Assembly: GCA_013815535.1 (NCBI GenBank) | Contig: JACDGC010000001.1 | Location: 451-64,450, forward strand | Direction: 5' to 3' | Origin: Ktedonobacterales bacterium | GTDB lineage: Bacteria > Chloroflexota > Ktedonobacteria > Ktedonobacterales > JACDGC01 | Length of the DNA stretch: 64,000 nucleotides | Part shown: positions 1 through 64,000 of the stretch, piece by piece | Position numbering within the stretch: position 1 is the stretch's first letter | Layout: each line of letters opens with the position of its first letter | Translations under genes and position numbers: made by a program | Notes under the pieces: model-generated | Databases searched by the model: none | Told to the model about the DNA's origin: nothing | Seen by the model: only the letters and a program-made list of their open reading frames with translations

Positions 1-1012
1 CCAATCGTTTCACGATATCCTTGTTCTCCCATGCCCTTGGTCGATGCAGGGCTTCAAGGTAGCGCTCGTATTCATAGGGGTCGGTGCAATTCACCGGTGG
101 ACAGGCTTTTCGTCCCTCGATGACGCGCGGATAGGTGGCACGGGGTTTTGGCGGCGCTTCACTCTCCATCCGCACTTCATGGCGCCAATCCTGGGAAGGA
201 TAGGTGAAGCGGAAGGTATTGCCGACCCACGCCATCTCATAGAAGGGCGCGGTGCCGGACCAGCTATCCGTGGCCTGCCCCTTGGGGAAATGATACTGTT
301 GGCTCCCTTTTGTGAGGGCCAGCGCCTGACCTAACGGCCATCCTACTGCGGTGATGAGGATTTTAGCAACATCGTTGAGGGTGGTCTCATCCGGGATGGC
401 AATGCGTCGCCAGCAGATCTCCTGACCATAGGTACCCAACAGCGTCACATACACCTGGTAGATATGGCTTATCCGTGGCGGGCGGGGCGCGGACTGAGGA
501 AGCGCACTGCGACCTCCCCACGGCAGCCGCTTGGGCGGTGGAGCGACAGGCGGGGTGATGGGCGTGAGAATGGGGGGACAGACCAGTCCGGTCGTGCCAA
601 TCGGACCGCCGCGATACATCGCGCTATGGTCAAGGATATTCCGAATCGTTGACACATGCCATTTTTTCCCGTTAGGGGCTGGGATACCTTCAGCATTGAG
701 CGTTCTTACCATCCAGCTGAAGCTTTGTTCTTCTTCGTGCCAGGCAGCAATGCGACGAATGACGGCGGCTTGCTGCTCAACCACCATGACTCCGTGGGTC
801 GAGCGTCTGATACCATACCCCAGCCGCCCCCCGTGATCGCCGACACTCAGTCCTTGTTCTTGCTGGCGCCGCGCTCGTTGAACCCGTAGCTGTTCTTTAT
901 GATAGTCAGCGATAGCGGTGCGCACCTGGGTCAGCGCGACAGCATCTACCCCTTGCTCACTGAGGGTGGTCAAGATCGCATCGAGTTCGCGTAAGGCAAT
1001 GGTCGAGCGCAT
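1..1012 (-). CDS. Recombinase-domain protein (no resolvase catalytic domain) fused to a pRiA4b ORF-3-like domain; 3' end runs off the window
   Basis: Absent from the ORF track because no stop lies inside the window. Hand translation of the minus strand from ATG 1012-1010 (GGAGG about 7 nt upstream, in-frame TAG a few codons upstream) stays open to base 1, about 337 codons, starting MRSTIALRELDAIL. The middle segment GGRLGYGIRRSTHGVMVVEQQAAVIRRIAAWHEEEQSFSWMVRTLNAEGIPAPNGKKWHVSTIRNILDHSAMYRG resembles the 'Recombinase' DNA-binding domain of large serine recombinases. The distal segment IYQVYVTLLG...FRFTYPSQDWRHEVRME...YPRVIEGRKACPPVNCTDPYEYERYLEAL fits the pRiA4b ORF-3 family pattern. Confidence 0.6.
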   Translation of the reverse strand, partial: MRSTIALRELDAILTTLSEQGVDAVALTQVRTAIADYHKEQLRVQRARRQQEQGLSVGDHGGRLGYGIRRSTHGVMVVEQQAAVIRRIAAWHEEEQSFSWMVRTLNAEGIPAPNGKKWHVSTIRNILDHSAMYRGGPIGTTGLVCPPILTPITPPVAPPPKRLPWGGRSALPQSAPRPPRISHIYQVYVTLLGTYGQEICWRRIAIPDETTLNDVAKILITAVGWPLGQALALTKGSQQYHFPKGQATDSWSGTAPFYEMAWVGNTFRFTYPSQDWRHEVRMESEAPPKPRATYPRVIEGRKACPPVNCTDPYEYERYLEALHRPRAWENKDIVKRL

Positions 1013-1102
1013 CAGCGAACCTCCCCGGTGTTGAGCATGCTGGATCTCCTACCTCTAAAGAAAGCACGTGCCAGAACGGTTACCACATTTTTGCCATCCA
1101 TT

Positions 1103-1882
1103 TTATGCGCCTGCATCTTCCCAGCGTTGGCGTTGGCCAAAGAGCGATGCTGCCTCATACCACGGCATGAGGTCGACGTGCATCGGTGGATCATCCGCTT
1201 CCGGGGGAGGAAGATACCCTTCTTGCAAGAGGTGGCCAATCGGTGGCAACTTTTCATCGTTGGGCGGTAGGGCCTCGCTGGGAAGTTCCTTCCCGGTCCA
1301 AAATTGCTCGAACGTCAACGTGGCGGCCTCATCCTGCTGTTCGGCGGGAGCAGCATTGAGGCGCTGCAAGAGATCGGGGAGGGCCATGCCATTGAGGCGC
1401 AGGATCAATGCCTGTTGGCGGTCGAATTCCTGCGCGAGCAGATACAATAGCGTCGTCATATGGAGGCATAAATGGACCGCGACCAGGGAACACTCACAGT
1501 GACCGGTGAAATCGGATGGGAAGAGCGAAAGGTTACTTTGCTGAATGCTGCTCTCGAAGGCGGCGGTTATTTCGTGACGACGGAGTTCGGCGATCCGTTC
1601 CGGCTGGGAGCGCAACCCTTCGATGAGGGGTTTCCAGACCGCCGCCGACCACCACGGCGTTTGCACCACCACCTCGTAGGAGCGACCGTCGATAATAACG
1701 GTCCCGGTGATGCTCCCTCGGGCAATGGCCAAACGTTCGAGCATCGCATCGGTGGCTGCACGCCGTCCGCGAGACCAGATCTCACCGCTCCCTTTGGCAA
1801 TCAGGTCGAGATGAGCGATCCAGGCTCTCGCCAGGCGGCCCCAGACAAATTGATCGAGCTGCGCGGGCGGACGAGAGTTCAT
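1103..1882 (-). CDS. SWIM zinc-finger protein
   Basis: 259-aa ORF with a CxCx(n)CxH motif (GHCECSLVAVHLCLHM). It lies 6 nt downstream of the SNF2 helicase gene, the classic bacterial SNF2+SWIM pairing. Confidence 0.7.
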   Translation of the reverse strand: MNSRPPAQLDQFVWGRLARAWIAHLDLIAKGSGEIWSRGRRAATDAMLERLAIARGSITGTVIIDGRSYEVVVQTPWWSAAVWKPLIEGLRSQPERIAELRRHEITAAFESSIQQSNLSLFPSDFTGHCECSLVAVHLCLHMTTLLYLLAQEFDRQQALILRLNGMALPDLLQRLNAAPAEQQDEAATLTFEQFWTGKELPSEALPPNDEKLPPIGHLLQEGYLPPPEADDPPMHVDLMPWYEAASLFGQRQRWEDAGA

Positions 1883-1888
1883 CTTTAA

Positions 1889-4800
1889 CTACTCCAGATA
1901 CATTGGCTCGAAGGCGGCCAGGCTATCCTGTTGCAGGGCGAGCAGGTCTCGCAGCTGATCGATACTCAGCTTCTCCAGATCGTGTTCGTTGGACACGATG
2001 ATATCATCCGCCAGGCGCTGCTTGCCGTCGATCAGATCGGCGATGCGTTGCTCCAAGGTCCCGGCACATACGAGAGTATGCACATGGACCGTTTTTGTCT
2101 GGCCGATCCGGTGTGCGCGGTCGGTTGCTTGGTCCTCGGCGGCCTTCGTCCACCAGCGATCGTAATGGATGACCGTGCTGGCACGGACTAAATTCAGGGC
2201 ATTTCCGCCCGCCTTGAGCGAGATGAGGAAAATGCGCGGGCCCTGCTCCTCATGCTCGAAGCGCTCGACCATTTCTGCCCGCTGTTTCCGTGTTGAATGG
2301 CCCGCGAAGAACAGCACCTCCTCGCCGAAGCGCTCCGCGAGATAGGGTTGGAGCGTTTTGCCCCAATCAGCGAATTGGGTGAAGACAAGGATACGCTGAT
2401 CTTCGGCGAGCGCATCTGCCAAAAGTTCTTCGAGCCGTAGTAACTTTCCTGACCGACGTGGGAGGGGGGAACGTTCTTTGAGATAATGCGCTGGATGATT
2501 GCAACACTGTTTGAGCCGCTGAATGAGGCGGAACACCGCTCCCTGTCGTTTGAATGGATCCGTATCGGCCAGCGTCTCTTCCATATGTTGCAAGATGCCT
2601 GCGTAGATGCCGGCTTGCTCCGTTGTGAGGGTGCAATACTCGATTTCTTCGATCTTGGGGGGCAACTCCGGCGCAATTTCGGGATCGGTCTTGAGCCGTC
2701 GCAGGATGAATGGCGCGAGCAATTGTTGGAGCTCGTGTTTGGCATCATCGTCGTCGCGCTGCATGGGGAGGATGAATCGCTGGCGAAAGGCTTCCTGGCT
2801 GCCTAATAACCCCGGATTGAGAAAGCTTTCGATGGCATGGATGTCGAGCGCGGAATTTTCCACGGGCGTGCCCGTCAGCGCCAGGCGATAGCGTGCGTTC
2901 AATGCCCTGGCAGCACGCGCCTGTTTGGTCCCATGATTTTTGACTTGATGGGCCTCATCGAGGATCACGCCCTGCCACGGGATCTGGCGCAGCAATTCCA
3001 CGTCTCTGAGGAGGACCTGGTAGCTGGTTACCACCAATTCGTGGCGTAGCGCGGCCTGCCAGAGATCCTCGCGATGGCGCCGTTGCCCATGATGGATGAG
3101 TGGGTTCAGATTGCAGAAGCGCTGCGCTTCCTGCTGCCAGTTCGTGACGGAGGAAGTGGTCGTGACGACGAGAAATGGGCCGCTATTGGGGCGGGCGCGT
3201 TGATATTGCAGCAAGGCTAACGCTTGAACCGTCTTCCCGAGCCCCATCGAGTCAGCAAGCAAGGGACTCAAGCCATGTTCGGTCAGGAAGAAGAGCCAAT
3301 TGACGCCGCGTTGCTGATAGGGGCGCAACGTGGCGTTGAGTCCCGGTGGGGGCGGCAATTCCTTGATTTTCTGATGTCCCCGTAAGTACCCCATTAGCTC
3401 GTCGATGGATCCTTGCGAAATCCACTCTTCCTGAACGCCGGGTACCGGGGTACGCTCTTGGTCAAGGAAGATCTGCAGCATTTGCGTAAAGGTCGTTTTA
3501 CGCCGTCGGCGAATGAGGGCGAGGCCATGTTGCAGCGCCTGTTGATCGAGACGTGCCCAGCGTCCGCGCCAGCGAACGAGCGGTGATTTCAGCGCGGCAA
3601 GCGTCTCCAATTCGCGCAGCGTGATCGTCTCATCCCCTAACGCCAGTTGCCAATCGACCTCGAGGAGGGCATCATACGTGAGGGTTGCTTCCTCCCCAGT
3701 GGGTTGGCGAATGGCTCCGGAGACCGTCAAGGTGCGCCGCTGGGTGGCCTCTTCCCACCACGTAGGGAAATAGACCCCGAACCCGGCCGCAATCAAGGTG
3801 GGAGCCTCGTCACGTAAAAACGTCAGCAATTCATCGGTGGTGCAGGTGGCGCTCGTCAGCGCGTCGCAATCAATCCTGCCATGCAGCATGGGGCTATAGG
3901 CCAGGGCGTAACGGAGAATTTCTCGGCAGCGGGTAGCGGAGATCGTCTTAAACCCACTGGGCAGCTCGCTGGCTATCTCGGATATCGCACTCAGGGGGAA
4001 GCGTGAACTGGGATCGGTGACATCTTCTAAAAATGGGCTCAGCGTCCATGTCTCATCCTCTTCGGTAGACGGCTCATAGACCTGCCAGACCAATCGCACG
4101 GGGAGCTCGCGCACCATCTCCGCTCGTGCGCGCCACTCTGCCAGGTGGAGATGCCATTTCATGGCTGCGGCGCTGGGAAGTGGGAGGGCCGGATTTGTGG
4201 CTTGTAGGGCCTGCAACCAGAGCTGATAGGGTGAAGAGAGGCGAGTGGGTTGCCCATCGTTGGCGCTGCGGGCTTGGAGGCAGATCCGCATCTGTCCATC
4301 GACCATGCCCCGCAGAATGGCTTCACAGGCATCTTCCGCTGGCAGCAAGGCTCCGTCACTGTGTAGGTGTTGCGCGGCACGGCAGACGAGGGGCATATGG
4401 CGGGCAAACATGGCGCACCGTAGCTGCTCCTTCTGATCGAGGATTGGTTCCCAGGCGGCGGTGATGTTGCCTTGTGGGGCCAGGCGGGTCGTTGGTAACA
4501 CTCGGCCACCCGCTAACAGGACGGCAGCGTATTGGGCCAACGACGCCCAGAAAGCGAGATCGTAGCCCATCTCGATATCCGCAAAGTTTTCCCAGAGGCT
4601 GGGGATTGCCAAGAAGAAGAGCGCGGCATCGACCATCGTGATGTATTGCCCGATGACGGTCCAGGCATGGAGGCGGGGGGTGAGATGCGTTGGTGGTTGC
4701 CCGCCATCGATGAGCTTGGCAGGCAGGGGACACTGCTTATAGGTTGGCAGCCAGAGCGGCGCTGAAGCCAGTTCTGGCGGGAAGAAGACGCCAGCAGCGG

Positions 4801-5110
4801 TGAGGAGGCGGCGGAAGATACCTTCCACTTCGTCTCTTTTGGCGGACAATGGTTGAAAAGGATACGTTGGGGTGGTGTTGGTGGACAGGGCATAGCTTGG
4901 CTCTTTGGCTGAGGCCCATTCGCCACGTAGGTGTTTGTTCAGTTCGGCGAGGTCTGGCGGTCGTTCCAGCCAGAGGAACACCACGTCGCGCGCCAGCGTG
5001 GCATGCAAGACATATGGCATCGGCCCCAATCCCCCTTGCAGCGTATCATAGCACCTGGGTCGCGTCGGAGCATAGCATGGGGGACTCTCTGTTTGCGCTA
5101 GCTTCATCAT
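1889..5110 (-). CDS. SNF2-family DEAD/DEAH-box helicase with a long N-terminal SNF2-associated region
   Basis: Walker A-like LADSMGLGKTVQ, DEAH box (VILDEAHQVKN), and helicase-C motifs (LISLKAGGNALNL, DRWWTKAAEDQATDRAHRIGQTK). The likely true start is ATG 5020 (MPYVLHATL, AGGGGGA upstream) rather than the longest-ORF start at 5110. Confidence 0.9.
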   Translation of the reverse strand: MMKLAQTESPPCYAPTRPRCYDTLQGGLGPMPYVLHATLARDVVFLWLERPPDLAELNKHLRGEWASAKEPSYALSTNTTPTYPFQPLSAKRDEVEGIFRRLLTAAGVFFPPELASAPLWLPTYKQCPLPAKLIDGGQPPTHLTPRLHAWTVIGQYITMVDAALFFLAIPSLWENFADIEMGYDLAFWASLAQYAAVLLAGGRVLPTTRLAPQGNITAAWEPILDQKEQLRCAMFARHMPLVCRAAQHLHSDGALLPAEDACEAILRGMVDGQMRICLQARSANDGQPTRLSSPYQLWLQALQATNPALPLPSAAAMKWHLHLAEWRARAEMVRELPVRLVWQVYEPSTEEDETWTLSPFLEDVTDPSSRFPLSAISEIASELPSGFKTISATRCREILRYALAYSPMLHGRIDCDALTSATCTTDELLTFLRDEAPTLIAAGFGVYFPTWWEEATQRRTLTVSGAIRQPTGEEATLTYDALLEVDWQLALGDETITLRELETLAALKSPLVRWRGRWARLDQQALQHGLALIRRRRKTTFTQMLQIFLDQERTPVPGVQEEWISQGSIDELMGYLRGHQKIKELPPPPGLNATLRPYQQRGVNWLFFLTEHGLSPLLADSMGLGKTVQALALLQYQRARPNSGPFLVVTTTSSVTNWQQEAQRFCNLNPLIHHGQRRHREDLWQAALRHELVVTSYQVLLRDVELLRQIPWQGVILDEAHQVKNHGTKQARAARALNARYRLALTGTPVENSALDIHAIESFLNPGLLGSQEAFRQRFILPMQRDDDDAKHELQQLLAPFILRRLKTDPEIAPELPPKIEEIEYCTLTTEQAGIYAGILQHMEETLADTDPFKRQGAVFRLIQRLKQCCNHPAHYLKERSPLPRRSGKLLRLEELLADALAEDQRILVFTQFADWGKTLQPYLAERFGEEVLFFAGHSTRKQRAEMVERFEHEEQGPRIFLISLKAGGNALNLVRASTVIHYDRWWTKAAEDQATDRAHRIGQTKTVHVHTLVCAGTLEQRIADLIDGKQRLADDIIVSNEHDLEKLSIDQLRDLLALQQDSLAAFEPMYLE

Positions 5111-5260
5111 CTCCTAGGAAGCTTCGCGCATAAACTGTGCTTGGTATTGGGCTACAGACAAATCGGGAATAGAGCCTCCTATGGGCTTTCAGGTGCGATC
5201 TGACGATAAGATACGACGACCTATATAACTACCATGTGAGGTGATGCGATTCTGGTCTAT

Positions 5261-5569
5261 GTGGCTCTGACCCTGGCTGACGTTCTCGCCTGGCTGGAAG
5301 AATCCCGTTACCATGTGCTGGAATATAGTGCTGATTGTCATCGGGCCTTTATTCAGGATGAGGATGCCGTCGAGCACCCTTTCATCCCGGTCGCCATCGC
5401 CCGCCAACTGCTGGCCAACGGGCAGATCGCGGTCTGGCGCTACATCGGTCAGTGGAATCGAGGCTATCATTCGTATCGGCCCACGGCCTGGGTGGAGGAG
5501 TGGAAGCGTGTCTATGGCGTCGAGGTTGAAGTGGCCGCCGCACGATTGGCGTTGTCCAATGGAAAGTAA
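5261..5569 (+). CDS. hypothetical protein (102 aa, GTG start)
   Basis: The plus-strand ORF has plausible GC3-rich codon usage and a non-repetitive sequence. The overlapping minus ORF 5189-5596 looks like a shadow frame. Confidence 0.4.
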   Translation: MALTLADVLAWLEESRYHVLEYSADCHRAFIQDEDAVEHPFIPVAIARQLLANGQIAVWRYIGQWNRGYHSYRPTAWVEEWKRVYGVEVEVAAARLALSNGK

Positions 5570-5689
5570 CCCTGAGAGGGCCAACAGAACACGCAAATTT
5601 TAGAATATAGTACAGATGTGCTCTCTAAAGGGCAACATTTCTGCATGCTACAATATGGGCAGACACATGAAAGTAGGGAGAAAGACGCT

Positions 5690-6211
5690 ATGGCGGATAC
5701 AGAACGATTGCGTGAGCTGGCCCAAGTAGCACGCGCCCAACCAGCCATACCCGCCGTCGCTTCCTTAGCGGTCACGCCCGTCGAATATGGGCGCGAAGAG
5801 GCAGAAGAGGTGTTGGGGCGGCTGCGCACGCTGCTCCAGCCCGATACGTTTGCTGCCTTTGATTTCACGATCAGGACGAGACGAATGGGCGCAGATGCTC
5901 GTGTTTGGTATGTAGGATTCGATCTCGATATGCGGGAATGGCGTGTCACAAGCGCAGGTGAATGGCGAGGCATGTACTTCGTTCCCAATGAAGGACTAGA
6001 GTTTCATACCCCTGGTTATGAGATTGAGTCGTATCATAGCGCCGATCTTGCATTGAAAGGGAAAGAACGCGCTGAGGTGACAGGAGATGAACCTCATAGT
6101 ACAACCATGCTGCGCTACGTGCCCGATGGGCATCCTGAAACATTTGAGGCGCGCCTTCTCATCGCCATCGACGATTGGGAACGGGATCACCCATCGCAAG
6201 AGGATGAGTGA
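5690..6211 (+). CDS. hypothetical protein
   Basis: ORF 5618-6211. The preferred start is ATG 5690 (MADTERLRE), preceded by GGGAGA. No recognisable domain. Confidence 0.45.
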   Translation: MADTERLRELAQVARAQPAIPAVASLAVTPVEYGREEAEEVLGRLRTLLQPDTFAAFDFTIRTRRMGADARVWYVGFDLDMREWRVTSAGEWRGMYFVPNEGLEFHTPGYEIESYHSADLALKGKERAEVTGDEPHSTTMLRYVPDGHPETFEARLLIAIDDWERDHPSQEDE

Positions 6212-6327
6212 TTAGATCGATCCTTTTTTATCGAAATAACGCGAAAAGCCCCCGTTTTCCCAGCGGAGGATTGTGACTCGTAGAATGGTTATTCCGTATT
6301 CTCGATGAAGCTTGCTTCGATTGATTG

Positions 6328-6657
6328 CTAGCTTGTTGAGGGGACTATGGGCGGAAATACCCTTTCCTCATAGCAGTTCCAACAGAGCCAACCATCGTGG
6401 AGCGCGGTCGTAGAATTGGGCATTATTTCGACGCCACATTGCATACAGTAATCTTTGAAATAACACCTGGTTGAAGGGCAACGACCTTCGCTACATAGAC
6501 ACTCCCGGTCATCCGCTACGCCGCAACAGGTACATGGCAAAGGAGAATCATCATCAAGAAGCATTTCCTCTTCGATCATGCTTTGTATCAACTCATGGAG
6601 AATGTCCTGTGCCCAAGCGCGCTGCCGTCTCAATGTTTTCCGATTCTTCTTGCTCAT
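6328..6657 (-). CDS. Cys-rich small protein (putative zinc-ribbon)
   Basis: Start MSKKNRKTLRRQ is preceded by GAGAGGTG. Multiple CxxC-like pairs are present (CTCCG, CLCSEGRC, CMQCG, CWNC). Confidence 0.45.
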   Translation of the reverse strand: MSKKNRKTLRRQRAWAQDILHELIQSMIEEEMLLDDDSPLPCTCCGVADDRECLCSEGRCPSTRCYFKDYCMQCGVEIMPNSTTALHDGWLCWNCYEERVFPPIVPSTS

Positions 6658-6780
6658 GTTGTCACCTCTCGTTTCTTTTGCACACGTAGTGTGCGAGTCA
6701 ATCACTCGCCTTCCTCGTTGAGCGTCGCAACAAAGGTATTCCTTAGAATCCATCAGCACAGGTGCTCACAGGCGTATGTC

Positions 6781-9075
6781 TCACCCGAAATGCGTCAGGG
6801 TTGCGAACCCAGCGAGGGCCATACAATACCAGCCGGTGAAGATGAGATAAGTGATGTGATCGGCTCGCTTGCCGCGTTGCGCGATGAGCCGCCAGCCGAT
6901 GAGCCATGCTAGGGTGGCGAGGGCGAGTTCGATCACGAATCGCAGACTGGACGGCGGGAATGACGCTGTGAGTAAGAGATGGAACGCGATAGGGAGGAAG
7001 ATGAAGGCTGCTAGGAGGATGCGGCGCACAGCCGCTTCCCCCCACATGATTGGCAGGGTATGGCGGTCACGCGCCCGATCTCCGCTGATATCACGCAGAT
7101 CCTGGATCGAGATGACTAATGTAACGATGACGGCGAGGGCTACTATCCACCGCGCGGCCGTCATGGTGAGCGGTTGGGCGATCTGCCAAACACTGCCGAG
7201 TTCGGCCATGACGCCAAGGCCCATCACCCCATTCTTCCACCAGGGCGACCGATCCCAGCCCAAAGCAGAGGTGAGCGAAATGACGATCCAGAGGGCCGAG
7301 AACGTGAGGATATGGGCGACCAGCCCTAACCCGATAAACACGCCGACGATGATCGACCAGCGCACCCATGCCCCACGCACGGAGAGGAGGCCACGGACCA
7401 GCGGGCGATCTGGTTTATTGATCGCATCTTCCGCTATTCCGGCGATCTGGTTGGCGATCGTGAAGCAGAGGCCGAAGCAGATAAAATACCCTAGCGCAAA
7501 GCCCCAGGTCACCAGGGGATGTTGGTGTGGCACGGGGAGCGCGGCGAGGATGAAGAGGAGCGGCGGAATGATCGCTGCGGGGACATCGTACCGCAGAAAT
7601 CCCATGAGGATGCCTCCCTCTTTGATCAGCCTTTGGGTGAACTGTCCCGTCCAATGGGTCAGGTGCCGAGCCCATCCTGCTGAACGTGTCCTGAAGACAC
7701 GCGCCACCGGACGCACGATTCGTATGGCGGAAGTAGTGTGTCCAGGCTGGTAGCGTTGTGGCACGGTAGACCGCCGCGCAACGCCCTCACCGGGGATGCG
7801 GATATGCCATATCCACGGGATGGCGGCCAGCGCGATGAGGCTGCCAACGATCAACGTGCCATAAATGCCCAGCGCCAACGAAAGGATCCCGGCCAACAAT
7901 GCCCCAAGGGGTACCGTTCCCACGGCGAAGCAGGTATACGATGCGAGGACGCGCCCCATCATGACCGGCGGGATCGTTTGCTGGCGAATGCTCCGCAGGA
8001 GGACATTCAGCAAGGCTTGGCCGAAACCGTTGAGGCCGAATGCTAATGCCAGGATCAGACTGATGCTGGTCGGTGTCCCCACCGCGAGCGGAATGCAGAG
8101 TAGTCCGGCCACGCTGATACTTATGGCCAGGCGCAGGGCGGTTTGTATCCGCCAGCGCTGCAAGAGGGTGGCGGACAGCACGGCACCCAGAAGGGCACCG
8201 CAACTGCCCATTGCCAGAATCGCTCCCATCCATACGGGGGCGACGCCGTGGTGATGCGCATAGAGCAGCCAGAGGGTTAGGATGATCTGTTCCGCCAAGT
8301 TGTAAATGCCCGACATCGCGGTGAGGGCGCGCAAATGGGTATGCCTGAACGTGTAGGTGAGTCCGCTGCGGATTTCGTGGAGCAACGGTCGCCGCTCTTC
8401 CAGGGGAGGTGGCAGCGGTTCGTGCGCTGGTGTTGCCATCGTACTCAGGCCTGCGACGGCAAATGATACGGCATCGATGGCAATGGCACACGGCGCCGTC
8501 AGGAATTGGACCAGTAAGCCGGCGATGCCTGGCCCCGCAATCTTCGCGGATGACGCGCTGATCTGCAATTTACTGTTGCCGCTCACGATGTGTTCCGGTG
8601 CCAGGATGACCCCGACATACGCCTGGTAGGCCAGGTTGAAGATGACGGCGCAGACGCCTGCGGCGAAAGCGACGCAGTAGAGTAAGGGGAACGAGAGCTG
8701 GTGCGTGAACCAGGCCAAAGGAATCATGGCTAGCAATCCCGCGCGGGCCAGGTTGGTCCACACGATGAGTGGACGCCGACGGCGCTGGTCGACCCACACC
8801 CCAAATGCCAGGGAGAAGAGCAGATAGGGGAGCCATGCCAAGGCATCGAGTAAGCCGATCTCGAAGGCCGTCGCCTGGAGGGCGAGGATGGCGGTGAATG
8901 GGAGGGCGATAACCGTGATCTCGGTGCCAAAGAGGGAGATCGTTTCGCCGGCCCAGAGGCGGCAGAACGCGGCATTCTGCCAAAGGGAATGGGATCGCCC
9001 CATTGGCGGGCTGGGTGCCGCAACGCTGGAATTGCTGGTGGGTGGGGGGGCGATAAGGGTCTGCGACATAGCCAA
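6781..9075 (-). CDS. MFS transporter fused in frame to a UbiA-family prenyltransferase-like domain
   Basis: The N-terminal part of about 430 aa is polytopic and MFS/EntS-like (LWAGETISLFGTEITVIALPF, VWVDQRRRRP). The C-terminal 274 aa (6781-7605) carries UbiA motifs: NQIAGIAEDAINKPDRPLVRG (compare NDxxDxxxDxxNxPxRPL) and QDLRDISGDRARDRHTLP (DxxDxxxD...TLP). There is no stop between the halves. An internal ATG at 7605 is preceded by GAGGGAGG. Confidence 0.65.
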   Translation of the reverse strand: MAMSQTLIAPPPTSNSSVAAPSPPMGRSHSLWQNAAFCRLWAGETISLFGTEITVIALPFTAILALQATAFEIGLLDALAWLPYLLFSLAFGVWVDQRRRRPLIVWTNLARAGLLAMIPLAWFTHQLSFPLLYCVAFAAGVCAVIFNLAYQAYVGVILAPEHIVSGNSKLQISASSAKIAGPGIAGLLVQFLTAPCAIAIDAVSFAVAGLSTMATPAHEPLPPPLEERRPLLHEIRSGLTYTFRHTHLRALTAMSGIYNLAEQIILTLWLLYAHHHGVAPVWMGAILAMGSCGALLGAVLSATLLQRWRIQTALRLAISISVAGLLCIPLAVGTPTSISLILALAFGLNGFGQALLNVLLRSIRQQTIPPVMMGRVLASYTCFAVGTVPLGALLAGILSLALGIYGTLIVGSLIALAAIPWIWHIRIPGEGVARRSTVPQRYQPGHTTSAIRIVRPVARVFRTRSAGWARHLTHWTGQFTQRLIKEGGILMGFLRYDVPAAIIPPLLFILAALPVPHQHPLVTWGFALGYFICFGLCFTIANQIAGIAEDAINKPDRPLVRGLLSVRGAWVRWSIIVGVFIGLGLVAHILTFSALWIVISLTSALGWDRSPWWKNGVMGLGVMAELGSVWQIAQPLTMTAARWIVALAVIVTLVISIQDLRDISGDRARDRHTLPIMWGEAAVRRILLAAFIFLPIAFHLLLTASFPPSSLRFVIELALATLAWLIGWRLIAQRGKRADHITYLIFTGWYCMALAGFATLTHFG

Positions 9076-9085
9076 GGAAGCTCCT

Positions 9086-10213
9086 TCACGGGTGACGTAG
9101 TGGGGGCGGCGTTAGGGGTCTGCCTGGCGGCTTGATATAATCCACCGCCAGGGTAAATGCCAGGGGGACGGCGAACACACTCAAGGGCATAGCGGGTAGG
9201 AGGGCGACTCCTACCCCATTGCTGAGTGCAGGGAGTGCCCCCATGAGTCCGAGGCGAACGGCGAAACTCAGGTCTCCCCACGCCGGTGAGGGGAGATAGG
9301 GCGCACAGGCGAGACTGAGGCAGAAGCAGCTGCCCAGGCATGCGAGGCTCGCCACGCTGCTCGTTGTCGTGGTGGCCCAGAGCCAGGCACTGGCGGCGAA
9401 CACCCACCCGCCAATCTGCCAGTGCGGGACCGAGGTTCGTTGGGACAGCAGCATCTGACCGACCCAAGCACCGGTCCACAGCATCGCCAGGCTGCCGAGG
9501 AGCGCAAACCCGGTCTGCCATGGTGCATGTGGCGCTGGTCGAAGGGCAATCTCGCTGACGAGCGCTCCTTGAAGGCCCTGTGTCCACGTGGATCGGAGGA
9601 AGGGGACATCGTGCGAAGCCTGGCGCAATGCCGTGATCCCGGCTGGCGCGGGACGCGGTCCCGGTGGGTCGGGTAATTGGTGTGCCAGCCATATGATGCT
9701 GCCAAAAATAAGCATGATGAGGAGGATGAACGCCGTGTGCGCGAAGGGAATGCTGCTGAGGCATCCGATCCCGCCCCCAATGCCGCTGCCCAACCAGCTT
9801 ACTCGGTCGCGAGGATTGGTTGGTAGGGCGGCGGTCAGGGTCGTGACCCCGAGATTGAGGAGGGTGATGCCGAAGCCCATGCTTGCAAAAGCCAACAGCG
9901 GGGTTTGCTGCTGTGGCGGCGTGATCTCCCAGGACCACAACGCAACCAGAGTGAGGAGCGCCCCGCCCTGGAGCAGGCGGAGTCGCGAGCCGCGGGCGAG
10001 CAGGACGGAGCAGAGGAGCCAACTGCCACCCGTCGCTAGCCAAAACACGCTCAGCCGGATGGTCGTTTGCTCAAGCGGGAACGCTCCGGCGCTGATGGGG
10101 AGTCCTACAAGGATGAACCCGATCACGCCCATCGTCGTCCAACTCCCGAGTTGGAGCAGTCGGTGCAGACGGCGGTGATAGCGAGATGGGAGGCTAGCCT
10201 GGGTGTCACTCAT
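9086..10213 (-). CDS. polytopic membrane protein (weakly MFS-like)
   Basis: 375-aa ORF with roughly 10-12 hydrophobic segments. Its start overlaps the stop of the upstream OrfA-like gene (10210-10213). Confidence 0.45.
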   Translation of the reverse strand: MSDTQASLPSRYHRRLHRLLQLGSWTTMGVIGFILVGLPISAGAFPLEQTTIRLSVFWLATGGSWLLCSVLLARGSRLRLLQGGALLTLVALWSWEITPPQQQTPLLAFASMGFGITLLNLGVTTLTAALPTNPRDRVSWLGSGIGGGIGCLSSIPFAHTAFILLIMLIFGSIIWLAHQLPDPPGPRPAPAGITALRQASHDVPFLRSTWTQGLQGALVSEIALRPAPHAPWQTGFALLGSLAMLWTGAWVGQMLLSQRTSVPHWQIGGWVFAASAWLWATTTTSSVASLACLGSCFCLSLACAPYLPSPAWGDLSFAVRLGLMGALPALSNGVGVALLPAMPLSVFAVPLAFTLAVDYIKPPGRPLTPPPLRHP

Positions 10214-10560
10214 GGCTTCCCCCTGGTTTGCTGTGCCGCCGGGTTATGCGAGGGCGATGCGGGTGGAGCGGTATCCTGGTGCGCGAGAATGTTCAGCGCT
10301 TTTTTGAGAATGACCACCTCTTCCTGTAAGCGGTCATTGTCCGCTTGGAGGTGGATAGTGACGGCGAGGAGATCCTGCTTTTGGCGTTCGGAGGGGAGCG
10401 CTGCGAGGGCCTGTGCCTGATACTGATGGCACCAGCGACGAAGCGTTTCATGGGGAATGCCGAATTCCTGCGCGATGCTCCTGGCGGAAAGTTTGCTGAC
10501 GAGGGCCAGGCTGGCCATCGCTACTTTGAACGTAAGGCTATAACGGCGCTCGACGCGCAT
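10210..10560 (-). CDS. IS3-family OrfA-like helix-turn-helix protein (orphan, no OrfB)
   Basis: The segment YSLTFKVAMASLALVSKLSARSIAQEFGIPHETLRRWCHQY, followed by a leucine-zipper-like coiled coil (LQADNDRLQEEVVILKKALNIL), is the typical IS3/IS911 OrfA layout. No DDE OrfB follows. Confidence 0.6.
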   Translation of the reverse strand: MRVERRYSLTFKVAMASLALVSKLSARSIAQEFGIPHETLRRWCHQYQAQALAALPSERQKQDLLAVTIHLQADNDRLQEEVVILKKALNILAHQDTAPPASPSHNPAAQQTRGKP

Positions 10561-11873
10561 TATGGTCCTCCTTCCCGCATCGCACTGCGGCGATCCCTTG
10601 TGGTCACTGCTGGCGGCGATGGTGCGCCGCCGGAGGATGACCCAAGTAGACTGACGAGGGCGAGCGTCATCGTCGCACTGTCATCCCAGGACGCCTGTTC
10701 CCCGGTGCCGATGCCCCAGTCAGGCGTCATCAGCGCGACGATCCCCTGACGTGCGGGTTGATAGGCACGCGTCAGCAAGCACTGCTGCAAGGCACTGGTG
10801 AGCGCAACATCCTGGTCGCCAGCCGCGTCGCTGACCTGCGTGAAGGCCAGGAGCATCCACGCTTGCGTTGCCGGGGACTTGGTCGCTTGTGGGGGATTGG
10901 GCACCCCTGGATGGGCATAATCCTCCCCACTGAAGGTGAGCGACTGGTTATAGCCCACATAGGTGTCGTCCCATAGCTTGAGCGCATTGCGATCCGGCGA
11001 CACGCTGTTCAGGAGGTTCGCTGCCTGCGTGATACTGGTGGCATCCCCGGTGGCTTGGCCGATCTTGGCCAGCGCCAGGGCATCGCGCGCGATGGCGGAA
11101 CTGGTCAGCGGCGCATCCTGTTGATCGAGAAGCTCATTGGGATTGATCTGCCCGGAGGCGGTTAGGACGCCCATCATTGCCCCAAAGTAGAGGTGATCTA
11201 CTGGCAGATACGCATGCGTCTCGATGAAGGCGAGGGCGTGGATTCCCGCCTGGACCCAGGCCGATGTTCCCTGTTGCTTGCCTGCGATCACCAGGGCCGC
11301 GCTGACCTCCAGCGCATCTGCCGTCCGATACCAGCCCTTGGGATGGGTGGGATCGACCCAGTAGATGGCGCCACTGGCGGGATGATAGAGGGTATGTGCC
11401 ATCCACGTGACGAGGGCGGTTGTCTGGTGTTCGTACCAGACGTCGCCAGAAAGCGCCCCAAGGGCATGGAGCACCGCGAACCATTCGGATGATGCGCCCT
11501 GAGCGACGTGAACGACCGCTTTGAGGATAGCCGTATAGCGGTTCCGTTCGGCAAGCAGCGCCGCATCTGGATGGTGCTGCGTTGCCAGCCAGAGGGCCAG
11601 CACGTAGCGGGCATCGCTGAGCAAGTTGCCGTCAGCATCGAGCGCGGTCGTGCTGATGACCTGGGGGGTACCACGATTTGCCCAGCGGAGCGCGAGTCCC
11701 CCCTGCCCTCCATTGGCCTGGGGCGAAAAGCCGTGGGTGCGCAGTTCGGTCAGCATCGCGGCAATGGGATCAGGCACGCGCTGAGAAACTGGCTGGGGTC
11801 CTGAAGCCCGGGATACGATCACCCCCACGAGCAGCAGGCCAACTAGGCATATGAGAAGCCATTTACGCTGCAT
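10560..11873 (-). CDS. secreted protein of unknown function (signal peptide; possibly alpha/alpha-toroid-like)
   Basis: N-terminal signal-like MQRKWLLICLVGLLLVGVIVSRA. 437 aa with no catalytic motif recognised. Confidence 0.5.
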   Translation of the reverse strand: MQRKWLLICLVGLLLVGVIVSRASGPQPVSQRVPDPIAAMLTELRTHGFSPQANGGQGGLALRWANRGTPQVISTTALDADGNLLSDARYVLALWLATQHHPDAALLAERNRYTAILKAVVHVAQGASSEWFAVLHALGALSGDVWYEHQTTALVTWMAHTLYHPASGAIYWVDPTHPKGWYRTADALEVSAALVIAGKQQGTSAWVQAGIHALAFIETHAYLPVDHLYFGAMMGVLTASGQINPNELLDQQDAPLTSSAIARDALALAKIGQATGDATSITQAANLLNSVSPDRNALKLWDDTYVGYNQSLTFSGEDYAHPGVPNPPQATKSPATQAWMLLAFTQVSDAAGDQDVALTSALQQCLLTRAYQPARQGIVALMTPDWGIGTGEQASWDDSATMTLALVSLLGSSSGGAPSPPAVTTRDRRSAMREGGP

Positions 11874-11921
11874 CGCTCAGCCTCCTTTTGGCATGCATTG
11901 CTTCCGCCGCGCATCGATCCA

Positions 11922-12437
11922 TCAATTGAGATGCAGATACGAGATGCGGTCGTTGAGGACGTCTCCCACATACGCCAGCGCGGCATGGGGAGCGAACCAG
12001 AGCACCCGGCCGTGGTCATTGATATCCGTCGTAAAAACCCCGGAACTGGCCGTGTTGTTTTGGAAGCTGCTGAGTTGGTCGTTCGCCGATTGGCAGCCGA
12101 AGGGCCACAGGGCGCAGAACTGAAAATCGGTCAAGTTGTAATCGCCTGAACCAAAGCAGAGATAGTTCCCGCGATAGGAGGCGTCTTGATAGATGACCAG
12201 ATGCCCCCCTTTGCAATCGACCGGGCCATTGGGGGTGAACTGCGGCGGGGAATGGGACCCACAGGTGAGGGTAGCCGGAATGGTAAAGCCATGCGGCATG
12301 GCCTGGTAGTGTGGACACGCCTGGGGGGCGGCGTTCGATGCGGTCGCAGCCAGCGCTGATGTGTTGCCGATACCGAGTGCCAGTACGAGTGTCAGAACAC
12401 TCACCCGGCTGATGTGCAAAAGGAAGTGGGTCATCAT
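11922..12437 (-). CDS. secreted beta/gamma-crystallin-like (I36/SKLP-like) protein, paralog 1
   Basis: Signal peptide, then Greek-key-like segments: HLVIYQDASYRGNYLCFGSGDYNLTDF...SANDQLSS and ...VGDVLNDRISYLHL. Confidence 0.55.
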   Translation of the reverse strand: MMTHFLLHISRVSVLTLVLALGIGNTSALAATASNAAPQACPHYQAMPHGFTIPATLTCGSHSPPQFTPNGPVDCKGGHLVIYQDASYRGNYLCFGSGDYNLTDFQFCALWPFGCQSANDQLSSFQNNTASSGVFTTDINDHGRVLWFAPHAALAYVGDVLNDRISYLHLN

Positions 12438-12594
12438 GGGGAAACGACGCCTTTCTGGAACGGTGGAGGCTCCCGCGTGTAATCGTTCAATGTGCGATCA
12501 CGATGGGTTTCCCAGCGGATCTGGTGTGGTGGCCAGACCCGCTGGGAAGAGACGGTGGACCGATTCACGGTGGCTAGCACGCTTGAGTTGGTCA

Positions 12595-13107
12595 TCAGTC
12601 GACATGCACAAAGGAGATTTGGTCGTTGAAATAGTTACCGACGTAATTTATGGCCTGGTTCGGAGCGAACCAGAAGGTGTCGCCCCCGGAATTGATATCC
12701 GTGGTCATGTACCCCCACTGGCCCGAGTTGTTGCGGTAACTGCTCATCTGATCATTGGCCGAGGTACACATGAAAAACCCGCGACATATGTTGAAATCGG
12801 TGAGATTGTAGTCGCCCGGTCCCAGGCACAAGGAACCGCCTTTGTAGTCACCGTCCTGATAGAGCACCAGGTCGTAATTGTGACAATCGGGATAGCCCAA
12901 GGCGTTGGGCGTAGTGCCGCCCCGATGGTGCGCGACACAGGTAACAGTGGCGGGGCGGGTCACGCCGTGGGGTGTGGCCTGATAGGTGGCGCAGCTCGTC
13001 ACGGGTGCGCTTGGTCGGGTCGCGGCATGGACGGGGGGACCGAGGGTGCCGAGCGCCAGAGCCAGCGCGCTCACCGTGGTGAGCATCATCACACGCATGA
13101 AATACAT
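12595..13107 (-). CDS. secreted beta/gamma-crystallin-like protein, paralog 2
   Basis: Preferred start MYFMRVMMLTTVSALALALG (AGAAAGAAGG upstream). DLVLYQDGDYKGGSLCLGPGDYNLTDF...SANDQMSS...VGNYFNDQISFVHV is collinear with paralog 1. Confidence 0.55.
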   Translation of the reverse strand: MYFMRVMMLTTVSALALALGTLGPPVHAATRPSAPVTSCATYQATPHGVTRPATVTCVAHHRGGTTPNALGYPDCHNYDLVLYQDGDYKGGSLCLGPGDYNLTDFNICRGFFMCTSANDQMSSYRNNSGQWGYMTTDINSGGDTFWFAPNQAINYVGNYFNDQISFVHVD

Positions 13108-13171
13108 GGGGAATGCCTTCTTTCTTGGTTGTCGTAGGGGGGCGTGCCGACGCAGGTCGGCTACGCCGAGG

Positions 13172-13951
13172 TCAATACACGAACATCGTCGCCGGCGGCC
13201 TGAGAGCGACGTAGCGGTACACCACCCGGCCCCACCCGCCCAAACTGTGCGCTGCGCGGCCAATAATGGTGAAATTCATCTCACTGGAAAGGGCATAACG
13301 TCCGTCGGCACTCAGGGCGACGATGACCCCCCAATGGCCTTCCGACCCGGCACCTTGTTCGTGCGGAGCGTATAAAATCGCCGCGCCCACCCTGGGCACG
13401 GTGTGCCGGGGCAGCGACCAGATATTCTTGGTTGGGTGAAGGGCTGCCGGCCACCAATCACACCCGCCGAAGGTCGCTGCGACATGGGGATAGTGGGTGG
13501 GGGTGATGGCATAGTCGGCGGCATAGCAGCCAGGTGGGGTGGTCGTGGTGGTGAGCCTCCCACGGGGCCAGTACGTGGTGCTTTGACACGGTTGCCCGGC
13601 ACGTGCGGCTCCGTCGCTCGTGGTCGCCGGGAGCAGGGCCTGATAGCAGTGCTGCAGGATCATCCCTGGCTGGATCCGGTTGGGATCGGGGCCGATGGCC
13701 ACGCGATTTTGTGCGTAGAGCGTTGTCCACGAGGTGCTCAGGCGCACGGCGATACGGCTGAGCCAATCGCCGGGCGCGACGGTGATGGTGCGGCAGGCGG
13801 CCTGCGGCTGGCGTGCTACCCGCACCTGTGCCGCTGACAGGGTGGTGGTAGTCAGGTGTCCCATCTGAGCTGCTTGGACTTCGCCGACGGGGACGCACAG
13901 GGCACCGCCGCAGGCGAGGATGAGCAAGAACAACTGGAGACATGCGCGCAT
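13172..13951 (-). CDS. secreted LysM-domain protein with a CHAP/NlpC-P60-like C-terminal domain
   Basis: Signal peptide, then LysM-like ITVAPGDWLSRIAVRLSTSWTTLYAQNRVAIGPDPNRIQPGMIL. The C-terminal part has conserved Cys (GGCDWWP) and His (GHWGVIVA). Confidence 0.55.
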   Translation of the reverse strand: MRACLQLFLLILACGGALCVPVGEVQAAQMGHLTTTTLSAAQVRVARQPQAACRTITVAPGDWLSRIAVRLSTSWTTLYAQNRVAIGPDPNRIQPGMILQHCYQALLPATTSDGAARAGQPCQSTTYWPRGRLTTTTTPPGCYAADYAITPTHYPHVAATFGGCDWWPAALHPTKNIWSLPRHTVPRVGAAILYAPHEQGAGSEGHWGVIVALSADGRYALSSEMNFTIIGRAAHSLGGWGRVVYRYVALRPPATMFVY

Positions 13952-14039
13952 GGGGTGATCCTTTCAACAACGAGTCAGCGTGTGGCTCGGAGACGGCTGC
14001 GGTGCCAGATGTCTGGCAGGTGAGCCCGCCGGGGCGACC

Positions 14040-14777
14040 TTACCGTGGGTACGGGGTGGCGATCCAGGCGGTCCCACCGCTTTGGTGGTCATAGGCCTCG
14101 ACGTCGTAGATCAGCATTGCGACATAGCTGTAGCGCCCATTGGCGACGTTGGAGAAATCTCTGAGCGTCTGCCCCGGACACAGGAGCCGTTCGGCGTAGT
14201 TCGGGGGGGAGGAGGCGACCGCCTGATAGGTGGCGGTGATGAGATTGGTTCCGCTATACACGTGCAGGGACGCATTCCCCGGCGCATATTGGTTGAATTC
14301 GTTTGCGCCAATGATGAGCCATTGACATGGTCCCCCACTCAGCGTGAAGGTTGATTCCGCGAAGTTGAAGCCCTCGGGGAAAAACCGTTGCAGCAGCGAT
14401 CCATTGGCGGGACACCAGAGATAGTAGAGCCAGCCAGACATCGACGCGAAATTGTCGGTGGTCGTGGTGCTATACGGCACTCCTGCCTCGAACCCGTGCG
14501 CGGTCGAGAAGCCGATGACATACGCCCGGTCGTTGGCGCACAAGGCATCTGGAAAGTTGGCATTCATGGGGAGCATGTGTCCCGCTTGGGTGAGCTGTCC
14601 GCGCCCAAAGTGGGGTGGGAGGGTCACGGGGTGGTTCAGGTTATAGGATTTGGCTGGGGTGAAGCGCGCCGGGGACCCGGTGGCAAGAGTCGCGGCATGA
14701 ACAGGGGTGGCCACCGTGGCGAGGCCGGCGAGGAGCAGACAGAGGCTAAGCAAAACGTGACGGAGCCAAGTAGGCAT
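14040..14777 (-). CDS. secreted hypothetical protein
   Basis: Signal peptide MPTWLRHVLLSLCLLLAGLATVATPVHA. 245 aa with no recognised domain. Confidence 0.5.
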   Translation of the reverse strand: MPTWLRHVLLSLCLLLAGLATVATPVHAATLATGSPARFTPAKSYNLNHPVTLPPHFGRGQLTQAGHMLPMNANFPDALCANDRAYVIGFSTAHGFEAGVPYSTTTTDNFASMSGWLYYLWCPANGSLLQRFFPEGFNFAESTFTLSGGPCQWLIIGANEFNQYAPGNASLHVYSGTNLITATYQAVASSPPNYAERLLCPGQTLRDFSNVANGRYSYVAMLIYDVEAYDHQSGGTAWIATPYPR

Positions 14778-14902
14778 ACGGGGATCTCCTTATGATGTGT
14801 TGCGGGATGTCCTGGTGGCACGGACCACGTGTCGGTGCCACCGGTGAACGTCATGACCAGGAACCGAGGCCTAGAAGTGCCAGATGTGTTGTGCCAGCGT
14901 GA

Positions 14903-16252
14903 TCAGCATGTGCAAGTAATACATGGGTCCATCACCTCCTTTCTGGGCAAGTTCGGTGGGGGTTGGGAGGTTGGGTGGGCGAGGGCCAGGACGATCAGGC
15001 GTGCATTGGGACTGCCCCAGCCCGTCACGGCATCCCAACCACGTTGGGCGCTGGTGCCCGGAATGGTGTGGCGGAAGCCGTTGCCATCTGGCACACTGAC
15101 CGTATTGGTGCCCTGGGTGATATCGAATGTGTCCCGCGTCTGGTGGGCGGCGCTGGCATAGAGCGCGGGTTGGACCCAGCCCAGCCCATGTCCTGCGCGT
15201 TGCGCGGCGAGGGCGAGGATGCCTGCCCACATAGGGGTGCTGGCGGAGGTCCCGCCAAAGGTGAAAAGCTGATCCGCGCCTGCTCCGGAAGCACTCCAGA
15301 CGCAGAGCACGCCAGTCTGGGGATCGGCATCGGCAGCGACATCTGGCAGACCCCGCGCCCGGTTGGTGGTTACGCCGTTTTGATAGGAGGGACGCGCGTA
15401 GATCGCGCTATAGCCCCCGCCGGTGGCACCGCCGTCGTCGTTCCAGACACTTTCTTGGTGGGTCCTGCCCATTGCCAACTGTGTGCCGCCCACGGCGAGG
15501 ACCAGGGGATCTGAAGCCGGGCTACTGACCGCTCGGTGAAAGCCCGCATCGGCACAATCTGGCAGGGCAGCCCCCGTATCCCCAGCGGCCGCCACCGGCG
15601 TCATGCCCGCCTGCACCGCTTGCACGAAAAGCGCATGTTGGGTCGCCAGGGTCGCTGGTGTCATACAGTCTTCCGCCTCGCCAAAGCTTTGGGAGATGAC
15701 CGTGCCGCTCCGCGTGCGAATCGCCCAGCGGAGGGCGGCGAGGATATCATTGTCAGCGGGAGAGCGTGCTTCGACGAGCGTAAGATGCGCCCCAGGCGCT
15801 AGGGCATGGGCCCACTCCACATCGAGGGTGATTTCGCCGGCCCACGCGACTTGGCTCAGATCGGACGGATCGAAGGCGGCCATCCCGTGCGGCGTCTGCA
15901 CCACGAGGACGGGATCGGGGAGGTGGAAGAGGCGGTCAAAGGTGTGCAGATCATGGTGTAGGGTCGGCGATTGATAGGCTGCGATGATGACAATGGTCTG
16001 CCCCGTCCCCGTGACTCCTGCGGCAAAGAGGGGAAGAACGTTGTATGCCTGCTGAATTTGGCGGGGGGTGTAGCACCGTGGCAAACTTTCTGGCTGAGCA
16101 CAGGGAAGGGTCGCGGCGTTGGCCGTTGCTCCCATATGATGCACCGCGGCCATGAGGGGGTGCATGGTTCCGACGAGATCCCGTGATGGCGTCGTGAGGA
16201 ACAGGGCCAGGAACCAGGTGATAGAGATGACCGTATGCCAGAGGGAACGCAT
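14903..16252 (-). CDS. S53 (sedolisin/kumamolisin-like) serine peptidase
   Basis: Pro-domain-like CYTPRQIQQAYNV, catalytic-region EITLDVEWAHALAPGA, and the serine motif FGGTSASTPMWAGILAL. Confidence 0.75.
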   Translation of the reverse strand: MRSLWHTVISITWFLALFLTTPSRDLVGTMHPLMAAVHHMGATANAATLPCAQPESLPRCYTPRQIQQAYNVLPLFAAGVTGTGQTIVIIAAYQSPTLHHDLHTFDRLFHLPDPVLVVQTPHGMAAFDPSDLSQVAWAGEITLDVEWAHALAPGAHLTLVEARSPADNDILAALRWAIRTRSGTVISQSFGEAEDCMTPATLATQHALFVQAVQAGMTPVAAAGDTGAALPDCADAGFHRAVSSPASDPLVLAVGGTQLAMGRTHQESVWNDDGGATGGGYSAIYARPSYQNGVTTNRARGLPDVAADADPQTGVLCVWSASGAGADQLFTFGGTSASTPMWAGILALAAQRAGHGLGWVQPALYASAAHQTRDTFDITQGTNTVSVPDGNGFRHTIPGTSAQRGWDAVTGWGSPNARLIVLALAHPTSQPPPNLPRKEVMDPCITCTC

Positions 16253-16279
16253 GCGGGTACCTTCCTTTCGTTGGGATCA

Positions 16280-16720
16280 CTAGGTGGACTGGCGCGCAGA
16301 GTCTGACCGAACTTTGTGCGTGATAGACCAGTGGGGCAGACCCACAATAAGCAGCCAGACTGCATAGCCGATGACGGGCAGTAGCCCGAGACGGGCGAAC
16401 AGTTGCAAATGTTGGTAGAACTCGCCTGCGCTGGTGAAGGCTACGAAGACGAGCAGTGCGTACAAACCAATGAGGAGGAAGATGTCGCGCTCAACGCGGT
16501 GGTGGGGACCCTCCCAGTCGCGCCGTGCTGGTGTAAAGGACCCCATCTTGCGCCCTTGAACGGTCATCAGGTGTGACCCCGATGCTGGCGCTGCCTTCAG
16601 CTCTCCGCGAGTTTGGTCGAGTGGTGTCAGCGTCCCCGTATCAGATTCCGCCGGGTGGCTATCTATGCCAACGGCTGCTGGTCGGTCAAGGAGGCGCACG
16701 CTAGCGGTGCTCGGTGGCAT
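16280..16720 (-). CDS. small membrane protein (start uncertain, possibly ATG 16567)
   Basis: Hydrophobic segments IFLLIGLYALLVFVAF and LLPVIGYAVWLLIVGL. Confidence 0.35.
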   Translation of the reverse strand: MPPSTASVRLLDRPAAVGIDSHPAESDTGTLTPLDQTRGELKAAPASGSHLMTVQGRKMGSFTPARRDWEGPHHRVERDIFLLIGLYALLVFVAFTSAGEFYQHLQLFARLGLLPVIGYAVWLLIVGLPHWSITHKVRSDSARQST

Positions 16721-17192
16721 AGCGCACCTCCCCGCTGGCGCGTTGCCCTACTTGAGTGGTTGGGCGCTCAGGGAAATGCGTGGCGCGTGCCAGGAACGCT
16801 TGTTCGTCGGCCAGGATCAAGATGCGGAGTGCCAGGATTTCGTCGAAGGCGGCGAGCGGCGCTTCGGGGATGAGACAGACATACTCGATGAGGTGGTCCT
16901 GTTCCCAAATCTCAATCATGCCATGGGCCAGGGGGAGACGATACCGGCGTTGCGTCGGGTACAGCGTACTCGGTATATCCAGGTAACCATGCCGTTGAAT
17001 CTGGGTGAATTCATGCGCCGCCAGGATGCTGCGTGCCAATGTCCGCGCCTGCTGCTCGGCTTTGAGCGTCGGCAGTTGCTCGGTGCGCTGGAGTTCACGC
17101 AGCCGTCGGATGGCGGCGAGCGCCATGCCCACCATCGTGACGAGACAGAGCAGGGCGACGGCGCCGGAACCCCAATAAATCCACGGTGTCAT
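16701..17192 (-). CDS. hypothetical protein with an N-terminal transmembrane helix
   Basis: ATG 17192 (MTPWIYWGSGAVALLCLVTMVGMALAA) is preceded by GGAAAGGAG. Confidence 0.45.
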   Translation of the reverse strand: MTPWIYWGSGAVALLCLVTMVGMALAAIRRLRELQRTEQLPTLKAEQQARTLARSILAAHEFTQIQRHGYLDIPSTLYPTQRRYRLPLAHGMIEIWEQDHLIEYVCLIPEAPLAAFDEILALRILILADEQAFLARATHFPERPTTQVGQRASGEVRYATEHR

Positions 17193-17479
17193 GCGCGGCT
17201 CCTTTCCCACTCAGCAGCGTTGCTCGGCGAAGCGGGGCAGGGCGTTTCACGCTGACAGTTTCCTGAAGATCGGGGGCATGCACGCATTGCCGTGTGCGGG
17301 AAGTCCGTGATCATGGGATGGGCCTCTCTCATTTTGGACATAGGGATGCCCGGTAAGGGGAAGGATGCGTCATACCGGGAGCGTTACCAGTAGGGACAAG
17401 AAACAGGCATTCGCGTTGTGAGCCGTGGGGAGCAGTCGTCTTCGTAGCATCTCCGCTGCTTTTGCGAAGGCGGAGCTAT

Positions 17480-17725
17480 TTAGCCACCAATCAGGCGCGG
17501 CACGATAATGATACAGCCCATCGTCGGTTCGAAGGCGTCGAGGCGCTGCGGATGGGCGGGATCGTCGAGACAGTAGGCGGTGGCCCCCTGAGCCTGCGCG
17601 CGGACGAAGACCTGTTCGGCTTCAGCTACGGCTGTAGCGGCCCGTGGTGATCCACGGGCCGCGCTGGCGAGATTCCAGTGGATGCAGTCGTCACCGCGTG
17701 CGGAGAGAATATGCAAGCTTTGCAT
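17480..17725 (-). CDS. 81-aa protein ending in Gly-Gly; possible MoaD/ThiS-like beta-grasp (ubiquitin-like) protein
   Basis: The C-terminus ...CIIIVPRLIGG* and the 81-aa length resemble MoaD/ThiS (...EVAFFPPVTGG). This is resemblance only, and no E1, MoaE or JAB partner is seen nearby. Confidence 0.35.
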   Translation of the reverse strand: MQSLHILSARGDDCIHWNLASAARGSPRAATAVAEAEQVFVRAQAQGATAYCLDDPAHPQRLDAFEPTMGCIIIVPRLIGG

Positions 17726-18101
17726 CGAGGACGCCCCTTTCTGGATGAGCGTAATGCCAGTGGAAAACCACCGGAGGACCGTGTGAGCAATCGGCGAGGA
17801 ACGCGCATCGGCTGATGGACCTCCCCCGCCGGTTGCCCGCTGTGCGGAGAGCGCTAGATGGCGCGGAACACGTGATCGGCGCGATCAGCGCGAGCCAGGA
17901 CGCGGGTCGTCGGTTCCAGAACCAGGGTGACGCGTGTGAACATTAAAATGTTCTCCTTTAGGAAGAAGGGGGTGAACAGTGGCAGCGTGACCCGGTGTCG
18001 TTCTGCCCCAGACGGTAACGAGGTGACCGGCGACCCGCGATTTCCACCAGGGAAGGACGAATCTGTTCGGTCTACGCACAGCATACGGGGAAGGTGGACG
18101 G

Positions 18102-18198
18102 AAAAATGGTTCATGAAGACCCAATTCGTGAGTCAAACTGGATCAATGTTTGGGTCAAACTGGATCCAAACATTGTCCACTTATTCCAAAATCGCGCG
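18102..18198. repeat. 97-bp repeat, copy A (direct repeat of 34822-34918)
   Basis: Colinear with copy B at a constant offset of 16720 bp. The shared ends are identical: aaaaatggttcatgaagacccaattc and ttgtccacttattccaaaatcg. It contains the hairpin caatgttt[16 nt]aaacattg (18144-18175). Confidence 0.9.
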
Positions 18199-18722
18199 TT
18201 GTGATGCCTTGTCCGGATGCCTAAGCACTCTGCATGGGTGCTGCAGACACTTGGCTTGAGCGGGGTGGCATGCCGATGGCGTGAGTTGGAAACATAGTCG
18301 GACGAGTCCTCTCCCGCGAAGACGCTCAACCATAAGATGTCGTGTATCCTACAAGAAAGGTGCGTGATGGAGCGTCATGAGGTCGGGATTGTCGGTGTAT
18401 GTACGCATCGGTTGGCATAGTCTGGGATCGTCGCCGTGCGGCAGCTTCCCGAAGGGGGCATGGAGGGGGTAGCTCCCCTGTGGGAGATGGACGTGGCGAA
18501 GGCGCACGCCTTGGGAGTCGGCTGTGGAGAAATCGAGCGGTCATAGGCAATCGTGCTGCGGGATCTTTTCGTCATCGAAGCCATTCGGAGGTACGGGTGA
18601 GGTACGGGCTATCTTTCACGAAGGTTTTCCCAGCCGGGAAATTAGGGTAAGTTCGCTTCAAGCGAACGAATACCGTCTCTAGCTAGCACCAATGCCTCCC
18701 GCATGCTCGGTCTGCTCCTTCC

Positions 18723-19022
18723 ATGCCGTTTGCGTTCCTTGTCGTCGGTTTATTCGCGTGGGTAGCATATGATGAAGGCATGAATGCCTGGGGAATGCTC
18801 ACCTTCGATGACTCACTCGACGCTTGGTATGGACGCAATGATACCGATCAGGCGGTAATATCGCGCGACGCGATGCTCGCTGCCTACCAGATCGCCCTCG
18901 CACGTGGGATGCTCCCCAACGAAGCGCGCGCCTGGCTCAGACACCTCGACCCCTGGCGCGAAGAACCAGTACTCGTGCAACTCGATGGCGTGCTCCTGCT
19001 GCCACTCACCGACCTAGATTAG
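18723..19022 (+). CDS. hypothetical protein (99 aa)
   Basis: ORF with an N-terminal hydrophobic stretch. It converges on and overlaps the recD2-like stop. Confidence 0.35.
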   Translation: MPFAFLVVGLFAWVAYDEGMNAWGMLTFDDSLDAWYGRNDTDQAVISRDAMLAAYQIALARGMLPNEARAWLRHLDPWREEPVLVQLDGVLLLPLTDLD

Positions 19023-21223
19023 CTCCCGCCCGCGCTCCCACGCAGGCGCTGCGCGAGCCAGGTGTAGCGTTCCCGTTCCTGCGTGCGGTTGATCGCAATA
19101 CGAATGGCCTTGGTTGAACCGATGAGCACCGCCTGCTGTTTGGCACGGGTGAGACCGGTATACAGCAAATTGCGCGATAAGAGCATATAATGTTGCAAGA
19201 AAAGCGGCAGGACCACCACCGGATACTCGGATCCCTGGCTCTTATGAATGCTCAGCGCCCATGCCAACCCGACTTCATTGAGGTCAGCAACATCGTAGAG
19301 CACGTCGCGTTCCCCATAGGCGACCACGACCTCTTGTTCTTCCAAATCGATGCGTTGGATGGTACCCACATCCCCATTGAACACTTCGAGCTGGTAGTTG
19401 TTCTTCAGGTGAATCACCCGGTCCCCTTGCCGCAAGATCGTCCCCCCGCGCTGCACCTGCGGTTTGTGCTCGGCGGGCGGGTTGAGCAGCGACTGGATCA
19501 GGGGATTGAGCGCGCGCGTGCCGATGTCGCCGCGCGTGCCGGGACACAGCACCTGCACCTCTCGCACTGGATCGATACCCAGCCGCGGAAACGAGGTCTG
19601 CATGAGGTGCCGCACCACCTCTGCCCCACGGAGTGGCTCGTCCTCCTCCACCCACAGACAATCGGTGGCAGGCGTGCGCGACATGACCTCTAAACGCGGC
19701 GCGAGGCCCTGATTGATGCGATGGGCATTGGTCACGATCTGGCTGGTGGCCGCCTGGCGAAACACCTCCGTCAAGCGGATGGTGGGAATGCGCTCCGAGG
19801 TGATGCAATCGCGCAACACATTGCCCGGTCCCACGCTGGGCAACTGGTCGATGTCGCCTACGAAGAGGACCTGCGCCGTCGGGGGGATGGCCTTCATGAG
19901 GGCATGGGCGATGAAGAGATCGAGCATCGAGCTTTCGTCGACGACCAGCGCATCAATCTCCAGTGGCGTATCCTGGTTAAATCGAAAGGCCATCTTGCCG
20001 GGGTCAAAGGCCAGCAGCCGATGGACCGTTTTGGCCGCATGCCCGGTGAGTTCGGCCAGCCGTTGCGCCGCCCGTCCGGTGGGGGCCGCGAGCGCCAGGC
20101 GTTTGCCCATCGCTTTCCACAGGGCGACGATGGTGCGCGTCGTAAACGTCTTGCCCGTGCCCGGTCCCCCGGTGAGGATCAGCACCCGTTCGCGCGCCGC
20201 CAGCTCCACCGCCTGGCGCTGCTGGTCCGAGAGCGCCACCTCCTGCTGAGCGGTATACCCATCCATCCAGCGCTGCACCCGGTCCGTTTCCACGGGCACC
20301 GGAATCCGTAACAATGCCTGCAGCCGCTGGGCGAGGGCGACCTCAGCATGATAGAAGGGGGGCGTGTAGCATCGGTCGGTCTCCGCCTCCTGGATGAGGT
20401 CGCCTTCGGTGATCATCTGCTGGACGAGCGGACGCACGCGCGTCGTCAGAATCGGGCAGTCGGGCAGGGCCAGGGCCGTGACCATCTCGGCCACGAGGGC
20501 GTCTTCCGGCAAATAGCAGTGGCCCTCTTCCGCCGCCTGTTGCAGCAGGTAAGTGGCTCCGGCCCGCAACCGGAAATCGCTATCCGGCGCGATGCCCACG
20601 TTGCGCGCAATCGTATCGGCAGTCACGAAGCCAATGCCATAGATGTCCGCCGCCAGACGATAGGGGTTGGCCGTGACGACTTCGATGGCCTCTTGCCCAT
20701 ACATCTTGTAGATTTTGGCGGACAGGGCGGGGGTCACCCCATGCGACTGGAGGAAGAGCATAATCGCTTTGATGACTTTTTGGGCCGCCCAGGCCGCCGT
20801 GATGCGTGCGACCCGCTTCGCGCCGAGGCTGCGCACTTCGAGCAACCGCTCAGGAGTTTGCTCGATGACATCGAGGGTGGCCACGCCAAAGTGGGCAACG
20901 ATCTTCGCGGCGGTCTTGGGACCAATCCCCTTGATGAGTCCGGACCCTAAGTAGCGCTCGATGCCGAGCATGGTCGCGGGCTTCAGTTCCTGGGAGGAGG
21001 TGACGGCGAACTGCTGGCCATGTTTGGGATGAGTCCGCCACTGGCCCCGGCAGCGCAGCGTCACCCCTGGTTCCACGGTGGCGAACGAACCGACTAACGT
21101 GACCAGCTCAGTTTCGCCGGGCACGCGCATCCGTAGCACCGAGTACCCTGATTCCTCGGCATGGTAAGTAACCCGTTCTACCACCCCTTGCACATAGTCA
21201 GCGACCGCCGCGTTCTGCCCCAT
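19019..21223 (-). CDS. recD2: RecD2-like SF1B ATP-dependent DNA helicase
   Basis: N-terminal OB and helix-hairpin-helix-like region (LIKGIGPKTAAKIV), Walker A LTGGPGTGKTF, Walker B ALVVDESSMLD, GDIDQLPSVGPG, and C-terminal SIHKSQGSEYPVV. This is the typical RecD2/YrrC architecture. Confidence 0.85.
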   Translation of the reverse strand: MGQNAAVADYVQGVVERVTYHAEESGYSVLRMRVPGETELVTLVGSFATVEPGVTLRCRGQWRTHPKHGQQFAVTSSQELKPATMLGIERYLGSGLIKGIGPKTAAKIVAHFGVATLDVIEQTPERLLEVRSLGAKRVARITAAWAAQKVIKAIMLFLQSHGVTPALSAKIYKMYGQEAIEVVTANPYRLAADIYGIGFVTADTIARNVGIAPDSDFRLRAGATYLLQQAAEEGHCYLPEDALVAEMVTALALPDCPILTTRVRPLVQQMITEGDLIQEAETDRCYTPPFYHAEVALAQRLQALLRIPVPVETDRVQRWMDGYTAQQEVALSDQQRQAVELAARERVLILTGGPGTGKTFTTRTIVALWKAMGKRLALAAPTGRAAQRLAELTGHAAKTVHRLLAFDPGKMAFRFNQDTPLEIDALVVDESSMLDLFIAHALMKAIPPTAQVLFVGDIDQLPSVGPGNVLRDCITSERIPTIRLTEVFRQAATSQIVTNAHRINQGLAPRLEVMSRTPATDCLWVEEDEPLRGAEVVRHLMQTSFPRLGIDPVREVQVLCPGTRGDIGTRALNPLIQSLLNPPAEHKPQVQRGGTILRQGDRVIHLKNNYQLEVFNGDVGTIQRIDLEEQEVVVAYGERDVLYDVADLNEVGLAWALSIHKSQGSEYPVVVLPLFLQHYMLLSRNLLYTGLTRAKQQAVLIGSTKAIRIAINRTQERERYTWLAQRLRGSAGGS

Positions 21224-21377
21224 ATCTTCGCCTCACCGGAGATGCTTATGGTCCATTCTCGCATATCCCCTGCGGAGCGGATGTCAAGCACCACTCTCAT
21301 CTCCTTAGGGTCTCAGCTTTTTGACGTGCCTTGCACCTCGCTAAACTCTTGCCCTGGGAGGACGAGCAGGGCAAACC

Positions 21378-22304
21378 CTACTCCAGGTTCTCGCTGCGTT
21401 TGCCCGCGGTCGGACCCGCTGCCCCACGTACCGTCCGATGCACTTGCACGGCGTTGATGAGCGTCGCCAAGTCCCCCTCCGTTTCCCGTTGCCCAGCAAA
21501 CCACGAATTGGCTTCCATGCCCAGCAATAGGATATACGCGAGATAATAGAAGAAGGCCAGGATCACGACGAATAAGCCGATCACCGAGCCATAATGGTCC
21601 GGACGCAAGAGCGCCGTGGTGTACAATGGAAAGAGCAGTTCGTACAGCACGAGCAATCCCCCGGCAATCAGCGCGCCCTTCCACACCTCACCAATCTGGG
21701 CACGGCGGTTGGGGACGACGATGTACATCGCCCCAAACAGCACCGTCGCACTGCCCCAGGCCACCAGGATACCGATGACCCACGAAACCACGGCCCCGAA
21801 GCCTTCTTGCATGGGCAGCCCCACCAGGTGCAATAAGACACCCGGCAGGATGGACGCCCCCAGGATCACGGGAATGAGGACGAGATAGAGCAGCGTCATG
21901 CCCAGCGCCATGAGATTTTGGGGAACGGCAGTGCGCCCCTTCAAGCGCAGAATGATGCCAAAACAATTCTCCAGCGAAATGAACAGCCGTGAACTCGCAA
22001 AGATCGCGGTCACGAAGCCGACGACAAAGATGAGGCCTGCCTCGCGGCGGAGGTTGGTCTGCACGCCGTCCACGATCTGCGTGCCAATGCCAGCGGGGAG
22101 CGCGGTCAGGAGACTCGTGCGGACCGCATCCTGGGTCCAAGGGGAGACTAAGCTCAACGCCAGCAGGACCAAGAGCAGTGGCAACAACGAGGTCAGGAAA
22201 TTGTAGGCGAGCAGGGCGGCAAGTTGCGGCACCCAATCGTTGGTCAGCTTGGTGCCGAACGCTTGCCAGGGGTGGAGGAAGGTTTTGAGGCGTTGCTGGT
22301 TCAC
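21378..22304 (-). CDS. YihY/BrkB-family membrane protein
   Basis: LTNDWVPQLAALLAYNFLTSLLPLLLVLLAL and six hydrophobic segments. The preferred start is GTG 22304, preceded by AAGGAG. Confidence 0.7.
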   Translation of the reverse strand: MNQQRLKTFLHPWQAFGTKLTNDWVPQLAALLAYNFLTSLLPLLLVLLALSLVSPWTQDAVRTSLLTALPAGIGTQIVDGVQTNLRREAGLIFVVGFVTAIFASSRLFISLENCFGIILRLKGRTAVPQNLMALGMTLLYLVLIPVILGASILPGVLLHLVGLPMQEGFGAVVSWVIGILVAWGSATVLFGAMYIVVPNRRAQIGEVWKGALIAGGLLVLYELLFPLYTTALLRPDHYGSVIGLFVVILAFFYYLAYILLLGMEANSWFAGQRETEGDLATLINAVQVHRTVRGAAGPTAGKRSENLE

Positions 22305-22589
22305 GAGGTACTCCTTGCGTGCAGGTGGGGGATCCCAGAGATGGTTGCACCGTGATGGGTCACGCCTTCTGGAGCGTACCATATTGCCGTATGGCTTTCC
22401 CGCTTCATCGCCTTGATTGCTAGGATGCTCGCCAGCACCGTGGTTGCCTTGCTCCGCGAACGCACTTATCCCTCTGTGGAAACGTTTGCGCTCTGCTGTG
22501 GGTTTCTCCCCCTTTGCCTTCTTAAGACACGGGCTGGGCTGAGTTACCAGCTTGACCGCAAGGGCACCGCTTTGCTTCCTGAGCAGCCG

Positions 22590-24773
22590 CTAGGGCTTGA
22601 CGAAGAGGGGGAGGGGGCGGATCTGGTCGAGCATGGCAATGAAGGGGACGATGCTTGCGTTCACGGCTTCGACAACATACGGCTGGGGCAATTGCGGCCG
22701 CCAGATGGGGGCCAAGGGACCCGCTTCGGCCAGTAAAGCAAAGGTGGTCGTGCGTACCATGAGATTGCCCTTGGGGTCGAGGATCCGCGCGTCAATGAGT
22801 TCTTGCAGGATGCGAGCGATGCGGAGTTCTTGTCCGTACTCCGGGACCACGATGAACAGCACCGGCAGGGAGCGCGGGGCATCCTGATAGAGCGCACGGG
22901 TCTGCGCGTACCAGGTGTAGTTCAGCAATTTTTCGAGCAGCATCTGATGGCCCATCGTGCCCATATCCCACTCCAACCAGAAACGGAGATGGCGTGTGCC
23001 CCAGGCATATTCGGCGATGGCATCGGGTCGGATCGTTCCCCAGACGATGGTGCCGTCGGGATGGCGCTTTTGGGCGTACCGACGCACACAGGCTGCCCCC
23101 GTTTCCCACCAGAGCAGTCGATGGAGGGCCGTTTGTTCGCGGGCCGCGGCAATGAGCCGGGCGAAGAAATGATAGAGGCCAATATTGTGTTGGTGGATGT
23201 TGGTGAGGCCTTCCGCCAGGAGGTCGGGGTCCGTCGTGGGATTCCCACGACGCTGGCGCAGATGTTGGAAGTGCGACAAAAGGGCCACTCCTTTCGCACT
23301 CACCTGATAACTCTCGATGACCCGGTTTGCTGGGGCACTGGGAGGCGGGGTGAGGAGGAGGTCGAGATCGGGGCAATACACGCGGATCGGCGCAATCAAT
23401 CCCTGGTGGAGCAGTGCCAGCAGATGGGTGGTGCGACATGTTTCTGGCGTGACGGCGAGCATCGTACTTAACTCGCGTAAGGGCATGACGGGATGCGCCG
23501 CAAGCACAGCGAGCGCTTGGATTTGACGACGCGTCACGTTCAGGGCGAGATGCCCCAAGGTCATGGCCTGGAGCCGCGTTGGCGGGGGGGGCAAGGTCGT
23601 CTCTGGCGGAGCGGTCTCGCTCGGTGAGGATGGCACGCTGCGTTCATCTCCCGCGGCGGACGGGGATTCCGCGACCGTTTCATCCCAGGGTGAGCTACCC
23701 TGTGCGCTGGCGGCGAGCCGTTCGGTCAGGTTTGCTGCCCGGATGCGTGGCACGGGCACGACGGTCGCCATTTGTCCTGGCGCGGCAACGGGAACCGCGA
23801 GGAAGTAGTGTTCGATAGCGGGGGGTAACGCCGCCTCGGCCAGCGGTTGGGCGAAGATCTGGGCGAGGCGGCTCCGGTTGCCGGTGACTAAGTCGCTCCA
23901 TTCCGGGCCTTCGGCGGCATCATGGCGCGCTTCAACCAGGATGCCGGGGGGCCACCAGTCGGTTGATAGGGGGGAGGCGATTTGGATCATGCCCGCGAGC
24001 GGCTCAGCGCGCACATAGGCGCTTGCCCCCCGCGCGGCCCGGCGCCAGATGGCCGCGCGGTAGGGCGAAGACGCATAAATGATGAGCGGCGGAAAGTCGG
24101 CGATGCCTTCCTCGATCCAGCGCCGTTCCCGGAGTTTGAGCAGGGCAATCAGCCGTCGTGTGAAGGTATCGGCTTCGCCAATGCCGGGATCGAGCAGGAG
24201 CCACACGGCATAGGTGAGGTCGAGGTGGGACGGCAGGCCGACGCCATGGGGATGGACCAGGTGGGGCCGGAAGATGATGAGGCCATCCGTCGCCACGCGC
24301 GTCCAGGTGTGCCCCTGGCGAAAGGAATAGTGATAGTCGCGCAGCCAATACCACGGCACTGTTCGTTCTTGGGGGGCGTAGTGTTCCCGTAACGCCTGGC
24401 CGAGGGCTTGTAAGAGGTCGGGCAGCCCGGTTTGGAGGTGGGCATACGCGGGTAAGCGCAGGAGGTGGCGCGCTAACCCGGCGAGATCCACCTGCCAATG
24501 TTTGGCGAAAGGACCACGGGGTTCCTTGGCCAGGCGTGCGAGGTGGGCAATCCCACGCGAGGTTAGATACGCAAATTGTCCACTGTTGCGCCCCAGGAAC
24601 CCAGGCGTGATAGTTTGGACCAGATCAACGGTACTGAGCTGCGCCAGGTGCTCCCGCAGGAGGTTGGCATGTTGGCCCAGTAAGCGCGCCAGATCCTCGG
24701 CCCGCTGGAAGGGGCCGAGGAGCAGTAAGCGTAAGAGTTCTTCATCGAGCGGGGAGAGTACCTGTTCGCTCAT
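22590..24773 (-). CDS. Replication-relaxation (Replic_Relax)-like protein with two tandem wHTH and nuclease-like modules; candidate relaxase
   Basis: The C-terminal module is LTRRQIQALAVLAAHPVMPLRELS...HQHNIGLYHFFARLI...IRPDAIAEYAWGTRHLRFWLEWDMGTMG (pattern H..., PDa..., f.vE.D.GT). The N-terminal module is collinear but degenerate: LSPLDEELLRLLLLGPFQRAEDLA...ATDGLIIFRP...YAVWLLLDPGIG. Confidence 0.5.
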   Translation of the reverse strand: MSEQVLSPLDEELLRLLLLGPFQRAEDLARLLGQHANLLREHLAQLSTVDLVQTITPGFLGRNSGQFAYLTSRGIAHLARLAKEPRGPFAKHWQVDLAGLARHLLRLPAYAHLQTGLPDLLQALGQALREHYAPQERTVPWYWLRDYHYSFRQGHTWTRVATDGLIIFRPHLVHPHGVGLPSHLDLTYAVWLLLDPGIGEADTFTRRLIALLKLRERRWIEEGIADFPPLIIYASSPYRAAIWRRAARGASAYVRAEPLAGMIQIASPLSTDWWPPGILVEARHDAAEGPEWSDLVTGNRSRLAQIFAQPLAEAALPPAIEHYFLAVPVAAPGQMATVVPVPRIRAANLTERLAASAQGSSPWDETVAESPSAAGDERSVPSSPSETAPPETTLPPPPTRLQAMTLGHLALNVTRRQIQALAVLAAHPVMPLRELSTMLAVTPETCRTTHLLALLHQGLIAPIRVYCPDLDLLLTPPPSAPANRVIESYQVSAKGVALLSHFQHLRQRRGNPTTDPDLLAEGLTNIHQHNIGLYHFFARLIAAAREQTALHRLLWWETGAACVRRYAQKRHPDGTIVWGTIRPDAIAEYAWGTRHLRFWLEWDMGTMGHQMLLEKLLNYTWYAQTRALYQDAPRSLPVLFIVVPEYGQELRIARILQELIDARILDPKGNLMVRTTTFALLAEAGPLAPIWRPQLPQPYVVEAVNASIVPFIAMLDQIRPLPLFVKP

Positions 24774-27700
24774 GGGGTTTTGCCCTCGGAGGGCGGCTCC
24801 CCTGGCTCCGCTGGTTGCGCTCCCTTGCCACTCCCCCGCTTGCCCCGGAGACGTCGCGGCGGGCTTGTCGCAGGCTTGGCGGCGGGGGATGGGAGCAGCG
24901 CCGTGGGTTGGGCGTGCCCGTAGCCGATCCCTTGGGTGTTGAGCATCCCGGTGCGGCGTCGTGAGCCGGGGAGGCGTCGTTTGGGGGGGGGCGGGCGTGC
25001 TGGCGTGACCAGGGGAGCCGTCCCCGGCTCTTCCGGGGGGGCGGGCAGCTGATGCTGGCGGCTGATGGCCATATTGGCGCGCCCCCGCTCGCGCTCATCG
25101 GCAGGATGGCGATCGGCAAGTTCGGCGAGGAGCGTGTCGATCTCCGCGAGGGTGCGGGGTGCGAGGAGCCGTTGACTCTCCGCGCGGATAGCGTGGGAGG
25201 CTGCATCGTCCCGGGTGGGGGGCGCGGCCAGGTCAAAGGAAAAGACCGGGAGGCGTCGCCCGTTCGCGGTGAGCTTCGCGTAGCAGGTGAACGCATCGAG
25301 ATTGATGAGATCGCGGGTGGTGACTACGCCATCGAGTTCGCGCTCCATGAGACGGGCATCTTCGGCTGACATGTCAAAGGCAAAGAGGTTGTCGATGTTG
25401 GCGAGCACGGTGGGGCGCAGGGCGGGGTCCAATTTGTCCAGATAGGCAAGCGCCTGGGTCGCCAGGATGAAGGAGGCCCCATACTTGCGCAGCTCGCTGA
25501 GCATCTGGCCGAAATCGACCCCCTGTAAGGTTTGAAATTCATCGACCAATACGAGTAAGCGGTGCCGCTCGTCCGTGGCGAGGGCCGCCTGTTCCTCCAG
25601 GGTGACGCGCAACAGGCCGAGAATCGTGGCACCAATCAAGCGTGCCGTGTGTGCACCAACGACCCCCTGCGCGGTATTGATGATGAGGATTTTGCCCTCG
25701 CGCACGACGCGGGTGAGATCGAGGGTGGACTGGGGGATGCCCAGGATCCGGCGCGCGATGATGGATCCGTTGAATTTATTGAGTTTGGTTTGGACGGGGT
25801 TGATGACATCGAGGCGCAGCCGCTCATAGAGTTTATCGAAATACGTCTCCCACCACCGGTGGATTTCGAGGTCTTTGACGTGTTTGAGCACTTCGTGGCG
25901 AAACCGATCCTGGTTCAGCAGCGGCGTGACGTCGAGCAGGGTAAATTGATCGATGGGATCCATATGATATTGGTAGATAAGCGTCTCATTGGCGGCGTAC
26001 AGCGTCTTCAGGGCAAACTCCATCGCGTTTTCCATGCGGTAGCCCCAGCCTTTGTCCCAGATATCCGCGAAGATGACCAGCAAGTTCTCGACGGCTTTAT
26101 CCCGATTGCGTCCCAGGGTGACATCGAGCGGATTGATGGCGGGGGGATGCTCCGTATCGGCGAGGTCGAGCAGGATGACATCGCCCTGACGGCTGGGCGG
26201 AATAGCGCCGAGCATTTGCTGGGCAAGATCGCCATGCGGATCGACGAGGATCAGGCCGAGTGGCGTAGGCGCAAGTGCGCCCAGGTGCGGCTCCTCCTGA
26301 TGCCAGGAGGGGGCAGGCGGAGTGAGCCGCAATCCCAGCCGTGCCAGCAAGAGCATGAGCGAGGATTTGCCTTTGCCGGTTTTTGCCACGAGCAGGCTAT
26401 GTTGGCGCAGGCTTTCCCAGCCCAGCGTGATCGGGGTCTGATAGCCTGCGTGGCGCGAGGTGCCTACCACGTGTGGGCCATCCGCGTCGCCCTCAGCGCG
26501 CACGGCACGGGGCGCAAAGAGGGTTTTCGCGCGATTCTGTTGTTCGACCCAGGCCAACTCCGGGAGGTCATACGCCTGGGGGAGATGCCACAGGCTGGCA
26601 ATCTCGGCCAGACTCAGGATCGTGGGCGAGCGCCCCACCCCCCATCGCCACTGGTGGCGCTGCCGGGAGTGCTCGCCCGGCCAGTACGGGCTTTCAGGCG
26701 TCAGCCGCCGCGCCCAGGCCGCGGGAATCGCGCGGGCCGTAAAGGAACTGGCCCCCGCGCGATGGAACTGGCGATACGTGGCGGTGATGCGCTCCAGCAC
26801 GCGCTGGCGCTGGGCATGCCAACGTTGCTCTTCGGCGCGGGTGTCGCCAGCCGGACTGATGACGTAGAGACGCAGCTGGGTATGATACCCCGGCTGATGG
26901 GTCTTGAGCGCGATCTCCGCCGGATCGAACACGGTTTCCGCCGGGGTCCCTAGGTGCAGGAAACGCCGCACGATCAGCAGCAGGAGGAGCACGCCGCTGC
27001 CCACGCCCAGGATCCAGGCGGTGAAAATGGGCAAGAGCTGAGCGAGATGCGTCAGCCGTTGGCTGACGCTGAGCCCGCCGCCCTTGCTGCCGGGTGCCAG
27101 GAGGCTTTGGAGCTGACGAATGAAGGGGCCGATGAGGGGATAGTGGTCGGCATGATGGGCCGGGCTGAGCAACCACCATAGGGCCAGCATCAGCCCAAAG
27201 AGGATCAGCAGGGGGAGCGGGCTGCCGACCTGGCTTTCCCGGTCACGGGAGACGGCGGTGATGCGGGAGCGCGCCAACGAATGCTCATCGGCTTCGCGCA
27301 TATGCCCCTCCGACCAGTGCGGCGACGCGGGGGTCAGGGCGAGCTGGGCTATCGCGCGCATCCCCACCGGTAGGGGGCCGAGCGCGGCCAGCACGCCCAG
27401 GAGGGGATCGACACCCATCTGGTATTCCTGGCGACTGCCACGTGGCGGTGTCCAGGTGCGCAAGCTCAGATACGGTCGTCCGGTGGGTCGTAACAGGCGC
27501 GCACTGATGGCTTCGCCATCATGCAGACAAAAGGCATCCTGGTCAGGGGCGATCAGTTGCACGTCACTTTGGGGATAGCGGGCATGGATTTGGCTGGCGA
27601 GGTAGTCCAGCGTCTGGGGGGCGGTGGTCCGTGCGACGATGGCGCGCGCATCCGCCTGACCCACGAGTTCGAGCGCGATCGCGGCGGTGCGCCCTGGACG

Positions 27701-27985
27701 CGCGAGCGCGAGGGCTTGAATGAGGAGTTCCATCGCCGTCAAATCCTGGGGAGCATCCACGGGGGGGCGGATGAGCAGCGCGCAGGGCAGGTCCAGGGCT
27801 GGGTCCTGGTCCGCCCCTGGTGCACGCAGGTCGTTGGGGACCACGCTCGGCACGACCATTTCTGACGCGACGGGCGGCGGCTGCCAAGGGGCGGGCATGT
27901 CCGGCGGCCGCGTGGCGCGGGCCGTCCAGCGGGCGTGGAGGGGGCGGAGGAGCAACGCGGCTCGCTCAAAAGGGGAGGTGTGCAT
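24770..27985 (-). CDS. Type IV coupling protein-like ATPase (TraD/VirD4/TcpA-class, FtsK-HerA fold)
   Basis: N-terminal membrane segments, Walker A LLVAKTGKGKSSLMLLLARL, Walker B RHRLLVLVDEFQTL, then ILATQALAYL. Start and stop overlap the neighbouring genes. Confidence 0.7.
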   Translation of the reverse strand: MHTSPFERAALLLRPLHARWTARATRPPDMPAPWQPPPVASEMVVPSVVPNDLRAPGADQDPALDLPCALLIRPPVDAPQDLTAMELLIQALALARPGRTAAIALELVGQADARAIVARTTAPQTLDYLASQIHARYPQSDVQLIAPDQDAFCLHDGEAISARLLRPTGRPYLSLRTWTPPRGSRQEYQMGVDPLLGVLAALGPLPVGMRAIAQLALTPASPHWSEGHMREADEHSLARSRITAVSRDRESQVGSPLPLLILFGLMLALWWLLSPAHHADHYPLIGPFIRQLQSLLAPGSKGGGLSVSQRLTHLAQLLPIFTAWILGVGSGVLLLLLIVRRFLHLGTPAETVFDPAEIALKTHQPGYHTQLRLYVISPAGDTRAEEQRWHAQRQRVLERITATYRQFHRAGASSFTARAIPAAWARRLTPESPYWPGEHSRQRHQWRWGVGRSPTILSLAEIASLWHLPQAYDLPELAWVEQQNRAKTLFAPRAVRAEGDADGPHVVGTSRHAGYQTPITLGWESLRQHSLLVAKTGKGKSSLMLLLARLGLRLTPPAPSWHQEEPHLGALAPTPLGLILVDPHGDLAQQMLGAIPPSRQGDVILLDLADTEHPPAINPLDVTLGRNRDKAVENLLVIFADIWDKGWGYRMENAMEFALKTLYAANETLIYQYHMDPIDQFTLLDVTPLLNQDRFRHEVLKHVKDLEIHRWWETYFDKLYERLRLDVINPVQTKLNKFNGSIIARRILGIPQSTLDLTRVVREGKILIINTAQGVVGAHTARLIGATILGLLRVTLEEQAALATDERHRLLVLVDEFQTLQGVDFGQMLSELRKYGASFILATQALAYLDKLDPALRPTVLANIDNLFAFDMSAEDARLMERELDGVVTTRDLINLDAFTCYAKLTANGRRLPVFSFDLAAPPTRDDAASHAIRAESQRLLAPRTLAEIDTLLAELADRHPADERERGRANMAISRQHQLPAPPEEPGTAPLVTPARPPPPKRRLPGSRRRTGMLNTQGIGYGHAQPTALLPSPAAKPATSPPRRLRGKRGSGKGAQPAEPGEPPSEGKTP

Positions 27986-30858
27986 TAGCCTGCTCCTTGC
28001 GAGCGGGCGGGATGCTGGCCATTGCGCCCCGCGCTGGTGTCCGTTGCTGGGGAAGCGCGACGGCTCCCTTTGCCCGACCGACGGATGGGGATATCTGACG
28101 TGGGGCTGGCCACGCTGACGAGTGCCTCACTGGGAGGGTCTGGCTCGGCTTCCTCGGGAAGGGGGTGGGCGCGGTGACGTTTCGCTAATTCACTGGGATC
28201 GCTGGTGACGAGATGATGTTCCCACTCGGAGCTATCGACATGGAGCGCGACATGCGCGTTGCGGGCAAACAACAAGCCCTCCCCTTTATTGCACCCCAGG
28301 ATGAAGCTCCGTTCCCCCTGGCTCAGGTGGAAGGCCCCCGCGACCGAGGCGATCGTGCTGGCATCCTGCTTCATCAGGATTTTGATCGAAGCATTGACCA
28401 GGACGGTGCGTCCGTGCTCATTCGTGAGGAAATCCTCGACATCCTGGGTGATGGTGACGAGTCCCAGGTAATATTTGCGGGCACGGCGTGCCATATCCGA
28501 TAAGAAGCGGCCCCCTTCGGGGAACTGCATGAGGGACCAGGCTTCGTCGATGAACAATTGGCGTGGTTGGCGGGCATGCTCACGGCGCATGCGGGTCCAG
28601 ACAAAATCGGCGATCATGAAGAGGCCAATGGGACGCAGCTCGGCCTCCATCTCGCGAATATTGAAAACGACAAACTTGTTCGCCAGCGCCACATTCGTTG
28701 GGGCATTGAAGAGATGGGCCATGCTGCCCGTGACATAGCGTTGCAGACGATCCCCCAAATGGAAGTCGTCGGGACCGCACGCTCCGCTGGTGAGGACCGC
28801 ATACACATCGCTCAGCAAGGGCGCTGGGTGGGCATGGGTCTGCGGATCGGTATAGATGCCGTGGCGATGGTACGTCTCGAACAGCACCCGTTCGAGGAAG
28901 CTCTTCTCGCGTTGGGATAAAGTGGTGGCACGCCCCTGCACATGATCGGCCAGCAGCAGATCCATCAAGGTGATGAGCGAGAGAATCTTTTCCGCCAGGA
29001 GGTCGCCCCGATCCTCTTCGCTGCTGGCGGTGCCGCTCGTATCCTGGAATAAATCGAACGGGTTGACATGCTGCGGGGAGCCAGGGCGCAGGTGGATGAG
29101 TTGGCCGCCGACGGCGGCGCACAGGCGCCCCCACTCGTTTTCGGGATCGATGACACAGATCGCCGTGCCGGTCATGAGGGAGCGTACCGCCTGAATTTTG
29201 CAGGCATAGGATTTGCCCGCGCCGGACTTGGCGAACACCACCTGATTGGCATTTTCCAATTGGCTGGAGAATGGATCGAGAATGACCAGCCCCCCACTGC
29301 CATCGACGCCGTACAGGATGCCGTCGGGCATCGAGAGGTTGGCCGAGGCGAAGGGGAAAGCGGTGGCGATGGTGCTACTATCGAGCAGGCGGCTCCGATT
29401 CCAGCGGTCGCGCGCTTCCGGCAAGCAGGAGCCGAAGGCAATATCCTGCTCGAAGGTGGCGGGATGGGCGACGAGGAGCATCGCACTGAGGGCCGCCTGC
29501 ACCTGGGCGAAACGTTCATTGAGGGCCTGTTCGCTGGGTGCGCGTACTATCCCATAGATCGCGACCTCGAAGATCTTTTCGTCGCCGTGTTGCAGATGAT
29601 CGCGTAAGCGTTCGACATCCGCATACGCCAGCATGCGTTCGGGATCAGGCATGCGCCCTTGCCGTGTTTCCAATATTTCGGAGGCGCGAAACTCGACCAT
29701 TTGGCGGGAGAGCCGTTGGATCATGGTGGCGGAATCGCGCGGCCGCAGATGGATGGACCATTCCAGCGGAATGTCGAGCGCAATGAGTTGGGCCAGCCAG
29801 CCAGGATAGACATAGCGTGGATAGCCCACCACGGCGAACACCCGCGCATATTCCCCATCGAGAGTGATATGCTGCGCGCCGATTTCTGCTGCGGCGGGTG
29901 CCAGCAAATCAGCGATGGTCAGTAGCGCGGGTGGTTCCGTTTCAGCGGCACTGCCGGGTGCGAGTGTCGCGTCACGGGCTGGTGGATCATCGGTCGTGGG
30001 CAATTCGCTCGTTGGATCGGTCAGGGGTGGGAGGGGGGTGCGGCGGGTGCGATGTCGTCGCCAAGCGCGCGGGGCGCGTGCACTGGGCGGGAGTTGCGCC
30101 CCGGCAATGGTGGCCGCCGCGAGGGGGTGTTGCGTCGCTTTTTGGGGGGTCAGGCAGGAATAATACAGATTGACCAGTTCCGTGCCGCGCAGGCGCTGCG
30201 CCCCCAGACCGACGCGCCCCAACTGGCGGGCTACTTCGCGCACGCGGAGATCGAGTTGTTGGCGCGCCACCGCTTGCCATTGGAGGCCTTGCAGCAGCCG
30301 ATCCTCGGTCGAACGGGGACGCAGACGCGCGAGGTGCCGCCAGAGGATTTCCAGGCGGCTCACCCCTGACATCTCCGTGGCCGGGGTCGTCGGAATGACG
30401 ACATAAAAATGGCGTTCGAGCAACCGGCGCCGGGTGGCAAGACTGCGGACAAAGGCGATGTTATCCTGCGTCAGTTCGAGCAGCACCGCGTCCTCGTGGC
30501 GACTGGCGGCTTCATGTTCGGCCGCGAGGCGCGTCGCATGTTCACCCAAGCGGGCGAGATAGGGTTCGAGATCGAGTTTGAGCACGCGCACGAGAATTTG
30601 CACGGGGAAGGGGAGCGCATTGAGGAAGCTGAGATAACTGGAGATGATGGTTTCCTGCTCCTCCGCCGAGCGCAGCATGTAATTGAGGGGCGTGATGGCG
30701 AGGACCGCGCAGAATTGGTCGGCCACGCGGGGCAGCGTCGAGTCGCGATCAGGCGTGCCCAGGCACAGCGTATCGTCGCCGACGAGCGCCCAGGCGCCGA
30801 CGAATTGCTGCTGGGTACTTCCCAGGCGATGCGGGGGAAAATGGGGGCGTGTAACCAT
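27985..30858 (-). CDS. VirB4/TrbE/PrgJ-like conjugation ATPase
   Basis: Walker A VVFAKSGAGKSYACKIQAVRSL, ICVIDPENEWGRL, NPFDL, and Walker B RQLFIDEAWSLM. The 957-aa size is typical. Confidence 0.8.
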   Translation of the reverse strand: MVTRPHFPPHRLGSTQQQFVGAWALVGDDTLCLGTPDRDSTLPRVADQFCAVLAITPLNYMLRSAEEQETIISSYLSFLNALPFPVQILVRVLKLDLEPYLARLGEHATRLAAEHEAASRHEDAVLLELTQDNIAFVRSLATRRRLLERHFYVVIPTTPATEMSGVSRLEILWRHLARLRPRSTEDRLLQGLQWQAVARQQLDLRVREVARQLGRVGLGAQRLRGTELVNLYYSCLTPQKATQHPLAAATIAGAQLPPSARAPRAWRRHRTRRTPLPPLTDPTSELPTTDDPPARDATLAPGSAAETEPPALLTIADLLAPAAAEIGAQHITLDGEYARVFAVVGYPRYVYPGWLAQLIALDIPLEWSIHLRPRDSATMIQRLSRQMVEFRASEILETRQGRMPDPERMLAYADVERLRDHLQHGDEKIFEVAIYGIVRAPSEQALNERFAQVQAALSAMLLVAHPATFEQDIAFGSCLPEARDRWNRSRLLDSSTIATAFPFASANLSMPDGILYGVDGSGGLVILDPFSSQLENANQVVFAKSGAGKSYACKIQAVRSLMTGTAICVIDPENEWGRLCAAVGGQLIHLRPGSPQHVNPFDLFQDTSGTASSEEDRGDLLAEKILSLITLMDLLLADHVQGRATTLSQREKSFLERVLFETYHRHGIYTDPQTHAHPAPLLSDVYAVLTSGACGPDDFHLGDRLQRYVTGSMAHLFNAPTNVALANKFVVFNIREMEAELRPIGLFMIADFVWTRMRREHARQPRQLFIDEAWSLMQFPEGGRFLSDMARRARKYYLGLVTITQDVEDFLTNEHGRTVLVNASIKILMKQDASTIASVAGAFHLSQGERSFILGCNKGEGLLFARNAHVALHVDSSEWEHHLVTSDPSELAKRHRAHPLPEEAEPDPPSEALVSVASPTSDIPIRRSGKGSRRASPATDTSAGRNGQHPARSQGAG

Positions 30859-31340
30859 TAGGAAGCCTCCGGATACTCGCGACCGTGCACACTGTCACGG
30901 TAGGTAGGGACGAGGCCACTGAACTGTGGCTCGGGTTCGGTAAGCGGTTCGTCGCGCGTGAGCGGGTCGGCAAGATTGCTGAGGAGGGTTGTTTCCTCTG
31001 GGAGGGGAGCCTGGCGTGGCGTTGGCCGCCAGATGCAGGCTTTGGGGAGGCCCCGATAGCGCAACAGGGCCATGCTCCAGGTCTCCAACGGACGGTCGGC
31101 GGGACGAATGAAGGCCAACGCCATAGACAGGCTGATCGGTACAGCGGCACACGCGAGACGTCCCAGCAGCCCCCAACCGAGGCGTCCTCCGGCGAACGGT
31201 CCACTGTGGCCAAGGTGTTGAAAGCACACATAGCCCAGGGCGATCCCGATCCCCAGAAACAGGAGTTGGCGTGCGGTGAGGCCAAAGACGATTTTGTCTT
31301 CAACCTCCAGCTTGGTCGGGATTTCATGGCGACGGAGCAT
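30858..31340 (-). CDS. PrgI-family (VirB3-like) membrane protein
   Basis: Preferred start ATG 31340: MLRRHEIPTKLEVEDKIVFGLTARQLLFLGIGIALGY, the typical PrgI opening. The longer track ORF (to 31706) overlaps the pilin-like gene and looks like a shadow frame. Confidence 0.55.
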   Translation of the reverse strand: MLRRHEIPTKLEVEDKIVFGLTARQLLFLGIGIALGYVCFQHLGHSGPFAGGRLGWGLLGRLACAAVPISLSMALAFIRPADRPLETWSMALLRYRGLPKACIWRPTPRQAPLPEETTLLSNLADPLTRDEPLTEPEPQFSGLVPTYRDSVHGREYPEAS

Positions 31341-31351
31341 AGCAGCTTCTT

Positions 31352-31642
31352 TCAGGCACCCAATGCGGTCGAAACCAATTGCGCGATGACATTGGCGGTG
31401 AGCACGATGCCTAGACCAACGAGGGCGCAAATGATGCAGGTTTTGGCGCGATCCAGGGACCGCACGTTGCCGTTGGCGGTCATGTACAAAAAGCCCCCGA
31501 TGAGCACGAAGAACGTTGCGACAACTAATCCCACGCTGGTCCCAATTGTGGTCAGGCTGGTGAAGAACGTGGTAATCGCGGTTTTGAAATCTGCCGGGGC
31601 CGGGGCCGGGGGCACTACGGCAATGATGAGCTGTGCGAACAT
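31352..31642 (-). CDS. VirB2/TrbC-like small membrane protein (candidate pilin)
   Basis: ATG 31642 is preceded by AAGGAG. 96 aa with two long hydrophobic helices (VGLVVATFFVLIGGFLYM, ICALVGLGIVLTANVIA). Confidence 0.4.
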   Translation of the reverse strand: MFAQLIIAVVPPAPAPADFKTAITTFFTSLTTIGTSVGLVVATFFVLIGGFLYMTANGNVRSLDRAKTCIICALVGLGIVLTANVIAQLVSTALGA

Positions 31643-31680
31643 GTGGGAACTCCTTTGGCGGTTGGGAGGACAGTGCCTGA

Positions 31681-33093
31681 TTAGCACGTTGCCCCTTGGT
31701 TGTCATAGCGAGTGAGGTTCAGGGTGGGGTCGCTCAGGAGGTTCGTGAGGGAATCGCCAGGCACACCATCCGCCGTGTAGTGGCTGAAGTCCCAAGGACT
31801 TTGCCCTAACGCGGTGGCTTGCGCGAGTGGCCCTTGTGGCCAGGCGGCGGCGACGCTGGTGTAGTTCCCCATTTTGGTAAAGATGGTGTGGATCTCCACG
31901 CCTTGCTCGGCTGAGTTGGCGTAGGCGAATTGGCCAGGAGAACCCACCTGGCCGGTGCCGCCAATGGTGGGAAAACCGGGGATAGCGGAACTGTTGCCCC
32001 AGTTGTAGCCGGTATACCCTGGCAAGTGCCAGCCTTGTTCAACCCCCCATTGGGCTAACAAGACCGACACATACCAAGGATGGGGTAAAGGTCGCTCCCA
32101 GGGATAGGGATTAGGCATGCCCTGGCCGGGATTGCTCAGTTCCATCTGCTGCGCCAGACGAGCGAAGGGGAGCGCCGCACAGATGAAACGGTGAACGGTA
32201 TTCGCCGTCGGTCGCGATGCCGGTCCCAAATAGCGGATAAAGCCCAATGCGGTGTAGGCGTCGCCGCCGGGCCAGGGCAAGACGTTCAAGTCCGGTTGCG
32301 GAGTAAGGGGCACGCTCGCCGTTGGGGCAAAGGCATTCGCTTGTGCGAAGGTCACCGAGCCCGCCTGGCCATCGGTTGGCGGGGTAACGGCGAGGACGAT
32401 GGCGATATGGCCCGGATCATAGGCGCCGGTGGTCGATGCGGCATGGCTCCAGACGAGCATATCCCCCGGCTGGGGCAATCCGGGACCGATGCCTGGCGTG
32501 CCCGGTTGGGGGCTATGGCCGGCGGGAATGGCGACCCACTCCTTCAGCGTGCGGTAATGGCTCCAAAACGTCACGGCGTCACCTTGGTAAGGCATCGGCA
32601 ACCCCGCCAGGCCATAGGCCGCGATGACCAGACTGACGCATTGAAAATTGCCACTGGCCCAGCCGCTCGCGTCACCGGGATAGGTTTTTTGCAAGAAATC
32701 GACGACGGCCTGGGGCATCGCTCCCGTGGCATTCCCGGTGGTATAGCATTTATCGAAATCCGGCGCGCGCAGCGCCGGGTTGGGATCCCAATGGCCCCCA
32801 CACATCGTGAGATGGGCCGCGATCGTGTGTGCCCACGCGACGACCGAACAGGCCGGGGTTGGCGCTGGGGGAGGCGTCGCGGCGACCGGTGCTGGCGTGG
32901 CTCCTGGCGGGCTGCCGTTGGCGGGTATGGGGGTACATTGCCCCGTGCCGCCGGTGGCTCCTCCCTGATCACTTCCCCCCCCAGCAAACACCGCGATGGG
33001 GATGATGAGGAAAGCGGCACCCAGACAAACGACGAGGGTAATAATGACCAGGAGGCTCAGGAGGCACCCCCCAGTGGCGTTCTTTGCTGGCAT
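31681..33093 (-). CDS. Cell-wall hydrolase: CHAP amidase/peptidase domain plus glucosaminidase-like domain (VirB1/PrgK/TcpG analogue)
   Basis: TM anchor, then CHAP Cys (NFQCVSLVIAAYGL) and His (GDMLVWSH...PGHIAIVLAV). The C-terminal part YVSVLLAQWGVEQGWHLPGYTGYNWGN...FAYANSAEQGVE is glucosaminidase-like. Confidence 0.7.
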   Translation of the reverse strand: MPAKNATGGCLLSLLVIITLVVCLGAAFLIIPIAVFAGGGSDQGGATGGTGQCTPIPANGSPPGATPAPVAATPPPAPTPACSVVAWAHTIAAHLTMCGGHWDPNPALRAPDFDKCYTTGNATGAMPQAVVDFLQKTYPGDASGWASGNFQCVSLVIAAYGLAGLPMPYQGDAVTFWSHYRTLKEWVAIPAGHSPQPGTPGIGPGLPQPGDMLVWSHAASTTGAYDPGHIAIVLAVTPPTDGQAGSVTFAQANAFAPTASVPLTPQPDLNVLPWPGGDAYTALGFIRYLGPASRPTANTVHRFICAALPFARLAQQMELSNPGQGMPNPYPWERPLPHPWYVSVLLAQWGVEQGWHLPGYTGYNWGNSSAIPGFPTIGGTGQVGSPGQFAYANSAEQGVEIHTIFTKMGNYTSVAAAWPQGPLAQATALGQSPWDFSHYTADGVPGDSLTNLLSDPTLNLTRYDNQGATC

Positions 33094-33108
33094 ACGCGTT
33101 CCTTTTCT

Positions 33109-34650
33109 TTACGTGCTGAGCGGTCCGGCATCATCCGGCAGCGCATAGCCACTCCCTTCGATGGTGATGCCCGCGCCGGGACGGGGATCGCTGGATCCAG
33201 GGGAGCCGGTGTAACCGGGGTCGTCGTCGAATCCGGATGAGCCTCCGTCATCGGTGCCTCCGCCGCCAGGGGAAGACCCTGGGCCTGGCAGATAGCCGCC
33301 GAAACCGCCCCCCCCCATACCACCTCCCGATGGTGACGGCAATCCTGGCGCGCCCGAACTGGTCGTCGAGGAAGGCGCGGCCCCCATCTCGGTCACGGTG
33401 GCTCCGCCCCCGCCGCTACCCCCCCCGCCCCCGCCGCCCCCAGCGCCCATGGCCATGGCGGGATTGCCCGTGGCCATCGCCACGCCGATCTGCGCGGCGG
33501 CGGCCAGGACCCCCACTCCACTGGCCACCCCACCGACGGTGCGAAACAACCCGTAGTTGAGCAGAGCCGGCAGGCGAAAGCACAAGTAAAAGGTGGCAAT
33601 CAGGAGGCAGATTTGCAGGAGTACCGTGTTTGGACCCCACACGCCGTCGTTGACGGGAATATTCGTGGCGAGGGTCACCCCCATGGAAATGAGGGTGAGT
33701 TGCAGCGGTTGCAGAATGAGGGTGGCCGTGGTCAATCCGGCCCACCATTCGGTGGCCCGCTGCGTCTGCGGCAACGCCCAGCAAATGATGGCCAGCGGGG
33801 AGATGACGATCAGCAGATCGAGCAGCGCCAGCCGGACGAAAATCTGCAAGATGAGCAGCAGCAGCATGATCTCGTAACAGACGAGGCCAATGCTCCCAAA
33901 GAGGAGAGTCGCGGCGGTATTCGCTCCACTCGGCAGATTGGTCAACTCGGGCGTGAAGAGGGGGGCGACGCCCACAAAATGCATGAAGAGATTGCTTGCC
34001 CCAACGAGTTGGTCGAGCATCCAGAGGCTCAGGTTGGCTCCGAGTGCGCTGATGGCGAAGCGCGGGAAGAACTCAGCGATGTCGTGGTAGGAGAGGCCCA
34101 GAGCTGGGCGCACCATGAGATTGATGCCAGCCACGATCACAATGAGGACCAGGGCGCCATTAGCGATCCACCGCATATCATCGACGAGGGCATGAATGGC
34201 GTCATTCCCCGTGGTCACGCTGGTGGGGGTGTCAAACAGGATGTCATGCGAGAGAAAGCCTGCATTGAAGCCCTGCAGGAGATTTTCACTCCAGGTCAAA
34301 AACCAGTTCGCTCCGCCTACGATGGCGCGCATGAACCAGTAGCAGGGATCGAAATCGTTGCCCAACAGCGAGAACAGCACGCAATGAGGCAGATCCGTCG
34401 TAGGAATCGGATCGGGTGCGGCGGTTTGGCGGGTGGCAGCCCCTTGATAGGTTGCCCCCTGAGGACCCTTGCTGAGGCTGAATGCCGCAGGAGGGGTGTC
34501 GTGGGCGGGTGCTTGCGCCGCGTGTTCGACGGTCAGACCATGGGATGCGATGAGGCCCAGTCCCAGCAGGCAGATGCACAGCCAGAGCGCATGGGGATGA
34601 CGACCGCCCGCCCGATGTGGGGGAGATGTCCGTCGGATGAAGCGTGCCAT
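33109..34650 (-). CDS. VirB6/TrbL-like polytopic membrane protein with a Gly-rich C-terminal tail
   Basis: Preferred start ATG 34650 (GGAGGTG upstream). Multiple TM segments, then a GGGGGGGSGGGG / SPSGGGMGGGGFGG tail. It is the first gene of the T4SS operon. Confidence 0.55.
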   Translation of the reverse strand: MARFIRRTSPPHRAGGRHPHALWLCICLLGLGLIASHGLTVEHAAQAPAHDTPPAAFSLSKGPQGATYQGAATRQTAAPDPIPTTDLPHCVLFSLLGNDFDPCYWFMRAIVGGANWFLTWSENLLQGFNAGFLSHDILFDTPTSVTTGNDAIHALVDDMRWIANGALVLIVIVAGINLMVRPALGLSYHDIAEFFPRFAISALGANLSLWMLDQLVGASNLFMHFVGVAPLFTPELTNLPSGANTAATLLFGSIGLVCYEIMLLLLILQIFVRLALLDLLIVISPLAIICWALPQTQRATEWWAGLTTATLILQPLQLTLISMGVTLATNIPVNDGVWGPNTVLLQICLLIATFYLCFRLPALLNYGLFRTVGGVASGVGVLAAAAQIGVAMATGNPAMAMGAGGGGGGGGSGGGGATVTEMGAAPSSTTSSGAPGLPSPSGGGMGGGGFGGYLPGPGSSPGGGGTDDGGSSGFDDDPGYTGSPGSSDPRPGAGITIEGSGYALPDDAGPLST

Positions 34651-34821
34651 GGTCACCTCCTGGAGCGGAAACCAGTGACAACGTCGACTGGTCACGCTGC
34701 TCAATGACCTACCAGGGTCGGGTAAACAGGGAAGGGGGAGCATGATCCTTCCCTAGCGATCGGCGAGGGGGACATCTCGCTCGAACAGGTGCTGGCACTA
34801 GCGTACCTGGAGAAGGCCCCC

Positions 34822-34918
34822 AAAAATGGTTCATGAAGACCCAATTCTTGGGTCAAACTGGATCAAGGTTTGGATCCAGTTTGACCCAAACCTTGTCCAC
34901 TTATTCCAAAATCGTGCG
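34822..34918. repeat. 97-bp repeat, copy B; contains a 17-bp-arm perfect palindrome
   Basis: Same ends as copy A. ttgggtcaaactggatc (34848-34864) and gatccagtttgacccaa (34873-34889) are exact reverse complements, separated by 8 nt. It lies about 170 nt upstream of the VirB6-like start. Confidence 0.9.
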
Positions 34919-34963
34919 GAGATCCACAGAGGAAAGCAACGGTGGTAGAAGCGGAAGCATAGG

Positions 34964-35001
34964 CAAGGGCGCTCGGTGGGAGGAAGCACCGAACGCCCTT
35001 G
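34964..35001 (-). terminator. Hairpin downstream of the wHTH gene (possible terminator)
   Basis: caagggcgctcggtg / caccgaacgcccttg forms a 15-bp stem with one mismatch and an 8-nt loop. The downstream U-tract on the minus strand is weak. Confidence 0.3.
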
Positions 35002-35066
35002 CACAGGTCAAGAACAAGTGATTATGGGAGGAGCAGGAAGAATACCCTCGCGTGTAGCGACGACGC

Positions 35067-35525
35067 TCATTCTCTGCTAGTGGGGAAGGTTGGCGGGGCG
35101 TCATTCCCCAATGGCATGGTGACGGTGATGTAATACCCCACATTTTGGTGACCATGGTGGATATGGATCAGGGTGATATATGGGTTAATCAGTTCCTTGA
35201 GACGAATGATTTGACGGCCAATGCGGCGTCGCGTTGCGTTATCCAGGTGGATAGCTTCGGTAGGGTAGATGCAGGCAGCGGCTTCTTCGACGGTAATGAA
35301 GAAGAACGGGGCCAGCTGATCGGACGCGAAGCGATGCAATAAGAGCAACATCAGTTGCAATTGGGATGGGGAGAGCGGTTGAAAGGTGCGCTGTCCCGTC
35401 ACCACGTCTTTGAAGATGACCTGGCGTGGCTCGGCGATGCACTCCACATGAAAGTCGCCAACTCTGGCGGCGCAGGAAAGCGTGCGCGGTTGGTGCGCTC
35501 CCCGTTGAATCCATGTCACCGGCAT
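35067..35525 (-). CDS. Putative winged-helix (OmpR/PhoB trans_reg_C-like) DNA-binding protein
   Basis: Preferred start ATG 35525 (MPVTWIQ), 41 nt after the iscB stop. LSPSQLQLMLLLLHRF...ITVEEAAACIYPTE...ATRRRIGRQIIRLKELI resembles the wHTH effector-domain pattern. Confidence 0.4.
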   Translation of the reverse strand: MPVTWIQRGAHQPRTLSCAARVGDFHVECIAEPRQVIFKDVVTGQRTFQPLSPSQLQLMLLLLHRFASDQLAPFFFITVEEAAACIYPTEAIHLDNATRRRIGRQIIRLKELINPYITLIHIHHGHQNVGYYITVTMPLGNDAPPTFPTSRE

Positions 35526-35566
35526 AACAAGCTTCACCCAAAATGCGGCACGGATACCCCTGCCTG

Positions 35567-36865
35567 TTAGGCATGAGGAGGAAGCGCCGCCTCCTTTCGA
35601 AATGTGTAGCCATACCCATCGTTGCGATGGATGGGGGTACAATAGCGCGCATGCACTCCCTCTATCACGCCAAATCCTCCCGTGATCTTGAAATATCCAT
35701 CCTTCTTGACTGCCACTCGCCCCACATATGTCCCTGCTGGCTTGCCTTTAGTGACTACTGCACGCACCATATCTCCCGTATGCCACCCTAGGACCGTGCT
35801 CGTCCCTTTGGGGCTGCCAATAGGGAAACCATGCTTATTGACTTTGCGCATCTGTCGGCTATGCCGCCCCGCCGCCTGTATTAGCAACGGACACACATGT
35901 CGCCAGTGGAGGTGCTCAGGTGTACTCTGGCCTATGCAGGAAGCATCCAGCCAATGGGTCTTAGGAATGGCGCGATTGGTCCGATTCCACTTCGTCCTCC
36001 CGCCCGTCCCAGTCTCCACTGGCAATCTCGTTTGCTGCAGGCGCTCATACAGCGCCCAACGGGTACTATTGACCGCCGCTGCGTCCTTCAATGGTTTCTT
36101 GGCTTCTATCTGTACATCGGGATGTCCATATTCGGCCGCAGTGCAGTCACCTTTCTCTTGATTACAGTTGTGGCAGGAAAGGGCAAGGTTGCTGATGCGA
36201 TTGGAACCGCCGCGACTGCGGGGAGTGATGTGATCGACCTCCCATCGTATCGCTTGCACCCCACAATACGCACACCGATATCCCCATTTAAGCAGAAGAT
36301 ATTCCCGCGCTTCCCATCCTGCCAACGTACCTTGCTGGTATTCGATACCACTGATATCCGGGCGTTCGATGAGTTGGGTGTCGAAGCGGACTAACTCATA
36401 TGAGATATTTGTGATAGGAGCATATCGACGCAAACGCTCGACCCACGTCACCACATTTTGAATACGACTAAGGAGCGACGGCGGGAGCCATCCTTCCGGG
36501 CGTCTCCGATTATCGAAACGAGGTTGGCGATAGCGTGTATGCCGGTGTCGCCGCCCGCGCCGTTGAGCCTGCCGCGTGTCCAGCGCCTCCTTTACCTGTC
36601 GTCCACGATGGGCGAGTTCCGCTGCCCATATCACTTCTCCCGTTGCATCGTTGACCATCACTATCCCCGTCGTTTGGCTACCCGGATCAATCTTGACCCG
36701 CAATGGAGGAGTGACGTACTCAGATGGGGGCTGTTTCAGGATGATCGTAAAAGGATATCTCCGCAATATCGCTGCCCGCTTCTGCGTAAGAAGCCACCGC
36801 GCCCGCGCCGGACGGCATGGACTCAAGGGTATTTTCTCTGGACTGACGACCAAGACTCGTTGCAT
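35567..36865 (-). CDS. iscB: IscB: RuvC/HNH RNA-guided endonuclease of the IS200/IS605 superfamily (Cas9 ancestor)
   Basis: PLMP-type N-terminus (VLVVSPEKIPLSPCRPARARWLL...YPFTIIL), RuvC-I KIDPGSQTTGI, Arg-rich bridge (QRRGRRHRHTRYRQPRFDNRR), RuvC-II ISYELVRFD, HNH CAYCG...EVDHITPRSRGGSNRISNLALSCHNCNQEKG, RuvC-III KTHWLDASC, and the C-terminal ...HRNDGYGY. The preferred start is ATG 36865. Confidence 0.85.
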   Translation of the reverse strand: MQRVLVVSPEKIPLSPCRPARARWLLTQKRAAILRRYPFTIILKQPPSEYVTPPLRVKIDPGSQTTGIVMVNDATGEVIWAAELAHRGRQVKEALDTRQAQRRGRRHRHTRYRQPRFDNRRRPEGWLPPSLLSRIQNVVTWVERLRRYAPITNISYELVRFDTQLIERPDISGIEYQQGTLAGWEAREYLLLKWGYRCAYCGVQAIRWEVDHITPRSRGGSNRISNLALSCHNCNQEKGDCTAAEYGHPDVQIEAKKPLKDAAAVNSTRWALYERLQQTRLPVETGTGGRTKWNRTNRAIPKTHWLDASCIGQSTPEHLHWRHVCPLLIQAAGRHSRQMRKVNKHGFPIGSPKGTSTVLGWHTGDMVRAVVTKGKPAGTYVGRVAVKKDGYFKITGGFGVIEGVHARYCTPIHRNDGYGYTFRKEAALPPHA

Positions 36866-37264
36866 TGAGCTTTCTTCTTTCCCTTGCGGGAGCCTCTTAA
36901 ATAGAGGCACATCTGCTTGCGCAGGTAAGGTTCCCCTCGTCAATGTTCTCCGAAGGTTTGTGTGTTGGCAGCACTGGCCTTCCCAATCGACCTATTTAAC
37001 CACCACCCGCAGCGCAAGGGACTGAGGTGCTATCCCTTGGTGCCTATCTATTCTTCGGGAACGGAGTCCTTGCGAACTGAGACTGGTCAGCAGCAGGACT
37101 TGTTTTCACAAGCCCCCGCCTTTTGGCGTGGGGTCGCTGACAGCCGCCATATCACCCATCCCATCTGGTGCTGAACTCCCGTCACGTTGCCACGGCGAGC
37201 GCGCCATGAGTCGCGAGGATCGGTACTCACGTGCTTCAGAGAGGTCACACGGGTCTCCGTAGCT
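36866..37264 (-). ncRNA. Candidate IscB omega-RNA (guide plus scaffold) in the iscB 5' region
   Basis: A roughly 400-nt stretch with no credible ORF lies directly upstream of iscB and is rich in local hairpins on the minus strand: ccccacgcc-aaaa-ggcggggg, cttg-tgaaaa-caag, caaggga...tcccttg, and gcctct-attta-agaggc just before the start codon. The position matches known IscB loci. The ends are not determined. Confidence 0.45.
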
Positions 37265-37270
37265 GTACCA

Positions 37271-37300
37271 AGTATACATCTAGGCATGAGAAAAAATCAA
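37271..37300 (-). promoter_or_regulatory. Sigma70-like promoter candidate for the omega-RNA/iscB transcript
   Basis: The minus strand reads TTGATT (37300-37295), an 18-nt spacer, then TATACT (37276-37271), at the edge of an AT-rich patch. Confidence 0.35.
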
Positions 37301-37535
37301 CTGTAGGATACATAAATAGCAAAAATTGGCTTATGATAAAAAAGTATGTCCTACAGAATACTCTTTTGGATGCTAGGAGGTGCAGCATTTGATCCCATCA
37401 ATGCGGCGATATGAGGAGGCAGAGTACCAATCGTGGATCGATGCAGCATTAGTGTTCTCGATTTCTTCGCCAGATAACGTGGCCGCGCCAGGTTATCGGC
37501 TCTTGCCCAACTTTAGTGAATCTGCTCCCTTACTA

Positions 37536-37582
37536 TCCAAATAAACCGCTCTTCATCGAGAAACAGCTCCCAGATGAAGAGC
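37536..37582 (-). terminator. Rho-independent terminator of the HxlR-family gene
   Basis: Perfect 10-bp stem gctcttcatc / gatgaagagc (37548-37582), followed on the minus strand by GGTTTATTTGG. Confidence 0.55.
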
Positions 37583-37610
37583 AGTACTTGGGTACGAACA
37601 GTAGCCCGCT

Positions 37611-37973
37611 TCACTGATGCGTATACGCTTGCTGCGCCGTGGTGATCGCCATGATATTGGCTTCGGACCAGGCCCGGAGTTCGGCCAACGGTCCACACAG
37701 CGTTTGCCCGAGCGGCGTCAAGGTATACTCGACATGTGGGGGAACCTCCGCATACACTGTGCGCTGTACCAACCCACTGCGTTCCAGGTGCCGCAGATTC
37801 TGGGTGAGCATTTTTTGCGAAATGCCCCCAATCTGCCGATGCAGCGCCGAGAAGCGCGCCGGACCCGCTTCGAGCAGTCCCAGAATCACGGCTGCCCATC
37901 GCTCGGCGATGACGGCTAGCACCTGTCGCGTCGGACAGGCAGTGGTGTAGGTCAAGGTAGAACGGCGTTCCAT
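37611..37973 (-). CDS. HxlR-family winged-helix transcriptional regulator
   Basis: CPTRQVLAVIAERWAAVILGLLEAGPARFSALHRQIGGISQKMLTQNLRHLERSGLVQRTVYAEVPPHVEYTLTPLG is the canonical HxlR pattern. ATG 37973 is preceded by GAGGGAG. Confidence 0.8.
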   Translation of the reverse strand: MERRSTLTYTTACPTRQVLAVIAERWAAVILGLLEAGPARFSALHRQIGGISQKMLTQNLRHLERSGLVQRTVYAEVPPHVEYTLTPLGQTLCGPLAELRAWSEANIMAITTAQQAYTHQ

Positions 37974-38136
37974 TGGTAACTCCCTCACTTTTTGGTGCGT
38001 ATGCCACTTTCCCGTGCCTGCTTGGCGAGCGACGCCCCTAGGTGTATCGTATCTCAGAAGCAGGAGCGCCTTTTTCTCCTGCGGCCTGCAAGGCTCAGGG
38101 AGTCGCACACCACTCCAGCGCGAAGGGACAATCACC

Positions 38137-38982
38137 ATGTATGCCGTTAGTGGAGCGAGCGGCCAGCTTGGGCGGCTGGTGCTCAAACATTTGCTCACCC
38201 TGGTTCCTGCTCAGCAGATCGTCGCGACCACCCGCACCCTCCACACCATCGCTGATGTGGCCGCCAGCGGGATTGCCGTGCGCCAGGCGGATTTTACCGA
38301 TCCGCGCAGCTTGCCTACCGCATTTGCAGACGTGACGCGCCTGCTCCTCATCAGCACACCAGGGCAACGTGCCGAGGAGCACACCACCGCGATTGCGGCG
38401 GCGGTCCGTGCTGGCGTCACCCACATCATTTATACCTCAGGCATCAATGCCAGTCCCACTTCACCCGCCCTCGTGCAGCAGGTCCACGGCGTGACTGAGG
38501 CTGCCTTAGCCGCTACCTCGCTTCCCTGGACGGCCCTGCGCAACAGTTACTATGCGGAGTTCCTGCCCCGTTTTATTGACCTGTTGCAGGAGGGGAAGGT
38601 CGTCCACCTGCCCCCAGGACAGGCCGGAGTCGCCTGGGTAACCCGCGAAGATTGTGCCCGCACGGCGGCATTCGTGTTGGCAGGCACCGCCGATCTGAGG
38701 GGACCCCTCGATGTTACCGGACCCGAAGCGGTCAGCCTTGCTGAGGTCATCCACCGCTGGTCGGGCATCACGGGCCGTGCGGTGACGATCGATATCCTGC
38801 CAGACGAACACGTGCGCGCCTTCGTCATGGCCAAAGGCCTCCCGGCGTCATTCGCCACCAGCATGGTCGACATTGCGATTTGGGCGAATCGTGAGGGATT
38901 CGCCGTCACCAACACCGTTGAGCAGATCACGGGTCGCCCACCAGCCCCCATCGAAGTCGTCCTCACCCAAGCGACCAGCTAG
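38137..38982 (+). CDS. NmrA-like / atypical SDR NAD(P)-binding oxidoreductase
   Basis: MYAVSGASGQLGRLVLKHLL is a Rossmann GxxGxxG-type motif. The gene is divergent from the HxlR gene, a common pairing. Confidence 0.75.
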   Translation: MYAVSGASGQLGRLVLKHLLTLVPAQQIVATTRTLHTIADVAASGIAVRQADFTDPRSLPTAFADVTRLLLISTPGQRAEEHTTAIAAAVRAGVTHIIYTSGINASPTSPALVQQVHGVTEAALAATSLPWTALRNSYYAEFLPRFIDLLQEGKVVHLPPGQAGVAWVTREDCARTAAFVLAGTADLRGPLDVTGPEAVSLAEVIHRWSGITGRAVTIDILPDEHVRAFVMAKGLPASFATSMVDIAIWANREGFAVTNTVEQITGRPPAPIEVVLTQATS

Positions 38983-39138
38983 CGGAGGCGGCAGCGAGAA
39001 GACGTCTTCTTGTCAGAAGGGTCTTGTGCGAGACACACGCCATCAGAATAGCGACGAGGGACAGAGCAGGCCGTCCCTCGCTCCTGATAAAGCCGGAGCG
39101 CAGATTTACCAAAGTTGGGCAAGCTCCCCCTTCGTCCT

Positions 39139-39453
39139 TCAAGATGCTGTGGGATACCGCTGTTTGACCTGCTCAATGAAGGCATATTCGAGATACAGCC
39201 CAATGTTATGCGGCCCTGCGCCACCTTCATTCATATGAATGAGAAATCCTTCAGCCAAAGACGCCGAAACATTGAAGGCTGGCCCTAACTGGACGACGAG
39301 CTTCATTTCGTGGAAAATTCGATGGGCAAGACCTTCCACGCTATTTGAGGCGATGGTTTGCCAATAGCAATAGCGGATGCGTTCGTCGAGAAACATCATA
39401 AGATATCGCTGCCCGTTAGGTGCATCCCAGAAATCAATCGTTACTGCTGCCAT
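39139..39453 (-). CDS. hypothetical protein (104 aa)
   Basis: ORF only, with a non-repetitive sequence. Confidence 0.35.
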   Translation of the reverse strand: MAAVTIDFWDAPNGQRYLMMFLDERIRYCYWQTIASNSVEGLAHRIFHEMKLVVQLGPAFNVSASLAEGFLIHMNEGGAGPHNIGLYLEYAFIEQVKQRYPTAS

Positions 39454-39489
39454 GCTGGTGCTCCTTGTCGCGGTGTTGCTACGGCGCGT

Positions 39490-39810
39490 TCATACTTCAC
39501 GCAGATCTTCGAGGGGAATCGGCTGCCACTGCTGCTCGTTGGGATGATAGGGGGCCATGAGCATCTGGGCGGCCTCGATGGTGCTGACGTCCGCTGAGAC
39601 GGGAATGGCATTGCCGACGAGGACGGTGACATGATAGCCAACATGGCCTGGTGCAAACCCTTTGCTGCGGGCCAAACGTCCGCGCGGGCGTTGCGTCGAA
39701 CCCCGGGCGAAGTACACCTCAAAATAGTGGTCTGGCGGTATTGGGTAATCCGGTACCTCGCCTTGCATGGCGTTGCCATCGCCAGCTTGGAGGGCCTCTT
39801 GTAAGGTCAT
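39490..39810 (-). CDS. hypothetical protein (106 aa)
   Basis: ORF only. Confidence 0.35.
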   Translation of the reverse strand: MTLQEALQAGDGNAMQGEVPDYPIPPDHYFEVYFARGSTQRPRGRLARSKGFAPGHVGYHVTVLVGNAIPVSADVSTIEAAQMLMAPYHPNEQQWQPIPLEDLREV

Positions 39811-39910
39811 AGCAATCTCCCTGTCTGCGTGTTCCCGATGTCAAACACCCCACGTTTTGCCACAGATATTGGCGTACTAACGCAGGAGCATTTCCCAAAA
39901 TGCGGTACCG

Positions 39911-40267
39911 CTACGTCGCTGCTTCGCTTGCGGCGGGGGGTGGCTGAGCGGCGGCGAACCCCACGGTATAGAGACGCTCGCCGATGCGGCGATCAACCTC
40001 TTTGTTGCGCTCGGCGAGGTCTCCCCAGGGGGTGAGCCAGTGCGGATGATCGGCCACATCCGGTTGCTCTTCTGCCCAAGCGAGCCATTCCGCGCGGACC
40101 AACTGGCCGAGTTGTTCCCGCTTTTCTCGCTGCGCTTGGTGTTGTGCAATGCGCTGTTCAACGGCATAGCAGTCATCACAGCCGCCGGTGTCGTCACAGA
40201 AGCGCCCACAGTTCCAGCAATGGTTGGGATTGCCCGTCACCCACCAGCGTCGCTTTTTGCGTGCCAT
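39911..40267 (-). CDS. hypothetical protein with an N-terminal Cys cluster
   Basis: MARKKRRWWVTGNPNHCWNCGRFCDDTGGCDDC. Confidence 0.35.
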   Translation of the reverse strand: MARKKRRWWVTGNPNHCWNCGRFCDDTGGCDDCYAVEQRIAQHQAQREKREQLGQLVRAEWLAWAEEQPDVADHPHWLTPWGDLAERNKEVDRRIGERLYTVGFAAAQPPPAASEAAT

Positions 40268-40283
40268 CGGCTTCCTCCTTTTG

Positions 40284-40664
40284 CTATATGCCCTGCCATA
40301 GGTTCATGCTTCGTCCAGCGTTGCTAGGGGTTTGCTCAGATGGAGGGAAGGGTCGCGGAGAAGTCGACGAGGCGGTCACTTCATCATCCAGCGGCGCGCA
40401 ACTTTCCGCTTGCCAGAAGCGCTGGGTGCGTTGGGTGCTATTGGGGTAGGCCAGTTGCCATTCACTGTTGGCCTGGATCACGTTCATTGCGGCTGTGCCC
40501 GCAATATCGGGTGTACTGAAGGGGGTGGCCACATCGTCCAGGTCGGGGTGTACGTTGAAGGCTGCGTCGAGGAACCAATCGTCATGACCGGGAGTGATGC
40601 TGCCATCCACGGGCAGAGGTAGGCCACCCACGACGAGCGTGCAGCGACGGGAAGGATGGGGCAT
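40284..40664 (-). CDS. hypothetical protein (start uncertain)
   Basis: Preferred ATG 40664 (MPHPSRRCTLVV). The N-terminal extension in the track looks like a shadow frame. Confidence 0.3.
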   Translation of the reverse strand: MPHPSRRCTLVVGGLPLPVDGSITPGHDDWFLDAAFNVHPDLDDVATPFSTPDIAGTAAMNVIQANSEWQLAYPNSTQRTQRFWQAESCAPLDDEVTASSTSPRPFPPSEQTPSNAGRSMNLWQGI

Positions 40665-40728
40665 AGACTGATTGTTTCTTTCTGGCGCAGCACCCGCGCC
40701 TTGAGCACTCGAAGGCGTGGGTCTTCCT

Positions 40729-41283
40729 TTACGCGGTGCCGCGCGCGTAGGCGGCGCGGCGCATCTGATCGGCGAGGACAAGCAGGACCGTGCGCACGGT
40801 GGCCGCCTCCATCGTGTCGCGCAGATCCGCCACGTTGTTTTGGAGGGTGGTGATATCCCCGGCATAATTGGCGACCTGCGCCATGATGCGTCCCCCGGCG
40901 GCGGCGATCTCCGCGCGGGCCGCGCAGGACCTGCTCGGCGGCGGTGATGATGGTATGCTCATCGGCCAAGACGGTCGAGAGGTGGTCGAGGATGGCATTG
41001 GTGACATCGACATGGGTATTTTTGAGATTCTGCTGCATGGTGGCCACATTGCCTTCCAGGGCATCCAGGCGAGGCCGATACTCACCGCGTAACTGGGCGC
41101 GCACCCGGTTGATGGCGGAGCGATGGTCATTGGCGTCGGGGGATCGACCTGCGCGACGACCTCGCGCTTGACCTCGGTATTGATCTGGTTGCATATACTG
41201 GTGCGCTGCAAAAGGGTCTGAATGACCGAGACGACGAGCGTGCCGACGCCAATGATGATGAAGACGCTTGAGGTGAGATCCAT
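40729..41283 (-). pseudogene. TM plus coiled-coil protein gene carrying two compensating frameshifts
   Basis: The ends of the 184-aa ORF look protein-like (MDLTSSVFIIIGVGTLVVSVIQTLL... and ...AEIAAAGGRIMAQVANYAGDITTLQNNVADLRDTMEAATV). The middle of about 75 aa is Pro/Ser/Trp-rich junk. The overlapping frame of ORF 40484-41338 reads a clean coiled coil there (DANDHRSAINRVRAQLRGEYRPRLDALEGNVATMQQNLKNTHVDVTNAILDHL...). The frames switch at the G5/C5 run 41148-41152 and near 40912-40925. Confidence 0.4.
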
Positions 41284-41411
41284 GCGGGCAATCTACTCCT
41301 GTGGCTGGTGGCAGTAGACAGGGCGCTTCCCTGCTCATATGGTGCAGTATAGCAGGGGCAGGGAACGCTCGCCAGGGGCAGCGCTGACCATCTTTCGGTG
41401 GCGGCTGATAG

Positions 41412-41933
41412 TTACACCCCGAACTGCTGGATGTGGGCGATGATCTGATCGAGCAGGGCGCGTATATCGGGTGCCAGGTCGCGTTCGAACAGCGCGGTGG
41501 CGATGGAATGGTAAAGACGCGCTGCGGGGTGGTTGCCCGCTGCCCGCGCGCCCTCCCACAACCAGAAATAGAGTTCTCGTGTCAAAAAAGGGAGCCGTTC
41601 CTCAGCGACAAAGGGGACGCGCTTCGTGAGATCCGTCGTGAGGCGGTCGGCCAGCAGCTCGTAGCGCGCGAGGGCGATGAGGGTTCGCGCGGCCAGGACA
41701 TCGAGGGAGATCACCTCACCCACGTCGGCCAGCATGACCGCGATGGCCCGCCCAGCCTCGAATTCTTGGAAGGCGGCTTCGTCCTCATGCGAGCCGTGCA
41801 GACACAGCCCCAGCGCTAGGTGGAGGCGCAGCGCGGCGTGTGGGGTGGCGGGCACGCACTGCTTATAGAGGACGAGCGCTGCCGTGAACTGGCCGGTGGC
41901 GAGGAGGTGCTGAGCTTGAGCGAGAGCATCCAT
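41412..41933 (-). CDS. hypothetical helical (TPR-like) protein
   Basis: 173-aa ORF at the 3' end of the kinase operon. Confidence 0.4.
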   Translation of the reverse strand: MDALAQAQHLLATGQFTAALVLYKQCVPATPHAALRLHLALGLCLHGSHEDEAAFQEFEAGRAIAVMLADVGEVISLDVLAARTLIALARYELLADRLTTDLTKRVPFVAEERLPFLTRELYFWLWEGARAAGNHPAARLYHSIATALFERDLAPDIRALLDQIIAHIQQFGV

Positions 41934-41958
41934 CGGGTGTTCCTTCAGGGAGCAGAGG

Positions 41959-43407
41959 TCAGGCGACGCGCGTGGCCCGCGCTGTCACCAGGGAGGACGA
42001 CGACGCGGCAGGAGGTGTGGCAAGCGGTAACTGCACAAAAAAGGTTGACCCCTCCCCTTCTTGTCCCGGACTTTCCACCCAAATGGCTCCCCCCATCGTC
42101 TGCGTTAATTCCCGGCACAACCAGAGTCCCAAACCATTCCCGATGATCGTCGATGCCAGATCCCGCGGCAAGCGGATGAACTTATTGAACAACAATGGCG
42201 CTTGCTCGGCAGGGATCCCTAAGCCATAATCACGCACCGTGATTTCGGCCACCATGCGCGTCGCTTTCTTGCCCCCCGCCCGTTCCGCGACAACCTGAGC
42301 ACGGATATCGACGGGGCCGCCAGCGGGGGAATATTTGATGGCATTGGACAACAGATTCACCACGATCTGCTGAAGCCAGACGGGATCGCCGGCGATGGTC
42401 AAGTCGGGCGCGAGTTGGAGGTGAATTTCTCGTTCCGGCTGATCACTTGTAGGGGGATCGAGCAACGCCACCGCAGCATGAACGACCTCGAGCACGTTGA
42501 CGGGGTGCGGGGTGTACTGGGTGAGATCCTGGTCGAGGCGACTGGCATCCAAAATACTATTGATGAGCGCGGTGAAGTTTTGCCCGGCCGCTTCCGCCCG
42601 CTTGAGATTTGCCACCATGCGCGTCGCCGTCGCCTGTGCCTCAGGGTCCCGGCTATTGGTCGCAATTGCGGCGGCGGTTTCCTGCAAGTTCTCGATCCAG
42701 CCGATCATCGTCATCATCGGCGTCCGCAGTTCATGGTTGACCGAGGTGATGAACTGGTTCTTGATGGCTTCCACTTGTTGGGCGCGTTCATAGGCGATCC
42801 GCACATCGCCTAATTCGCGCAGCGTTCGCAAATTCTGGCGGTTGCCAAAATAGAAGCTGAGGCCCATGCCCCATTGGACCATGATCAGCGTGGTGGTGAC
42901 CACGGGCAGTTGGTGTAAGAATGGTTGACCAAGGATCAGCGGCAAACCAACGAGGAGAAACACGGTGAGGCCATTTTCGAGCAGCGTCACCCCAACGAGG
43001 AGCCACGTATTGCCAATGATGCCGGTGTTCGCAATATTGTTGCAGTAGGCCCCCATGATAGCAATGGTGAGCGGCCCCACGCCATCGATGACGGCGTACT
43101 GAATCTGAAATTCGACCACTACGAAGATCGTGGCACCAATGAAGAACGCGGCGGCCCAAATGTCTTGCTTGCGGAGCGTGAGCCACCAGCTGATGGCATA
43201 CCCAATCACCGCGAGAAAGGGGGGCCAGAGGGCGCCGACGATTTGTGCCACGGTGGGGGTGATCCCCAGCGTGAGCGGGGTCGTCACGAGCGCGATGATC
43301 AGCAAGAGAAAGAAGGTCGCCGAAAAGTTGCGCGTCACGCGCAGACGGCGGTCGCGGTCGTACTCGCGATAGATTTCGCGCTCGTGGATGGTCGTAGGTG
43401 TGGACAT
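41959..43407 (-). CDS. Membrane sensor histidine kinase
   Basis: About 6 N-terminal TM segments, H-box FITSVNHELRTPMMTMIGW, and HATPase_c motifs (LLSNAIKYSP, DYGLGIP, GLGLWLCRELTQTMGG). Confidence 0.85.
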   Translation of the reverse strand: MSTPTTIHEREIYREYDRDRRLRVTRNFSATFFLLLIIALVTTPLTLGITPTVAQIVGALWPPFLAVIGYAISWWLTLRKQDIWAAAFFIGATIFVVVEFQIQYAVIDGVGPLTIAIMGAYCNNIANTGIIGNTWLLVGVTLLENGLTVFLLVGLPLILGQPFLHQLPVVTTTLIMVQWGMGLSFYFGNRQNLRTLRELGDVRIAYERAQQVEAIKNQFITSVNHELRTPMMTMIGWIENLQETAAAIATNSRDPEAQATATRMVANLKRAEAAGQNFTALINSILDASRLDQDLTQYTPHPVNVLEVVHAAVALLDPPTSDQPEREIHLQLAPDLTIAGDPVWLQQIVVNLLSNAIKYSPAGGPVDIRAQVVAERAGGKKATRMVAEITVRDYGLGIPAEQAPLLFNKFIRLPRDLASTIIGNGLGLWLCRELTQTMGGAIWVESPGQEGEGSTFFVQLPLATPPAASSSSLVTARATRVA

Positions 43408-43416
43408 GGGGTCTCC

Positions 43417-44727
43417 TTAGCGCGGCGTGAGGGTGACCCGCACGTTGGCGGTGGGACGATTCAAGGGGAAGCGCCGTGGTGCAAGGTTCTGTCCGGGGAC
43501 GAGGTGCAGATCAGAGCGGCGCAGCAGACCTTGCAAGACCGTTTTGATTTCACGCCGGGCAATCCCCGACCCGATACAGGAGCGGGAGCCGCCCCCAAAG
43601 CCAACATAGGCGTACGGATGGGCCTTCGCCTCTGTGCCATCGAGGAAGCGCTGCGGATTGAACGTGGTGGGGTCAGCGAAGTAATCGGGACGCCGCTGCG
43701 TATAGCCGGGGATCAGAAAGATTTGGCTGCCCGCCGGGATGGTGTAGTCCCCTAAGGTGAAATCGGCGACCGCCCCGCGCATGATGAGGGGCGTCGCTGG
43801 GTGGAGGCGCAGCGTCTCATCGATCAGGGCATCGAGGACCGGTTGCTGCTTCACGTCCTCGTCGGTGATCGGCGCATCCGGATCGCCGGTGCAGATCGCC
43901 CGAGCGCGCTCATACCAGGTGGGGGATTGTACGAGTTCCACGAGGAGCCAGGTGAGGGTCCCGGCGGTGCTCTCGAAGCCCGCGAAAATGAGCGTAATGG
44001 CGAGGCCCACCAGCTGCTCCTCACTGAGGCCCTGTCCCTGCTCGTCGCGGGCGGCCACCAATAATCCCAGCGCATCGTTCGTGGGCTGATTGCGCCGCGC
44101 GGCGATCAAGCGTTGGAGCAGCGGCACCAGTTCGCGGCGGGCGTGCAGCGCCTGACTATATTTGGTGCCCGGGATGTCGCGGCGCACAAACTCGGACGCG
44201 CCCGCTAGTAGACGAGTGAAGAGCTGCTGAAAGGTGGCCTGGTCAAAATCAGGGGCCAGGCCCGCCAACAACGTCGCCGACAGCCGGAAGGTGATGGCAC
44301 GGGCAAAAGGATAGAGGTCGACCGTGCGGCGTCCGGTCCACGGCGCGAGGTGCGTCTTGGTGACGGCATCCATATCGGGTTGGTAGACGGCCAAGGCCCG
44401 TGCGGTAAAGGCTGGGGTCATGAGCTTGCGAATGAAGGCGTGCTCCGGGTCATCGATGACGAAGAGGGCATCGCCGAAAAGGTCTTCGCCGAGAGCATAG
44501 CCCGCGTGCCAGGAGAAGTTGGCGGCGTGATCCCCCATCACATACTGTTGCGCGGCAGCCGAGAGGAGGACGACCCCGGGCCGTCCGAGAAAGGTAGTAC
44601 GACACACCTCGCCATAGCGCTGATGGTGCCGCTGGGCATATTGAATGGGATCGCCAAAGAGCGTACGACTCTCGCCTAAATACGGTAGCCCCTGGTTGCC
44701 AGGAATGCGGTGTCGGATAGTCGTCAT
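43417..44727 (-). CDS. Cytochrome P450
   Basis: I-helix FAGFESTAGT, ExxR (ETLRLHP), and the heme-binding loop FGGGSRSCIGSGIA. Confidence 0.9.
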   Translation of the reverse strand: MTTIRHRIPGNQGLPYLGESRTLFGDPIQYAQRHHQRYGEVCRTTFLGRPGVVLLSAAAQQYVMGDHAANFSWHAGYALGEDLFGDALFVIDDPEHAFIRKLMTPAFTARALAVYQPDMDAVTKTHLAPWTGRRTVDLYPFARAITFRLSATLLAGLAPDFDQATFQQLFTRLLAGASEFVRRDIPGTKYSQALHARRELVPLLQRLIAARRNQPTNDALGLLVAARDEQGQGLSEEQLVGLAITLIFAGFESTAGTLTWLLVELVQSPTWYERARAICTGDPDAPITDEDVKQQPVLDALIDETLRLHPATPLIMRGAVADFTLGDYTIPAGSQIFLIPGYTQRRPDYFADPTTFNPQRFLDGTEAKAHPYAYVGFGGGSRSCIGSGIARREIKTVLQGLLRRSDLHLVPGQNLAPRRFPLNRPTANVRVTLTPR

Positions 44728-44802
44728 TGTTTTTTTTCCTTTGCGGGGTGGTCCTCCTCACGTGCGGACATCGTGAGGAGAACGGTGCACGACGAGAGAT
44801 GC

Positions 44803-45228
44803 TTACTTTGGGTAGTCGAGCGTTTCCGCCAGGTGGTGCAGCCGCTCCGCACGCTCCCCTTCGGTGAGGGTGAGGGCGGCTTGAATGGCTTCATGAATCT
44901 TCGACGGCGGTTGCGGCTTGATCAAATACTGATCGGCGCCCGTTGCAATACCGATGAACTGATCGCGCTCCTGCGCCAGCGCGGTCAGCATCACGAGGGG
45001 AATGTGACTGGTCGTGGGATCGCCGCGCAGGACGAGCACCAGTTGATTGCCATTGAGGCCGGGCATCTTCACGTCGATCACAATGCAATCGGGTTGTGCC
45101 TCAACTGCACAGGTCAAACCGGCCACCCCATCTTTTGCAGTGAGGACCTGGTAGCCGCGTTGGCTCAGTCCCTCGCTAACGACATCGAGCAGGTCTTGTT
45201 GGTCATCGACTAAAAGCACCGTGGTCAT
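44803..45228 (-). CDS. Single-domain response regulator (CheY-like receiver)
   Basis: MTTVLLVDDQQDLL...PDCIVIDVKMPGLNG...PLVMLTA...GADQYLIKP. The phospho-acceptor Asp context is intact. Confidence 0.85.
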   Translation of the reverse strand: MTTVLLVDDQQDLLDVVSEGLSQRGYQVLTAKDGVAGLTCAVEAQPDCIVIDVKMPGLNGNQLVLVLRGDPTTSHIPLVMLTALAQERDQFIGIATGADQYLIKPQPPSKIHEAIQAALTLTEGERAERLHHLAETLDYPK

Positions 45229-45530
45229 ACGAAATCCCTTCCAAGTTGGCCCCAAAACACGGGGAGACCGGTAACAACACTCGTACGCACCTGCGTGTTG
45301 GTCATCGTGCCGCGAAATTCTGCTAGGTTGCTAGATGGGCACCATAGCGCGCAGATATGCTGGGGGCAATGTTCCAGGCATGTCTGTGCATACTCTAGCA
45401 AACCAGACAGGCAGATGCAAGACTGGCCCAGTGTGCCGCATCCCCCACGAACCATGCCGTTGCCTAGCGCGCTGCACATAGGGATGGCTTGGGTGCGCGA
45501 GGGCACACCGTCGTAGACGCAACGCAATCG

Positions 45531-46037
45531 TTAGCCTTCCCATGGACTCGTCTTATCTTTCCCATAGTGCAGTCGTCCCGCTTGGACATACCACCATAGG
45601 GCCCGCACCGCTTGTACTTGGCGCGCCGCCCCTAATGAGCGAACGATGTAGTGGTCGGCACCCGCGCGAAAGGCCGCGACTTTTTGCTGGACCTGTGCAT
45701 CGTCGCTCATAAAGCAGAGCGCGATACTGGGGTAGGCTGGCGAATGGATCAGGTCGTCAACCACTGGCCAGACTGTGCCATCGGGATACCCGGTCGTGTC
45801 AAGGGTGACGACCTGGGGATGCCAGTCCCCGAGGGCAGCGCAGCCCTCGGCGAGCGTGGACGCGACACGCACGAGAAATACTTCCCGAAAGAGCACGGCT
45901 TGCCGTTCGCCTTCCGCCAGCGTCGCGACATGGCGAGGAGCCGTGGACGGTGTTCGGCAGGGCGCAACTGCTCTCGCTGCGGCAATTGGGTTTGGACCGT
46001 CATAGCATTCCTTTTGGGAGTGGCGCATACTCAGCAC
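45531..46037 (-). CDS. Receiver-like (possibly degenerate) domain protein
   Basis: ...PQVVTLDTTGYPDG...PSIALCFMSDD...AFRAGADHYIVRS resembles a receiver fold with an atypical acidic pocket. The start is uncertain. Confidence 0.4.
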   Translation of the reverse strand: MLSMRHSQKECYDGPNPIAAARAVAPCRTPSTAPRHVATLAEGERQAVLFREVFLVRVASTLAEGCAALGDWHPQVVTLDTTGYPDGTVWPVVDDLIHSPAYPSIALCFMSDDAQVQQKVAAFRAGADHYIVRSLGAARQVQAVRALWWYVQAGRLHYGKDKTSPWEG

Positions 46038-46221
46038 CTACGCTCCCCTTCCGATACTATGCTCCGCGCATGCTGCGCGTGCACGTGATGACGTGGCTCC
46101 TGCGGCGAAGGTCCTCGATGCGGCAGGGGTGGTTGATGCCCCTACTGTGGTGCCAGGAGTTAAAGTACCAGCCTCTCGGCAAGCCCGCAGGCGCACAACC
46201 AGCAAATGGTGTCACGGATCA

Positions 46222-46986
46222 TCAGGCTGGGACCCCCAGGATCGCTACGACTGCCGCGACGATCTGCTCTGCGACTGCTTCTGGACTCTCCAGCATGCAC
46301 TCGTGGCCAGCCGCTAGCTCATGGTAGCGCCAACCATGGTCCTGTGCATAGCGAGCAAAGGGAGCCATCAGTTCGCGCATCACCGCGTTCCCACCCGTGC
46401 AGCGCACATAGGTCAAATGCGGATGCATCGGCGGCGGCATCAAGCGCCGTCCATCCAAAAGTCGCGACGGGAGCAGCGACATGCGAGACGCGACGAACTT
46501 CCGATCCGCGTCTGTATCCAATCCCATAAATTCGACTGGCGGTGGTGGCACCGGTCGATTGAGGAGTACGTTACGCAGAACTTGGCGATACCAGGGCTTG
46601 ATCCAGGCCGGGGGGTGTTTGATCGCGATGAGGTGGGCAAAGTCCACCCCTGGTGTGAAAAATAGGGCATCGAGGAACAACGCGCCACGGATCTGCTGGC
46701 CTATGTCATTGAGGACCCCATTGAGGACGGCCCCCGCATATGAGTGCCCAATGAGATAGGGCTGCTCCAACCCATTGAGGCGAATGTACTCTTCGATTTG
46801 CCGCACATGATCGGATACCCCCAGTTTTGAATAGGGGTGATGACGATACACCGTTGCCGTCTCTCCCATCCCTACGAGGGTGGGGGTATGCACCCGAAAC
46901 CCCTGGGCGATCAGGAGCGGCGTGAGCTTGGCCCAGACCCATGACCCGTGCCAGCCGCCGTGCACAAGCAAAAGATCTTGTGTCAT
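46222..46986 (-). CDS. Alpha/beta hydrolase (esterase-like)
   Basis: LLLVHGGWHGSWVW... and the nucleophile elbow LIGHSYAG. Confidence 0.75.
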   Translation of the reverse strand: MTQDLLLVHGGWHGSWVWAKLTPLLIAQGFRVHTPTLVGMGETATVYRHHPYSKLGVSDHVRQIEEYIRLNGLEQPYLIGHSYAGAVLNGVLNDIGQQIRGALFLDALFFTPGVDFAHLIAIKHPPAWIKPWYRQVLRNVLLNRPVPPPPVEFMGLDTDADRKFVASRMSLLPSRLLDGRRLMPPPMHPHLTYVRCTGGNAVMRELMAPFARYAQDHGWRYHELAAGHECMLESPEAVAEQIVAAVVAILGVPA

Positions 46987-47336
46987 ACTGGCACTCCTTC
47001 TCGCGGCGCAGCAGCAACTCCCGCGCCACCCTCCGTATCATCGCTGGGGAGAAAAAAGGGCATTCCTACTGCTAAGCACAACTCCACGGTCTGCTTCCCC
47101 AAAGCGGTCACCCGAGCATCCGCATCTAACAACCCCTTCTTGGTGAGGAGATGGGCCATCTCGGCCTGGTGCATGGTGAGCGGGAAATACGGGAATGCCG
47201 TGGGGTCAGCGGGGTTGGCGTCCCCAGCGGCATACGCGATCAACAAGTGGTCGCGTTCACTCGGGGTCAACTCAGCTTGTATCGCATTGAGGCGCTTCAG
47301 CAAGCTAATCTGGTCAACCTCGGCATCTTGCGACAT
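46983..47336 (-). CDS. hypothetical protein (117 aa)
   Basis: ATG 47336 (MSQDAEVDQ) is preceded by GGAGG. Its stop overlaps the hydrolase start. The N-terminal extension in the track is rejected. Confidence 0.4.
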   Translation of the reverse strand: MSQDAEVDQISLLKRLNAIQAELTPSERDHLLIAYAAGDANPADPTAFPYFPLTMHQAEMAHLLTKKGLLDADARVTALGKQTVELCLAVGMPFFLPSDDTEGGAGVAAAPREGVPV

Positions 47337-47666
47337 ATGGTGCCTCCAAAATGAACGGCGAAGGTGTGCTACGATAGCAACGCCTCCCCTGAAGTCAGGT
47401 GGGGTAGCATGGCGCGGGGACGGTGAGAGGTTACCGCGCTCTGTTTTCCTGTGGGGGTCCGCGAATGCAGGCTGGCATGTGTTTCTCCTTCCTACCGTTT
47501 GGTTCGTCTCCTCATCGGGGGTGCTGGTGCGCTTGCGAAGCCGCACTCTTGCAAAGCCGATCGTGTTCATGAATTTCCTGAGGTGTTCTTGGTCGCGTGC
47601 GGAGCTGATCGCTGCTACCCTCGGTCAACAGCGTACCTGAGAACATCGCGCGAAATTGGTGCGAGA

Positions 47667-47717
47667 TGACCCAATGCTTGGGTCAAGTTTGACCCAAAGA
47701 TGGGTCCAGTTTTACCG
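47667..47717. repeat. Third, rearranged copy of the GACCCAA/TTGGGTC palindromic motif set
   Basis: atgacccaatgcttgggtcaagtttgacccaaagatgggtccagtttt shares the gacccaat-N-cttgggtcaa, gtttgacccaaa and g(g/a)tccagttt blocks with repeats A and B. ttgggtcaa-gt-ttgacccaa is a palindrome. Confidence 0.7.
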
Positions 47718-47744
47718 GTGCGTACCTCCTGATTCTGATGGGTG

Positions 47745-48305
47745 TTAGGCCAATGCCGTCGTCTCATCTCCGTGTTCCTCATACTCCCGGAGGACCCTGC
47801 TCCAATACTGCTGGGCTGTGGTCTCTTCGGTGGGTGCGAGAGCGAGCTTGTTCAGCCAAAAGCAGGCTTTGCCGTACCAGGGAAGATGCCCGATGACGTG
47901 TGCCATGTCGCGACAGGCGGTGAAGGCGTGTTGAGCTGCGGCACTGCGGTCCAAACGGAGCGATACGATCCCAATGAGATGCTGGGTGAGCATCTGCCCT
48001 GTGGGAAAAGGGGCGTTGCAATAGCACTCCAGGGCTTGCTGGTAGCGATCAAGCGCCAGGTGATAGTTGCGCCGATGATCGGCGATCAGCCCTAGGCCTT
48101 GCAGGGCACGTCCTTGGTCGGCACTGTCCCCGGCATCGCGGGCGCAGCTGAGGCTCAGGGTGAAGGCCGCTTCAGCCCCTGCCAAGTCGCGCGCTGCTAT
48201 GGCACCCAATGCCCGGGTAAAAGCGCAACGGCCCTCCTCTTGGTGAGAGGAGCGCGTGGGAAGGGGGAGTTGCCTGGGATCATCGTGGGAATCAGGGGTC
48301 ATCAC
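47745..48305 (-). CDS. TPR-repeat protein
   Basis: Repeated A/L/Y-rich helical pairs (ALQGLGLIADHRRNYHLALDRYQQALECY...). Confidence 0.5.
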   Translation of the reverse strand: MMTPDSHDDPRQLPLPTRSSHQEEGRCAFTRALGAIAARDLAGAEAAFTLSLSCARDAGDSADQGRALQGLGLIADHRRNYHLALDRYQQALECYCNAPFPTGQMLTQHLIGIVSLRLDRSAAAQHAFTACRDMAHVIGHLPWYGKACFWLNKLALAPTEETTAQQYWSRVLREYEEHGDETTALA

Positions 48306-48392
48306 CGTGTCGCCTCCGGTACGGGAGCATTCATTGGGGGTGATTGAGTAGGTTCAGACGGCGGCGGGTCGCCGCGACATCCTCTGGCGTTG

Positions 48393-48665
48393 CTACAAGG
48401 TCAGGGCAGCGTGCCACGCTTGGCATGCCTCTTCAGGGTGGTGTAGCGCGTAGGCAACATCGCCGAGCCAATCGGCGGTCTCAGCTTCCCAATATCCTTT
48501 GGCGACCTGGGTTGTCAGTTGCCGTGATGCCATCGAATGAAAGATTTTTTGCAGCACTTGGGGATCAGAAAGCTGCGCCAGCCTTGGGTGCGGCGCAAAG
48601 TGTGTGATCGGTGGCGAATGTTGAGGCGATGGTGGCGCGATGATGATAGGTTGCGACCAAGTCAT
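48393..48665 (-). CDS. hypothetical protein (90 aa)
   Basis: ORF only. Confidence 0.3.
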   Translation of the reverse strand: MTWSQPIIIAPPSPQHSPPITHFAPHPRLAQLSDPQVLQKIFHSMASRQLTTQVAKGYWEAETADWLGDVAYALHHPEEACQAWHAALTL

Positions 48666-48680
48666 GGCAGCGCTCCTTCT

Positions 48681-49598
48681 CTACGCAGCGCGTCGCGCCA
48701 CGGCGCAGGTGAGTTGCACCGCCGTTTTCTTGCCTTGTTGCGAGTCGGCTTCTGCTTCCACGAGCCAATCTGCCCAACGGGTCGCGGTAATGGGGGAATG
48801 GTTCCAGGTGATTCCACTTTGGCTGATCGGGACCGTGACCCGTTTGAGGACGGCGAGATAGTCCGTCACCATCAGGGATCCCCCAGGTGTGCCGCGTGGG
48901 CGGCCAAAGCGGACCTGACGGGTCATGATGCGTGGGGAACTGAATCCAGATGCACTGAAGATGGTGCGGAGATGTGGTCCGGCACCGGGGTAAATGCCGA
49001 CGCTGTCAGCGAGTTGGGTAAAGATGCGGGTCAAGGTGGTCATGGCCTGGCTCTCACTTACTACGACCCCAAAATCGCGGACTTCGACAAACCCCCCTGG
49101 CCGCGTGACACGAGCGGCTTCACGGAGAAAGGCGGGCCAGTGAGCGCGTGGGACAAAGGCAGAACAGGCCCGCATCATGACATACGAGAATGCTGCATCC
49201 CCAAAAGGGAAGCGATCTAGTGCGTCACCCGCGATGAGGAGACAATTGTCGGGTCTTTCGCTGGATGTGGTGGCAGCGGGCAATTGTTTATCGAACCCAA
49301 CGACATTTGCTCCGAAGGGAGCGAGTTCTTTGGCCTGCTGTATGGCCCAAAACCCGGTGCCACAAGCCACATCGAGCAGTTCGATGGGCTGGGGCAGCAC
49401 CTGCACTGGCACGGCGCGATCAGAGCCGAACTCGCGCGCGAACATGAAGTGTTGGAGATTCAGGCGCATCGCCTCGCCCTGGTCGTTGCTGATGAAAAAA
49501 TAGCGATGATCTTCCGCTGATGTCTGGGTGGGCATCCCCAAACGGCGTGTAGCGCGTCGGCGCCGTGTGAGCCAGGTGAACATGGTATGTGCATGCAT
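48681..49598 (-). CDS. Class I SAM-dependent methyltransferase
   Basis: Motif I LLDVACGTGFWAIQ, then VVGFD. The start is uncertain (ATG 49598 or an upstream alternative at 49691). Confidence 0.7.
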   Translation of the reverse strand: MHAHTMFTWLTRRRRATRRLGMPTQTSAEDHRYFFISNDQGEAMRLNLQHFMFAREFGSDRAVPVQVLPQPIELLDVACGTGFWAIQQAKELAPFGANVVGFDKQLPAATTSSERPDNCLLIAGDALDRFPFGDAAFSYVMMRACSAFVPRAHWPAFLREAARVTRPGGFVEVRDFGVVVSESQAMTTLTRIFTQLADSVGIYPGAGPHLRTIFSASGFSSPRIMTRQVRFGRPRGTPGGSLMVTDYLAVLKRVTVPISQSGITWNHSPITATRWADWLVEAEADSQQGKKTAVQLTCAVARRAA

Positions 49599-49886
49599 GA
49601 TGGCAGCTTCGCCGTCGGCGCATGCTCCTGCCTTTCTCTGCTGTGTGCCCTCCAAGCGATAGCGAAGGGCAATGGTGAGTAAACAGATCATGCCTGCTTA
49701 CATCAGTGTACGAGTCAATGGCAAATTTGTCAACATCACTTTTATGTCTGTAGTGTTGACGTATGTAGTTCGTGTAATTGCCGCTCCTTTGCCGTGCGTG
49801 ATGAGTCAGGATCTTTCTCCTATCGCGTCTTGCCTGTATCGGGGGAAATGTGGCATGATAGGCCGAGCGAGGGAGATACGAGGGAA

Positions 49887-50489
49887 ATGCCGCATGATGC
49901 CAATGAGCGACTACGTCTGACCGAGGCGGCGGCTCTCTATGGCCGCCATCCCGAAACCCTCCGACGGTGGATTTCCCAAAAGCGTTTGCAGGGGGAATTG
50001 GTCGGAGGCATTTGGTATGTACAGCGTCGGGAAGTGGAACAGGTAGCGGGTCCGACTCTTCGAGCGCATTTCGAGCAACTTCAGCAAGAGATTCGTCGCC
50101 TTGAAGGCGATCTGGCGGAAGCCCAAACGACGCTGGCCGCCCAGGCGCAGCAACTGCAGGTGATTACGCGCTATCTGCGCGAGAGCGGGCTGCCCCTGGC
50201 AACCACGACTCCGAGGCGCATACGACGCACACGCCCTCATCCACCCGCTGCGCTGATGAAAAAGGGGACGGCGTTGCACTGGCTGGAGGAACATGGCATA
50301 CCACCCGAAACAAGTCGGCACTGGAAATTGCCGAAAGAACCTGATGGAAGCTTTGAGAAACGGCATATCCTTGAATGGGCCCTCCAACACCTCGATGACA
50401 TTGGCTTTCGTCGGCGCAAATTGCAACTGATCCGCTGTTATGACCCGCTGGATGTATGTGTGCAACTCTTACCGCTACCTGAGCCGTGA
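49887..50489 (+). CDS. Excisionase/MerR-type HTH DNA-binding protein with a coiled coil
   Basis: LRLTEAAALYGRHPETLRRWISQKRLQGELVGGIWYVQRREVEQ is an HTH_17-like pattern. The preferred start is ATG 49887. Confidence 0.5.
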   Translation: MPHDANERLRLTEAAALYGRHPETLRRWISQKRLQGELVGGIWYVQRREVEQVAGPTLRAHFEQLQQEIRRLEGDLAEAQTTLAAQAQQLQVITRYLRESGLPLATTTPRRIRRTRPHPPAALMKKGTALHWLEEHGIPPETSRHWKLPKEPDGSFEKRHILEWALQHLDDIGFRRRKLQLIRCYDPLDVCVQLLPLPEP

Positions 50490-50512
50490 TGGGATGACAA
50501 GGCCTAACTGCC

Positions 50513-50794
50513 CTACCAGCGTGACGGGCGTGTGCCAAACGCGAAGCGCGGATCAAGGTCTGAACCACGTTTGGCGGTGATGTGGACATACACCTGCTCT
50601 CCGCCGATCACGGCGACGATGAGCGCGACGGTGTGGAGCGTTTCCGCGAGGGTCGCATCGTCCTCATCGCGGTCTTTGGCGAGGAGATAGCGACCAATAT
50701 CCTGGGCTAATTGTTGACGGAGCACGGCATCAATGGTGCTGAGATACGCCGTCCCCTCGCTCATCGATGCCGAACTGGTGAGTGCTTTTGCCAT
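50513..50794 (-). CDS. hypothetical protein (93 aa)
   Basis: ATG 50794 is preceded by GTGAGGAG. Confidence 0.35.
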   Translation of the reverse strand: MAKALTSSASMSEGTAYLSTIDAVLRQQLAQDIGRYLLAKDRDEDDATLAETLHTVALIVAVIGGEQVYVHITAKRGSDLDPRFAFGTRPSRW

Positions 50795-50912
50795 TGACTC
50801 CTCACTTTTTTGTCGAGGCCTGGCTGCTAGGCGAGCCAGGAAGAGTTCATCATGGGATGAAGTTCGGTGATGAGCCAACAGGGAGTCGGCTCATCGACAT
50901 TGGAACATTAAA

Positions 50913-50934
50913 ACATCGGAACATGTTCCGATGT
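50913..50934. promoter_or_regulatory. 22-bp perfect palindrome (candidate operator) in an AT-rich divergent intergenic region
   Basis: acatcggaaca|tgttccgatgt. An extra GGAACAT half-site sits at 50902-50908. It lies between divergent genes 50513-50794 (-) and 51117-51359 (+). Confidence 0.45.
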
Positions 50935-51116
50935 AAAAATGCTAACATTTTATACTGTCATTGTCAAGAGGAGATCATAAGTTGGTGTGGCATTGAGAAA
51001 GATGCAGGTGTTTTTCCATCAGCGAACATTTTTAACTGCAAGCATGATATACTGTTCCTACAGCACAGCCCGCACACCAGCAGTAAATTTCCTGACAACA
51101 TAAGGGTGGGGAGATT

Positions 51117-51359
51117 ATGCCATCCAACTCAGATAGCCGCCCGACGCGGACGGTTTCATTGGACATCGGACAAGCAAATGGCTTGAAACGGTTAGCGCTT
51201 GAACTTTCAGAACAACGTGGTAAGCCTGTCACCGTGCGCGACTTAGTTCGCGACGCAGTTGCCAGGTTGCTGAAAGAGCATAACATCATCGTTGCCGAGA
51301 CTTTGACGAAAGATGCGGAGCCCCCCAAAAAGCGGGGACCACGTCCCAAAAGTGGATAG
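51117..51359 (+). CDS. Ribbon-helix-helix (CopG/Arc/ParG-like) DNA-binding protein
   Basis: TRTVSLDIGQANGLKRLALELSEQRGKPVTVRDLVRDAVARLLKEH fits a beta-strand, helix, helix pattern. Confidence 0.45.
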   Translation: MPSNSDSRPTRTVSLDIGQANGLKRLALELSEQRGKPVTVRDLVRDAVARLLKEHNIIVAETLTKDAEPPKKRGPRPKSG

Positions 51360-51362
51360 CAG

Positions 51363-52625
51363 CTAACGCACTTGCACGTGCGGGATCTCGGCCCATTGGG
51401 TGAGGGCGCGTGGGGAGCGATAATCCCCCTTGCTGGCCCAGGGCCGCGCGAAGCCCGTGCCGAGGTAGCGTATCGCCTCACGACCGAATCGCTGGCAAAT
51501 CGCATCCAGGGTCATCATCAATTGTCGCTCGCGTGCCGACGGGAAATGGGGCGCGAAGAGGGTGCCCTGGGCCGGGTCCTCGGCCACGAACTCCCGCAAA
51601 GCGATACCGACTCGATGGAACGGATAGGGGCGATAGATGCGCTCCAGGCCGCCCAGCGCTGCGGCAAGGATGGTGGGGGTGTACGCTGTCGGGCGGTCGA
51701 GGCGAATGGTGATGCTGTTGCTGTACTGTGGCTCGCGTTTGCGAAAGGGATTGGTGGCCACATGGACACTGATCAGTCCGGCACAACGGTGCTCGGCGCG
51801 CAGTTTCTCACAGGCGCGCGCCGTGTAGAACGACAAGGCTTCGCGCAGCTGCTCCACCTCGGTGACGGGGCGACCAAAGGCGCGCGACACGAGGATCTCC
51901 TGCTTCGTGGCCCTGGCCGTGATCAGGGGGAAAGCAGGCTGACCGCGTAATTCGAGCTGAGTCCGGGCCGAAACGACGGAGAGGTGTTGACGAATCCACC
52001 AGGTGGGGGCATTCGCAAACGCCTGCGCTGTGGTGATGCCCTGGTGCTTGAGCCAGCTGCTCTTGCGGGAACCCAGCCCCCAAACATCCTCCACCGACAA
52101 CGTTGCTAGCAGGTCGTCGATCTCCGTCGGTGTCGTCACGGCATAGACCCCTGTGGTCTGTTTCGCGCGCTCGATGGCCGCCTTGGCCAGGGTCTTGGTT
52201 GGGCCGATACCGAGTGAGGTGCGGATCCCCGTCCAGGTGGCCACGGTCTTCTTGATGAGCTGGCCGTAAGCGTCGGCGGTGCGGGGGTCGATATGTTCCA
52301 TTGACATAAATACTTCGTCACAACTATATTCTTCCAGGCTAGGTGTGAAATGGGAGCAGGACCAGACGAGGCGACGACTCATCACCTCGTAGGTGGGCCA
52401 GCAGCCGCTGCGCGCGATGAGGGTGCCCGCGTTGATGAGGGGAGCCAGCTCATGGCGCGGCGTCGTCATCTTAATTCCTAATAATTTTGCTTCCTTGCTC
52501 CGCGCGATGACATTTCCATCATTGTTTGAGAGGACCACGACCGCTTTGCCGCGCAAGCGCGCATCGAGTAACTGTTCCGTTCCCGCGAAGAAATTGTCGC
52601 CATCTGCCACACCAATAAGACTCAT
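51363..52625 (-). CDS. umuC: Y-family DNA polymerase, UmuC-like (Pol V catalytic subunit)
   Basis: GKAVVVLSNNDGNVIARSKEAKLLGIKM, YSCDEVF and IGPTKTLAKAA closely parallel E. coli UmuC motifs. Its start overlaps the stop of the UmuD-like gene. Confidence 0.85.
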   Translation of the reverse strand: MSLIGVADGDNFFAGTEQLLDARLRGKAVVVLSNNDGNVIARSKEAKLLGIKMTTPRHELAPLINAGTLIARSGCWPTYEVMSRRLVWSCSHFTPSLEEYSCDEVFMSMEHIDPRTADAYGQLIKKTVATWTGIRTSLGIGPTKTLAKAAIERAKQTTGVYAVTTPTEIDDLLATLSVEDVWGLGSRKSSWLKHQGITTAQAFANAPTWWIRQHLSVVSARTQLELRGQPAFPLITARATKQEILVSRAFGRPVTEVEQLREALSFYTARACEKLRAEHRCAGLISVHVATNPFRKREPQYSNSITIRLDRPTAYTPTILAAALGGLERIYRPYPFHRVGIALREFVAEDPAQGTLFAPHFPSARERQLMMTLDAICQRFGREAIRYLGTGFARPWASKGDYRSPRALTQWAEIPHVQVR

Positions 52626-53059
52626 TATTCAGCCTCCCAAGCTCGGCGCGGAACGGTATGCAGAATATGCGTCACGACCCCGAACAGGAGCGTGCTATCT
52701 TCGAGGGGGATGGGGGTGCTGCCTTCCGTGTCGGCCACCAGGTACCAGCGCCCATCACGACGTTTGAGCCACCGTACGATGAATTCCTCCGCATCGATGG
52801 CGACGACGAGTGTGCCATTGCTGAATGGTTCCACGCGGTCAATGATGAGGATGTCCCCCTCCAAAATTTGGACCGTCTCGGTGCTGACACCCGTAGCGCG
52901 AAAATAAAAGACGGCATGGGGATGTTTGACCACGAGGTCGTGCAGATTCAGCTCGCGTTCCTGATGCTCGCTTGGTTGGCTAGTAAAGCCCGTTTTCGGG
53001 CGGGACGGGGGGAGCGGATTGTCGGACGCGCCCGCCTGGCCGAGCGGATCAAGCGGCAT
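52625..53059 (-). CDS. umuD: UmuD-like S24 peptidase
   Basis: FRATGVSTETVQILEGDILIID (compare GDSM...GD.v.VD; Ser retained, Met replaced) and the Lys region FIVRWLKRRDG. A possible Ala-Gly cleavage site is present (LGQAGAS). Confidence 0.7.
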   Translation of the reverse strand: MPLDPLGQAGASDNPLPPSRPKTGFTSQPSEHQERELNLHDLVVKHPHAVFYFRATGVSTETVQILEGDILIIDRVEPFSNGTLVVAIDAEEFIVRWLKRRDGRWYLVADTEGSTPIPLEDSTLLFGVVTHILHTVPRRAWEAE

Positions 53060-53078
53060 AGCGGTCCCCCTCTTTTAC

Positions 53079-53090
53079 GAATATATGTTC
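53079..53090 (-). promoter_or_regulatory. SOS (LexA/Cheo-type) box candidate upstream of umuD
   Basis: The minus strand reads GAACATATATTC (GAAC-N4-(G/A)TTC), 20 nt upstream of the umuD start, within TTGAACATATATTCGTAA. Confidence 0.5.
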
Positions 53091-53197
53091 AACCTACCAT
53101 AACTATAGATCGGAGGAGCAAGGCACTTTGCGTAGGGAGTAAGAAGGGGACTTCTGCGCTAGCACAAATGTTCGGTTTATGCCAATTGCTGTAGGAC

Positions 53198-53497
53198 ATG
53201 AAAGAACGGATGAATAGCCAAAGGAGTTTTCGCATGATACACGATCTCACCATTCTCCCACTGCCTAACAACTCCAACGTGTATGCCGCGCTCCGTATGT
53301 TCGCTGAAGATGATCCTTGCGCGGGCATCTTCGCACGCGGTGTCTTGCAAGCGTTTGGGCAGCAAATCCCTGACGACCATCACGCTCGCCTGCGTGCCTT
53401 GCTCGCTGTGTGGGATACGGTGCCCCTGGAGCATGCCGTGGTCGTCTACGATCCTGCCGTGATAGCTGCGGCGCGCGCTCAAGTGTATTCGCAGTGA
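53198..53497 (+). CDS. hypothetical protein (start uncertain)
   Basis: ORF only. An alternative start is MIHDLT at 53234. Confidence 0.3.
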   Translation: MKERMNSQRSFRMIHDLTILPLPNNSNVYAALRMFAEDDPCAGIFARGVLQAFGQQIPDDHHARLRALLAVWDTVPLEHAVVVYDPAVIAAARAQVYSQ

Positions 53498-53607
53498 CGT
53501 GCGTACAGCGGTACCGCAAAATTGACAGAGGGCCAGCCCACTTGTTCAGGGGAATAGATGGGTTGGCTCCTCACCTACTATTCTTGTAAGCAAGCTCGAA
53601 TTATGCT

Positions 53608-54015
53608 ATGCTCCCTTGCAGCAACGACCGGCCCAATGGGGCTGTTTGTAGTTCAATCAAGCAGTGGCATGGCGTGAGGAGCTTTTGCGTGCAGGAGCGC
53701 AGTAAATTGCAGCGCTGGAACCAGGGAGTCATTCGGCGGAGTCAGCGCTATGCGTGGTATGGGCATTTAGGCCTGAGCACCACTCTTGTTATCGTCAGCA
53801 TCGGCCTGATCTTGCATGCCTTTTTTTCCCAATTCTGGCGTGCGGCTTGCCGTGCTACGGTCGTGATACTCGTTGTCAGTAGTGCTGCAAGCCTTTTCTG
53901 TTATGCACGCTCGCTGCTGTTCCGGCGGCAGATGCTGACCCCGCAGGAGATCGCCGCCTTAGTTGAGGCGCGCAACCATGCCGCAGATTCTTCTTTGGAG
54001 GAAGACCCCTATTGA
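53608..54015 (+). CDS. hypothetical membrane protein (two TM segments)
   Basis: LGLSTTLVIVSIGLILHAFF and ATVVILVVSSAASLFCY. Confidence 0.3.
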   Translation: MLPCSNDRPNGAVCSSIKQWHGVRSFCVQERSKLQRWNQGVIRRSQRYAWYGHLGLSTTLVIVSIGLILHAFFSQFWRAACRATVVILVVSSAASLFCYARSLLFRRQMLTPQEIAALVEARNHAADSSLEEDPY

Positions 54016-54046
54016 CACTGCCGGTGCCTATTAGGTTTTCAATTTG

Positions 54047-54283
54047 CTACTCATTACGTGCATCCCGCGCGATGATTTTGAGCCAGCCTGCCCGCTCGTG
54101 CTCATGATCCTTTGTCTGAGCTGCCGCCAGATTCCTGACAATTTCTGCTGAGAGGTGAATGTCATATGCCCATTGCAGCAACTTCGCACGCATAGGGCTA
54201 CCATCCTTTAGCTTCAGCGCCGCCGCTTTCATTTCGGTAGCCACGCGCTGCATTTTTGTTAGATCCTCATCAATCGCGCTCAC
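54047..54283 (-). CDS. hypothetical helical protein (78 aa)
   Basis: ORF downstream of the WD40 gene on the same strand. Confidence 0.35.
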   Translation of the reverse strand: MSAIDEDLTKMQRVATEMKAAALKLKDGSPMRAKLLQWAYDIHLSAEIVRNLAAAQTKDHEHERAGWLKIIARDARNE

Positions 54284-54332
54284 GGCTCAATTTCCTCCTA
54301 CGTTATCCATGGGGAGTAATCACGATGTGGTT

Positions 54333-55361
54333 TCATAGCACGAAATGCCATGCAAGTAGACTTCGATCACCGCCAGCAACGAAGTATTTTTCATCAGTCG
54401 TCCAACGAATCCGCGTGAGTTCTTCGCCGAATTCAAGCACTTGGTGTTCTCGCAGAGTCGCTACATCCCAGAGACGAATGGTGTCGTCGTCCCCACCTGA
54501 TGCTATCCAGCGTCCATCGGGGGACCAGGCCACTGCCGTAATCGTTGAGCGGGTACCGCTATGGCCAGGAAAGATCGCTAAGGCATCTTCTTTATAAGGG
54601 GGAGCAAATTCATATTGGCGCATATGTTGAGCGACATGAGCGGGGCCTGGACCAGCTTTCCAAATCTGGAGATTATAGCTCGTCTCCCCCGAGCCTTTAT
54701 CCGTCCTTCCTCCTACCACAAGCGCAGAGCTATCCGGATGCCAAGCTATGGCTTGTATCCTGAATTGCGCATTGTAGTACCTCCGTAAGATGGTATTGCC
54801 GGTGTGACTATCCCAAATTTGTAGGGTGTCATCATCACTGAGTGAGGCAACACGCGTACCGTCAGGGGAAGGTGCCAGCACCAACGCAGGTTTTCTGTGA
54901 CCTTTATAAGTGAGAACCACGGTACCTGTGCTGGCCTTTGCTAAACAGACCACGCCTTCTTTTTCGTCTGGGTAAAAGCGATTATACAGCAAACGCTGCC
55001 CATCAGCGGTGAGGGCACAGACCTGGCAATCATAAGCGAGGATAGAGTAATAAAAGCGCAAGCTGTCTTGGGGAACCTGATAGGCATGCATATCACGGCG
55101 TGAGCTGTTTATCACCAACAGCGTTTGCGGTGACTCCCAAAGTAAGGTCCTAGACCAGAAAGGGGGGTGATTGAGCCTATCTTCATGCATCATGATCACT
55201 GCCCCTGTCGCGAGATCGGCGACATAAAAGTGCTGATCATACGCATTGGCGAAGGCGAGCCTTTGATTATCTGGAGTAATATCCCAACTGTTGATGTAGG
55301 CTTCGTGTGGCGCACGCAAATCCACGGAAAAGATCGCATCCTGTGTCGTGAAATGGCCCAT
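54333..55361 (-). CDS. WD40-repeat beta-propeller protein
   Basis: Repeats ending in ...SPDGTRVASLSDDDTLQIWD and ...SPDGRWIASGGDDDTIRLWD. The preferred start is ATG 55361 (MGHFTTQ). Confidence 0.75.
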   Translation of the reverse strand: MGHFTTQDAIFSVDLRAPHEAYINSWDITPDNQRLAFANAYDQHFYVADLATGAVIMMHEDRLNHPPFWSRTLLWESPQTLLVINSSRRDMHAYQVPQDSLRFYYSILAYDCQVCALTADGQRLLYNRFYPDEKEGVVCLAKASTGTVVLTYKGHRKPALVLAPSPDGTRVASLSDDDTLQIWDSHTGNTILRRYYNAQFRIQAIAWHPDSSALVVGGRTDKGSGETSYNLQIWKAGPGPAHVAQHMRQYEFAPPYKEDALAIFPGHSGTRSTITAVAWSPDGRWIASGGDDDTIRLWDVATLREHQVLEFGEELTRIRWTTDEKYFVAGGDRSLLAWHFVL

Positions 55362-55461
55362 GTTCTTATCCTTTCTAGGCAGACAAAGGGGGGAAGAGCT
55401 TGCGTTACTATAGAAAATAATTTCGATGATGTCAACGGTGCAGCGTTGGAAAAGCTGGTGG

Positions 55462-57183
55462 TCACTCGAAAAGGTGGGGCGGTTCGGGCAAAGGAGGCGG
55501 CGTGCGACCATAGCCGGGATCAAAGGGCCAATCGTTGCGATGCGAAGCGGCCACCGCCTCACGGTCGCACTCGTTATTTAATTGGTCGGTCGCATGTCCT
55601 TGGACCTTTGCGAAGGCCACCTGATGCTGATCGAGCAACGGGATCAGTCGTTCGAGCAAATCCCAGTTGGGCACCGCGACATGACCACTCTGCCACCAGT
55701 GCCGTTGTTGGAGTTCCCGACAGTTCTTCGCTGCGGCGATGACATACGTCGAGTCGGTATAGACGGTGACGACGCAGGGCATCTTGAGCGCTTCCAATCC
55801 CAGCAGCACCGCGCTGAGTTCGGCGCGATTATTGGTCGAACGGGCATAGCCTCCGGTGAGGATGCGGCGGCGCTCTCCTGCGAGTAAAATGGAACAGAAG
55901 CCAGCCACGCCGGGGTTGCCACGGCAGGCGCCGTCTGTATAAAGCGTTACGGTTGGTTGGTGGGGTGTTGTCATGAGCAGTTCTTCCTGATGCGAGGTGT
56001 TCGTTTCGTCCCCCCAGCGGATCGCGGTCTCGCCAAAACGTGATTTGAGCTGGGAAAGGGTTGCGGCGAGTTGGGTGTCGCGGGTCAAGCGCGCGGCAGT
56101 CTGCGGCTGCCAGAGGTCGAGTTGGGGGGTGAGTTCCCCAATTTGGTCGACGCCCAGGCCAATGAGGCGCACGGGAGCGGCCTTCTGATGCCAAAGCGTA
56201 TTGAAGAGGTCGAGGGCCGCGTTGGTAACGGTCGCTTCCTCATAGGTGGGGGCTGCGAGGGCGACTTGGCGGGTGAGCGTCACGAAGTCGGCCCAGCGTA
56301 CCTTGATGCGGACGACCTTCCCTTGTTGACCCAGGGTCCATAGCCGTCGGCTCACGGCGCGCGCCTGACGCCGGATCTGTTGGGTCAGAACCTGCGGATC
56401 AGTGATATCGGCGGTGAAGGTCCGTTCTTGACTGACTGACTGCCGTTGCCTTCCTATCTCGACATCGCTGGTATCGTGCCCGCGACTGAGCGCTGCGAGC
56501 GGTAGGCACCAGCGACCAAAGGTGTGGAGCAGGTCGGCGTCGTTCCATTGCGCCAGATCGCTAATCGTGCGGATGCCTTGTTGGCGTAAGCGGATGGCGG
56601 TTTGCGGCCCGACGCCGAACAGGGTGTCGATGGGCAGTGGCGCGAGGAAAGCCGCTTCAGTACCAGCGGGGACAATGGTGATGGCATTGGGCGGTTGCCC
56701 TTTGGTCGCTTGCGACTTACCCGTGTCTGCTGCCATTTTTGCGGTGGCTCTTCCTTGTGCGATGCCAAGGGAGCAGGGCAAGCCTAAGGTATCGCGGATG
56801 TAGGTCTGAATCTGCTCGGCGAGGGCGGTTTTCTCCATCGCGATATGCTCGATACGGAACACCCCTTCATCCACGCTGCGCTGCTCGAAGAGGGGCGACC
56901 AGGTGCACAGATACTCCATGACTCTTCGTGACGCCTGTTGATAGCGCGTGAAATGGGGCGGCACGATGCGCAGCTCAGGGCAGAGGCGCACGGCTTGCGC
57001 CATCGGCATCGCGGAACGGACGCCACGGGCACGGGCGGCATAGGACGCCGAGGCGACGACGCCGCGTTGATCAGGCTGGCCACCGACGGCGACCGTCTGG
57101 CCGTGCAGGGAGGGGTTGTAGCGCTCCTCAACGGCGACAAAGAAGTTGTCTAAGTCAAGATGGGCAAATCGCTTACTTGGCAT
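55462..57183 (-). CDS. dinB: DinB (Pol IV, Y-family polymerase) fused in frame to RNase HI
   Basis: The N-terminal part is HLDLDNFFVAVEERYNPSLHGQTVAVGG...RGVVASASYAARARGVRSAMPM...SVDEGVF (DinB motifs). The C-terminal 170 aa (55462-55974) is VTLYTDGACRGNPGVAG...TNNRAELSAVLLGLEAL...VTVYTDSTYV...KVQGHATDQLNNECDREA (RNase HI DEDD motifs). There is no stop between the halves. Confidence 0.85.
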   Translation of the reverse strand: MPSKRFAHLDLDNFFVAVEERYNPSLHGQTVAVGGQPDQRGVVASASYAARARGVRSAMPMAQAVRLCPELRIVPPHFTRYQQASRRVMEYLCTWSPLFEQRSVDEGVFRIEHIAMEKTALAEQIQTYIRDTLGLPCSLGIAQGRATAKMAADTGKSQATKGQPPNAITIVPAGTEAAFLAPLPIDTLFGVGPQTAIRLRQQGIRTISDLAQWNDADLLHTFGRWCLPLAALSRGHDTSDVEIGRQRQSVSQERTFTADITDPQVLTQQIRRQARAVSRRLWTLGQQGKVVRIKVRWADFVTLTRQVALAAPTYEEATVTNAALDLFNTLWHQKAAPVRLIGLGVDQIGELTPQLDLWQPQTAARLTRDTQLAATLSQLKSRFGETAIRWGDETNTSHQEELLMTTPHQPTVTLYTDGACRGNPGVAGFCSILLAGERRRILTGGYARSTNNRAELSAVLLGLEALKMPCVVTVYTDSTYVIAAAKNCRELQQRHWWQSGHVAVPNWDLLERLIPLLDQHQVAFAKVQGHATDQLNNECDREAVAASHRNDWPFDPGYGRTPPPLPEPPHLFE

Positions 57184-57432
57184 GACCTTCTCCTGTCGCT
57201 CGCGTTCTCCTTGTTTACCTCTGCTCCGAAGTATAGCTTATGGAACGGATGACCTGCTGTGGCGCTAAGACCATCGGCGCGTCATGAAAAACTCTCGCCA
57301 TCGCCTCGTTCTAACAAGAAGGCACCATTGCTGGCTGCTTCCTATGAGGCAGCGCGTAGAAGAAGGACATTGAGTAGGGGAAGTTTCTGGAAGATGAGGT
57401 TTTCCCATCACGGTGATCAAAGGGGAGAGCGT

Positions 57433-57867
57433 ATGGCACGTGTATTGGTGATGGCCTGTTCAGCGACAAAGCTGGCGACAGATATTCCGGTGATGGCCTA
57501 TGAACTTTACAAAGGTGTATTTTGGGCCGTGCTGCATAAGCAATATCTCCACTGGTCGGACCTCGGTCCTCTGGATCTCCGGATCATCTCCGCCGAATAT
57601 GGCCTGTTGCACCCAACGACCCTAGTATCCCCCTATGAACGCCGGATGACTTTTGAGCGAGCGAAAGACCTGCAACCAGCGGTGAGCGTTGCGCTGCTCC
57701 CCTTTGCCGATGCGTCAGATGTGTTCCTGTGTTGTTCACCGGTGTACCGCGCGGCAATCAACGTCAACTGGCACTATCCGCCTACCATTCCACACGGAGG
57801 GATCGGTCAACAAATGCGCCAATTGAAAGATTGGTTGACCAATGATGCGTTGCGGCGGTCCCAGTAA
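57433..57867 (+). CDS. hypothetical protein (144 aa)
   Basis: ATG 57433 (MARVLVMACSATKLATDIPVMAYELYKGVFW) is preceded by GGGGAG. The family is not confidently recognised. Confidence 0.4.
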   Translation: MARVLVMACSATKLATDIPVMAYELYKGVFWAVLHKQYLHWSDLGPLDLRIISAEYGLLHPTTLVSPYERRMTFERAKDLQPAVSVALLPFADASDVFLCCSPVYRAAINVNWHYPPTIPHGGIGQQMRQLKDWLTNDALRRSQ

Positions 57868-57924
57868 TCATCGCTCCAAAAGAGAGCGGCGATCATCGCC
57901 AGTTCATGCACCTCCACCATTCGG

Positions 57925-59469
57925 TTAGTCGTGAACGTCCTCTGTCGGCCAAATATAAAGCGGTCCATGACTTGTCCCAGCCGCGAGCCGCTTTCCATCA
58001 GGAGCAAAGGCCAGAGATTCTACGCGGTTGGGATAGGGGAAGCCGCGAAACAGCGGAGCATCATCGGGGTATCGTACATAATTTGGGTTCCCAGAATAGC
58101 GCGAATCATCAACAACGAACGAGCGCGTGATACGTCCCGTCTGTATTTCCCAGATATGCGCGCCACCCGTTCCACCCACCGCGAGCAGGTCCCCCTTCGG
58201 CGACCAAGCCATCGCACAATCGTCGCTATATCGTGCCTCAATTAACTGAGGTGGCATACGGTATTGTGGGCGTAATGTACTGGCTTGCATGATTTCCACG
58301 CCATGATAGGCATTGATCGTCTCCCCAAATCGAGCACTCATGGCGATCAGATAGCTCCCTGGAGACCATAGCAGCATTTTTGGCGAATAGCTGTGTCTCC
58401 AGGGAAGTTGCCGTCCAACGATTGTCGTGCGATCAAACGCATTCCACACGTGTAACTGCGGCTTCGCAGTTTGCTCTGTTCCAACAGAAGCAATACGCGA
58501 ACCATCTGGCGACCACGCGACGACATCCACCTGAGTCGATGCGCCATCTCGTTTCTGTTTTGTAGCGTGGGCTGGTGGTGTACTGGCTCCTGGTTGTGTA
58601 TGTCCGTAATAGCCACTCGCTGCAGATTTGAAGTTTTGTGCCACCTGCACGATACGCCCGTAAGCTCCCCCCATAACCAAATAACGCCCATCCGGTGAGA
58701 AACTGGCAGAGCGCACTGTCTCGGGGTAAGCATGCCCAGCAACTTGGTGACGGTGGGGAATATCCCAAACGACAACGTTCCCTTCACCTCCGACCAAAGC
58801 GACGAGGTGAGGTGCTCGCTCAATGAGGGCAAAGGAGGTAATGAGTATATCGCCAGCGAGGGTGAAGGGATCTTCTTCTTGGTTGGTATTGATATTCCAA
58901 ACATGACACGCATTCTCCCCATCAACCACGGCCAACACGTAGGCGCCGTCGCCGGTCCAACCAACTTGGTTGACATAGCGATTGAGCCTCAACTGATGCA
59001 AGGCGTCCGCAGGTGTGAGAACAATTGATCCTTGAATGCGGGCATCGCGCAACTGGCGAGCATATCCTACCTGACCTTGGACTGCGGCGGTGAGCGCTTC
59101 AATTCCTCGTTCAACCGTCATCGTGGTTAGATTGAGGTAGAAGACGATGGAAATCCATGGTGGCGGGTTACAGGGTTGTAAGATGACAGGGAGGAATACG
59201 CGGCTTTGATCCTTTTCGGCAAGATGCAAGAACTCTTGAATTTCACGCATGACTGGTACAGATTCGAGGGCCGCTGGCGATAAAAAAGCGATCAAGGTAT
59301 TGTTTTGCGTCAGTGCTGTCGTAATGGCTTCAAAAAGGGACGCTCCGACGGGCAATGAGTCTTGGTCATACCACACTGAGAAGGTGCGACGCAGGGCCGC
59401 AACATAGCGAGACACCAGGGGAATGGCGGCTTCTGCATGACTCACAAAGAGCGTTTTTTCCGGTTCCAT
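57925..59469 (-). CDS. TIR-domain protein fused to a WD40 beta-propeller
   Basis: The N-terminus LFVSHAEAAIPLVSRYVAALRRTFSVWYDQDSLPVGASLFEAITTALTQNNTLIAFLSPAALESVPVMREIQEF fits the bacterial TIR_2 pattern, including the S...E segment. It is followed by WD40 repeats (VAWSPDGSRIASVG, MAWSPKGDLLAVGG, LAFAPDGKRLAAGTSHG). No NTPase domain lies between them. The preferred start is ATG 59469. Confidence 0.7.
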   Translation of the reverse strand: MEPEKTLFVSHAEAAIPLVSRYVAALRRTFSVWYDQDSLPVGASLFEAITTALTQNNTLIAFLSPAALESVPVMREIQEFLHLAEKDQSRVFLPVILQPCNPPPWISIVFYLNLTTMTVERGIEALTAAVQGQVGYARQLRDARIQGSIVLTPADALHQLRLNRYVNQVGWTGDGAYVLAVVDGENACHVWNINTNQEEDPFTLAGDILITSFALIERAPHLVALVGGEGNVVVWDIPHRHQVAGHAYPETVRSASFSPDGRYLVMGGAYGRIVQVAQNFKSAASGYYGHTQPGASTPPAHATKQKRDGASTQVDVVAWSPDGSRIASVGTEQTAKPQLHVWNAFDRTTIVGRQLPWRHSYSPKMLLWSPGSYLIAMSARFGETINAYHGVEIMQASTLRPQYRMPPQLIEARYSDDCAMAWSPKGDLLAVGGTGGAHIWEIQTGRITRSFVVDDSRYSGNPNYVRYPDDAPLFRGFPYPNRVESLAFAPDGKRLAAGTSHGPLYIWPTEDVHD

Positions 59470-59638
59470 CGCGCGGGTCCTCACTCTCGATCCACAACTG
59501 AATCGCTTCACGTACATCAGCCTGGCGAAGATGTACTCACTTGGTAGAATGCACAAGGGTCTTCCGATATTGTACGCATGTTAGGCAAGCGGATGTATAT
59601 AATGAGAGAACAGTAGAGAAGCATTTGGAGGCGAACTG

Positions 59639-60325
59639 ATGAATCCGTTTTTACGCTACCAGTATGACTGTAGCCAAACGCTGAATGGACTCGATGCTGA
59701 ATTACGATTAGCTGAGCCTGGAAACCCGCTAGATCCTCATTTACGTGCGGCCGCTATCCTAGGTTGTCGCTTTTTAGGACGCATGGTTAATGATCCTGAT
59801 TTTAATCGCGATCTTCAGTTTTTCTTCTCGAATGCTGTTCCACGGAGGCAAACGCTGGGTACGCAGCGAGATGCTGAAAGTCTTTCCCAGTTTGATTTGT
59901 TTTTGAATCTAGAACGCGAACTACTCGAACGAACTGGTTTGGAGGCCAATCTTATTGACGGAGCAATCAACGCTATTCGCGAGGCCACTTTTTATGGCGG
60001 TTCAGTAACAGAAATGATAGCTGGTATTCAATTGCTGCAGCAGCACACGTGCTTGGCTAGCACCATGCTGACTCAACCTGAGGATTTTGCACCAGTTGGT
60101 CCTCCACCTGAACAAGTCCAGGCGATCCTCCAACGACGTGGAACCGGGATACAGGGCTATTTGCTGTTACTTGAAACGGCTTTGATGGGCATCGTCGTGA
60201 TCGGAGCCAATGCTTCGGCCACCCAACTTTCAACTTTTGGGCAGACCATGTCTGGAGAATTGGGTATTGCTTTGCTTTCATCAATGATTGCAAAGGCAGT
60301 GGATGCGGCAAACACGTTTTCCTAG
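59639..60325 (+). CDS. hypothetical protein with a C-terminal hydrophobic region, in a lower-GC patch
   Basis: 228-aa ORF divergent from the TIR-WD40 gene. GYLLLLETALMGIVVIGA and LGIALLSSMIA are hydrophobic. Confidence 0.4.
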   Translation: MNPFLRYQYDCSQTLNGLDAELRLAEPGNPLDPHLRAAAILGCRFLGRMVNDPDFNRDLQFFFSNAVPRRQTLGTQRDAESLSQFDLFLNLERELLERTGLEANLIDGAINAIREATFYGGSVTEMIAGIQLLQQHTCLASTMLTQPEDFAPVGPPPEQVQAILQRRGTGIQGYLLLLETALMGIVVIGANASATQLSTFGQTMSGELGIALLSSMIAKAVDAANTFS

Positions 60326-60524
60326 TACCTGGCTATAATCGATCCTGAGTTGAAGACGTGGAGCACCTTAGTGGATTCGATTGTCATTGATGCGCAAGAT
60401 GCCGTTGTCGAACTCCTGCTCTCCTTGGTAACTGACCTAGCCGTTCAGTGTATGGTCCCACGGAGCCAAGAAATGCTGAAGTAAAAAGGTCAGCCAACCG
60501 CGAAAGCTACCGCCAGCATATGCG

Positions 60525-60935
60525 TTGCGATCGTGTTGGGTCTGTGAAAGTTTGATCCAGTGGGCAGCGAGCGAGAGCGCGTGTAGTGAACGCTGCCGTC
60601 GGTTGTTGTGGGCCGAATCGTATCGCATCGACCGTATCCGCGAGGAGTCGCGGCGCAAGGGTCATCGCGCTGATATTACCCTGGAGCAGTGGGCACGCGT
60701 GATTCGCTTCTTCAATGGCGTCTGTGCCTATTGTGGTGCGCCGTTTGACACGGCTGACCATGTTGTCCCATGTCATCTTGGCGGTCCAAGTACGGCCGCG
60801 AACCTGATCCCCGCCTGTTTTGCCTGCAATGTCGCCAAAGGGGGACGTCGCTTCGAAGAGGTGGACGACCTGCCGCCAGTGGGAAGGACACGGGTGCAGG
60901 CATATGTCGTGTGGGTGGAGGGACTAGGGCGATGA
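60525..60935 (+). CDS. HNH endonuclease
   Basis: CAYCGAPFDTADHVVPCHLGGPSTAANLIPACFACNVAKG is the HNH core with flanking Cys pairs. The start is TTG in the track and is uncertain. Confidence 0.7.
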   Translation: MRSCWVCESLIQWAASESACSERCRRLLWAESYRIDRIREESRRKGHRADITLEQWARVIRFFNGVCAYCGAPFDTADHVVPCHLGGPSTAANLIPACFACNVAKGGRRFEEVDDLPPVGRTRVQAYVVWVEGLGR

Positions 60936-61684
60936 GCGAATCGTCTGCACCTCCGCCGGGTGCTTCCGCTGAGGAGCTGCGCACACGTGCCCACGAGTTG
61001 GCCGATCAATTGGGGGAACGGCGCGGTGGACCACGCTGGCAGATCGTGCAAGTGGTGCGGATCCTGGGCATCGAACGCACCCAGGAGTTGGTCACTACGG
61101 CGCTCGCTCAGGCGGCTCAAGGAGGGGAGCTGACGCGTGATGGGCAGCGCCAGCGCACGACGGGAGGCATCTTCTTCCAGTTGGTACGCCAATTGACCAC
61201 GAAGCATCCTCGCCTTGCGCGCATGTTTATGGCGCATCCCCCGAAACCAGAGGGAGCGAAAGCCACACCGCCACCTCTCCCCCCGCCACCGGCGCGTTGG
61301 GAAGATCGGCTGGCGGCACTTGCGGAGATCACCGAGGACGGAAGGGCACGCACCATGAAGCTGACCTTGACAGGGCGACCGGGTACTGTAGTGGACAAAG
61401 GCACGTACATCTTGACCACCATGCCCGCCCAAAAGATGCCGGCCTTCCCCAAAGGCTTGCCCGCGTTGCCGCCGGATGTGCAACCACCGCAGACCGTGGT
61501 GATGGTGGCGAAGAAGCAGTGGCAGCGCGTCGAGGCGGCCCTGAGTGATCCGGAGGATATGCTGGTGCTCGAAGGTTTCGCCATGTATGAGCCATCAGTC
61601 AAAGGGTTGGTGGTGTTGGCAATGAATGTCACGACGAGTCAGCAGCAGCGCGACAAACGCGCGGCGACACCCCCTTCCGACTAG
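60932..61684 (+). CDS. PHAX-like (RNA_GG_bind-type) RNA-binding domain protein
   Basis: ATG 60932 overlaps the HNH stop (ATGA). IVQVVRILGIERTQELVTTALAQAAQGGELTRDGQRQRTTGGIFFQLVRQL matches the PHAX RNA-binding domain pattern (...GG..t.dG.r.RT.GGvFf.L). Confidence 0.45.
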   Translation: MSESSAPPPGASAEELRTRAHELADQLGERRGGPRWQIVQVVRILGIERTQELVTTALAQAAQGGELTRDGQRQRTTGGIFFQLVRQLTTKHPRLARMFMAHPPKPEGAKATPPPLPPPPARWEDRLAALAEITEDGRARTMKLTLTGRPGTVVDKGTYILTTMPAQKMPAFPKGLPALPPDVQPPQTVVMVAKKQWQRVEAALSDPEDMLVLEGFAMYEPSVKGLVVLAMNVTTSQQQRDKRAATPPSD

Positions 61685-61744
61685 CAGCGGGCGGACGGTT
61701 TCCCCTCGTCAGGCGAGCATCTCTTGGTGATCGTTGATGCGGGT

Positions 61745-62566
61745 TTATGGCATTACTAGACTTTCGTCCTGCGTGGTGGGTGTGCTGATGCGCCGGTGTC
61801 TGGGGGTTTGGGTGTGACAAATATGACACCCCTCGGCATCGGGAAAGCAGTCGTCGGCCATATCTTCGGTCAGCACTCCCCAGCGTGGGGTATACGTCGC
61901 AGCGGTTTGGTTCTTCACCGTATCGCAGGAGCGAAAATGAATGATAGCCTCCGTGCCGGTGATCCGGACAATACAGGCGGGATCGCTGTGGGTCTGACAC
62001 CAATCACGATACTGCTGATAGGTTGCGAGGGTTTCGACGTGCGGTACGGCGGTCGCGGGGGCCGCCAGGGCGAGGAGTTCTTGCGGTGCGGTAATGCCGG
62101 CGGCGAGAAGGCTTTGGGTCCAGGCCCCTAACAGTCGTTGGAGTTGTGCTCCCTGTTGCATGATGTGTTGTTGTTGTTGCCCAATGAGGGCGGCCATTTG
62201 GGTCATCTGGTCAATGATCGCCGGTGGCAGGGTCGGTGCGCCAGGAAAGATCTCCACGGATCCATGCACAAACAGCATCTGATTCGATACGAAGAAGGCG
62301 TCAGGATTCGCGCGTTTGACGGCCGTGATGCACGCACCACAGGCATCCGTATCATCAATGGTGCGTGTCGCCAGCGGCCAAGGATGATATTCGCTCGCGC
62401 GATAGGTGCCACACACCGGCATCGACGGACTGACATCGGTCAGGCTGATGTGGAAGAGACGCGAGCGACGCAGCCGTTCTTCGGCTTCAGCGCTGATCAC
62501 ACGGGGAATGACCTGTACCCAGCGAAAACGACGGTCTTTGAGGACCCAAATCTGTGTCTCGGCCAT
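61745..62566 (-). CDS. hypothetical protein
   Basis: ORF with preferred start MAETQIWV. Cys/His-rich ends. Confidence 0.4.
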   Translation of the reverse strand: MAETQIWVLKDRRFRWVQVIPRVISAEAEERLRRSRLFHISLTDVSPSMPVCGTYRASEYHPWPLATRTIDDTDACGACITAVKRANPDAFFVSNQMLFVHGSVEIFPGAPTLPPAIIDQMTQMAALIGQQQQHIMQQGAQLQRLLGAWTQSLLAAGITAPQELLALAAPATAVPHVETLATYQQYRDWCQTHSDPACIVRITGTEAIIHFRSCDTVKNQTAATYTPRWGVLTEDMADDCFPDAEGCHICHTQTPRHRRISTPTTQDESLVMP

Positions 62567-62650
62567 CAACAAACATCTCCTTTTGCCCTTCATCAGTAGC
62601 CGCTCTTCACGCTGTGGTGGTCAGGATGACCACGATGTGGCAGTTTTGTG

Positions 62651-63073
62651 CTAGGGGAAGTGGGGGAGCGTTTCCCCAGACACCTCTGAGTACAGGCCCA
62701 CGAGGTCACGGGTGAGGCGTGCCACCGTCCCCTCCTGGCGATGGTGACGCAACTGATCGACATACCACCGCACGAGGGCGGTGACCTGACCACTCGCAAT
62801 CTCCTCCGGCATCGCCAGCCCTTGTTCCCACAGCCACACCGTCGTCGCCGAGACCCCCGCGTCCGGGGGGAAGGCGCTCAAGACCCCCTCCATGCACTCA
62901 CGCGCGGTGTGCAATGTGGTGCCGAGCATTTGCGCCAGGTCAAAGGTCAGGTGCAACTCCCGAAATTCGTCCTCGGTCGCCCCATTGAGGAGCCGCGCCC
63001 GCGCATCGAGGCGGGCACGGACCAAATCGTGATCGGGAACAAAGGGGGGGAACGTTGCCATGGAATCTACCAT
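62651..63073 (-). CDS. hypothetical protein immediately downstream of the sigma factor (anti-sigma candidate by position only)
   Basis: ATG 63073 lies 1 nt after the sigma-factor stop (63075-63077). An alternative ATG is at 63061. Confidence 0.35.
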   Translation of the reverse strand: MVDSMATFPPFVPDHDLVRARLDARARLLNGATEDEFRELHLTFDLAQMLGTTLHTARECMEGVLSAFPPDAGVSATTVWLWEQGLAMPEEIASGQVTALVRWYVDQLRHHRQEGTVARLTRDLVGLYSEVSGETLPHFP

Positions 63074-63074
63074 C

Positions 63075-63680
63075 CTATGTGTCGTATTCACGGGGATCGT
63101 GTGGGCAGACATGCTGAAATGCGCGGGCGAAGCGCTGGACGATATCCCAGACTGCGCGATGTGAACGCCCAAACTGTGCCGCAATCTCACTGAGCGAGGC
63201 GTCGGCCTGCCGCCAAATGGCGAGAATGGCGTGGTCATCGGGAGGCACGCGCTCAAGAGCGAGATAGAAATAGCGGTCGAAATCTACGACGTCATCGAGG
63301 TGGGCGCAGACATCCTCGGCGGCCAGTTCCTCGGCCAACTCGTCGCTGAGCGAGATATCCTGATGCAAATGGCGGCGGTCGCGCGTCTGATACTGCTTCA
63401 CGCGGTTGCGGGCGAAGCGGAAGATGTAGGCACGGGGGTCGATGCCCCGATCATGGAACTCGCCCGCACGAATTGCTTCGGTCACGGCACGCCAGATCTC
63501 CTGGTGACAGTCGAGACGGGCCTCGCCGTCGGGGATCTGCTGGCGGAGGTAGGTCATGAGTTGCGCTTGCAAGCGCACGACCAGGGCGTCAAGGGCGGCG
63601 AGTCGTTCGTCGAGCGGTCGGGCGGCATCCAGACGGATCGCCAATTCTTCGGGGGGCACCAGCTGGGGGATGTGGGCCAT
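63075..63680 (-). CDS. ECF-type sigma-70 family RNA polymerase sigma factor
   Basis: Region 2-like DCHQEIWRAVTEAIRAGEFHDRGIDPRAYIFRFARNRVKQY and region 4 HTH ASLSEIAAQFGRSHRAVWDIVQRFARAF. The preferred start is MAHIPQL (63680). Confidence 0.7.
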   Translation of the reverse strand: MAHIPQLVPPEELAIRLDAARPLDERLAALDALVVRLQAQLMTYLRQQIPDGEARLDCHQEIWRAVTEAIRAGEFHDRGIDPRAYIFRFARNRVKQYQTRDRRHLHQDISLSDELAEELAAEDVCAHLDDVVDFDRYFYLALERVPPDDHAILAIWRQADASLSEIAAQFGRSHRAVWDIVQRFARAFQHVCPHDPREYDT

Positions 63681-63861
63681 CGTCTCCTCACCCATTTCGT
63701 GGGGGCGCATGCGCCGATGTTGTCTGTCAACAAAGGCCCTGAGGAGGTGGGTGTTTTGCCCGGTTGGTGCAAAAGTGGTGGAGACATTGACACCGGCGGA
63801 TTCGCCGCGCGTGTCTTATAAGGGAGGCTCAGCATGCCAGGGTAACGTGGAGCGCAGTGGT

Positions 63862-63908
63862 GCAAGCACGGAGAGAAGGCCATCATGCCGTCTTCTCTCC
63901 GTGCTTGC
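63862..63908 (+). terminator. 17-bp perfect-stem hairpin followed by a T-rich tract
   Basis: gcaagcacggagagaag ... cttctctccgtgcttgc, followed by tttggtttg on the plus strand. No convincing plus-strand gene ends here, so its role is unclear. Confidence 0.35.
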
Positions 63909-64000
63909 TTTGGTTTGCCGACCCTACCTTGTCATTTCCCACGCCTGGAGATGCCCGTAAGTCGTCGTAGCTGCGAGACGTCGGCCATCGGGTGACTAGG

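Follow-up and report, generated by a model that had tools for sequence, protein, structure and literature searches.

The current analysis identifies what is very probably a non-autonomous insertion element of the IS200/IS605 type (ISC/OMEGA) in the genome of a Ktedonobacterales bacterium. The element occupies 1,604 bp of the minus strand (35538-37141) of the 64,000-nt stretch of DNA that was analyzed, hereafter the window, and it contains only an intact iscB gene and the scaffold of an ωRNA (Table 1). Both the family and the exact protein are already present in public databases, as the product of the gene is identical to GenBank MBA3822292.1. The value of the locus is primarily one of annotation: the GenBank name of this protein, "HNH endonuclease", should become "RNA-guided endonuclease IscB" and be accompanied by a HEARO/ωRNA feature as well as the boundaries of the insertion sequence. 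For developers of genome-editing tools, the locus offers another natural ortholog among thousands, with a putative RTGA TAM. Beyond annotation it matters little, since known OMEGA biology is neither challenged nor extended by it.

Table 1. Features of the element and its surroundings (window coordinates)
Feature	Coordinates	Strand	Basis
Whole element (ωRNA scaffold and iscB only)	35538..37141	-	ends from alignments of related loci
iscB, 432 aa + stop	35567..36865	-	NCBIfam, Pfam and PDB matches, AF2 model
ωRNA scaffold, HEARO-matched part	36925..37141	-	Rfam RF02033
ωRNA 3' extension beyond the HEARO model	36880..36924	-	three small hairpins, conserved in relatives
3' hairpin 1, CUGC-GCAA-GCAG	36924-36913	-	compensatory changes in 3/4 pairs
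3' hairpin 2, GCCUCU-AUUUA-AGAGGC	36908-36892	-	in minimum-free-energy fold
3' hairpin 3, UCCC-GCAA-GGGA	36891-36880	-	in minimum-free-energy fold
RE subterminal hairpin (first ωRNA stem-loop), CCCCACGCC-AAAA-GGCGGGGG	37113..37133	-	compensatory changes
LE subterminal hairpin, CCTCATGCC-TAAC-AGGCAGGGG, spanning the iscB stop codon	35557..35578	-	conserved in 26 loci
Putative TAM, reading GTGA along the iscB strand (TCAC along the TnpA "top" strand)	35534..35537	-	junction conservation
Putative guide-encoding flank, GGGTGATATGGCGGCT, the 16 host nt that adjoin the scaffold on its 5' side	37142..37157	-	boundary at 37141 and known IscB ωRNA layout
Sigma-70-like hexamers TTGATT-18-TATACT in the host flank, candidate external promoter	37271..37300	-	9/12 matches, AT-rich patch
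hxlR host gene, same orientation as iscB (120 aa in the gene call on the Logan contig)	37611..37973	-	Pfam HxlR, 8.9e-28
Orphan ORF, 152 aa	35067-35525		no homologues

The IscB protein

The iscB reading frame is uninterrupted from ATG 36865 to its stop codon at 35569-35567. The longest possible frame opens further upstream at TTG 36943 (458 aa), but homologue alignments favor the ATG as the start. The 432-aa product exceeds the cutoff of the NCBIfam equivalog NF040563 (guided_IscB) by a wide margin (422 bits vs 175, E = 1.3e-126), its residues 4-179 match the Pfam RRXRR family (4.7e-68), and three HNH families match in all, with the Pfam HNH match (7.6e-13) located at residues 198-240. In a sequence search of the PDB, the top ten chains are all IscB or IsrB, with the IscB chains at E values of 1e-24 to 6e-38. 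Similarly, an AF2 model of the protein (pLDDT 78.5) yields 8CSZ, 9LIQ, 9NVU, 7XHT, and 7UTN as the best Foldseek matches (E 2e-24 to 4.5e-19, TM 0.54-0.61). The best matches among solved structures, whether by sequence or by fold, are IscB-ωRNA complexes, and IsrB and Cas9d are next after IscB in both comparisons.

The hallmarks of IscB follow one another in the order given by a preliminary description of this DNA, which had also called the nuclease apparently intact. The N-terminus was described there as PLMP-type; this is correct for the domain, as indicated by the RRXRR match, whereas the motif itself reads PLSP (residues 13-16), compared with a clade consensus of PLxP in which P16 is invariant. 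RuvC-I (D60), an arginine-rich segment at about residues 98-123, and RuvC-II (E157) come next. The HNH insert (C198xxC201, D211-H212, N226, C231xxC234-N235) lies between RuvC-II and RuvC-III, and RuvC-III (H304 and D307) is followed by DGYGY at residues 416-420. The arginine-rich segment overlaps a helix of the AF2 model (residues 88-109) that bears R98, R102, R105, R106, and R108, as would a bridge helix, and the C-terminal residues 327-421 are beta-rich in the same model, consistent with a WED/TI domain. At 432 aa and with no REC lobe, the protein also falls within the ~400-500 aa range of the family. Among 26 sequences ranging down to 35% identity, D60, E157, H212, N226, N235, H304, and D307 are all invariant, as are the four cysteines of the Cys4 zinc site in the HNH insert (C198, C201, C231, and C234). 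The earlier assertion that no catalytic residue is missing is thus borne out for both the RuvC residues (D60, E157, H304, and D307) and the HNH set. Judged by its sequence, the ORF encodes an IscB that is complete in both length and catalytic residues, and from established IscB biology this protein would be expected to perform RNA-guided, TAM-dependent cleavage of double-stranded DNA.

The ωRNA

Directly upstream of iscB and on the same strand, where the preliminary description had predicted an ωRNA, a covariance-model scan returned Rfam RF02033 (HEARO) at 131.3 bits vs a gathering score of 83 (E = 5.8e-27). The match extends over the full model (positions 1-211) and corresponds to 37141-36925; HEARO is likewise matched in every related locus that was tested with its upstream sequence. 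RF02033 ends ~45 nt before the conserved RNA does, and this remainder forms three additional hairpins (36924-36880), all of which occur in the minimum-free-energy fold. The Rfam model has previously been noted to omit downstream structural elements (Meers et al., bioRxiv 10.1101/2023.03.14.532601).

Across the whole scaffold and the first 3' hairpin, the window copy retains 61 of the 63 consensus pairs. In the alignment of related loci, 94.8% of the cells are paired, compared with 33-41% when the partners are slid, and double changes affect 39 pairs, with none of 500 shuffles matching the observed values. One pair of the pseudoknot is also changed from U:A to C:G in six sequences. The predicted fold, pseudoknot included, is backed by this covariation, and the stretch between iscB and the element boundary (36866-37141) folds beyond chance (z = -3.04; 0/200 shuffles as good). 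Together with the 3' hairpins, the conserved, covariation-supported RNA measures ~262 nt, from 37141 to about 36880. A separate candidate pairing of 36885-36904 with 36992-37011 (20 nt, 75% complementarity) is unconserved in the relatives and was dropped.

Ends and class of the element

Alignments of related loci delimit the element at both ends. On the upstream side, conservation begins abruptly at exactly 37141 in 30 related loci, at a GTCA (37141-37138) that forms the invariant terminal motif (TEM) of the RE end, and all similarity is lost beyond it (21-30 related loci). On the downstream side, similarity stops past a GRTGA motif at 35534 (21-26 related loci). Over 21 loci, the five positions of this junction motif agree in 16 (G), 19 (R), 20 (T), 20 (G), and 17 (A) cases, and past it no relationship is seen among the flanks. 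This pattern suggests that the LE-side end, and with it the TAM boundary, can be placed to within 1-2 nt and that the GTGA at 35537-35534 is probably the TAM. The GTCA of the RE end differs from this GTGA at a single position.

Subterminal hairpins are found at both ends and in the same orientation, with changes in the relatives that preserve their pairing, as is characteristic of IS200/IS605 elements, which have imperfect subterminal hairpins and lack terminal inverted repeats. In the inner part of the RE stem (GCC/GGC plus the closing C-G pair), compensatory changes were found in all four of the pairs counted, and changes in the LE stem keep its pairing across 26 loci. The two hairpins are similar in both sequence and architecture. 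The IscB locus had also been described as high in GC, which holds only in a relative sense: the element has 55.7% GC, below the 60% of the window.

As already noted in the preliminary description, tnpA is absent from the locus: no Y1 (HUH) TnpA is encoded in the 1.6-kb element or in the neighboring ORFs that were scanned. The element is therefore non-autonomous, whereas its membership in the ISC/OMEGA class is unaffected, given that iscB is found beside tnpA in only ~1.5% of cases and ~98.5% of iscB loci are non-autonomous (Meers et al., bioRxiv 10.1101/2023.03.14.532601).

Guide and transcription

In known IscB ωRNAs, the guide is located 5' of the scaffold (PMC9640706; Meers et al., bioRxiv 10.1101/2023.03.14.532601). 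The preliminary description had likewise positioned it at the 5' end of the ωRNA and at the element boundary. In agreement, the boundary coincides with the first scaffold base in 30 loci, each of which has an unrelated 16-mer upstream, and the use of that 16-mer as a guide would follow by analogy. At this locus the guide would presumably be encoded by 37157-37142, a sequence that is unique in the window at <=3 mismatches.

Based upon established IscB biology, the following sequence of events can be envisaged. Transcription would begin in the upstream host DNA, at a promoter in the flank or by read-through of hxlR, which has the same orientation as iscB, and would cross 37141 to yield an ωRNA with a flank-derived 5' guide of ~16 nt (GGGUGAUAUGGCGGCU), the ~262-nt scaffold of which would bind IscB. 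The element may be excised by a TnpA whose gene lies at another site in the genome, which would leave a donor joint in which GGGTGATATGGCGGCT is fused to GTGAAGCTTG. The IscB-ωRNA complex would then recognize this joint as a 16-nt target with a 3' TAM of GTGA and would cleave it, the target strand through HNH and the non-target strand through RuvC.

It is possible that hxlR is the source of read-through transcription into the ωRNA, and the upstream gene is co-oriented in 6/7 of the related loci having gene calls. However, 470 nt separate hxlR from the element and a weak terminator-like hairpin comes after the gene, so its read-through is not assured.

Alternative interpretations

The preliminary description had envisioned a structured region of ~400 nt (36866-37264) as the ωRNA, transcribed from the element's own TTGATT-18-TATACT promoter at the edge of an AT-rich patch. 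We consider this reading very unlikely. The hexamers do exist at 37300-37271 on the minus strand in an AT-rich setting (local GC 0.44 at 37200-37499), a transcript starting near 37264 would take in the guide, and ωRNAs of 200-400 nt have been reported for the family (PMC9640706). However, there are three such promoter-like sites in 3.2 kb vs 2.1 +/- 1.5 in shuffles, which is chance level, and the candidate sits 130-160 nt outside the element boundary, in host DNA, and thus cannot be the element's own; transcription of ωRNAs in the IscB family must in any case begin outside the element (Meers et al., bioRxiv 10.1101/2023.03.14.532601). As for the RNA itself, only the portion from 36866 to 37141 proved structured and conserved. 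The remaining 37142-37264 is unrelated host flank that is unconserved in 30/30 related loci and folds no better than its shuffles (z = +0.54). Extension of the ωRNA to 37264 was rejected on both of these grounds in favor of the ~262-nt scaffold.

Two further readings concern the nature of the locus as a whole. According to the view of HEARO that prevailed before 2021, the ORF could encode a free-standing homing or restriction-type HNH endonuclease with an unrelated structured RNA upstream. The Pfam HNH matches are compatible with this view, as are the names "HNH endonuclease" (NCBI, for the identical protein) and "McrA" (JGI, for relatives), but these are legacy labels derived from the domain alone, and relatives with 60-70% identity appear in newer NCBI annotation as "RNA-guided endonuclease IscB". 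With the HNH domain embedded in a split RuvC fold that is accompanied by PLMP and TI domains and a bridge helix, and with an IscB equivalog score of more than twice the cutoff, we regard this interpretation as scarcely credible. A weightier, though still unlikely, scenario is that the element is structurally intact yet stranded in a genome that offers no compatible TnpA, leaving IscB and its ωRNA to persist by drift alone or in a role co-opted by the host, and not for the maintenance of the transposon. The lack of tnpA in the element and its neighbors would fit this scenario, as would the single copy seen for the source organism, the rarity of iscB genes beside tnpA (~1.5% of cases), and the existence of decayed relatives (L038 and L044, which contain premature stops). 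Conversely, the full-length ORF with its complete catalytic residues, the nearly complete set of ωRNA pairs, and the intact TAM-like motif and hairpins at both ends all argue against this scenario, and active IscB elements are mobilized in trans and normally have no tnpA nearby (Meers et al., bioRxiv 10.1101/2023.03.14.532601). An intact, non-autonomous element remains our preferred reading.

Comparison with characterized systems

OgeuIscB (PDB 7UTN, 7XHT, and 8CSZ) is the best structural match to the protein and shares its domain order of PLMP, RuvC-I, bridge helix, RuvC-II, HNH, RuvC-III, and WED/TI. Its catalytic residues D61, E193, H247, H340, and D343 (Kato et al. 2022, PMC9640706) correspond to D60, E157, H212, H304, and D307, respectively, and its ωRNA, like the one predicted here, combines a guide at the 5' end with a pseudoknot and terminal hairpins. 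The two proteins are ~20% identical over the structural alignment and differ in length (496 aa vs 432 aa here), scaffold (206 nt vs ~262 nt), and TAM (NWRRNA/NNRR vs a putative GRTGA). It is conceivable, although we would judge it somewhat doubtful, that the Ktedonobacterales IscB clade (432 aa, ~13% shorter than OgeuIscB) is active with a short RTGA-type TAM of 4-5 nt and a ~262-nt ωRNA, and that the guide RNA of the present locus arises from a captured promoter in the host flank and not from read-through. If so, the clade would represent a genome-editing scaffold of somewhat smaller size and different targeting.

GstIscB, encoded by ISGst5 of Geobacillus stearothermophilus (bioRxiv 10.1101/2023.03.14.532601), resembles the present locus in the organization of its element. 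ISGst5 is likewise non-autonomous and of the IS200/IS605 type; its ωRNA takes the scaffold from the transposon RE and the guide from flanking sequence, the host gene upstream has the same orientation, and the RE end carries a motif almost identical to the TAM, as with GTCA and GTGA here. The TAM of GstIscB, TTCAT, adjoins LE and becomes ATGAA when read along the iscB strand, which is near the GRTGA(A) of our locus. However, GstIscB belongs to a different phylum, and excision, targeting of the donor joint, and the TAM are predictions for the element described here. Within the Ktedonobacteria, the bacterial class to which our locus also belongs, KraIscB-1 and other IscB loci of Ktedonobacter racemifer are described as multicopy elements in which IscB has an upstream ωRNA, and RNA-guided, TAM-dependent cleavage of double-stranded DNA is attributed to the IscB of this species (Altae-Tran et al. 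2021, Science 374:57, via PMC11610941). By that description, on which our comparison is based, KraIscB-1 has an associated CRISPR array and its TAM is ATAAA (PMC11610941), whereas the locus here has no array.

Among the more distant relatives, IsrB shares the RuvC core and bridge helix but has no HNH domain, while Cas9d (type II-D Cas9) shares the RuvC core, bridge helix, and HNH insert but possesses a REC lobe and a CRISPR array. A type II CRISPR-Cas9 system was rejected as an identification: no array-like repeats occur within the 64,000-nt window, the NCBIfam scores for Cas9d (42.9 bits vs a cutoff of 375) and Cas9 (30 vs 100 bits) are far below threshold, and the protein has just 432 residues.

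Genomic neighborhood and related copies

The element has as its neighbors hxlR, an nmrA-like gene, and, at 35067-35525, an orphan ORF for which no homologues were found. Our search for an empty site found none, and the only other contig with the orphan ORF, from a second assembly (Logan SRR11719862), is occupied at this site as well; a single copy is all that is visible for the source organism. A search of genome contigs yielded only six distant loci, none of them from Ktedonobacter genomes. A possible solo transposon end at 39887-39914 (28 nt, 79% match to the LE end) is without an adjacent hairpin and was dismissed as a probable chance match.

The family as a whole appears to be mobile, as suggested by two observations: flanks as well as guides are unrelated from one related locus to the next, and at least 11 diverged copies of the family occur in one metagenome assembly. 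The insertion of the present copy lies between hxlR and the orphan gene, beside a conjugation module. A repeat of that module is found at 34822-34918, and the locus had been described as one terminator away from it; a hairpin does intervene, but so does the 152-aa orphan ORF.

The iscB gene product

The locus is very probably a standard IscB-ωRNA OMEGA element. Although the longest possible iscB ORF starts at TTG 36943 (458 aa), the close homologs all have their N-terminus (M-Q/S-x-V...) where ATG 36865 falls, and the 78-nt extension upstream of this codon overlaps conserved RNA hairpins; judging from these sequences, 36865 is the true start. An identical protein is deposited as GenBank MBA3822292.1, titled 'MAG: HNH endonuclease [Ktedonobacterales bacterium]', and a second assembly of the organism (Logan SRR11719862) has the same gene order. 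The protein matches Pfam RRXRR (residues 4-179, 4.7e-68), three HNH families and the NCBIfam equivalog NF040563 'RNA-guided endonuclease IscB' (422 bits vs a cutoff of 175), while its scores against the NCBIfam Cas9d and Cas9 models fall far under their cutoffs. In a sequence search of solved structures, IscB chains rank at the top (TbaIscB, HfmIscB, and OgeuIscB; E 6e-38 to 1e-24), followed by IsrB and Cas9d. Similarly, the best fold matches of its AlphaFold2 model (pLDDT 78.5) are the IscB-ωRNA-DNA complexes 8CSZ, 9LIQ, 9NVU, 7XHT, and 7UTN (E 2e-24 to 4.5e-19, TM about 0.55-0.6), with IsrB, Cas9d, and Cas9 next.

In a 26-sequence alignment with identity down to 35%, D60, E157, C198, C201, H212, N226, C231, C234, N235, H304, and D307 are invariant, and their aligned counterparts include the catalytic residues of OgeuIscB, D61, E193, H247, H340, and D343 (Kato et al., PMC9640706). 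The PLMP motif reads PLSP in this copy; the clade consensus is PLxP and the final P is invariant. Family models, fold matches, and catalytic residues thus bear out the hallmarks listed in the preliminary description, and the protein is an intact IscB. Its database matches number more than 8,000. Among them are many 60-82% identical proteins from Ktedonobacterales and Chloroflexota metagenomes, some already titled 'RNA-guided endonuclease IscB'.

The ωRNA and the element ends

The covariance-model scan suggested in the preliminary description gives a clear result: the sole Rfam match in the window is HEARO (RF02033), the family later recognized as IscB ωRNA. The full-length model matches 37141-36925 (-) with an E-value of 5.8e-27 and 131.3 bits, against a gathering score of 83, and HEARO also matches the equivalent position in nine related loci. 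When the region from scaffold start to ATG was aligned across 25 loci, RNAalifold yielded 54 pairs, 34 of which have compensatory changes. These pairs were tested together with the Rfam stem-loop and pseudoknot: 94.8% of cells pair, versus 33-41% with partners slid by 1-3 columns, and 39 pairs have double changes, values attained in 0 of 500 shuffles. Within the pseudoknot (GUC 37083-37081 with GAC 36941-36939), six sequences exhibit U:A to C:G covariation. The window's own ωRNA keeps 61 of 63 consensus pairs. Since conservation runs beyond the model end through three small hairpins (see table), the scaffold is about 262 nt long. This agrees with published remarks that structural elements farther downstream are missing from RF02033 and that the mean length of IscB ωRNAs upstream of the ORF is 242 bp (Meers et al., bioRxiv 10.1101/2023.03.14.532601).

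Features of the IscB element and its immediate surroundings
Feature	Position	Strand	Remarks
iscB ORF	35567-36865	minus	432 aa, no interruption
First ωRNA 3' hairpin	36924-36913	minus	compensatory changes in 3/4 pairs
Second ωRNA 3' hairpin	36908-36892	minus	past HEARO model, within conserved region
Third ωRNA 3' hairpin	36891-36880	minus	past HEARO model, within conserved region
LE hairpin over stop codon	35578-35557	minus	conserved in relatives
G-R-T-G-A motif, window copy	35538-35534	minus	GGTGA
hxlR	37611-37973	minus	upstream of element, co-oriented with iscB
Divergent hxlR/nmrA-like gene pair	37611-38982		directly upstream of element
Orphan ORF, 152 aa (MAG locus tag H0X24_00140)	35067-35525	minus	start codon 9 nt past putative TAM
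Hairpin, 16-bp stem, perfect-looking	34963-35002		after orphan ORF

An RNA of roughly 400 nt, as originally suggested, is an overstatement. When 7 related loci, and later 30, were aligned, similarity at the ωRNA-side end (RE) was seen to start abruptly at GTCA, window 37141, and everything upstream differs wholly between loci; furthermore, 37142-37264 shows no more folding stability than shuffled sequence (z = +0.54 vs -3.04 for 36866-37141). We therefore place the element boundary at 37141 on the basis of these comparisons. The 16 nt outside it (37157-37142, GGGTGATATGGCGGCT) are a putative flank-derived guide, by analogy with characterized IscB systems. A TAM-like GGTGA pentamer lies inside this flank (37152-37156, -), and one also occurs at the closest relative, locus L012 (87-91), in a flank that is unlike it in other respects; this may be coincidence.

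At the opposite end (LE), conservation passes the stop codon, a hairpin, and about 19 nt more, and ends with G-R-T-G-A (16, 19, 20, 20, and 17 of 21 loci, position by position), past which the flanks are unrelated. The two end hairpins, CCCCACGCC-AAAA-GGCGGGGG and CCTCATGCC-TAAC-AGGCAGGGG, are alike and in the same orientation, which is the IS200/IS605 architecture. In GstIscB of Geobacillus stearothermophilus, the ωRNA scaffold comes from RE, the TAM abuts LE (TTCAT, or ATGAA read on the iscB strand), and the RE-terminal motif nearly copies the TAM (Meers et al., bioRxiv 10.1101/2023.03.14.532601). A comparable resemblance exists here, as GTGA, the putative TAM, differs at one position from GTCA, the invariant first four scaffold bases. 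From the end hairpins, junction motif, GTGA/GTCA likeness, and GstIscB layout, we infer an element of 1,604 bp (37141-35538) with an RTGA-type TAM, and GGGTGATATGGCGGCT|GTGAAGCTTG as the predicted donor joint. No empty site was found: the orphan downstream ORF has no homologs, and in the Logan SRR11719862 assembly, the one other place where this ORF occurs, the site is likewise occupied.

A 28-nt segment at 39887-39914, which includes CCGCATTTTGGG, shares 79% identity with the terminal segment of LE (35530-35557). It may be a solo-end remnant, but no hairpin was found beside it and the likeness is therefore probably due to chance.

Transcription, mobility, and function

The element had also been credited with its own promoter. 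The hexamers TTGATT-18-TATACT are indeed present (37300-37271, -; 9/12 positions matching), but they lie 130-160 nt outside the element within an AT-rich patch of host DNA and thus cannot be its own promoter; such sites number 3 in 3.2 kb vs 2.1 +/- 1.5 in shuffles. Their host position fits published IscB biology, in which ωRNA transcription has to begin beyond the element's boundary (Meers et al., bioRxiv 10.1101/2023.03.14.532601). The ωRNA may be driven by this flank site or by read-through. For read-through, hxlR is the likeliest source, and the upstream gene is co-oriented with iscB in 6 of the 7 loci having gene calls.

The nuclease, the covariation-supported ωRNA, and the transposon ends are all intact at the sequence level. 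The IscB mechanism has already been worked out in relatives, including members of the same bacterial class. Following that literature, external transcription would yield an RNA of guide plus scaffold to which IscB would bind. After TnpA-mediated excision, the complex would recognize the donor joint by a 16-nt match plus 3' RTGA, HNH cleaving one strand and RuvC the other, and recombinational repair from the sister chromosome would restore the element.

The main rival to a working system is an intact but stranded element in a genome with no TnpA. As originally noted, tnpA is absent from the element, and none occurs among the neighboring genes. Such absence is the rule, since a nearby tnpA accompanies just about 1.5% of iscB genes (Meers et al., bioRxiv 10.1101/2023.03.14.532601). 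Across the family, neither the insertion sites nor the guides are related to one another. The presence of at least 11 diverged copies in separate, unrelated locations within metagenome assembly GCA_009712145.1 (VFSW01...; L007, L009, L011, L013, L015, L025, L026, L028, L029, L037, L038), together with decayed relatives carrying premature stops (L038, 1001-1987; L044, 1001-1777), indicates from sequence that the family has been mobile in Ktedonobacteria-like populations. On balance, we favor a copy that functions in vivo, with appreciably less assurance than the classification itself. In one metagenomic contig (L008), a TnpB-type gene (Cas12f1-like_TNB, 4334-4423) and a 74%-identical iscB are about 3 kb apart, so both OMEGA nuclease types co-occur in such genomes.

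The original identification is correct apart from RNA length and promoter. The element is an ordinary one: family models exist, the exact protein is deposited, and its protein and RNA parts all pass curated NCBIfam, Pfam, and Rfam thresholds. The products of the analysis are mildly useful only, namely precise boundaries, an inferred RTGA TAM, and the ωRNA 3' extension.

Genomic neighborhood

The element has a GC content of 55.7% (window, 60%), and the window contains no CRISPR-like array. The orphan ORF has no Pfam or NCBIfam match and no homolog among 5.8 billion clusters. About 620 bp from the element is the right-hand copy of a 97-nt direct repeat (18102-18198 and 34822-34918, 89% identical) made of GTCAAACTGGATC-like half-sites, with a third, partial copy inverted at 47667-47716. 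The full repeats, which could be operator sites or integrative-element ends, bracket a conjugation module at 19019-34743 (RecD2, Replic_Relax relaxase-like, coupling-protein-like, VirB4-like, PrgI, CHAP, and TrbL-like genes); the IscB element lies outside them. Farther along is a gene for a Y-family DNA polymerase (IMS plus IMS_C) that carries an RNase H domain fused at its C-terminus (55462-57183, -); another Y-family polymerase, separate from the first and containing DUF4113, is encoded 3 kb away (51363-52625, -). A TIR-domain protein fused to WD40 repeats (57925-59556, -), an architecture typical of candidate defense or signaling genes, has a third-position GC of 0.52 vs about 0.7 in its neighbors.

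What the first reader, a model, noticed from the sequence alone, without database searches (positions are those of the whole stretch)
57925..60325. TIR-WD40 protein without an NTPase module, paired divergently with a membrane-tailed unknown protein in a lower-GC patch
The protein encoded by 57925-59469 (515 aa from the preferred ATG at 59469) begins with a bacterial TIR-like domain. The domain contains a glutamate in the conserved segment (PVMREIQEF), possibly at the position where catalytic TIR NADases carry their active-site Glu. The protein continues directly into a multi-blade WD40 propeller. This is a sensor-effector layout reminiscent of STAND/Avs-like immune proteins but lacking the central ATPase.

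The divergent neighbour (59639-60325) is an unknown 228-aa protein with a hydrophobic C-terminus. Both genes, the second WD40 gene and the genes between them look visibly more A/T-rich than the flanks, which suggests horizontal acquisition. A candidate minimal TIR-based defence or signalling pair is plausible but unproven.
Basis: partly seen in the sequence, partly recalled or inferred. Interest (0 to 1): 0.6.

Follow-up and report, generated by a model that had tools for sequence, protein, structure and literature searches.

The report
NTPase-less TIR–WD40 protein on conjugative element
A soil Ktedonobacterales bacterium carries, on a conjugative DNA element, a gene that joins an apparently active TIR (NAD-cleaving immune) domain directly to a 7-bladed WD40 propeller with no ATPase switch; this is probably a one-protein sensor-effector, but its membrane-tailed neighbour is not a conserved partner and the architecture already exists in databases.

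Summary
The ORF at 57925-59469(-) encodes 514 aa: a TIR_2 domain (58.3 bits, cut-off 28), a ~32-residue linker and a confidently modelled 7-bladed WD40 propeller. No NTPase fits in the linker or is encoded nearby. E76 (PVMREIQEF) aligns with the mutation-tested Cat1 active-site residue E74. S10, H11, D35 and S70 also match Cat1 active-site residues.

The protein is an orphan: one cluster, NCBI MBA3822320.1, Ktedonobacterales MAG. NTPase-less TIR-WD40 proteins do exist elsewhere (P0068; P0036 has an added TM segment).

The 228-aa neighbour is real. It belongs to a small unannotated family with a helical bundle, two invariant Cys and a Gly-rich hydrophobic tail. Only 2 of 8 informative family contexts have a TIR gene next door. 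Others include a zwf-opcA operon. A dedicated two-gene system is therefore poorly supported.

The setting is the cargo region of a conjugative element, not a recognisable defence island. The three low-GC3 genes (0.42-0.52, backbone 0.70-0.78) look separately acquired.

Best reading: a single-chain TIR NADase activated by ligand-templated clustering, as in Swarozyc. This is inferred, not shown. It is a new member of a known kind, of moderate-to-low interest.

The parts
57925..59469 (-). TIR-WD40 gene (514 aa; NCBI MBA3822320.1, annotated 'toll/interleukin-1 receptor domain-containing protein', Ktedonobacterales MAG)
   Evidence: ORF. Domains. Identity to the NCBI protein. GC3 0.515. A GAGG motif lies about 11 nt upstream of the ATG (sequence).
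59101..59448 (-). TIR domain (residues 8-123)
   Evidence: Pfam TIR_2 at 58.3 bits, cut-off 28. A profile search against PDB hits AaTIR, AbTIR, 7uxr, Cat1 and SARM1. The AF2 model of this part has low confidence (pLDDT 28-60), so the fold is not confirmed by structure.
59242..59244 (-). Codon of E76, the candidate catalytic glutamate
   Evidence: It aligns with Cat1 E74, whose alanine substitution abolished Cat1 toxicity in vivo (PMC12162218). It is invariant in the three TIR-WD40 proteins. Coordinates checked.
59005..59100 (-). Linker of ~32 residues (124-155) between the TIR domain and the propeller; too short for any NTPase module
   Evidence: Domain limits. pLDDT is below 50 for residues 125-155.
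57940..59004 (-). 7-bladed WD40 beta-propeller (residues ~156-510) with two loop insertions (residues ~276-311 and ~453-481)
   Evidence: AF2 pLDDT is about 90 with about 29 strands. The best Foldseek match is 5yzv, a prokaryotic 7-blade WD40 (E=3e-18, TM-score 0.85 normalised to the target); 7-bladed designer propellers also match.
59470..59638 (.). 169-bp divergent intergenic region between the two genes
   Evidence: Sequence. No sigma-70 consensus site was found by the scan. A GGAGG motif lies 8 nt upstream of the 228-aa gene's ATG.
59639..60325 (+). 228-aa protein (MBA3822321.1, 'hypothetical'). It is a member of a small unannotated family with an N-terminal helical bundle, two invariant Cys (C43, C138) and a C-terminal Gly/Ala-rich hydrophobic tail
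   Evidence: The word-based search finds only itself. The exhaustive phmmer finds 8 relatives at 25-34% identity. Alignment. The AF2 bundle, residues 10-145, has pLDDT 82-95 except one loop at ~61-80 (52-62). No PDB fold match. GC3 0.424.
60146..60319 (+). Hydrophobic tail of the 228-aa protein (residues 170-227): one clear TM-like segment (170-193) and a weaker second helix (200-227)
   Evidence: Kyte-Doolittle peak of 1.81. Helices 171-188 and 200-227 in the model, at low pLDDT. Sequence. The Gly-rich motif is conserved in the family.
54333..55361 (-). Second, WD40-only gene (342 aa from the ATG), also low in GC3 (0.504). It shows only repeat-level similarity to the TIR-WD40 propeller
   Evidence: Pfam WD40 at 101 bits. 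BLASTP 27% identity, E=8e-8. Gene call. GC3.
57433..57867 (+). DUF6884 / DpdC-like small gene, convergent with the TIR-WD40 gene (57-bp gap)
   Evidence: Pfam DUF6884 at 32.7 bits. PADLOC DpdC 7.9e-8 and PDC-M57A 1.2e-6. phrog_5935.

Best explanation
The gene encodes a single-chain sensor-effector. A 7-bladed WD40 propeller, the ligand-binding module, is tethered by a short flexible linker to a TIR domain that keeps the residues needed for NAD+ cleavage.

Proposed mechanism:
1. TIR NADases are active only when TIR domains are packed against each other. There is no STAND ATPase here to drive oligomerisation.
2. Activation therefore most likely comes from ligand-templated clustering. Several propellers would bind an oligomeric or repetitive target, for example a phage or mobile-element structural protein.
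3. This would bring the TIR domains together to form composite active sites.
4. E76 would then catalyse NAD+ cleavage, leading to NAD+ depletion or an ADP-ribose-derived signal, and so to growth arrest.

The gene is compositionally foreign cargo on a conjugative element of a Ktedonobacterales bacterium. It is probably a stand-alone conflict or immunity gene. The 228-aa neighbour is most likely an independent, separately acquired membrane-anchored protein.

Shown: the domain content, the absence of an NTPase, the conserved active-site residues, the propeller, the cargo context and the lack of a conserved partner.
Inferred: NADase activity, the activation mode and the immune role.
For: - TIR_2 at 58.3 bits and WD40 hits.
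- PDB profile hits to proven NADases AaTIR, AbTIR, Cat1 and SARM1.
- Five of the seven same-subunit Cat1 active-site residues are conserved: S7/H8/D33/S68/E74 correspond to S10/H11/D35/S70/E76 (alignment plus PMC12162218).
- E76 is invariant in the three TIR-WD40 proteins.
- The propeller is confidently modelled with 7 blades.
- Only about 32 residues lie between the domains, and no NTPase was found in the window's larger ORFs.
- The same NTPase-less architecture occurs in P0068.
- Mechanistic precedent: Swarozyc, a TIR-like NADase without an NTPase, is switched on by assembling on the phage portal (bioRxiv 10.64898/2026.05.01.722283).
- WD40 propellers are a recognised sensor type of defence-associated STAND proteins (PMC13581612).
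- The gene is cargo of a conjugative element (T4CP, VirB4, PrgI, CHAP, TrbL, relaxase) with foreign GC3.
Against: - There is no experimental or comparative evidence of defence. PADLOC gives only weak domain-level TIR hits (best 6.9e-7) and no system. No defence island surrounds the gene.
- The protein is a singleton with no close homologues, so conservation, diversifying selection and co-occurrence cannot be measured.
- The aromatic residue four positions before the Glu (Trp in Cat1 'WCWDEL') is Pro here. Cat1 N9 and N10 are Ala and Glu here.
- The AF2 model of the TIR part is unreliable.
- Ktedonobacteria are, from general knowledge, rich in WD40 proteins with non-immune roles.
Confidence: 0.45

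Rival explanations
1. A non-immune signalling or scaffolding protein. The TIR domain acts as a protein-protein interaction module, or as a regulated NAD-consuming switch in development or programmed cell death. The propeller binds an endogenous partner. On this reading it is one of many WD40 paralogues of a filamentous, developmentally complex bacterium and happens to sit on a mobile element.
For: - A second, WD40-only gene lies 2.5 kb away.
- There is no defence-island context and no PADLOC system.
- The neighbours are DNA-damage tolerance genes (UmuC/UmuD-like, DinB-RNase H), not defence genes.
- P0068's neighbours are SufE and a DUF433/PIN pair. P0036's neighbour is a PEGA protein.
Against: - The active-site residues are conserved, which is not expected for a pure adaptor TIR.
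- The gene is compositionally foreign cargo on a conjugative element, which is more typical of accessory conflict genes than of core signalling.
Confidence: 0.25
2. A two-gene TIR system. The TIR-sensor protein makes an NAD-derived signal that activates the divergently encoded 228-aa protein, a membrane-disrupting effector. This would be analogous to TIR plus 2TM-SLATT systems or to type II Thoeris.
For: - The two genes are divergent and adjacent, 169 bp apart, and both have low GC3.
- The neighbour has a helical domain plus a conserved Gly-rich hydrophobic tail.
- A second family member, P0123, lies next to another NTPase-less TIR-sensor protein (TIR_2 + FGE-sulfatase, 464 aa).
- TIR effectors are reported to co-occur with 2TM SLATT genes (PMC7159879).
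Against: - Six of eight informative contexts of the family have no TIR gene within reach. They include an in-operon position between zwf and opcA.
- The orientation differs between the two TIR cases: divergent here, convergent with a 645-bp gap in P0123.
- GC3 differs between the two genes (0.42 against 0.52).
- No member gives a SLATT, Macro, SLOG or any other Pfam hit, and there is no PDB fold match.
- The other TIR-WD40 proteins show no such neighbour on their short contigs (2.9 and 3.8 kb).
Confidence: 0.12
3. One component of a split, ternary-type conflict system. Its oligomerising NTPase (STAND, MoxR-vWA or a GTPase) would be encoded elsewhere in the genome and act in trans.
For: - TIR effectors are common parts of multi-gene NTP-dependent conflict systems in multicellular bacteria (PMC7159879 and PMC8195603).
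- The window covers only 64 kb of a MAG.
Against: - No STAND, MoxR, vWA or effector-associated adaptor domain was detected in the protein or in the window genes scanned.
- In the published systems the components are encoded in one conserved gene neighbourhood.
Confidence: 0.08
4. A decaying or inactive remnant. This would be a TIR-NLR-like gene that lost its NTPase by deletion and is no longer functional.
For: - It is a singleton with no close relatives.
- It has atypical composition.
- The Trp position before the Glu is not conserved.
Against: - The reading frame is intact at 514 aa with a plausible ribosome-binding site.
- The gene is identical in two independent assemblies.
- The propeller is complete and closed with 7 blades.
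- The active-site residues are retained.
- Independent NTPase-less TIR-WD40 proteins exist.
Confidence: 0.1

Closest known systems
TIR-STAND / TIR-NLR-type immune receptors (bacterial TIR-NB-ARC/NACHT with WD40 or TPR repeats; plant TNLs; Avs-like proteins)
   Same: An N-terminal TIR effector and a C-terminal repeat sensor. The WD40 propeller is a recognised STAND sensor type (PMC13581612; PMC9153377).
   Different: The defining central P-loop NTPase is absent. Only about 32 residues separate the TIR domain from the propeller. The PADLOC TIR-NLR model matches only the TIR part, at E=0.018.
Swarozyc (DUF4062 TIR-like NADase plus auxiliary domain)
   Same: A single polypeptide with no NTPase and a TIR-type NADase fused to a target-binding domain. 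It is activated by assembling on an oligomeric phage protein, the portal. This is the closest functional analogy.
   Different: The catalytic domain belongs to a different family (DUF4062, not TIR_2; there is no DUF4062 hit). The sensor domain is also different, not a WD40 propeller. There is no evidence that this protein binds a portal.
Cat1 (CARF-TIR) and other ligand-activated bacterial TIR NADases (TIR-SAVED, ThsB, AbTIR/AaTIR)
   Same: These are the best sequence matches of the TIR domain. The active-site residues S, H, D, S and E are shared with Cat1.
   Different: Their sensor modules (CARF, SAVED) bind cyclic nucleotides made by a partner enzyme. Here the fused module is a protein-binding propeller, and no partner cyclase or CRISPR system is nearby.
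Other database TIR-WD40 proteins (P0068, 457 aa; P0036, 537 aa, with a TM segment between TIR and WD40)
   Same: The domain order is the same, there is no NTPase, and the Glu is conserved.
   Different: Identity is only 22-24% overall and 26-33% within the TIR domain. P0036 has a transmembrane segment between the domains. Their genomic contexts are unrelated.
SLATT 2TM effectors / type II Thoeris ThsA (comparison for the 228-aa neighbour)
   Same: A small protein with a helical domain plus a pair of hydrophobic helices, encoded next to a TIR gene.
   Different: No sequence match to SLATT, Macro or SLOG in any of the 9 members. The domain order is reversed, with the hydrophobic helices at the C-terminus. 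Most family members are not TIR-linked.

Membership tests
TIR domain (Pfam TIR_2, PF13676) | Profile match above the curated cut-off over the whole domain | tested here: met
   58.3 bits against a cut-off of 28; profile positions 2-118 of 122.
TIR domain (catalytic NADase subclass) | Glutamate at the start of helix alpha-C at the catalytic position | tested here: met
   E76 aligns with Cat1 E74, the 7uxr 'YEL' Glu and the PdTIR 'KEL' Glu. Cat1 E74A is inactive in vivo (PMC12162218). E76 is invariant in alignment A4.
TIR domain (catalytic NADase subclass) | Other active-site residues (Cat1 S7, H8, N9, N10, D33, S68) | tested here: inconclusive
   S10, H11, D35 and S70 are conserved. N9 and N10 are replaced by A12 and E13. 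The Trp at position -4 is Pro72.
TIR domain | Flavodoxin-like alpha/beta fold | tested here: inconclusive
   The AF2 model of residues 1-125 has pLDDT 28-70 because only 3 sequences cover the region.
TIR domain (catalytic NADase subclass) | NAD+ cleavage activity | not testable with these tools
   This needs a biochemical assay.
STAND / NLR-like (TIR-NLR, Avs, bNACHT) | Central P-loop NTPase (NB-ARC, NACHT or other STAND) between the effector and the repeats | tested here: not met
   The linker is about 32 residues. No NTPase family is hit in Pfam, NCBIfam or PADLOC.
STAND / NLR-like | C-terminal repeat sensor | tested here: met
   A 7-bladed WD40 propeller.
Thoeris | A ThsB-type TIR with an adjacent ThsA (SIR2-SLOG, or Macro with TM helices) | tested here: not met
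   The ThsB model gives only a partial hit at E=1.7e-4. The neighbour has no SIR2, SLOG or Macro hit.
SLATT 2TM effector (for the 228-aa neighbour) | Match to SLATT profiles; two TM helices followed by a cytoplasmic helical domain | tested here: not met
   No Pfam hit at E<=10 in any of the 9 family members. The hydrophobic helices are C-terminal.
Swarozyc (DUF4062) | DUF4062 catalytic domain | tested here: not met
   DUF4062 is not among the Pfam hits. The resemblance is mechanistic only.
Conserved two-gene module (TIR-sensor plus 228-aa family) | Co-occurrence of the two gene families across genomes | tested here: not met
   A TIR neighbour occurs in 2 of 8 informative contexts of the 228-aa family. 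In 0 of 2 contexts of other TIR-WD40 proteins is there a 228-aa family neighbour, but those contigs are only 2.9 and 3.8 kb. The sample is small.
Defence island | Known defence systems in the neighbourhood | tested here: not met
   PADLOC scans of 18 window proteins give only generic domain hits (SNF2, HNH, DpdC-like). The surroundings are conjugation and DNA-damage-tolerance genes.

The most novel reading that the evidence does not exclude
NTPase-less 'TIR + sensor' proteins (TIR-WD40 here; TIR-FGE-sulfatase next to the homologue P0123) work together with the adjacent member of the new Cys-pair helical-bundle, Gly-rich membrane-tail family. The TIR product would gate a membrane effector, and the sensor domains would be swappable. 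This would be a previously undescribed two-gene TIR immune module.
Probability: 0.1. Interest if true: 0.7.

Novelty: new member of a known kind. Interest (0 to 1): 0.35.

Why it matters
If the protein is an active NADase, it would be a compact natural example of a TIR effector controlled by a WD40 propeller without any STAND ATPase. That would support the idea, so far shown for Swarozyc, that target-templated clustering alone can switch on TIR-type enzymes. It would also extend carriage of TIR immunity genes to conjugative elements of Chloroflexota.

As it stands it is an uncharacterised singleton with a catalogued domain architecture. Its value is as a candidate for biochemical testing rather than as a discovery in itself.

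The 228-aa neighbour defines a small, unannotated membrane-tail protein family that may deserve separate study.

Tried and rejected
1. A word-based homologue search with the TIR domain alone (residues 1-150) returned nothing, not even the protein itself. That search was wasted.
With P0123 against metagenomes, and with the DinB-RNase H fusion against genomes, it found no relatives. The related TIR-FGE neighbour sequence and related conjugative elements could therefore not be retrieved.
3. I designed a degenerate DNA pattern for the family motif FxxFLx[LIV]E. It recovered all known members.
   - A tighter pattern on metagenomes gave 1 true member.
   - IMG/VR gave none.
4. The AF2 model of the full protein modelled the propeller well but not the TIR domain, so the Glu position could not be checked in 3D.
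6. A Bell-domain / amyloid-motif pairing (bioRxiv 10.1101/2020.01.06.895854) was considered and rejected. The Bell domain has an N-terminal hydrophobic helix and pairs with NLRs through shared motifs, which is not seen here.
7. Flanking repeats that might bound an inserted cassette: none convincing.
8. A phage origin: no PHROG support for either gene, and no tblastn hit of the TIR domain in phage genomes.
9. A consensus sigma-70 promoter in the divergent intergenic region: none found.
Full report
**1. What is there**

The ORF at 57925-59469 on the minus strand is real. The longer TTG-initiated version adds 29 residues with no support. NCBI's own gene call is the 514-aa form, MBA3822320.1, 'toll/interleukin-1 receptor domain-containing protein', from a Ktedonobacterales MAG.

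- Pfam places TIR_2 on residues 8-123 at 58.3 bits (cut-off 28, E=1.4e-15), covering positions 2-118 of the 122-position model.
- WD40 and beta-propeller families cover about residues 156-510.
- About 32 residues (124-155) connect the two domains.
- No NTPase family appears in Pfam, NCBIfam or PADLOC.

The title claim, TIR-WD40 without an NTPase, is therefore correct and far beyond chance.

**2. Is the TIR domain likely to be catalytic?**

- Single-sequence phmmer of residues 1-150 against PDB finds Cat1 (7.5e-5), 7uxr (4.9e-4) and PdTIR.
- A three-sequence profile (this protein, P0036, P0068) raises this to AaTIR 2.4e-13, AbTIR 5.9e-13, 7uxr 1.7e-12 and Cat1 2e-9. TIR-APAZ, SARM1 and MyD88 follow. 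The TAL-effector rows in that table have no significant individual stretch and are repeat artefacts.
- In every alignment, E76 of 'PVMREIQEF' (59230-59256) falls on the Glu of the W/Y-x-x-E-L motif.
- The Cat1 paper lists S7, H8, N9, N10, D33, S68 and E74 as lining the NADase site. It shows E74A to be inactive in vivo (PMC12162218).
- By the alignment these correspond to S10, H11, A12, E13, D35, S70 and E76. Five of seven are conserved, including the Glu.
- Differences: the Trp four residues before the Glu is Pro72, and the two Asn are not kept.
- E76 is invariant among the three TIR-WD40 proteins.
- A 3D check failed. The AF2 model built on a WD40-dominated alignment gives pLDDT 28-70 for the TIR part.

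The fold and the Glu position therefore rest on profile alignments, which are strong, and not on a structure.

**3. The propeller**

Residues ~160-510 are modelled at pLDDT about 90, with about 29 strands and two low-confidence loop insertions (~276-311 and ~453-481). Foldseek's best PDB match is the 7-bladed prokaryotic WD40 of Thermomonospora curvata (5yzv, E=3e-18, TM-score 0.85 normalised to the target). Designed 7-blade propellers follow.

**4. Relatives**

- In 5.8 billion clustered proteins the next-best hit after the protein itself scores 102 bits and covers only WD40 repeats. The cluster has a single member. The gene is a sequence orphan.
- The same architecture does exist elsewhere. 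P0068 (457 aa) is TIR-linker-WD40. P0036 (537 aa) is TIR-TM-WD40. Both have the Glu.
- Their contigs are short and their neighbours unrelated: SufE and a DUF433/PIN pair for P0068, and a PEGA protein for P0036.
- From general knowledge, TIR fused to WD40 or TPR repeats has long been catalogued in actinobacteria and cyanobacteria. Reviews describe the NBD-containing version in bacteria (PMC9153377).
- I found no paper that characterises an NTPase-less TIR-WD40 protein.

**5. The neighbour (59639-60325, +, 228 aa; MBA3822321.1)**

- It has no hit in Pfam, PADLOC, NCBIfam or PHROGs, and only itself in the word-based search.
- The exhaustive phmmer over 1.84 billion representatives finds eight relatives of 164-259 aa at 25-34% identity.
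- The alignment shows invariant A38, C43, L46, F55, F85, F88, L89, E92, G100 and C138. It also shows a shared C-terminal Gly/Ala-rich hydrophobic segment.
- AF2 with this alignment gives a helical bundle for residues 10-145, mostly at pLDDT 82-95, with one low-confidence loop at ~61-80. It gives two low-confidence terminal helices, 171-188 and 200-227.
- Hydrophobicity peaks at 1.81 over residues 170-193.
- Foldseek finds no PDB relative (best E=0.6). None of the nine members hits any Pfam family consistently, and none hits SLATT.

The 'unknown protein with a hydrophobic C-terminus' is confirmed. It is a member of a small, real, unannotated family.

**6. Are the two genes a conserved pair?**

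I collected every genomic context I could obtain for the family.

| Family member | Context |
|---|---|
| Window gene | TIR-WD40, divergent, 169-bp gap |
| P0123 (48.8-kb JGI contig, gene table only) | 464-aa TIR_2+FGE-sulfatase protein, convergent, 645-bp gap; also pentapeptide-repeat, sigma-70 and eCIS genes |
| P0127 (two contigs) | Unknown genes, a DAO oxidoreductase and FtsH |
| P0126 | A SNase-Excalibur nuclease |
| P0128 | Unknown genes and a PadR protein |
| L025 (Pyrinomonadaceae MAG) | Same strand, between zwf and opcA, followed by glk and pgl |
| L020 (Anaerolineaceae MAG) | About 1 kb from an HsdR-like gene |
| L156 (metagenome contig, 9.2 kb) | No TIR gene |

- The last three members came from a degenerate DNA pattern I designed for the family motif.
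- A local TIR HMM finds no TIR ORF in any of the DNA-bearing flanks.
- The tally is 2 of 8 with a TIR neighbour. One of the two is the discovery locus itself.
- The second case is intriguing because it is again a TIR fused to a sensor-type domain without an NTPase. FGE-sulfatase and WD40 are both listed as sensor types of defence STAND proteins (PMC13581612).
- With different orientation, different spacing, and six unlinked contexts including a housekeeping operon, an obligate partnership is not supported.
- The two window genes also differ in GC3 (0.42 against 0.52).

**7. Setting**

The window is a conjugative element.

- It carries a Replic_Relax relaxase-like gene, a TrwB-type coupling protein, a VirB4/TraG ATPase, PrgI, a CHAP hydrolase, TrbL-like, RecD2 and SNF2-DUF3670 genes.
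- The finding lies in the cargo end. Nearby are a UmuC/UmuD-like pair, a DinB-RNase H fusion, a WD40-only gene, a DUF6884/DpdC-like gene, an HNH gene, a PHAX-like protein and a sigma factor.
- PADLOC scans of 18 proteins yield only generic domain hits. This is not a defence island.
- GC3 is 0.515 (TIR-WD40), 0.424 (228-aa gene) and 0.504 (WD40-only gene), against 0.72-0.78 for the backbone.
- DinB-RNase H, which lies between the two WD40 genes, has GC3 0.70. The low-GC genes are individual inserts in a mosaic, not one patch.
- No bounding repeats were found.
- The same arrangement, with identical proteins, appears in two other assemblies. These add no independent evidence.

**8. Mechanism**

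Shown: the domain content, the missing NTPase, the retained active-site residues, the closed propeller, the mobile-element cargo status and the absence of a conserved partner.

Inferred: TIR NADases need TIR-TIR packing to form their active site. Cat1, for example, uses residues from two TIR domains. With no ATPase to drive assembly, the simplest model is that the propeller binds an oligomeric target and the target templates TIR clustering. Swarozyc provides a direct precedent: a TIR-like NADase without an NTPase becomes active by assembling on the phage portal. I put this at about 0.45.

| Rival explanation | Probability |
|---|---|
| Non-immune scaffold or signalling role | 0.25 |
| Two-gene system with the membrane-tailed neighbour, analogous to TIR plus 2TM SLATT (PMC7159879) | 0.12 |
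| Decayed remnant | 0.10 |
| Trans-acting NTPase elsewhere in the genome | 0.08 |

**9. Verdict**

- The 'sensor-effector without ATPase' reading is supported at the level of sequence.
- The 'minimal pair' and 'defence context' readings are not supported.
- The protein is already annotated as a TIR-domain protein, and the architecture recurs in databases. It is therefore a new, very divergent member of a known kind, functionally untested.
- Interest is moderate to low (0.35).
- The most novel reading still open is a TIR-sensor plus membrane-tail module. I give it a probability of about 0.1.

Noticed in passing
window 35567-37141 (-): An IscB-type OMEGA element. A 458-aa ORF (35567-36943) hits Pfam RRXRR at 228.7 bits plus HNH. 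A HEARO RNA (RF02033, 131 bits, full length) lies directly upstream at 36925-37141. It sits in a low-GC patch (35-38 kb, GC about 0.55) of the conjugative element.
   Followed up: partly
window 55462-57183 (-): A Y-family DNA polymerase IV (IMS + IMS_C) fused at its C-terminus to a complete RNase HI domain (573 aa). A separate UmuC-like/UmuD-like pair lies at 51363-53059, so the same conjugative element carries two translesion polymerases. No relatives were found by the peptide-pattern scan of GTDB genomes.
   Followed up: partly
L025 3321-4028 (-) (Pyrinomonadaceae MAG, DASQLL010000437.1): A homologue of the 228-aa protein is encoded inside an oxidative pentose-phosphate operon. It lies on the same strand between zwf (G6PD) and opcA, followed by glk and pgl. 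Together with the family's two invariant cysteines, this hints at a redox or metabolic role rather than an immune one.
   Followed up: partly
window 22590-34743 (-): A Gram-positive-type conjugation module: Replic_Relax protein, TrwB-like coupling protein, VirB4/TraG-like ATPase, PrgI, CHAP hydrolase and TrbL-like protein. RecD2 (19019-21223) and SNF2-DUF3670 (1889-5110) lie nearby. The whole window is therefore an ICE or plasmid of a Ktedonobacterales MAG.
   Followed up: partly
window 60932-61684 (+): A bacterial protein matches the eukaryotic PHAX RNA-binding domain (PF10258) at 53.6 bits against a cut-off of 25. The match was obtained on the longer 60770-61684 ORF and recurs in the precomputed Pfam hit for the 250-aa gene call; it is followed by a Pro-rich region.
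   Followed up: no
L003 552-2165 (P0036): A variant TIR-WD40 protein with a predicted transmembrane segment between the TIR domain and the propeller. This would place the two domains on opposite sides of the membrane.
   Followed up: no
JGI sample 3300047160, 48.8-kb contig (no DNA available), genes at 6559-7275 and 7920-9314: A 464-aa TIR_2 + FGE-sulfatase protein, which is another NTPase-less TIR-sensor fusion, lies next to P0123, a homologue of the 228-aa protein. A pentapeptide-repeat protein, an eCIS_core protein and a Cas1 fragment are also on the contig.
   Followed up: partly
window 6781-9075 (-): A single long ORF combines an MFS transporter with a UbiA prenyltransferase domain (764 aa). 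It lies next to another low-GC patch at 5-7 kb.
   Followed up: no
L013 127-764: P0125 (164 aa) looks like a frameshifted member of the 228-aa family. Its missing C-terminal hydrophobic part is encoded in another frame at 567-764.
   Followed up: no
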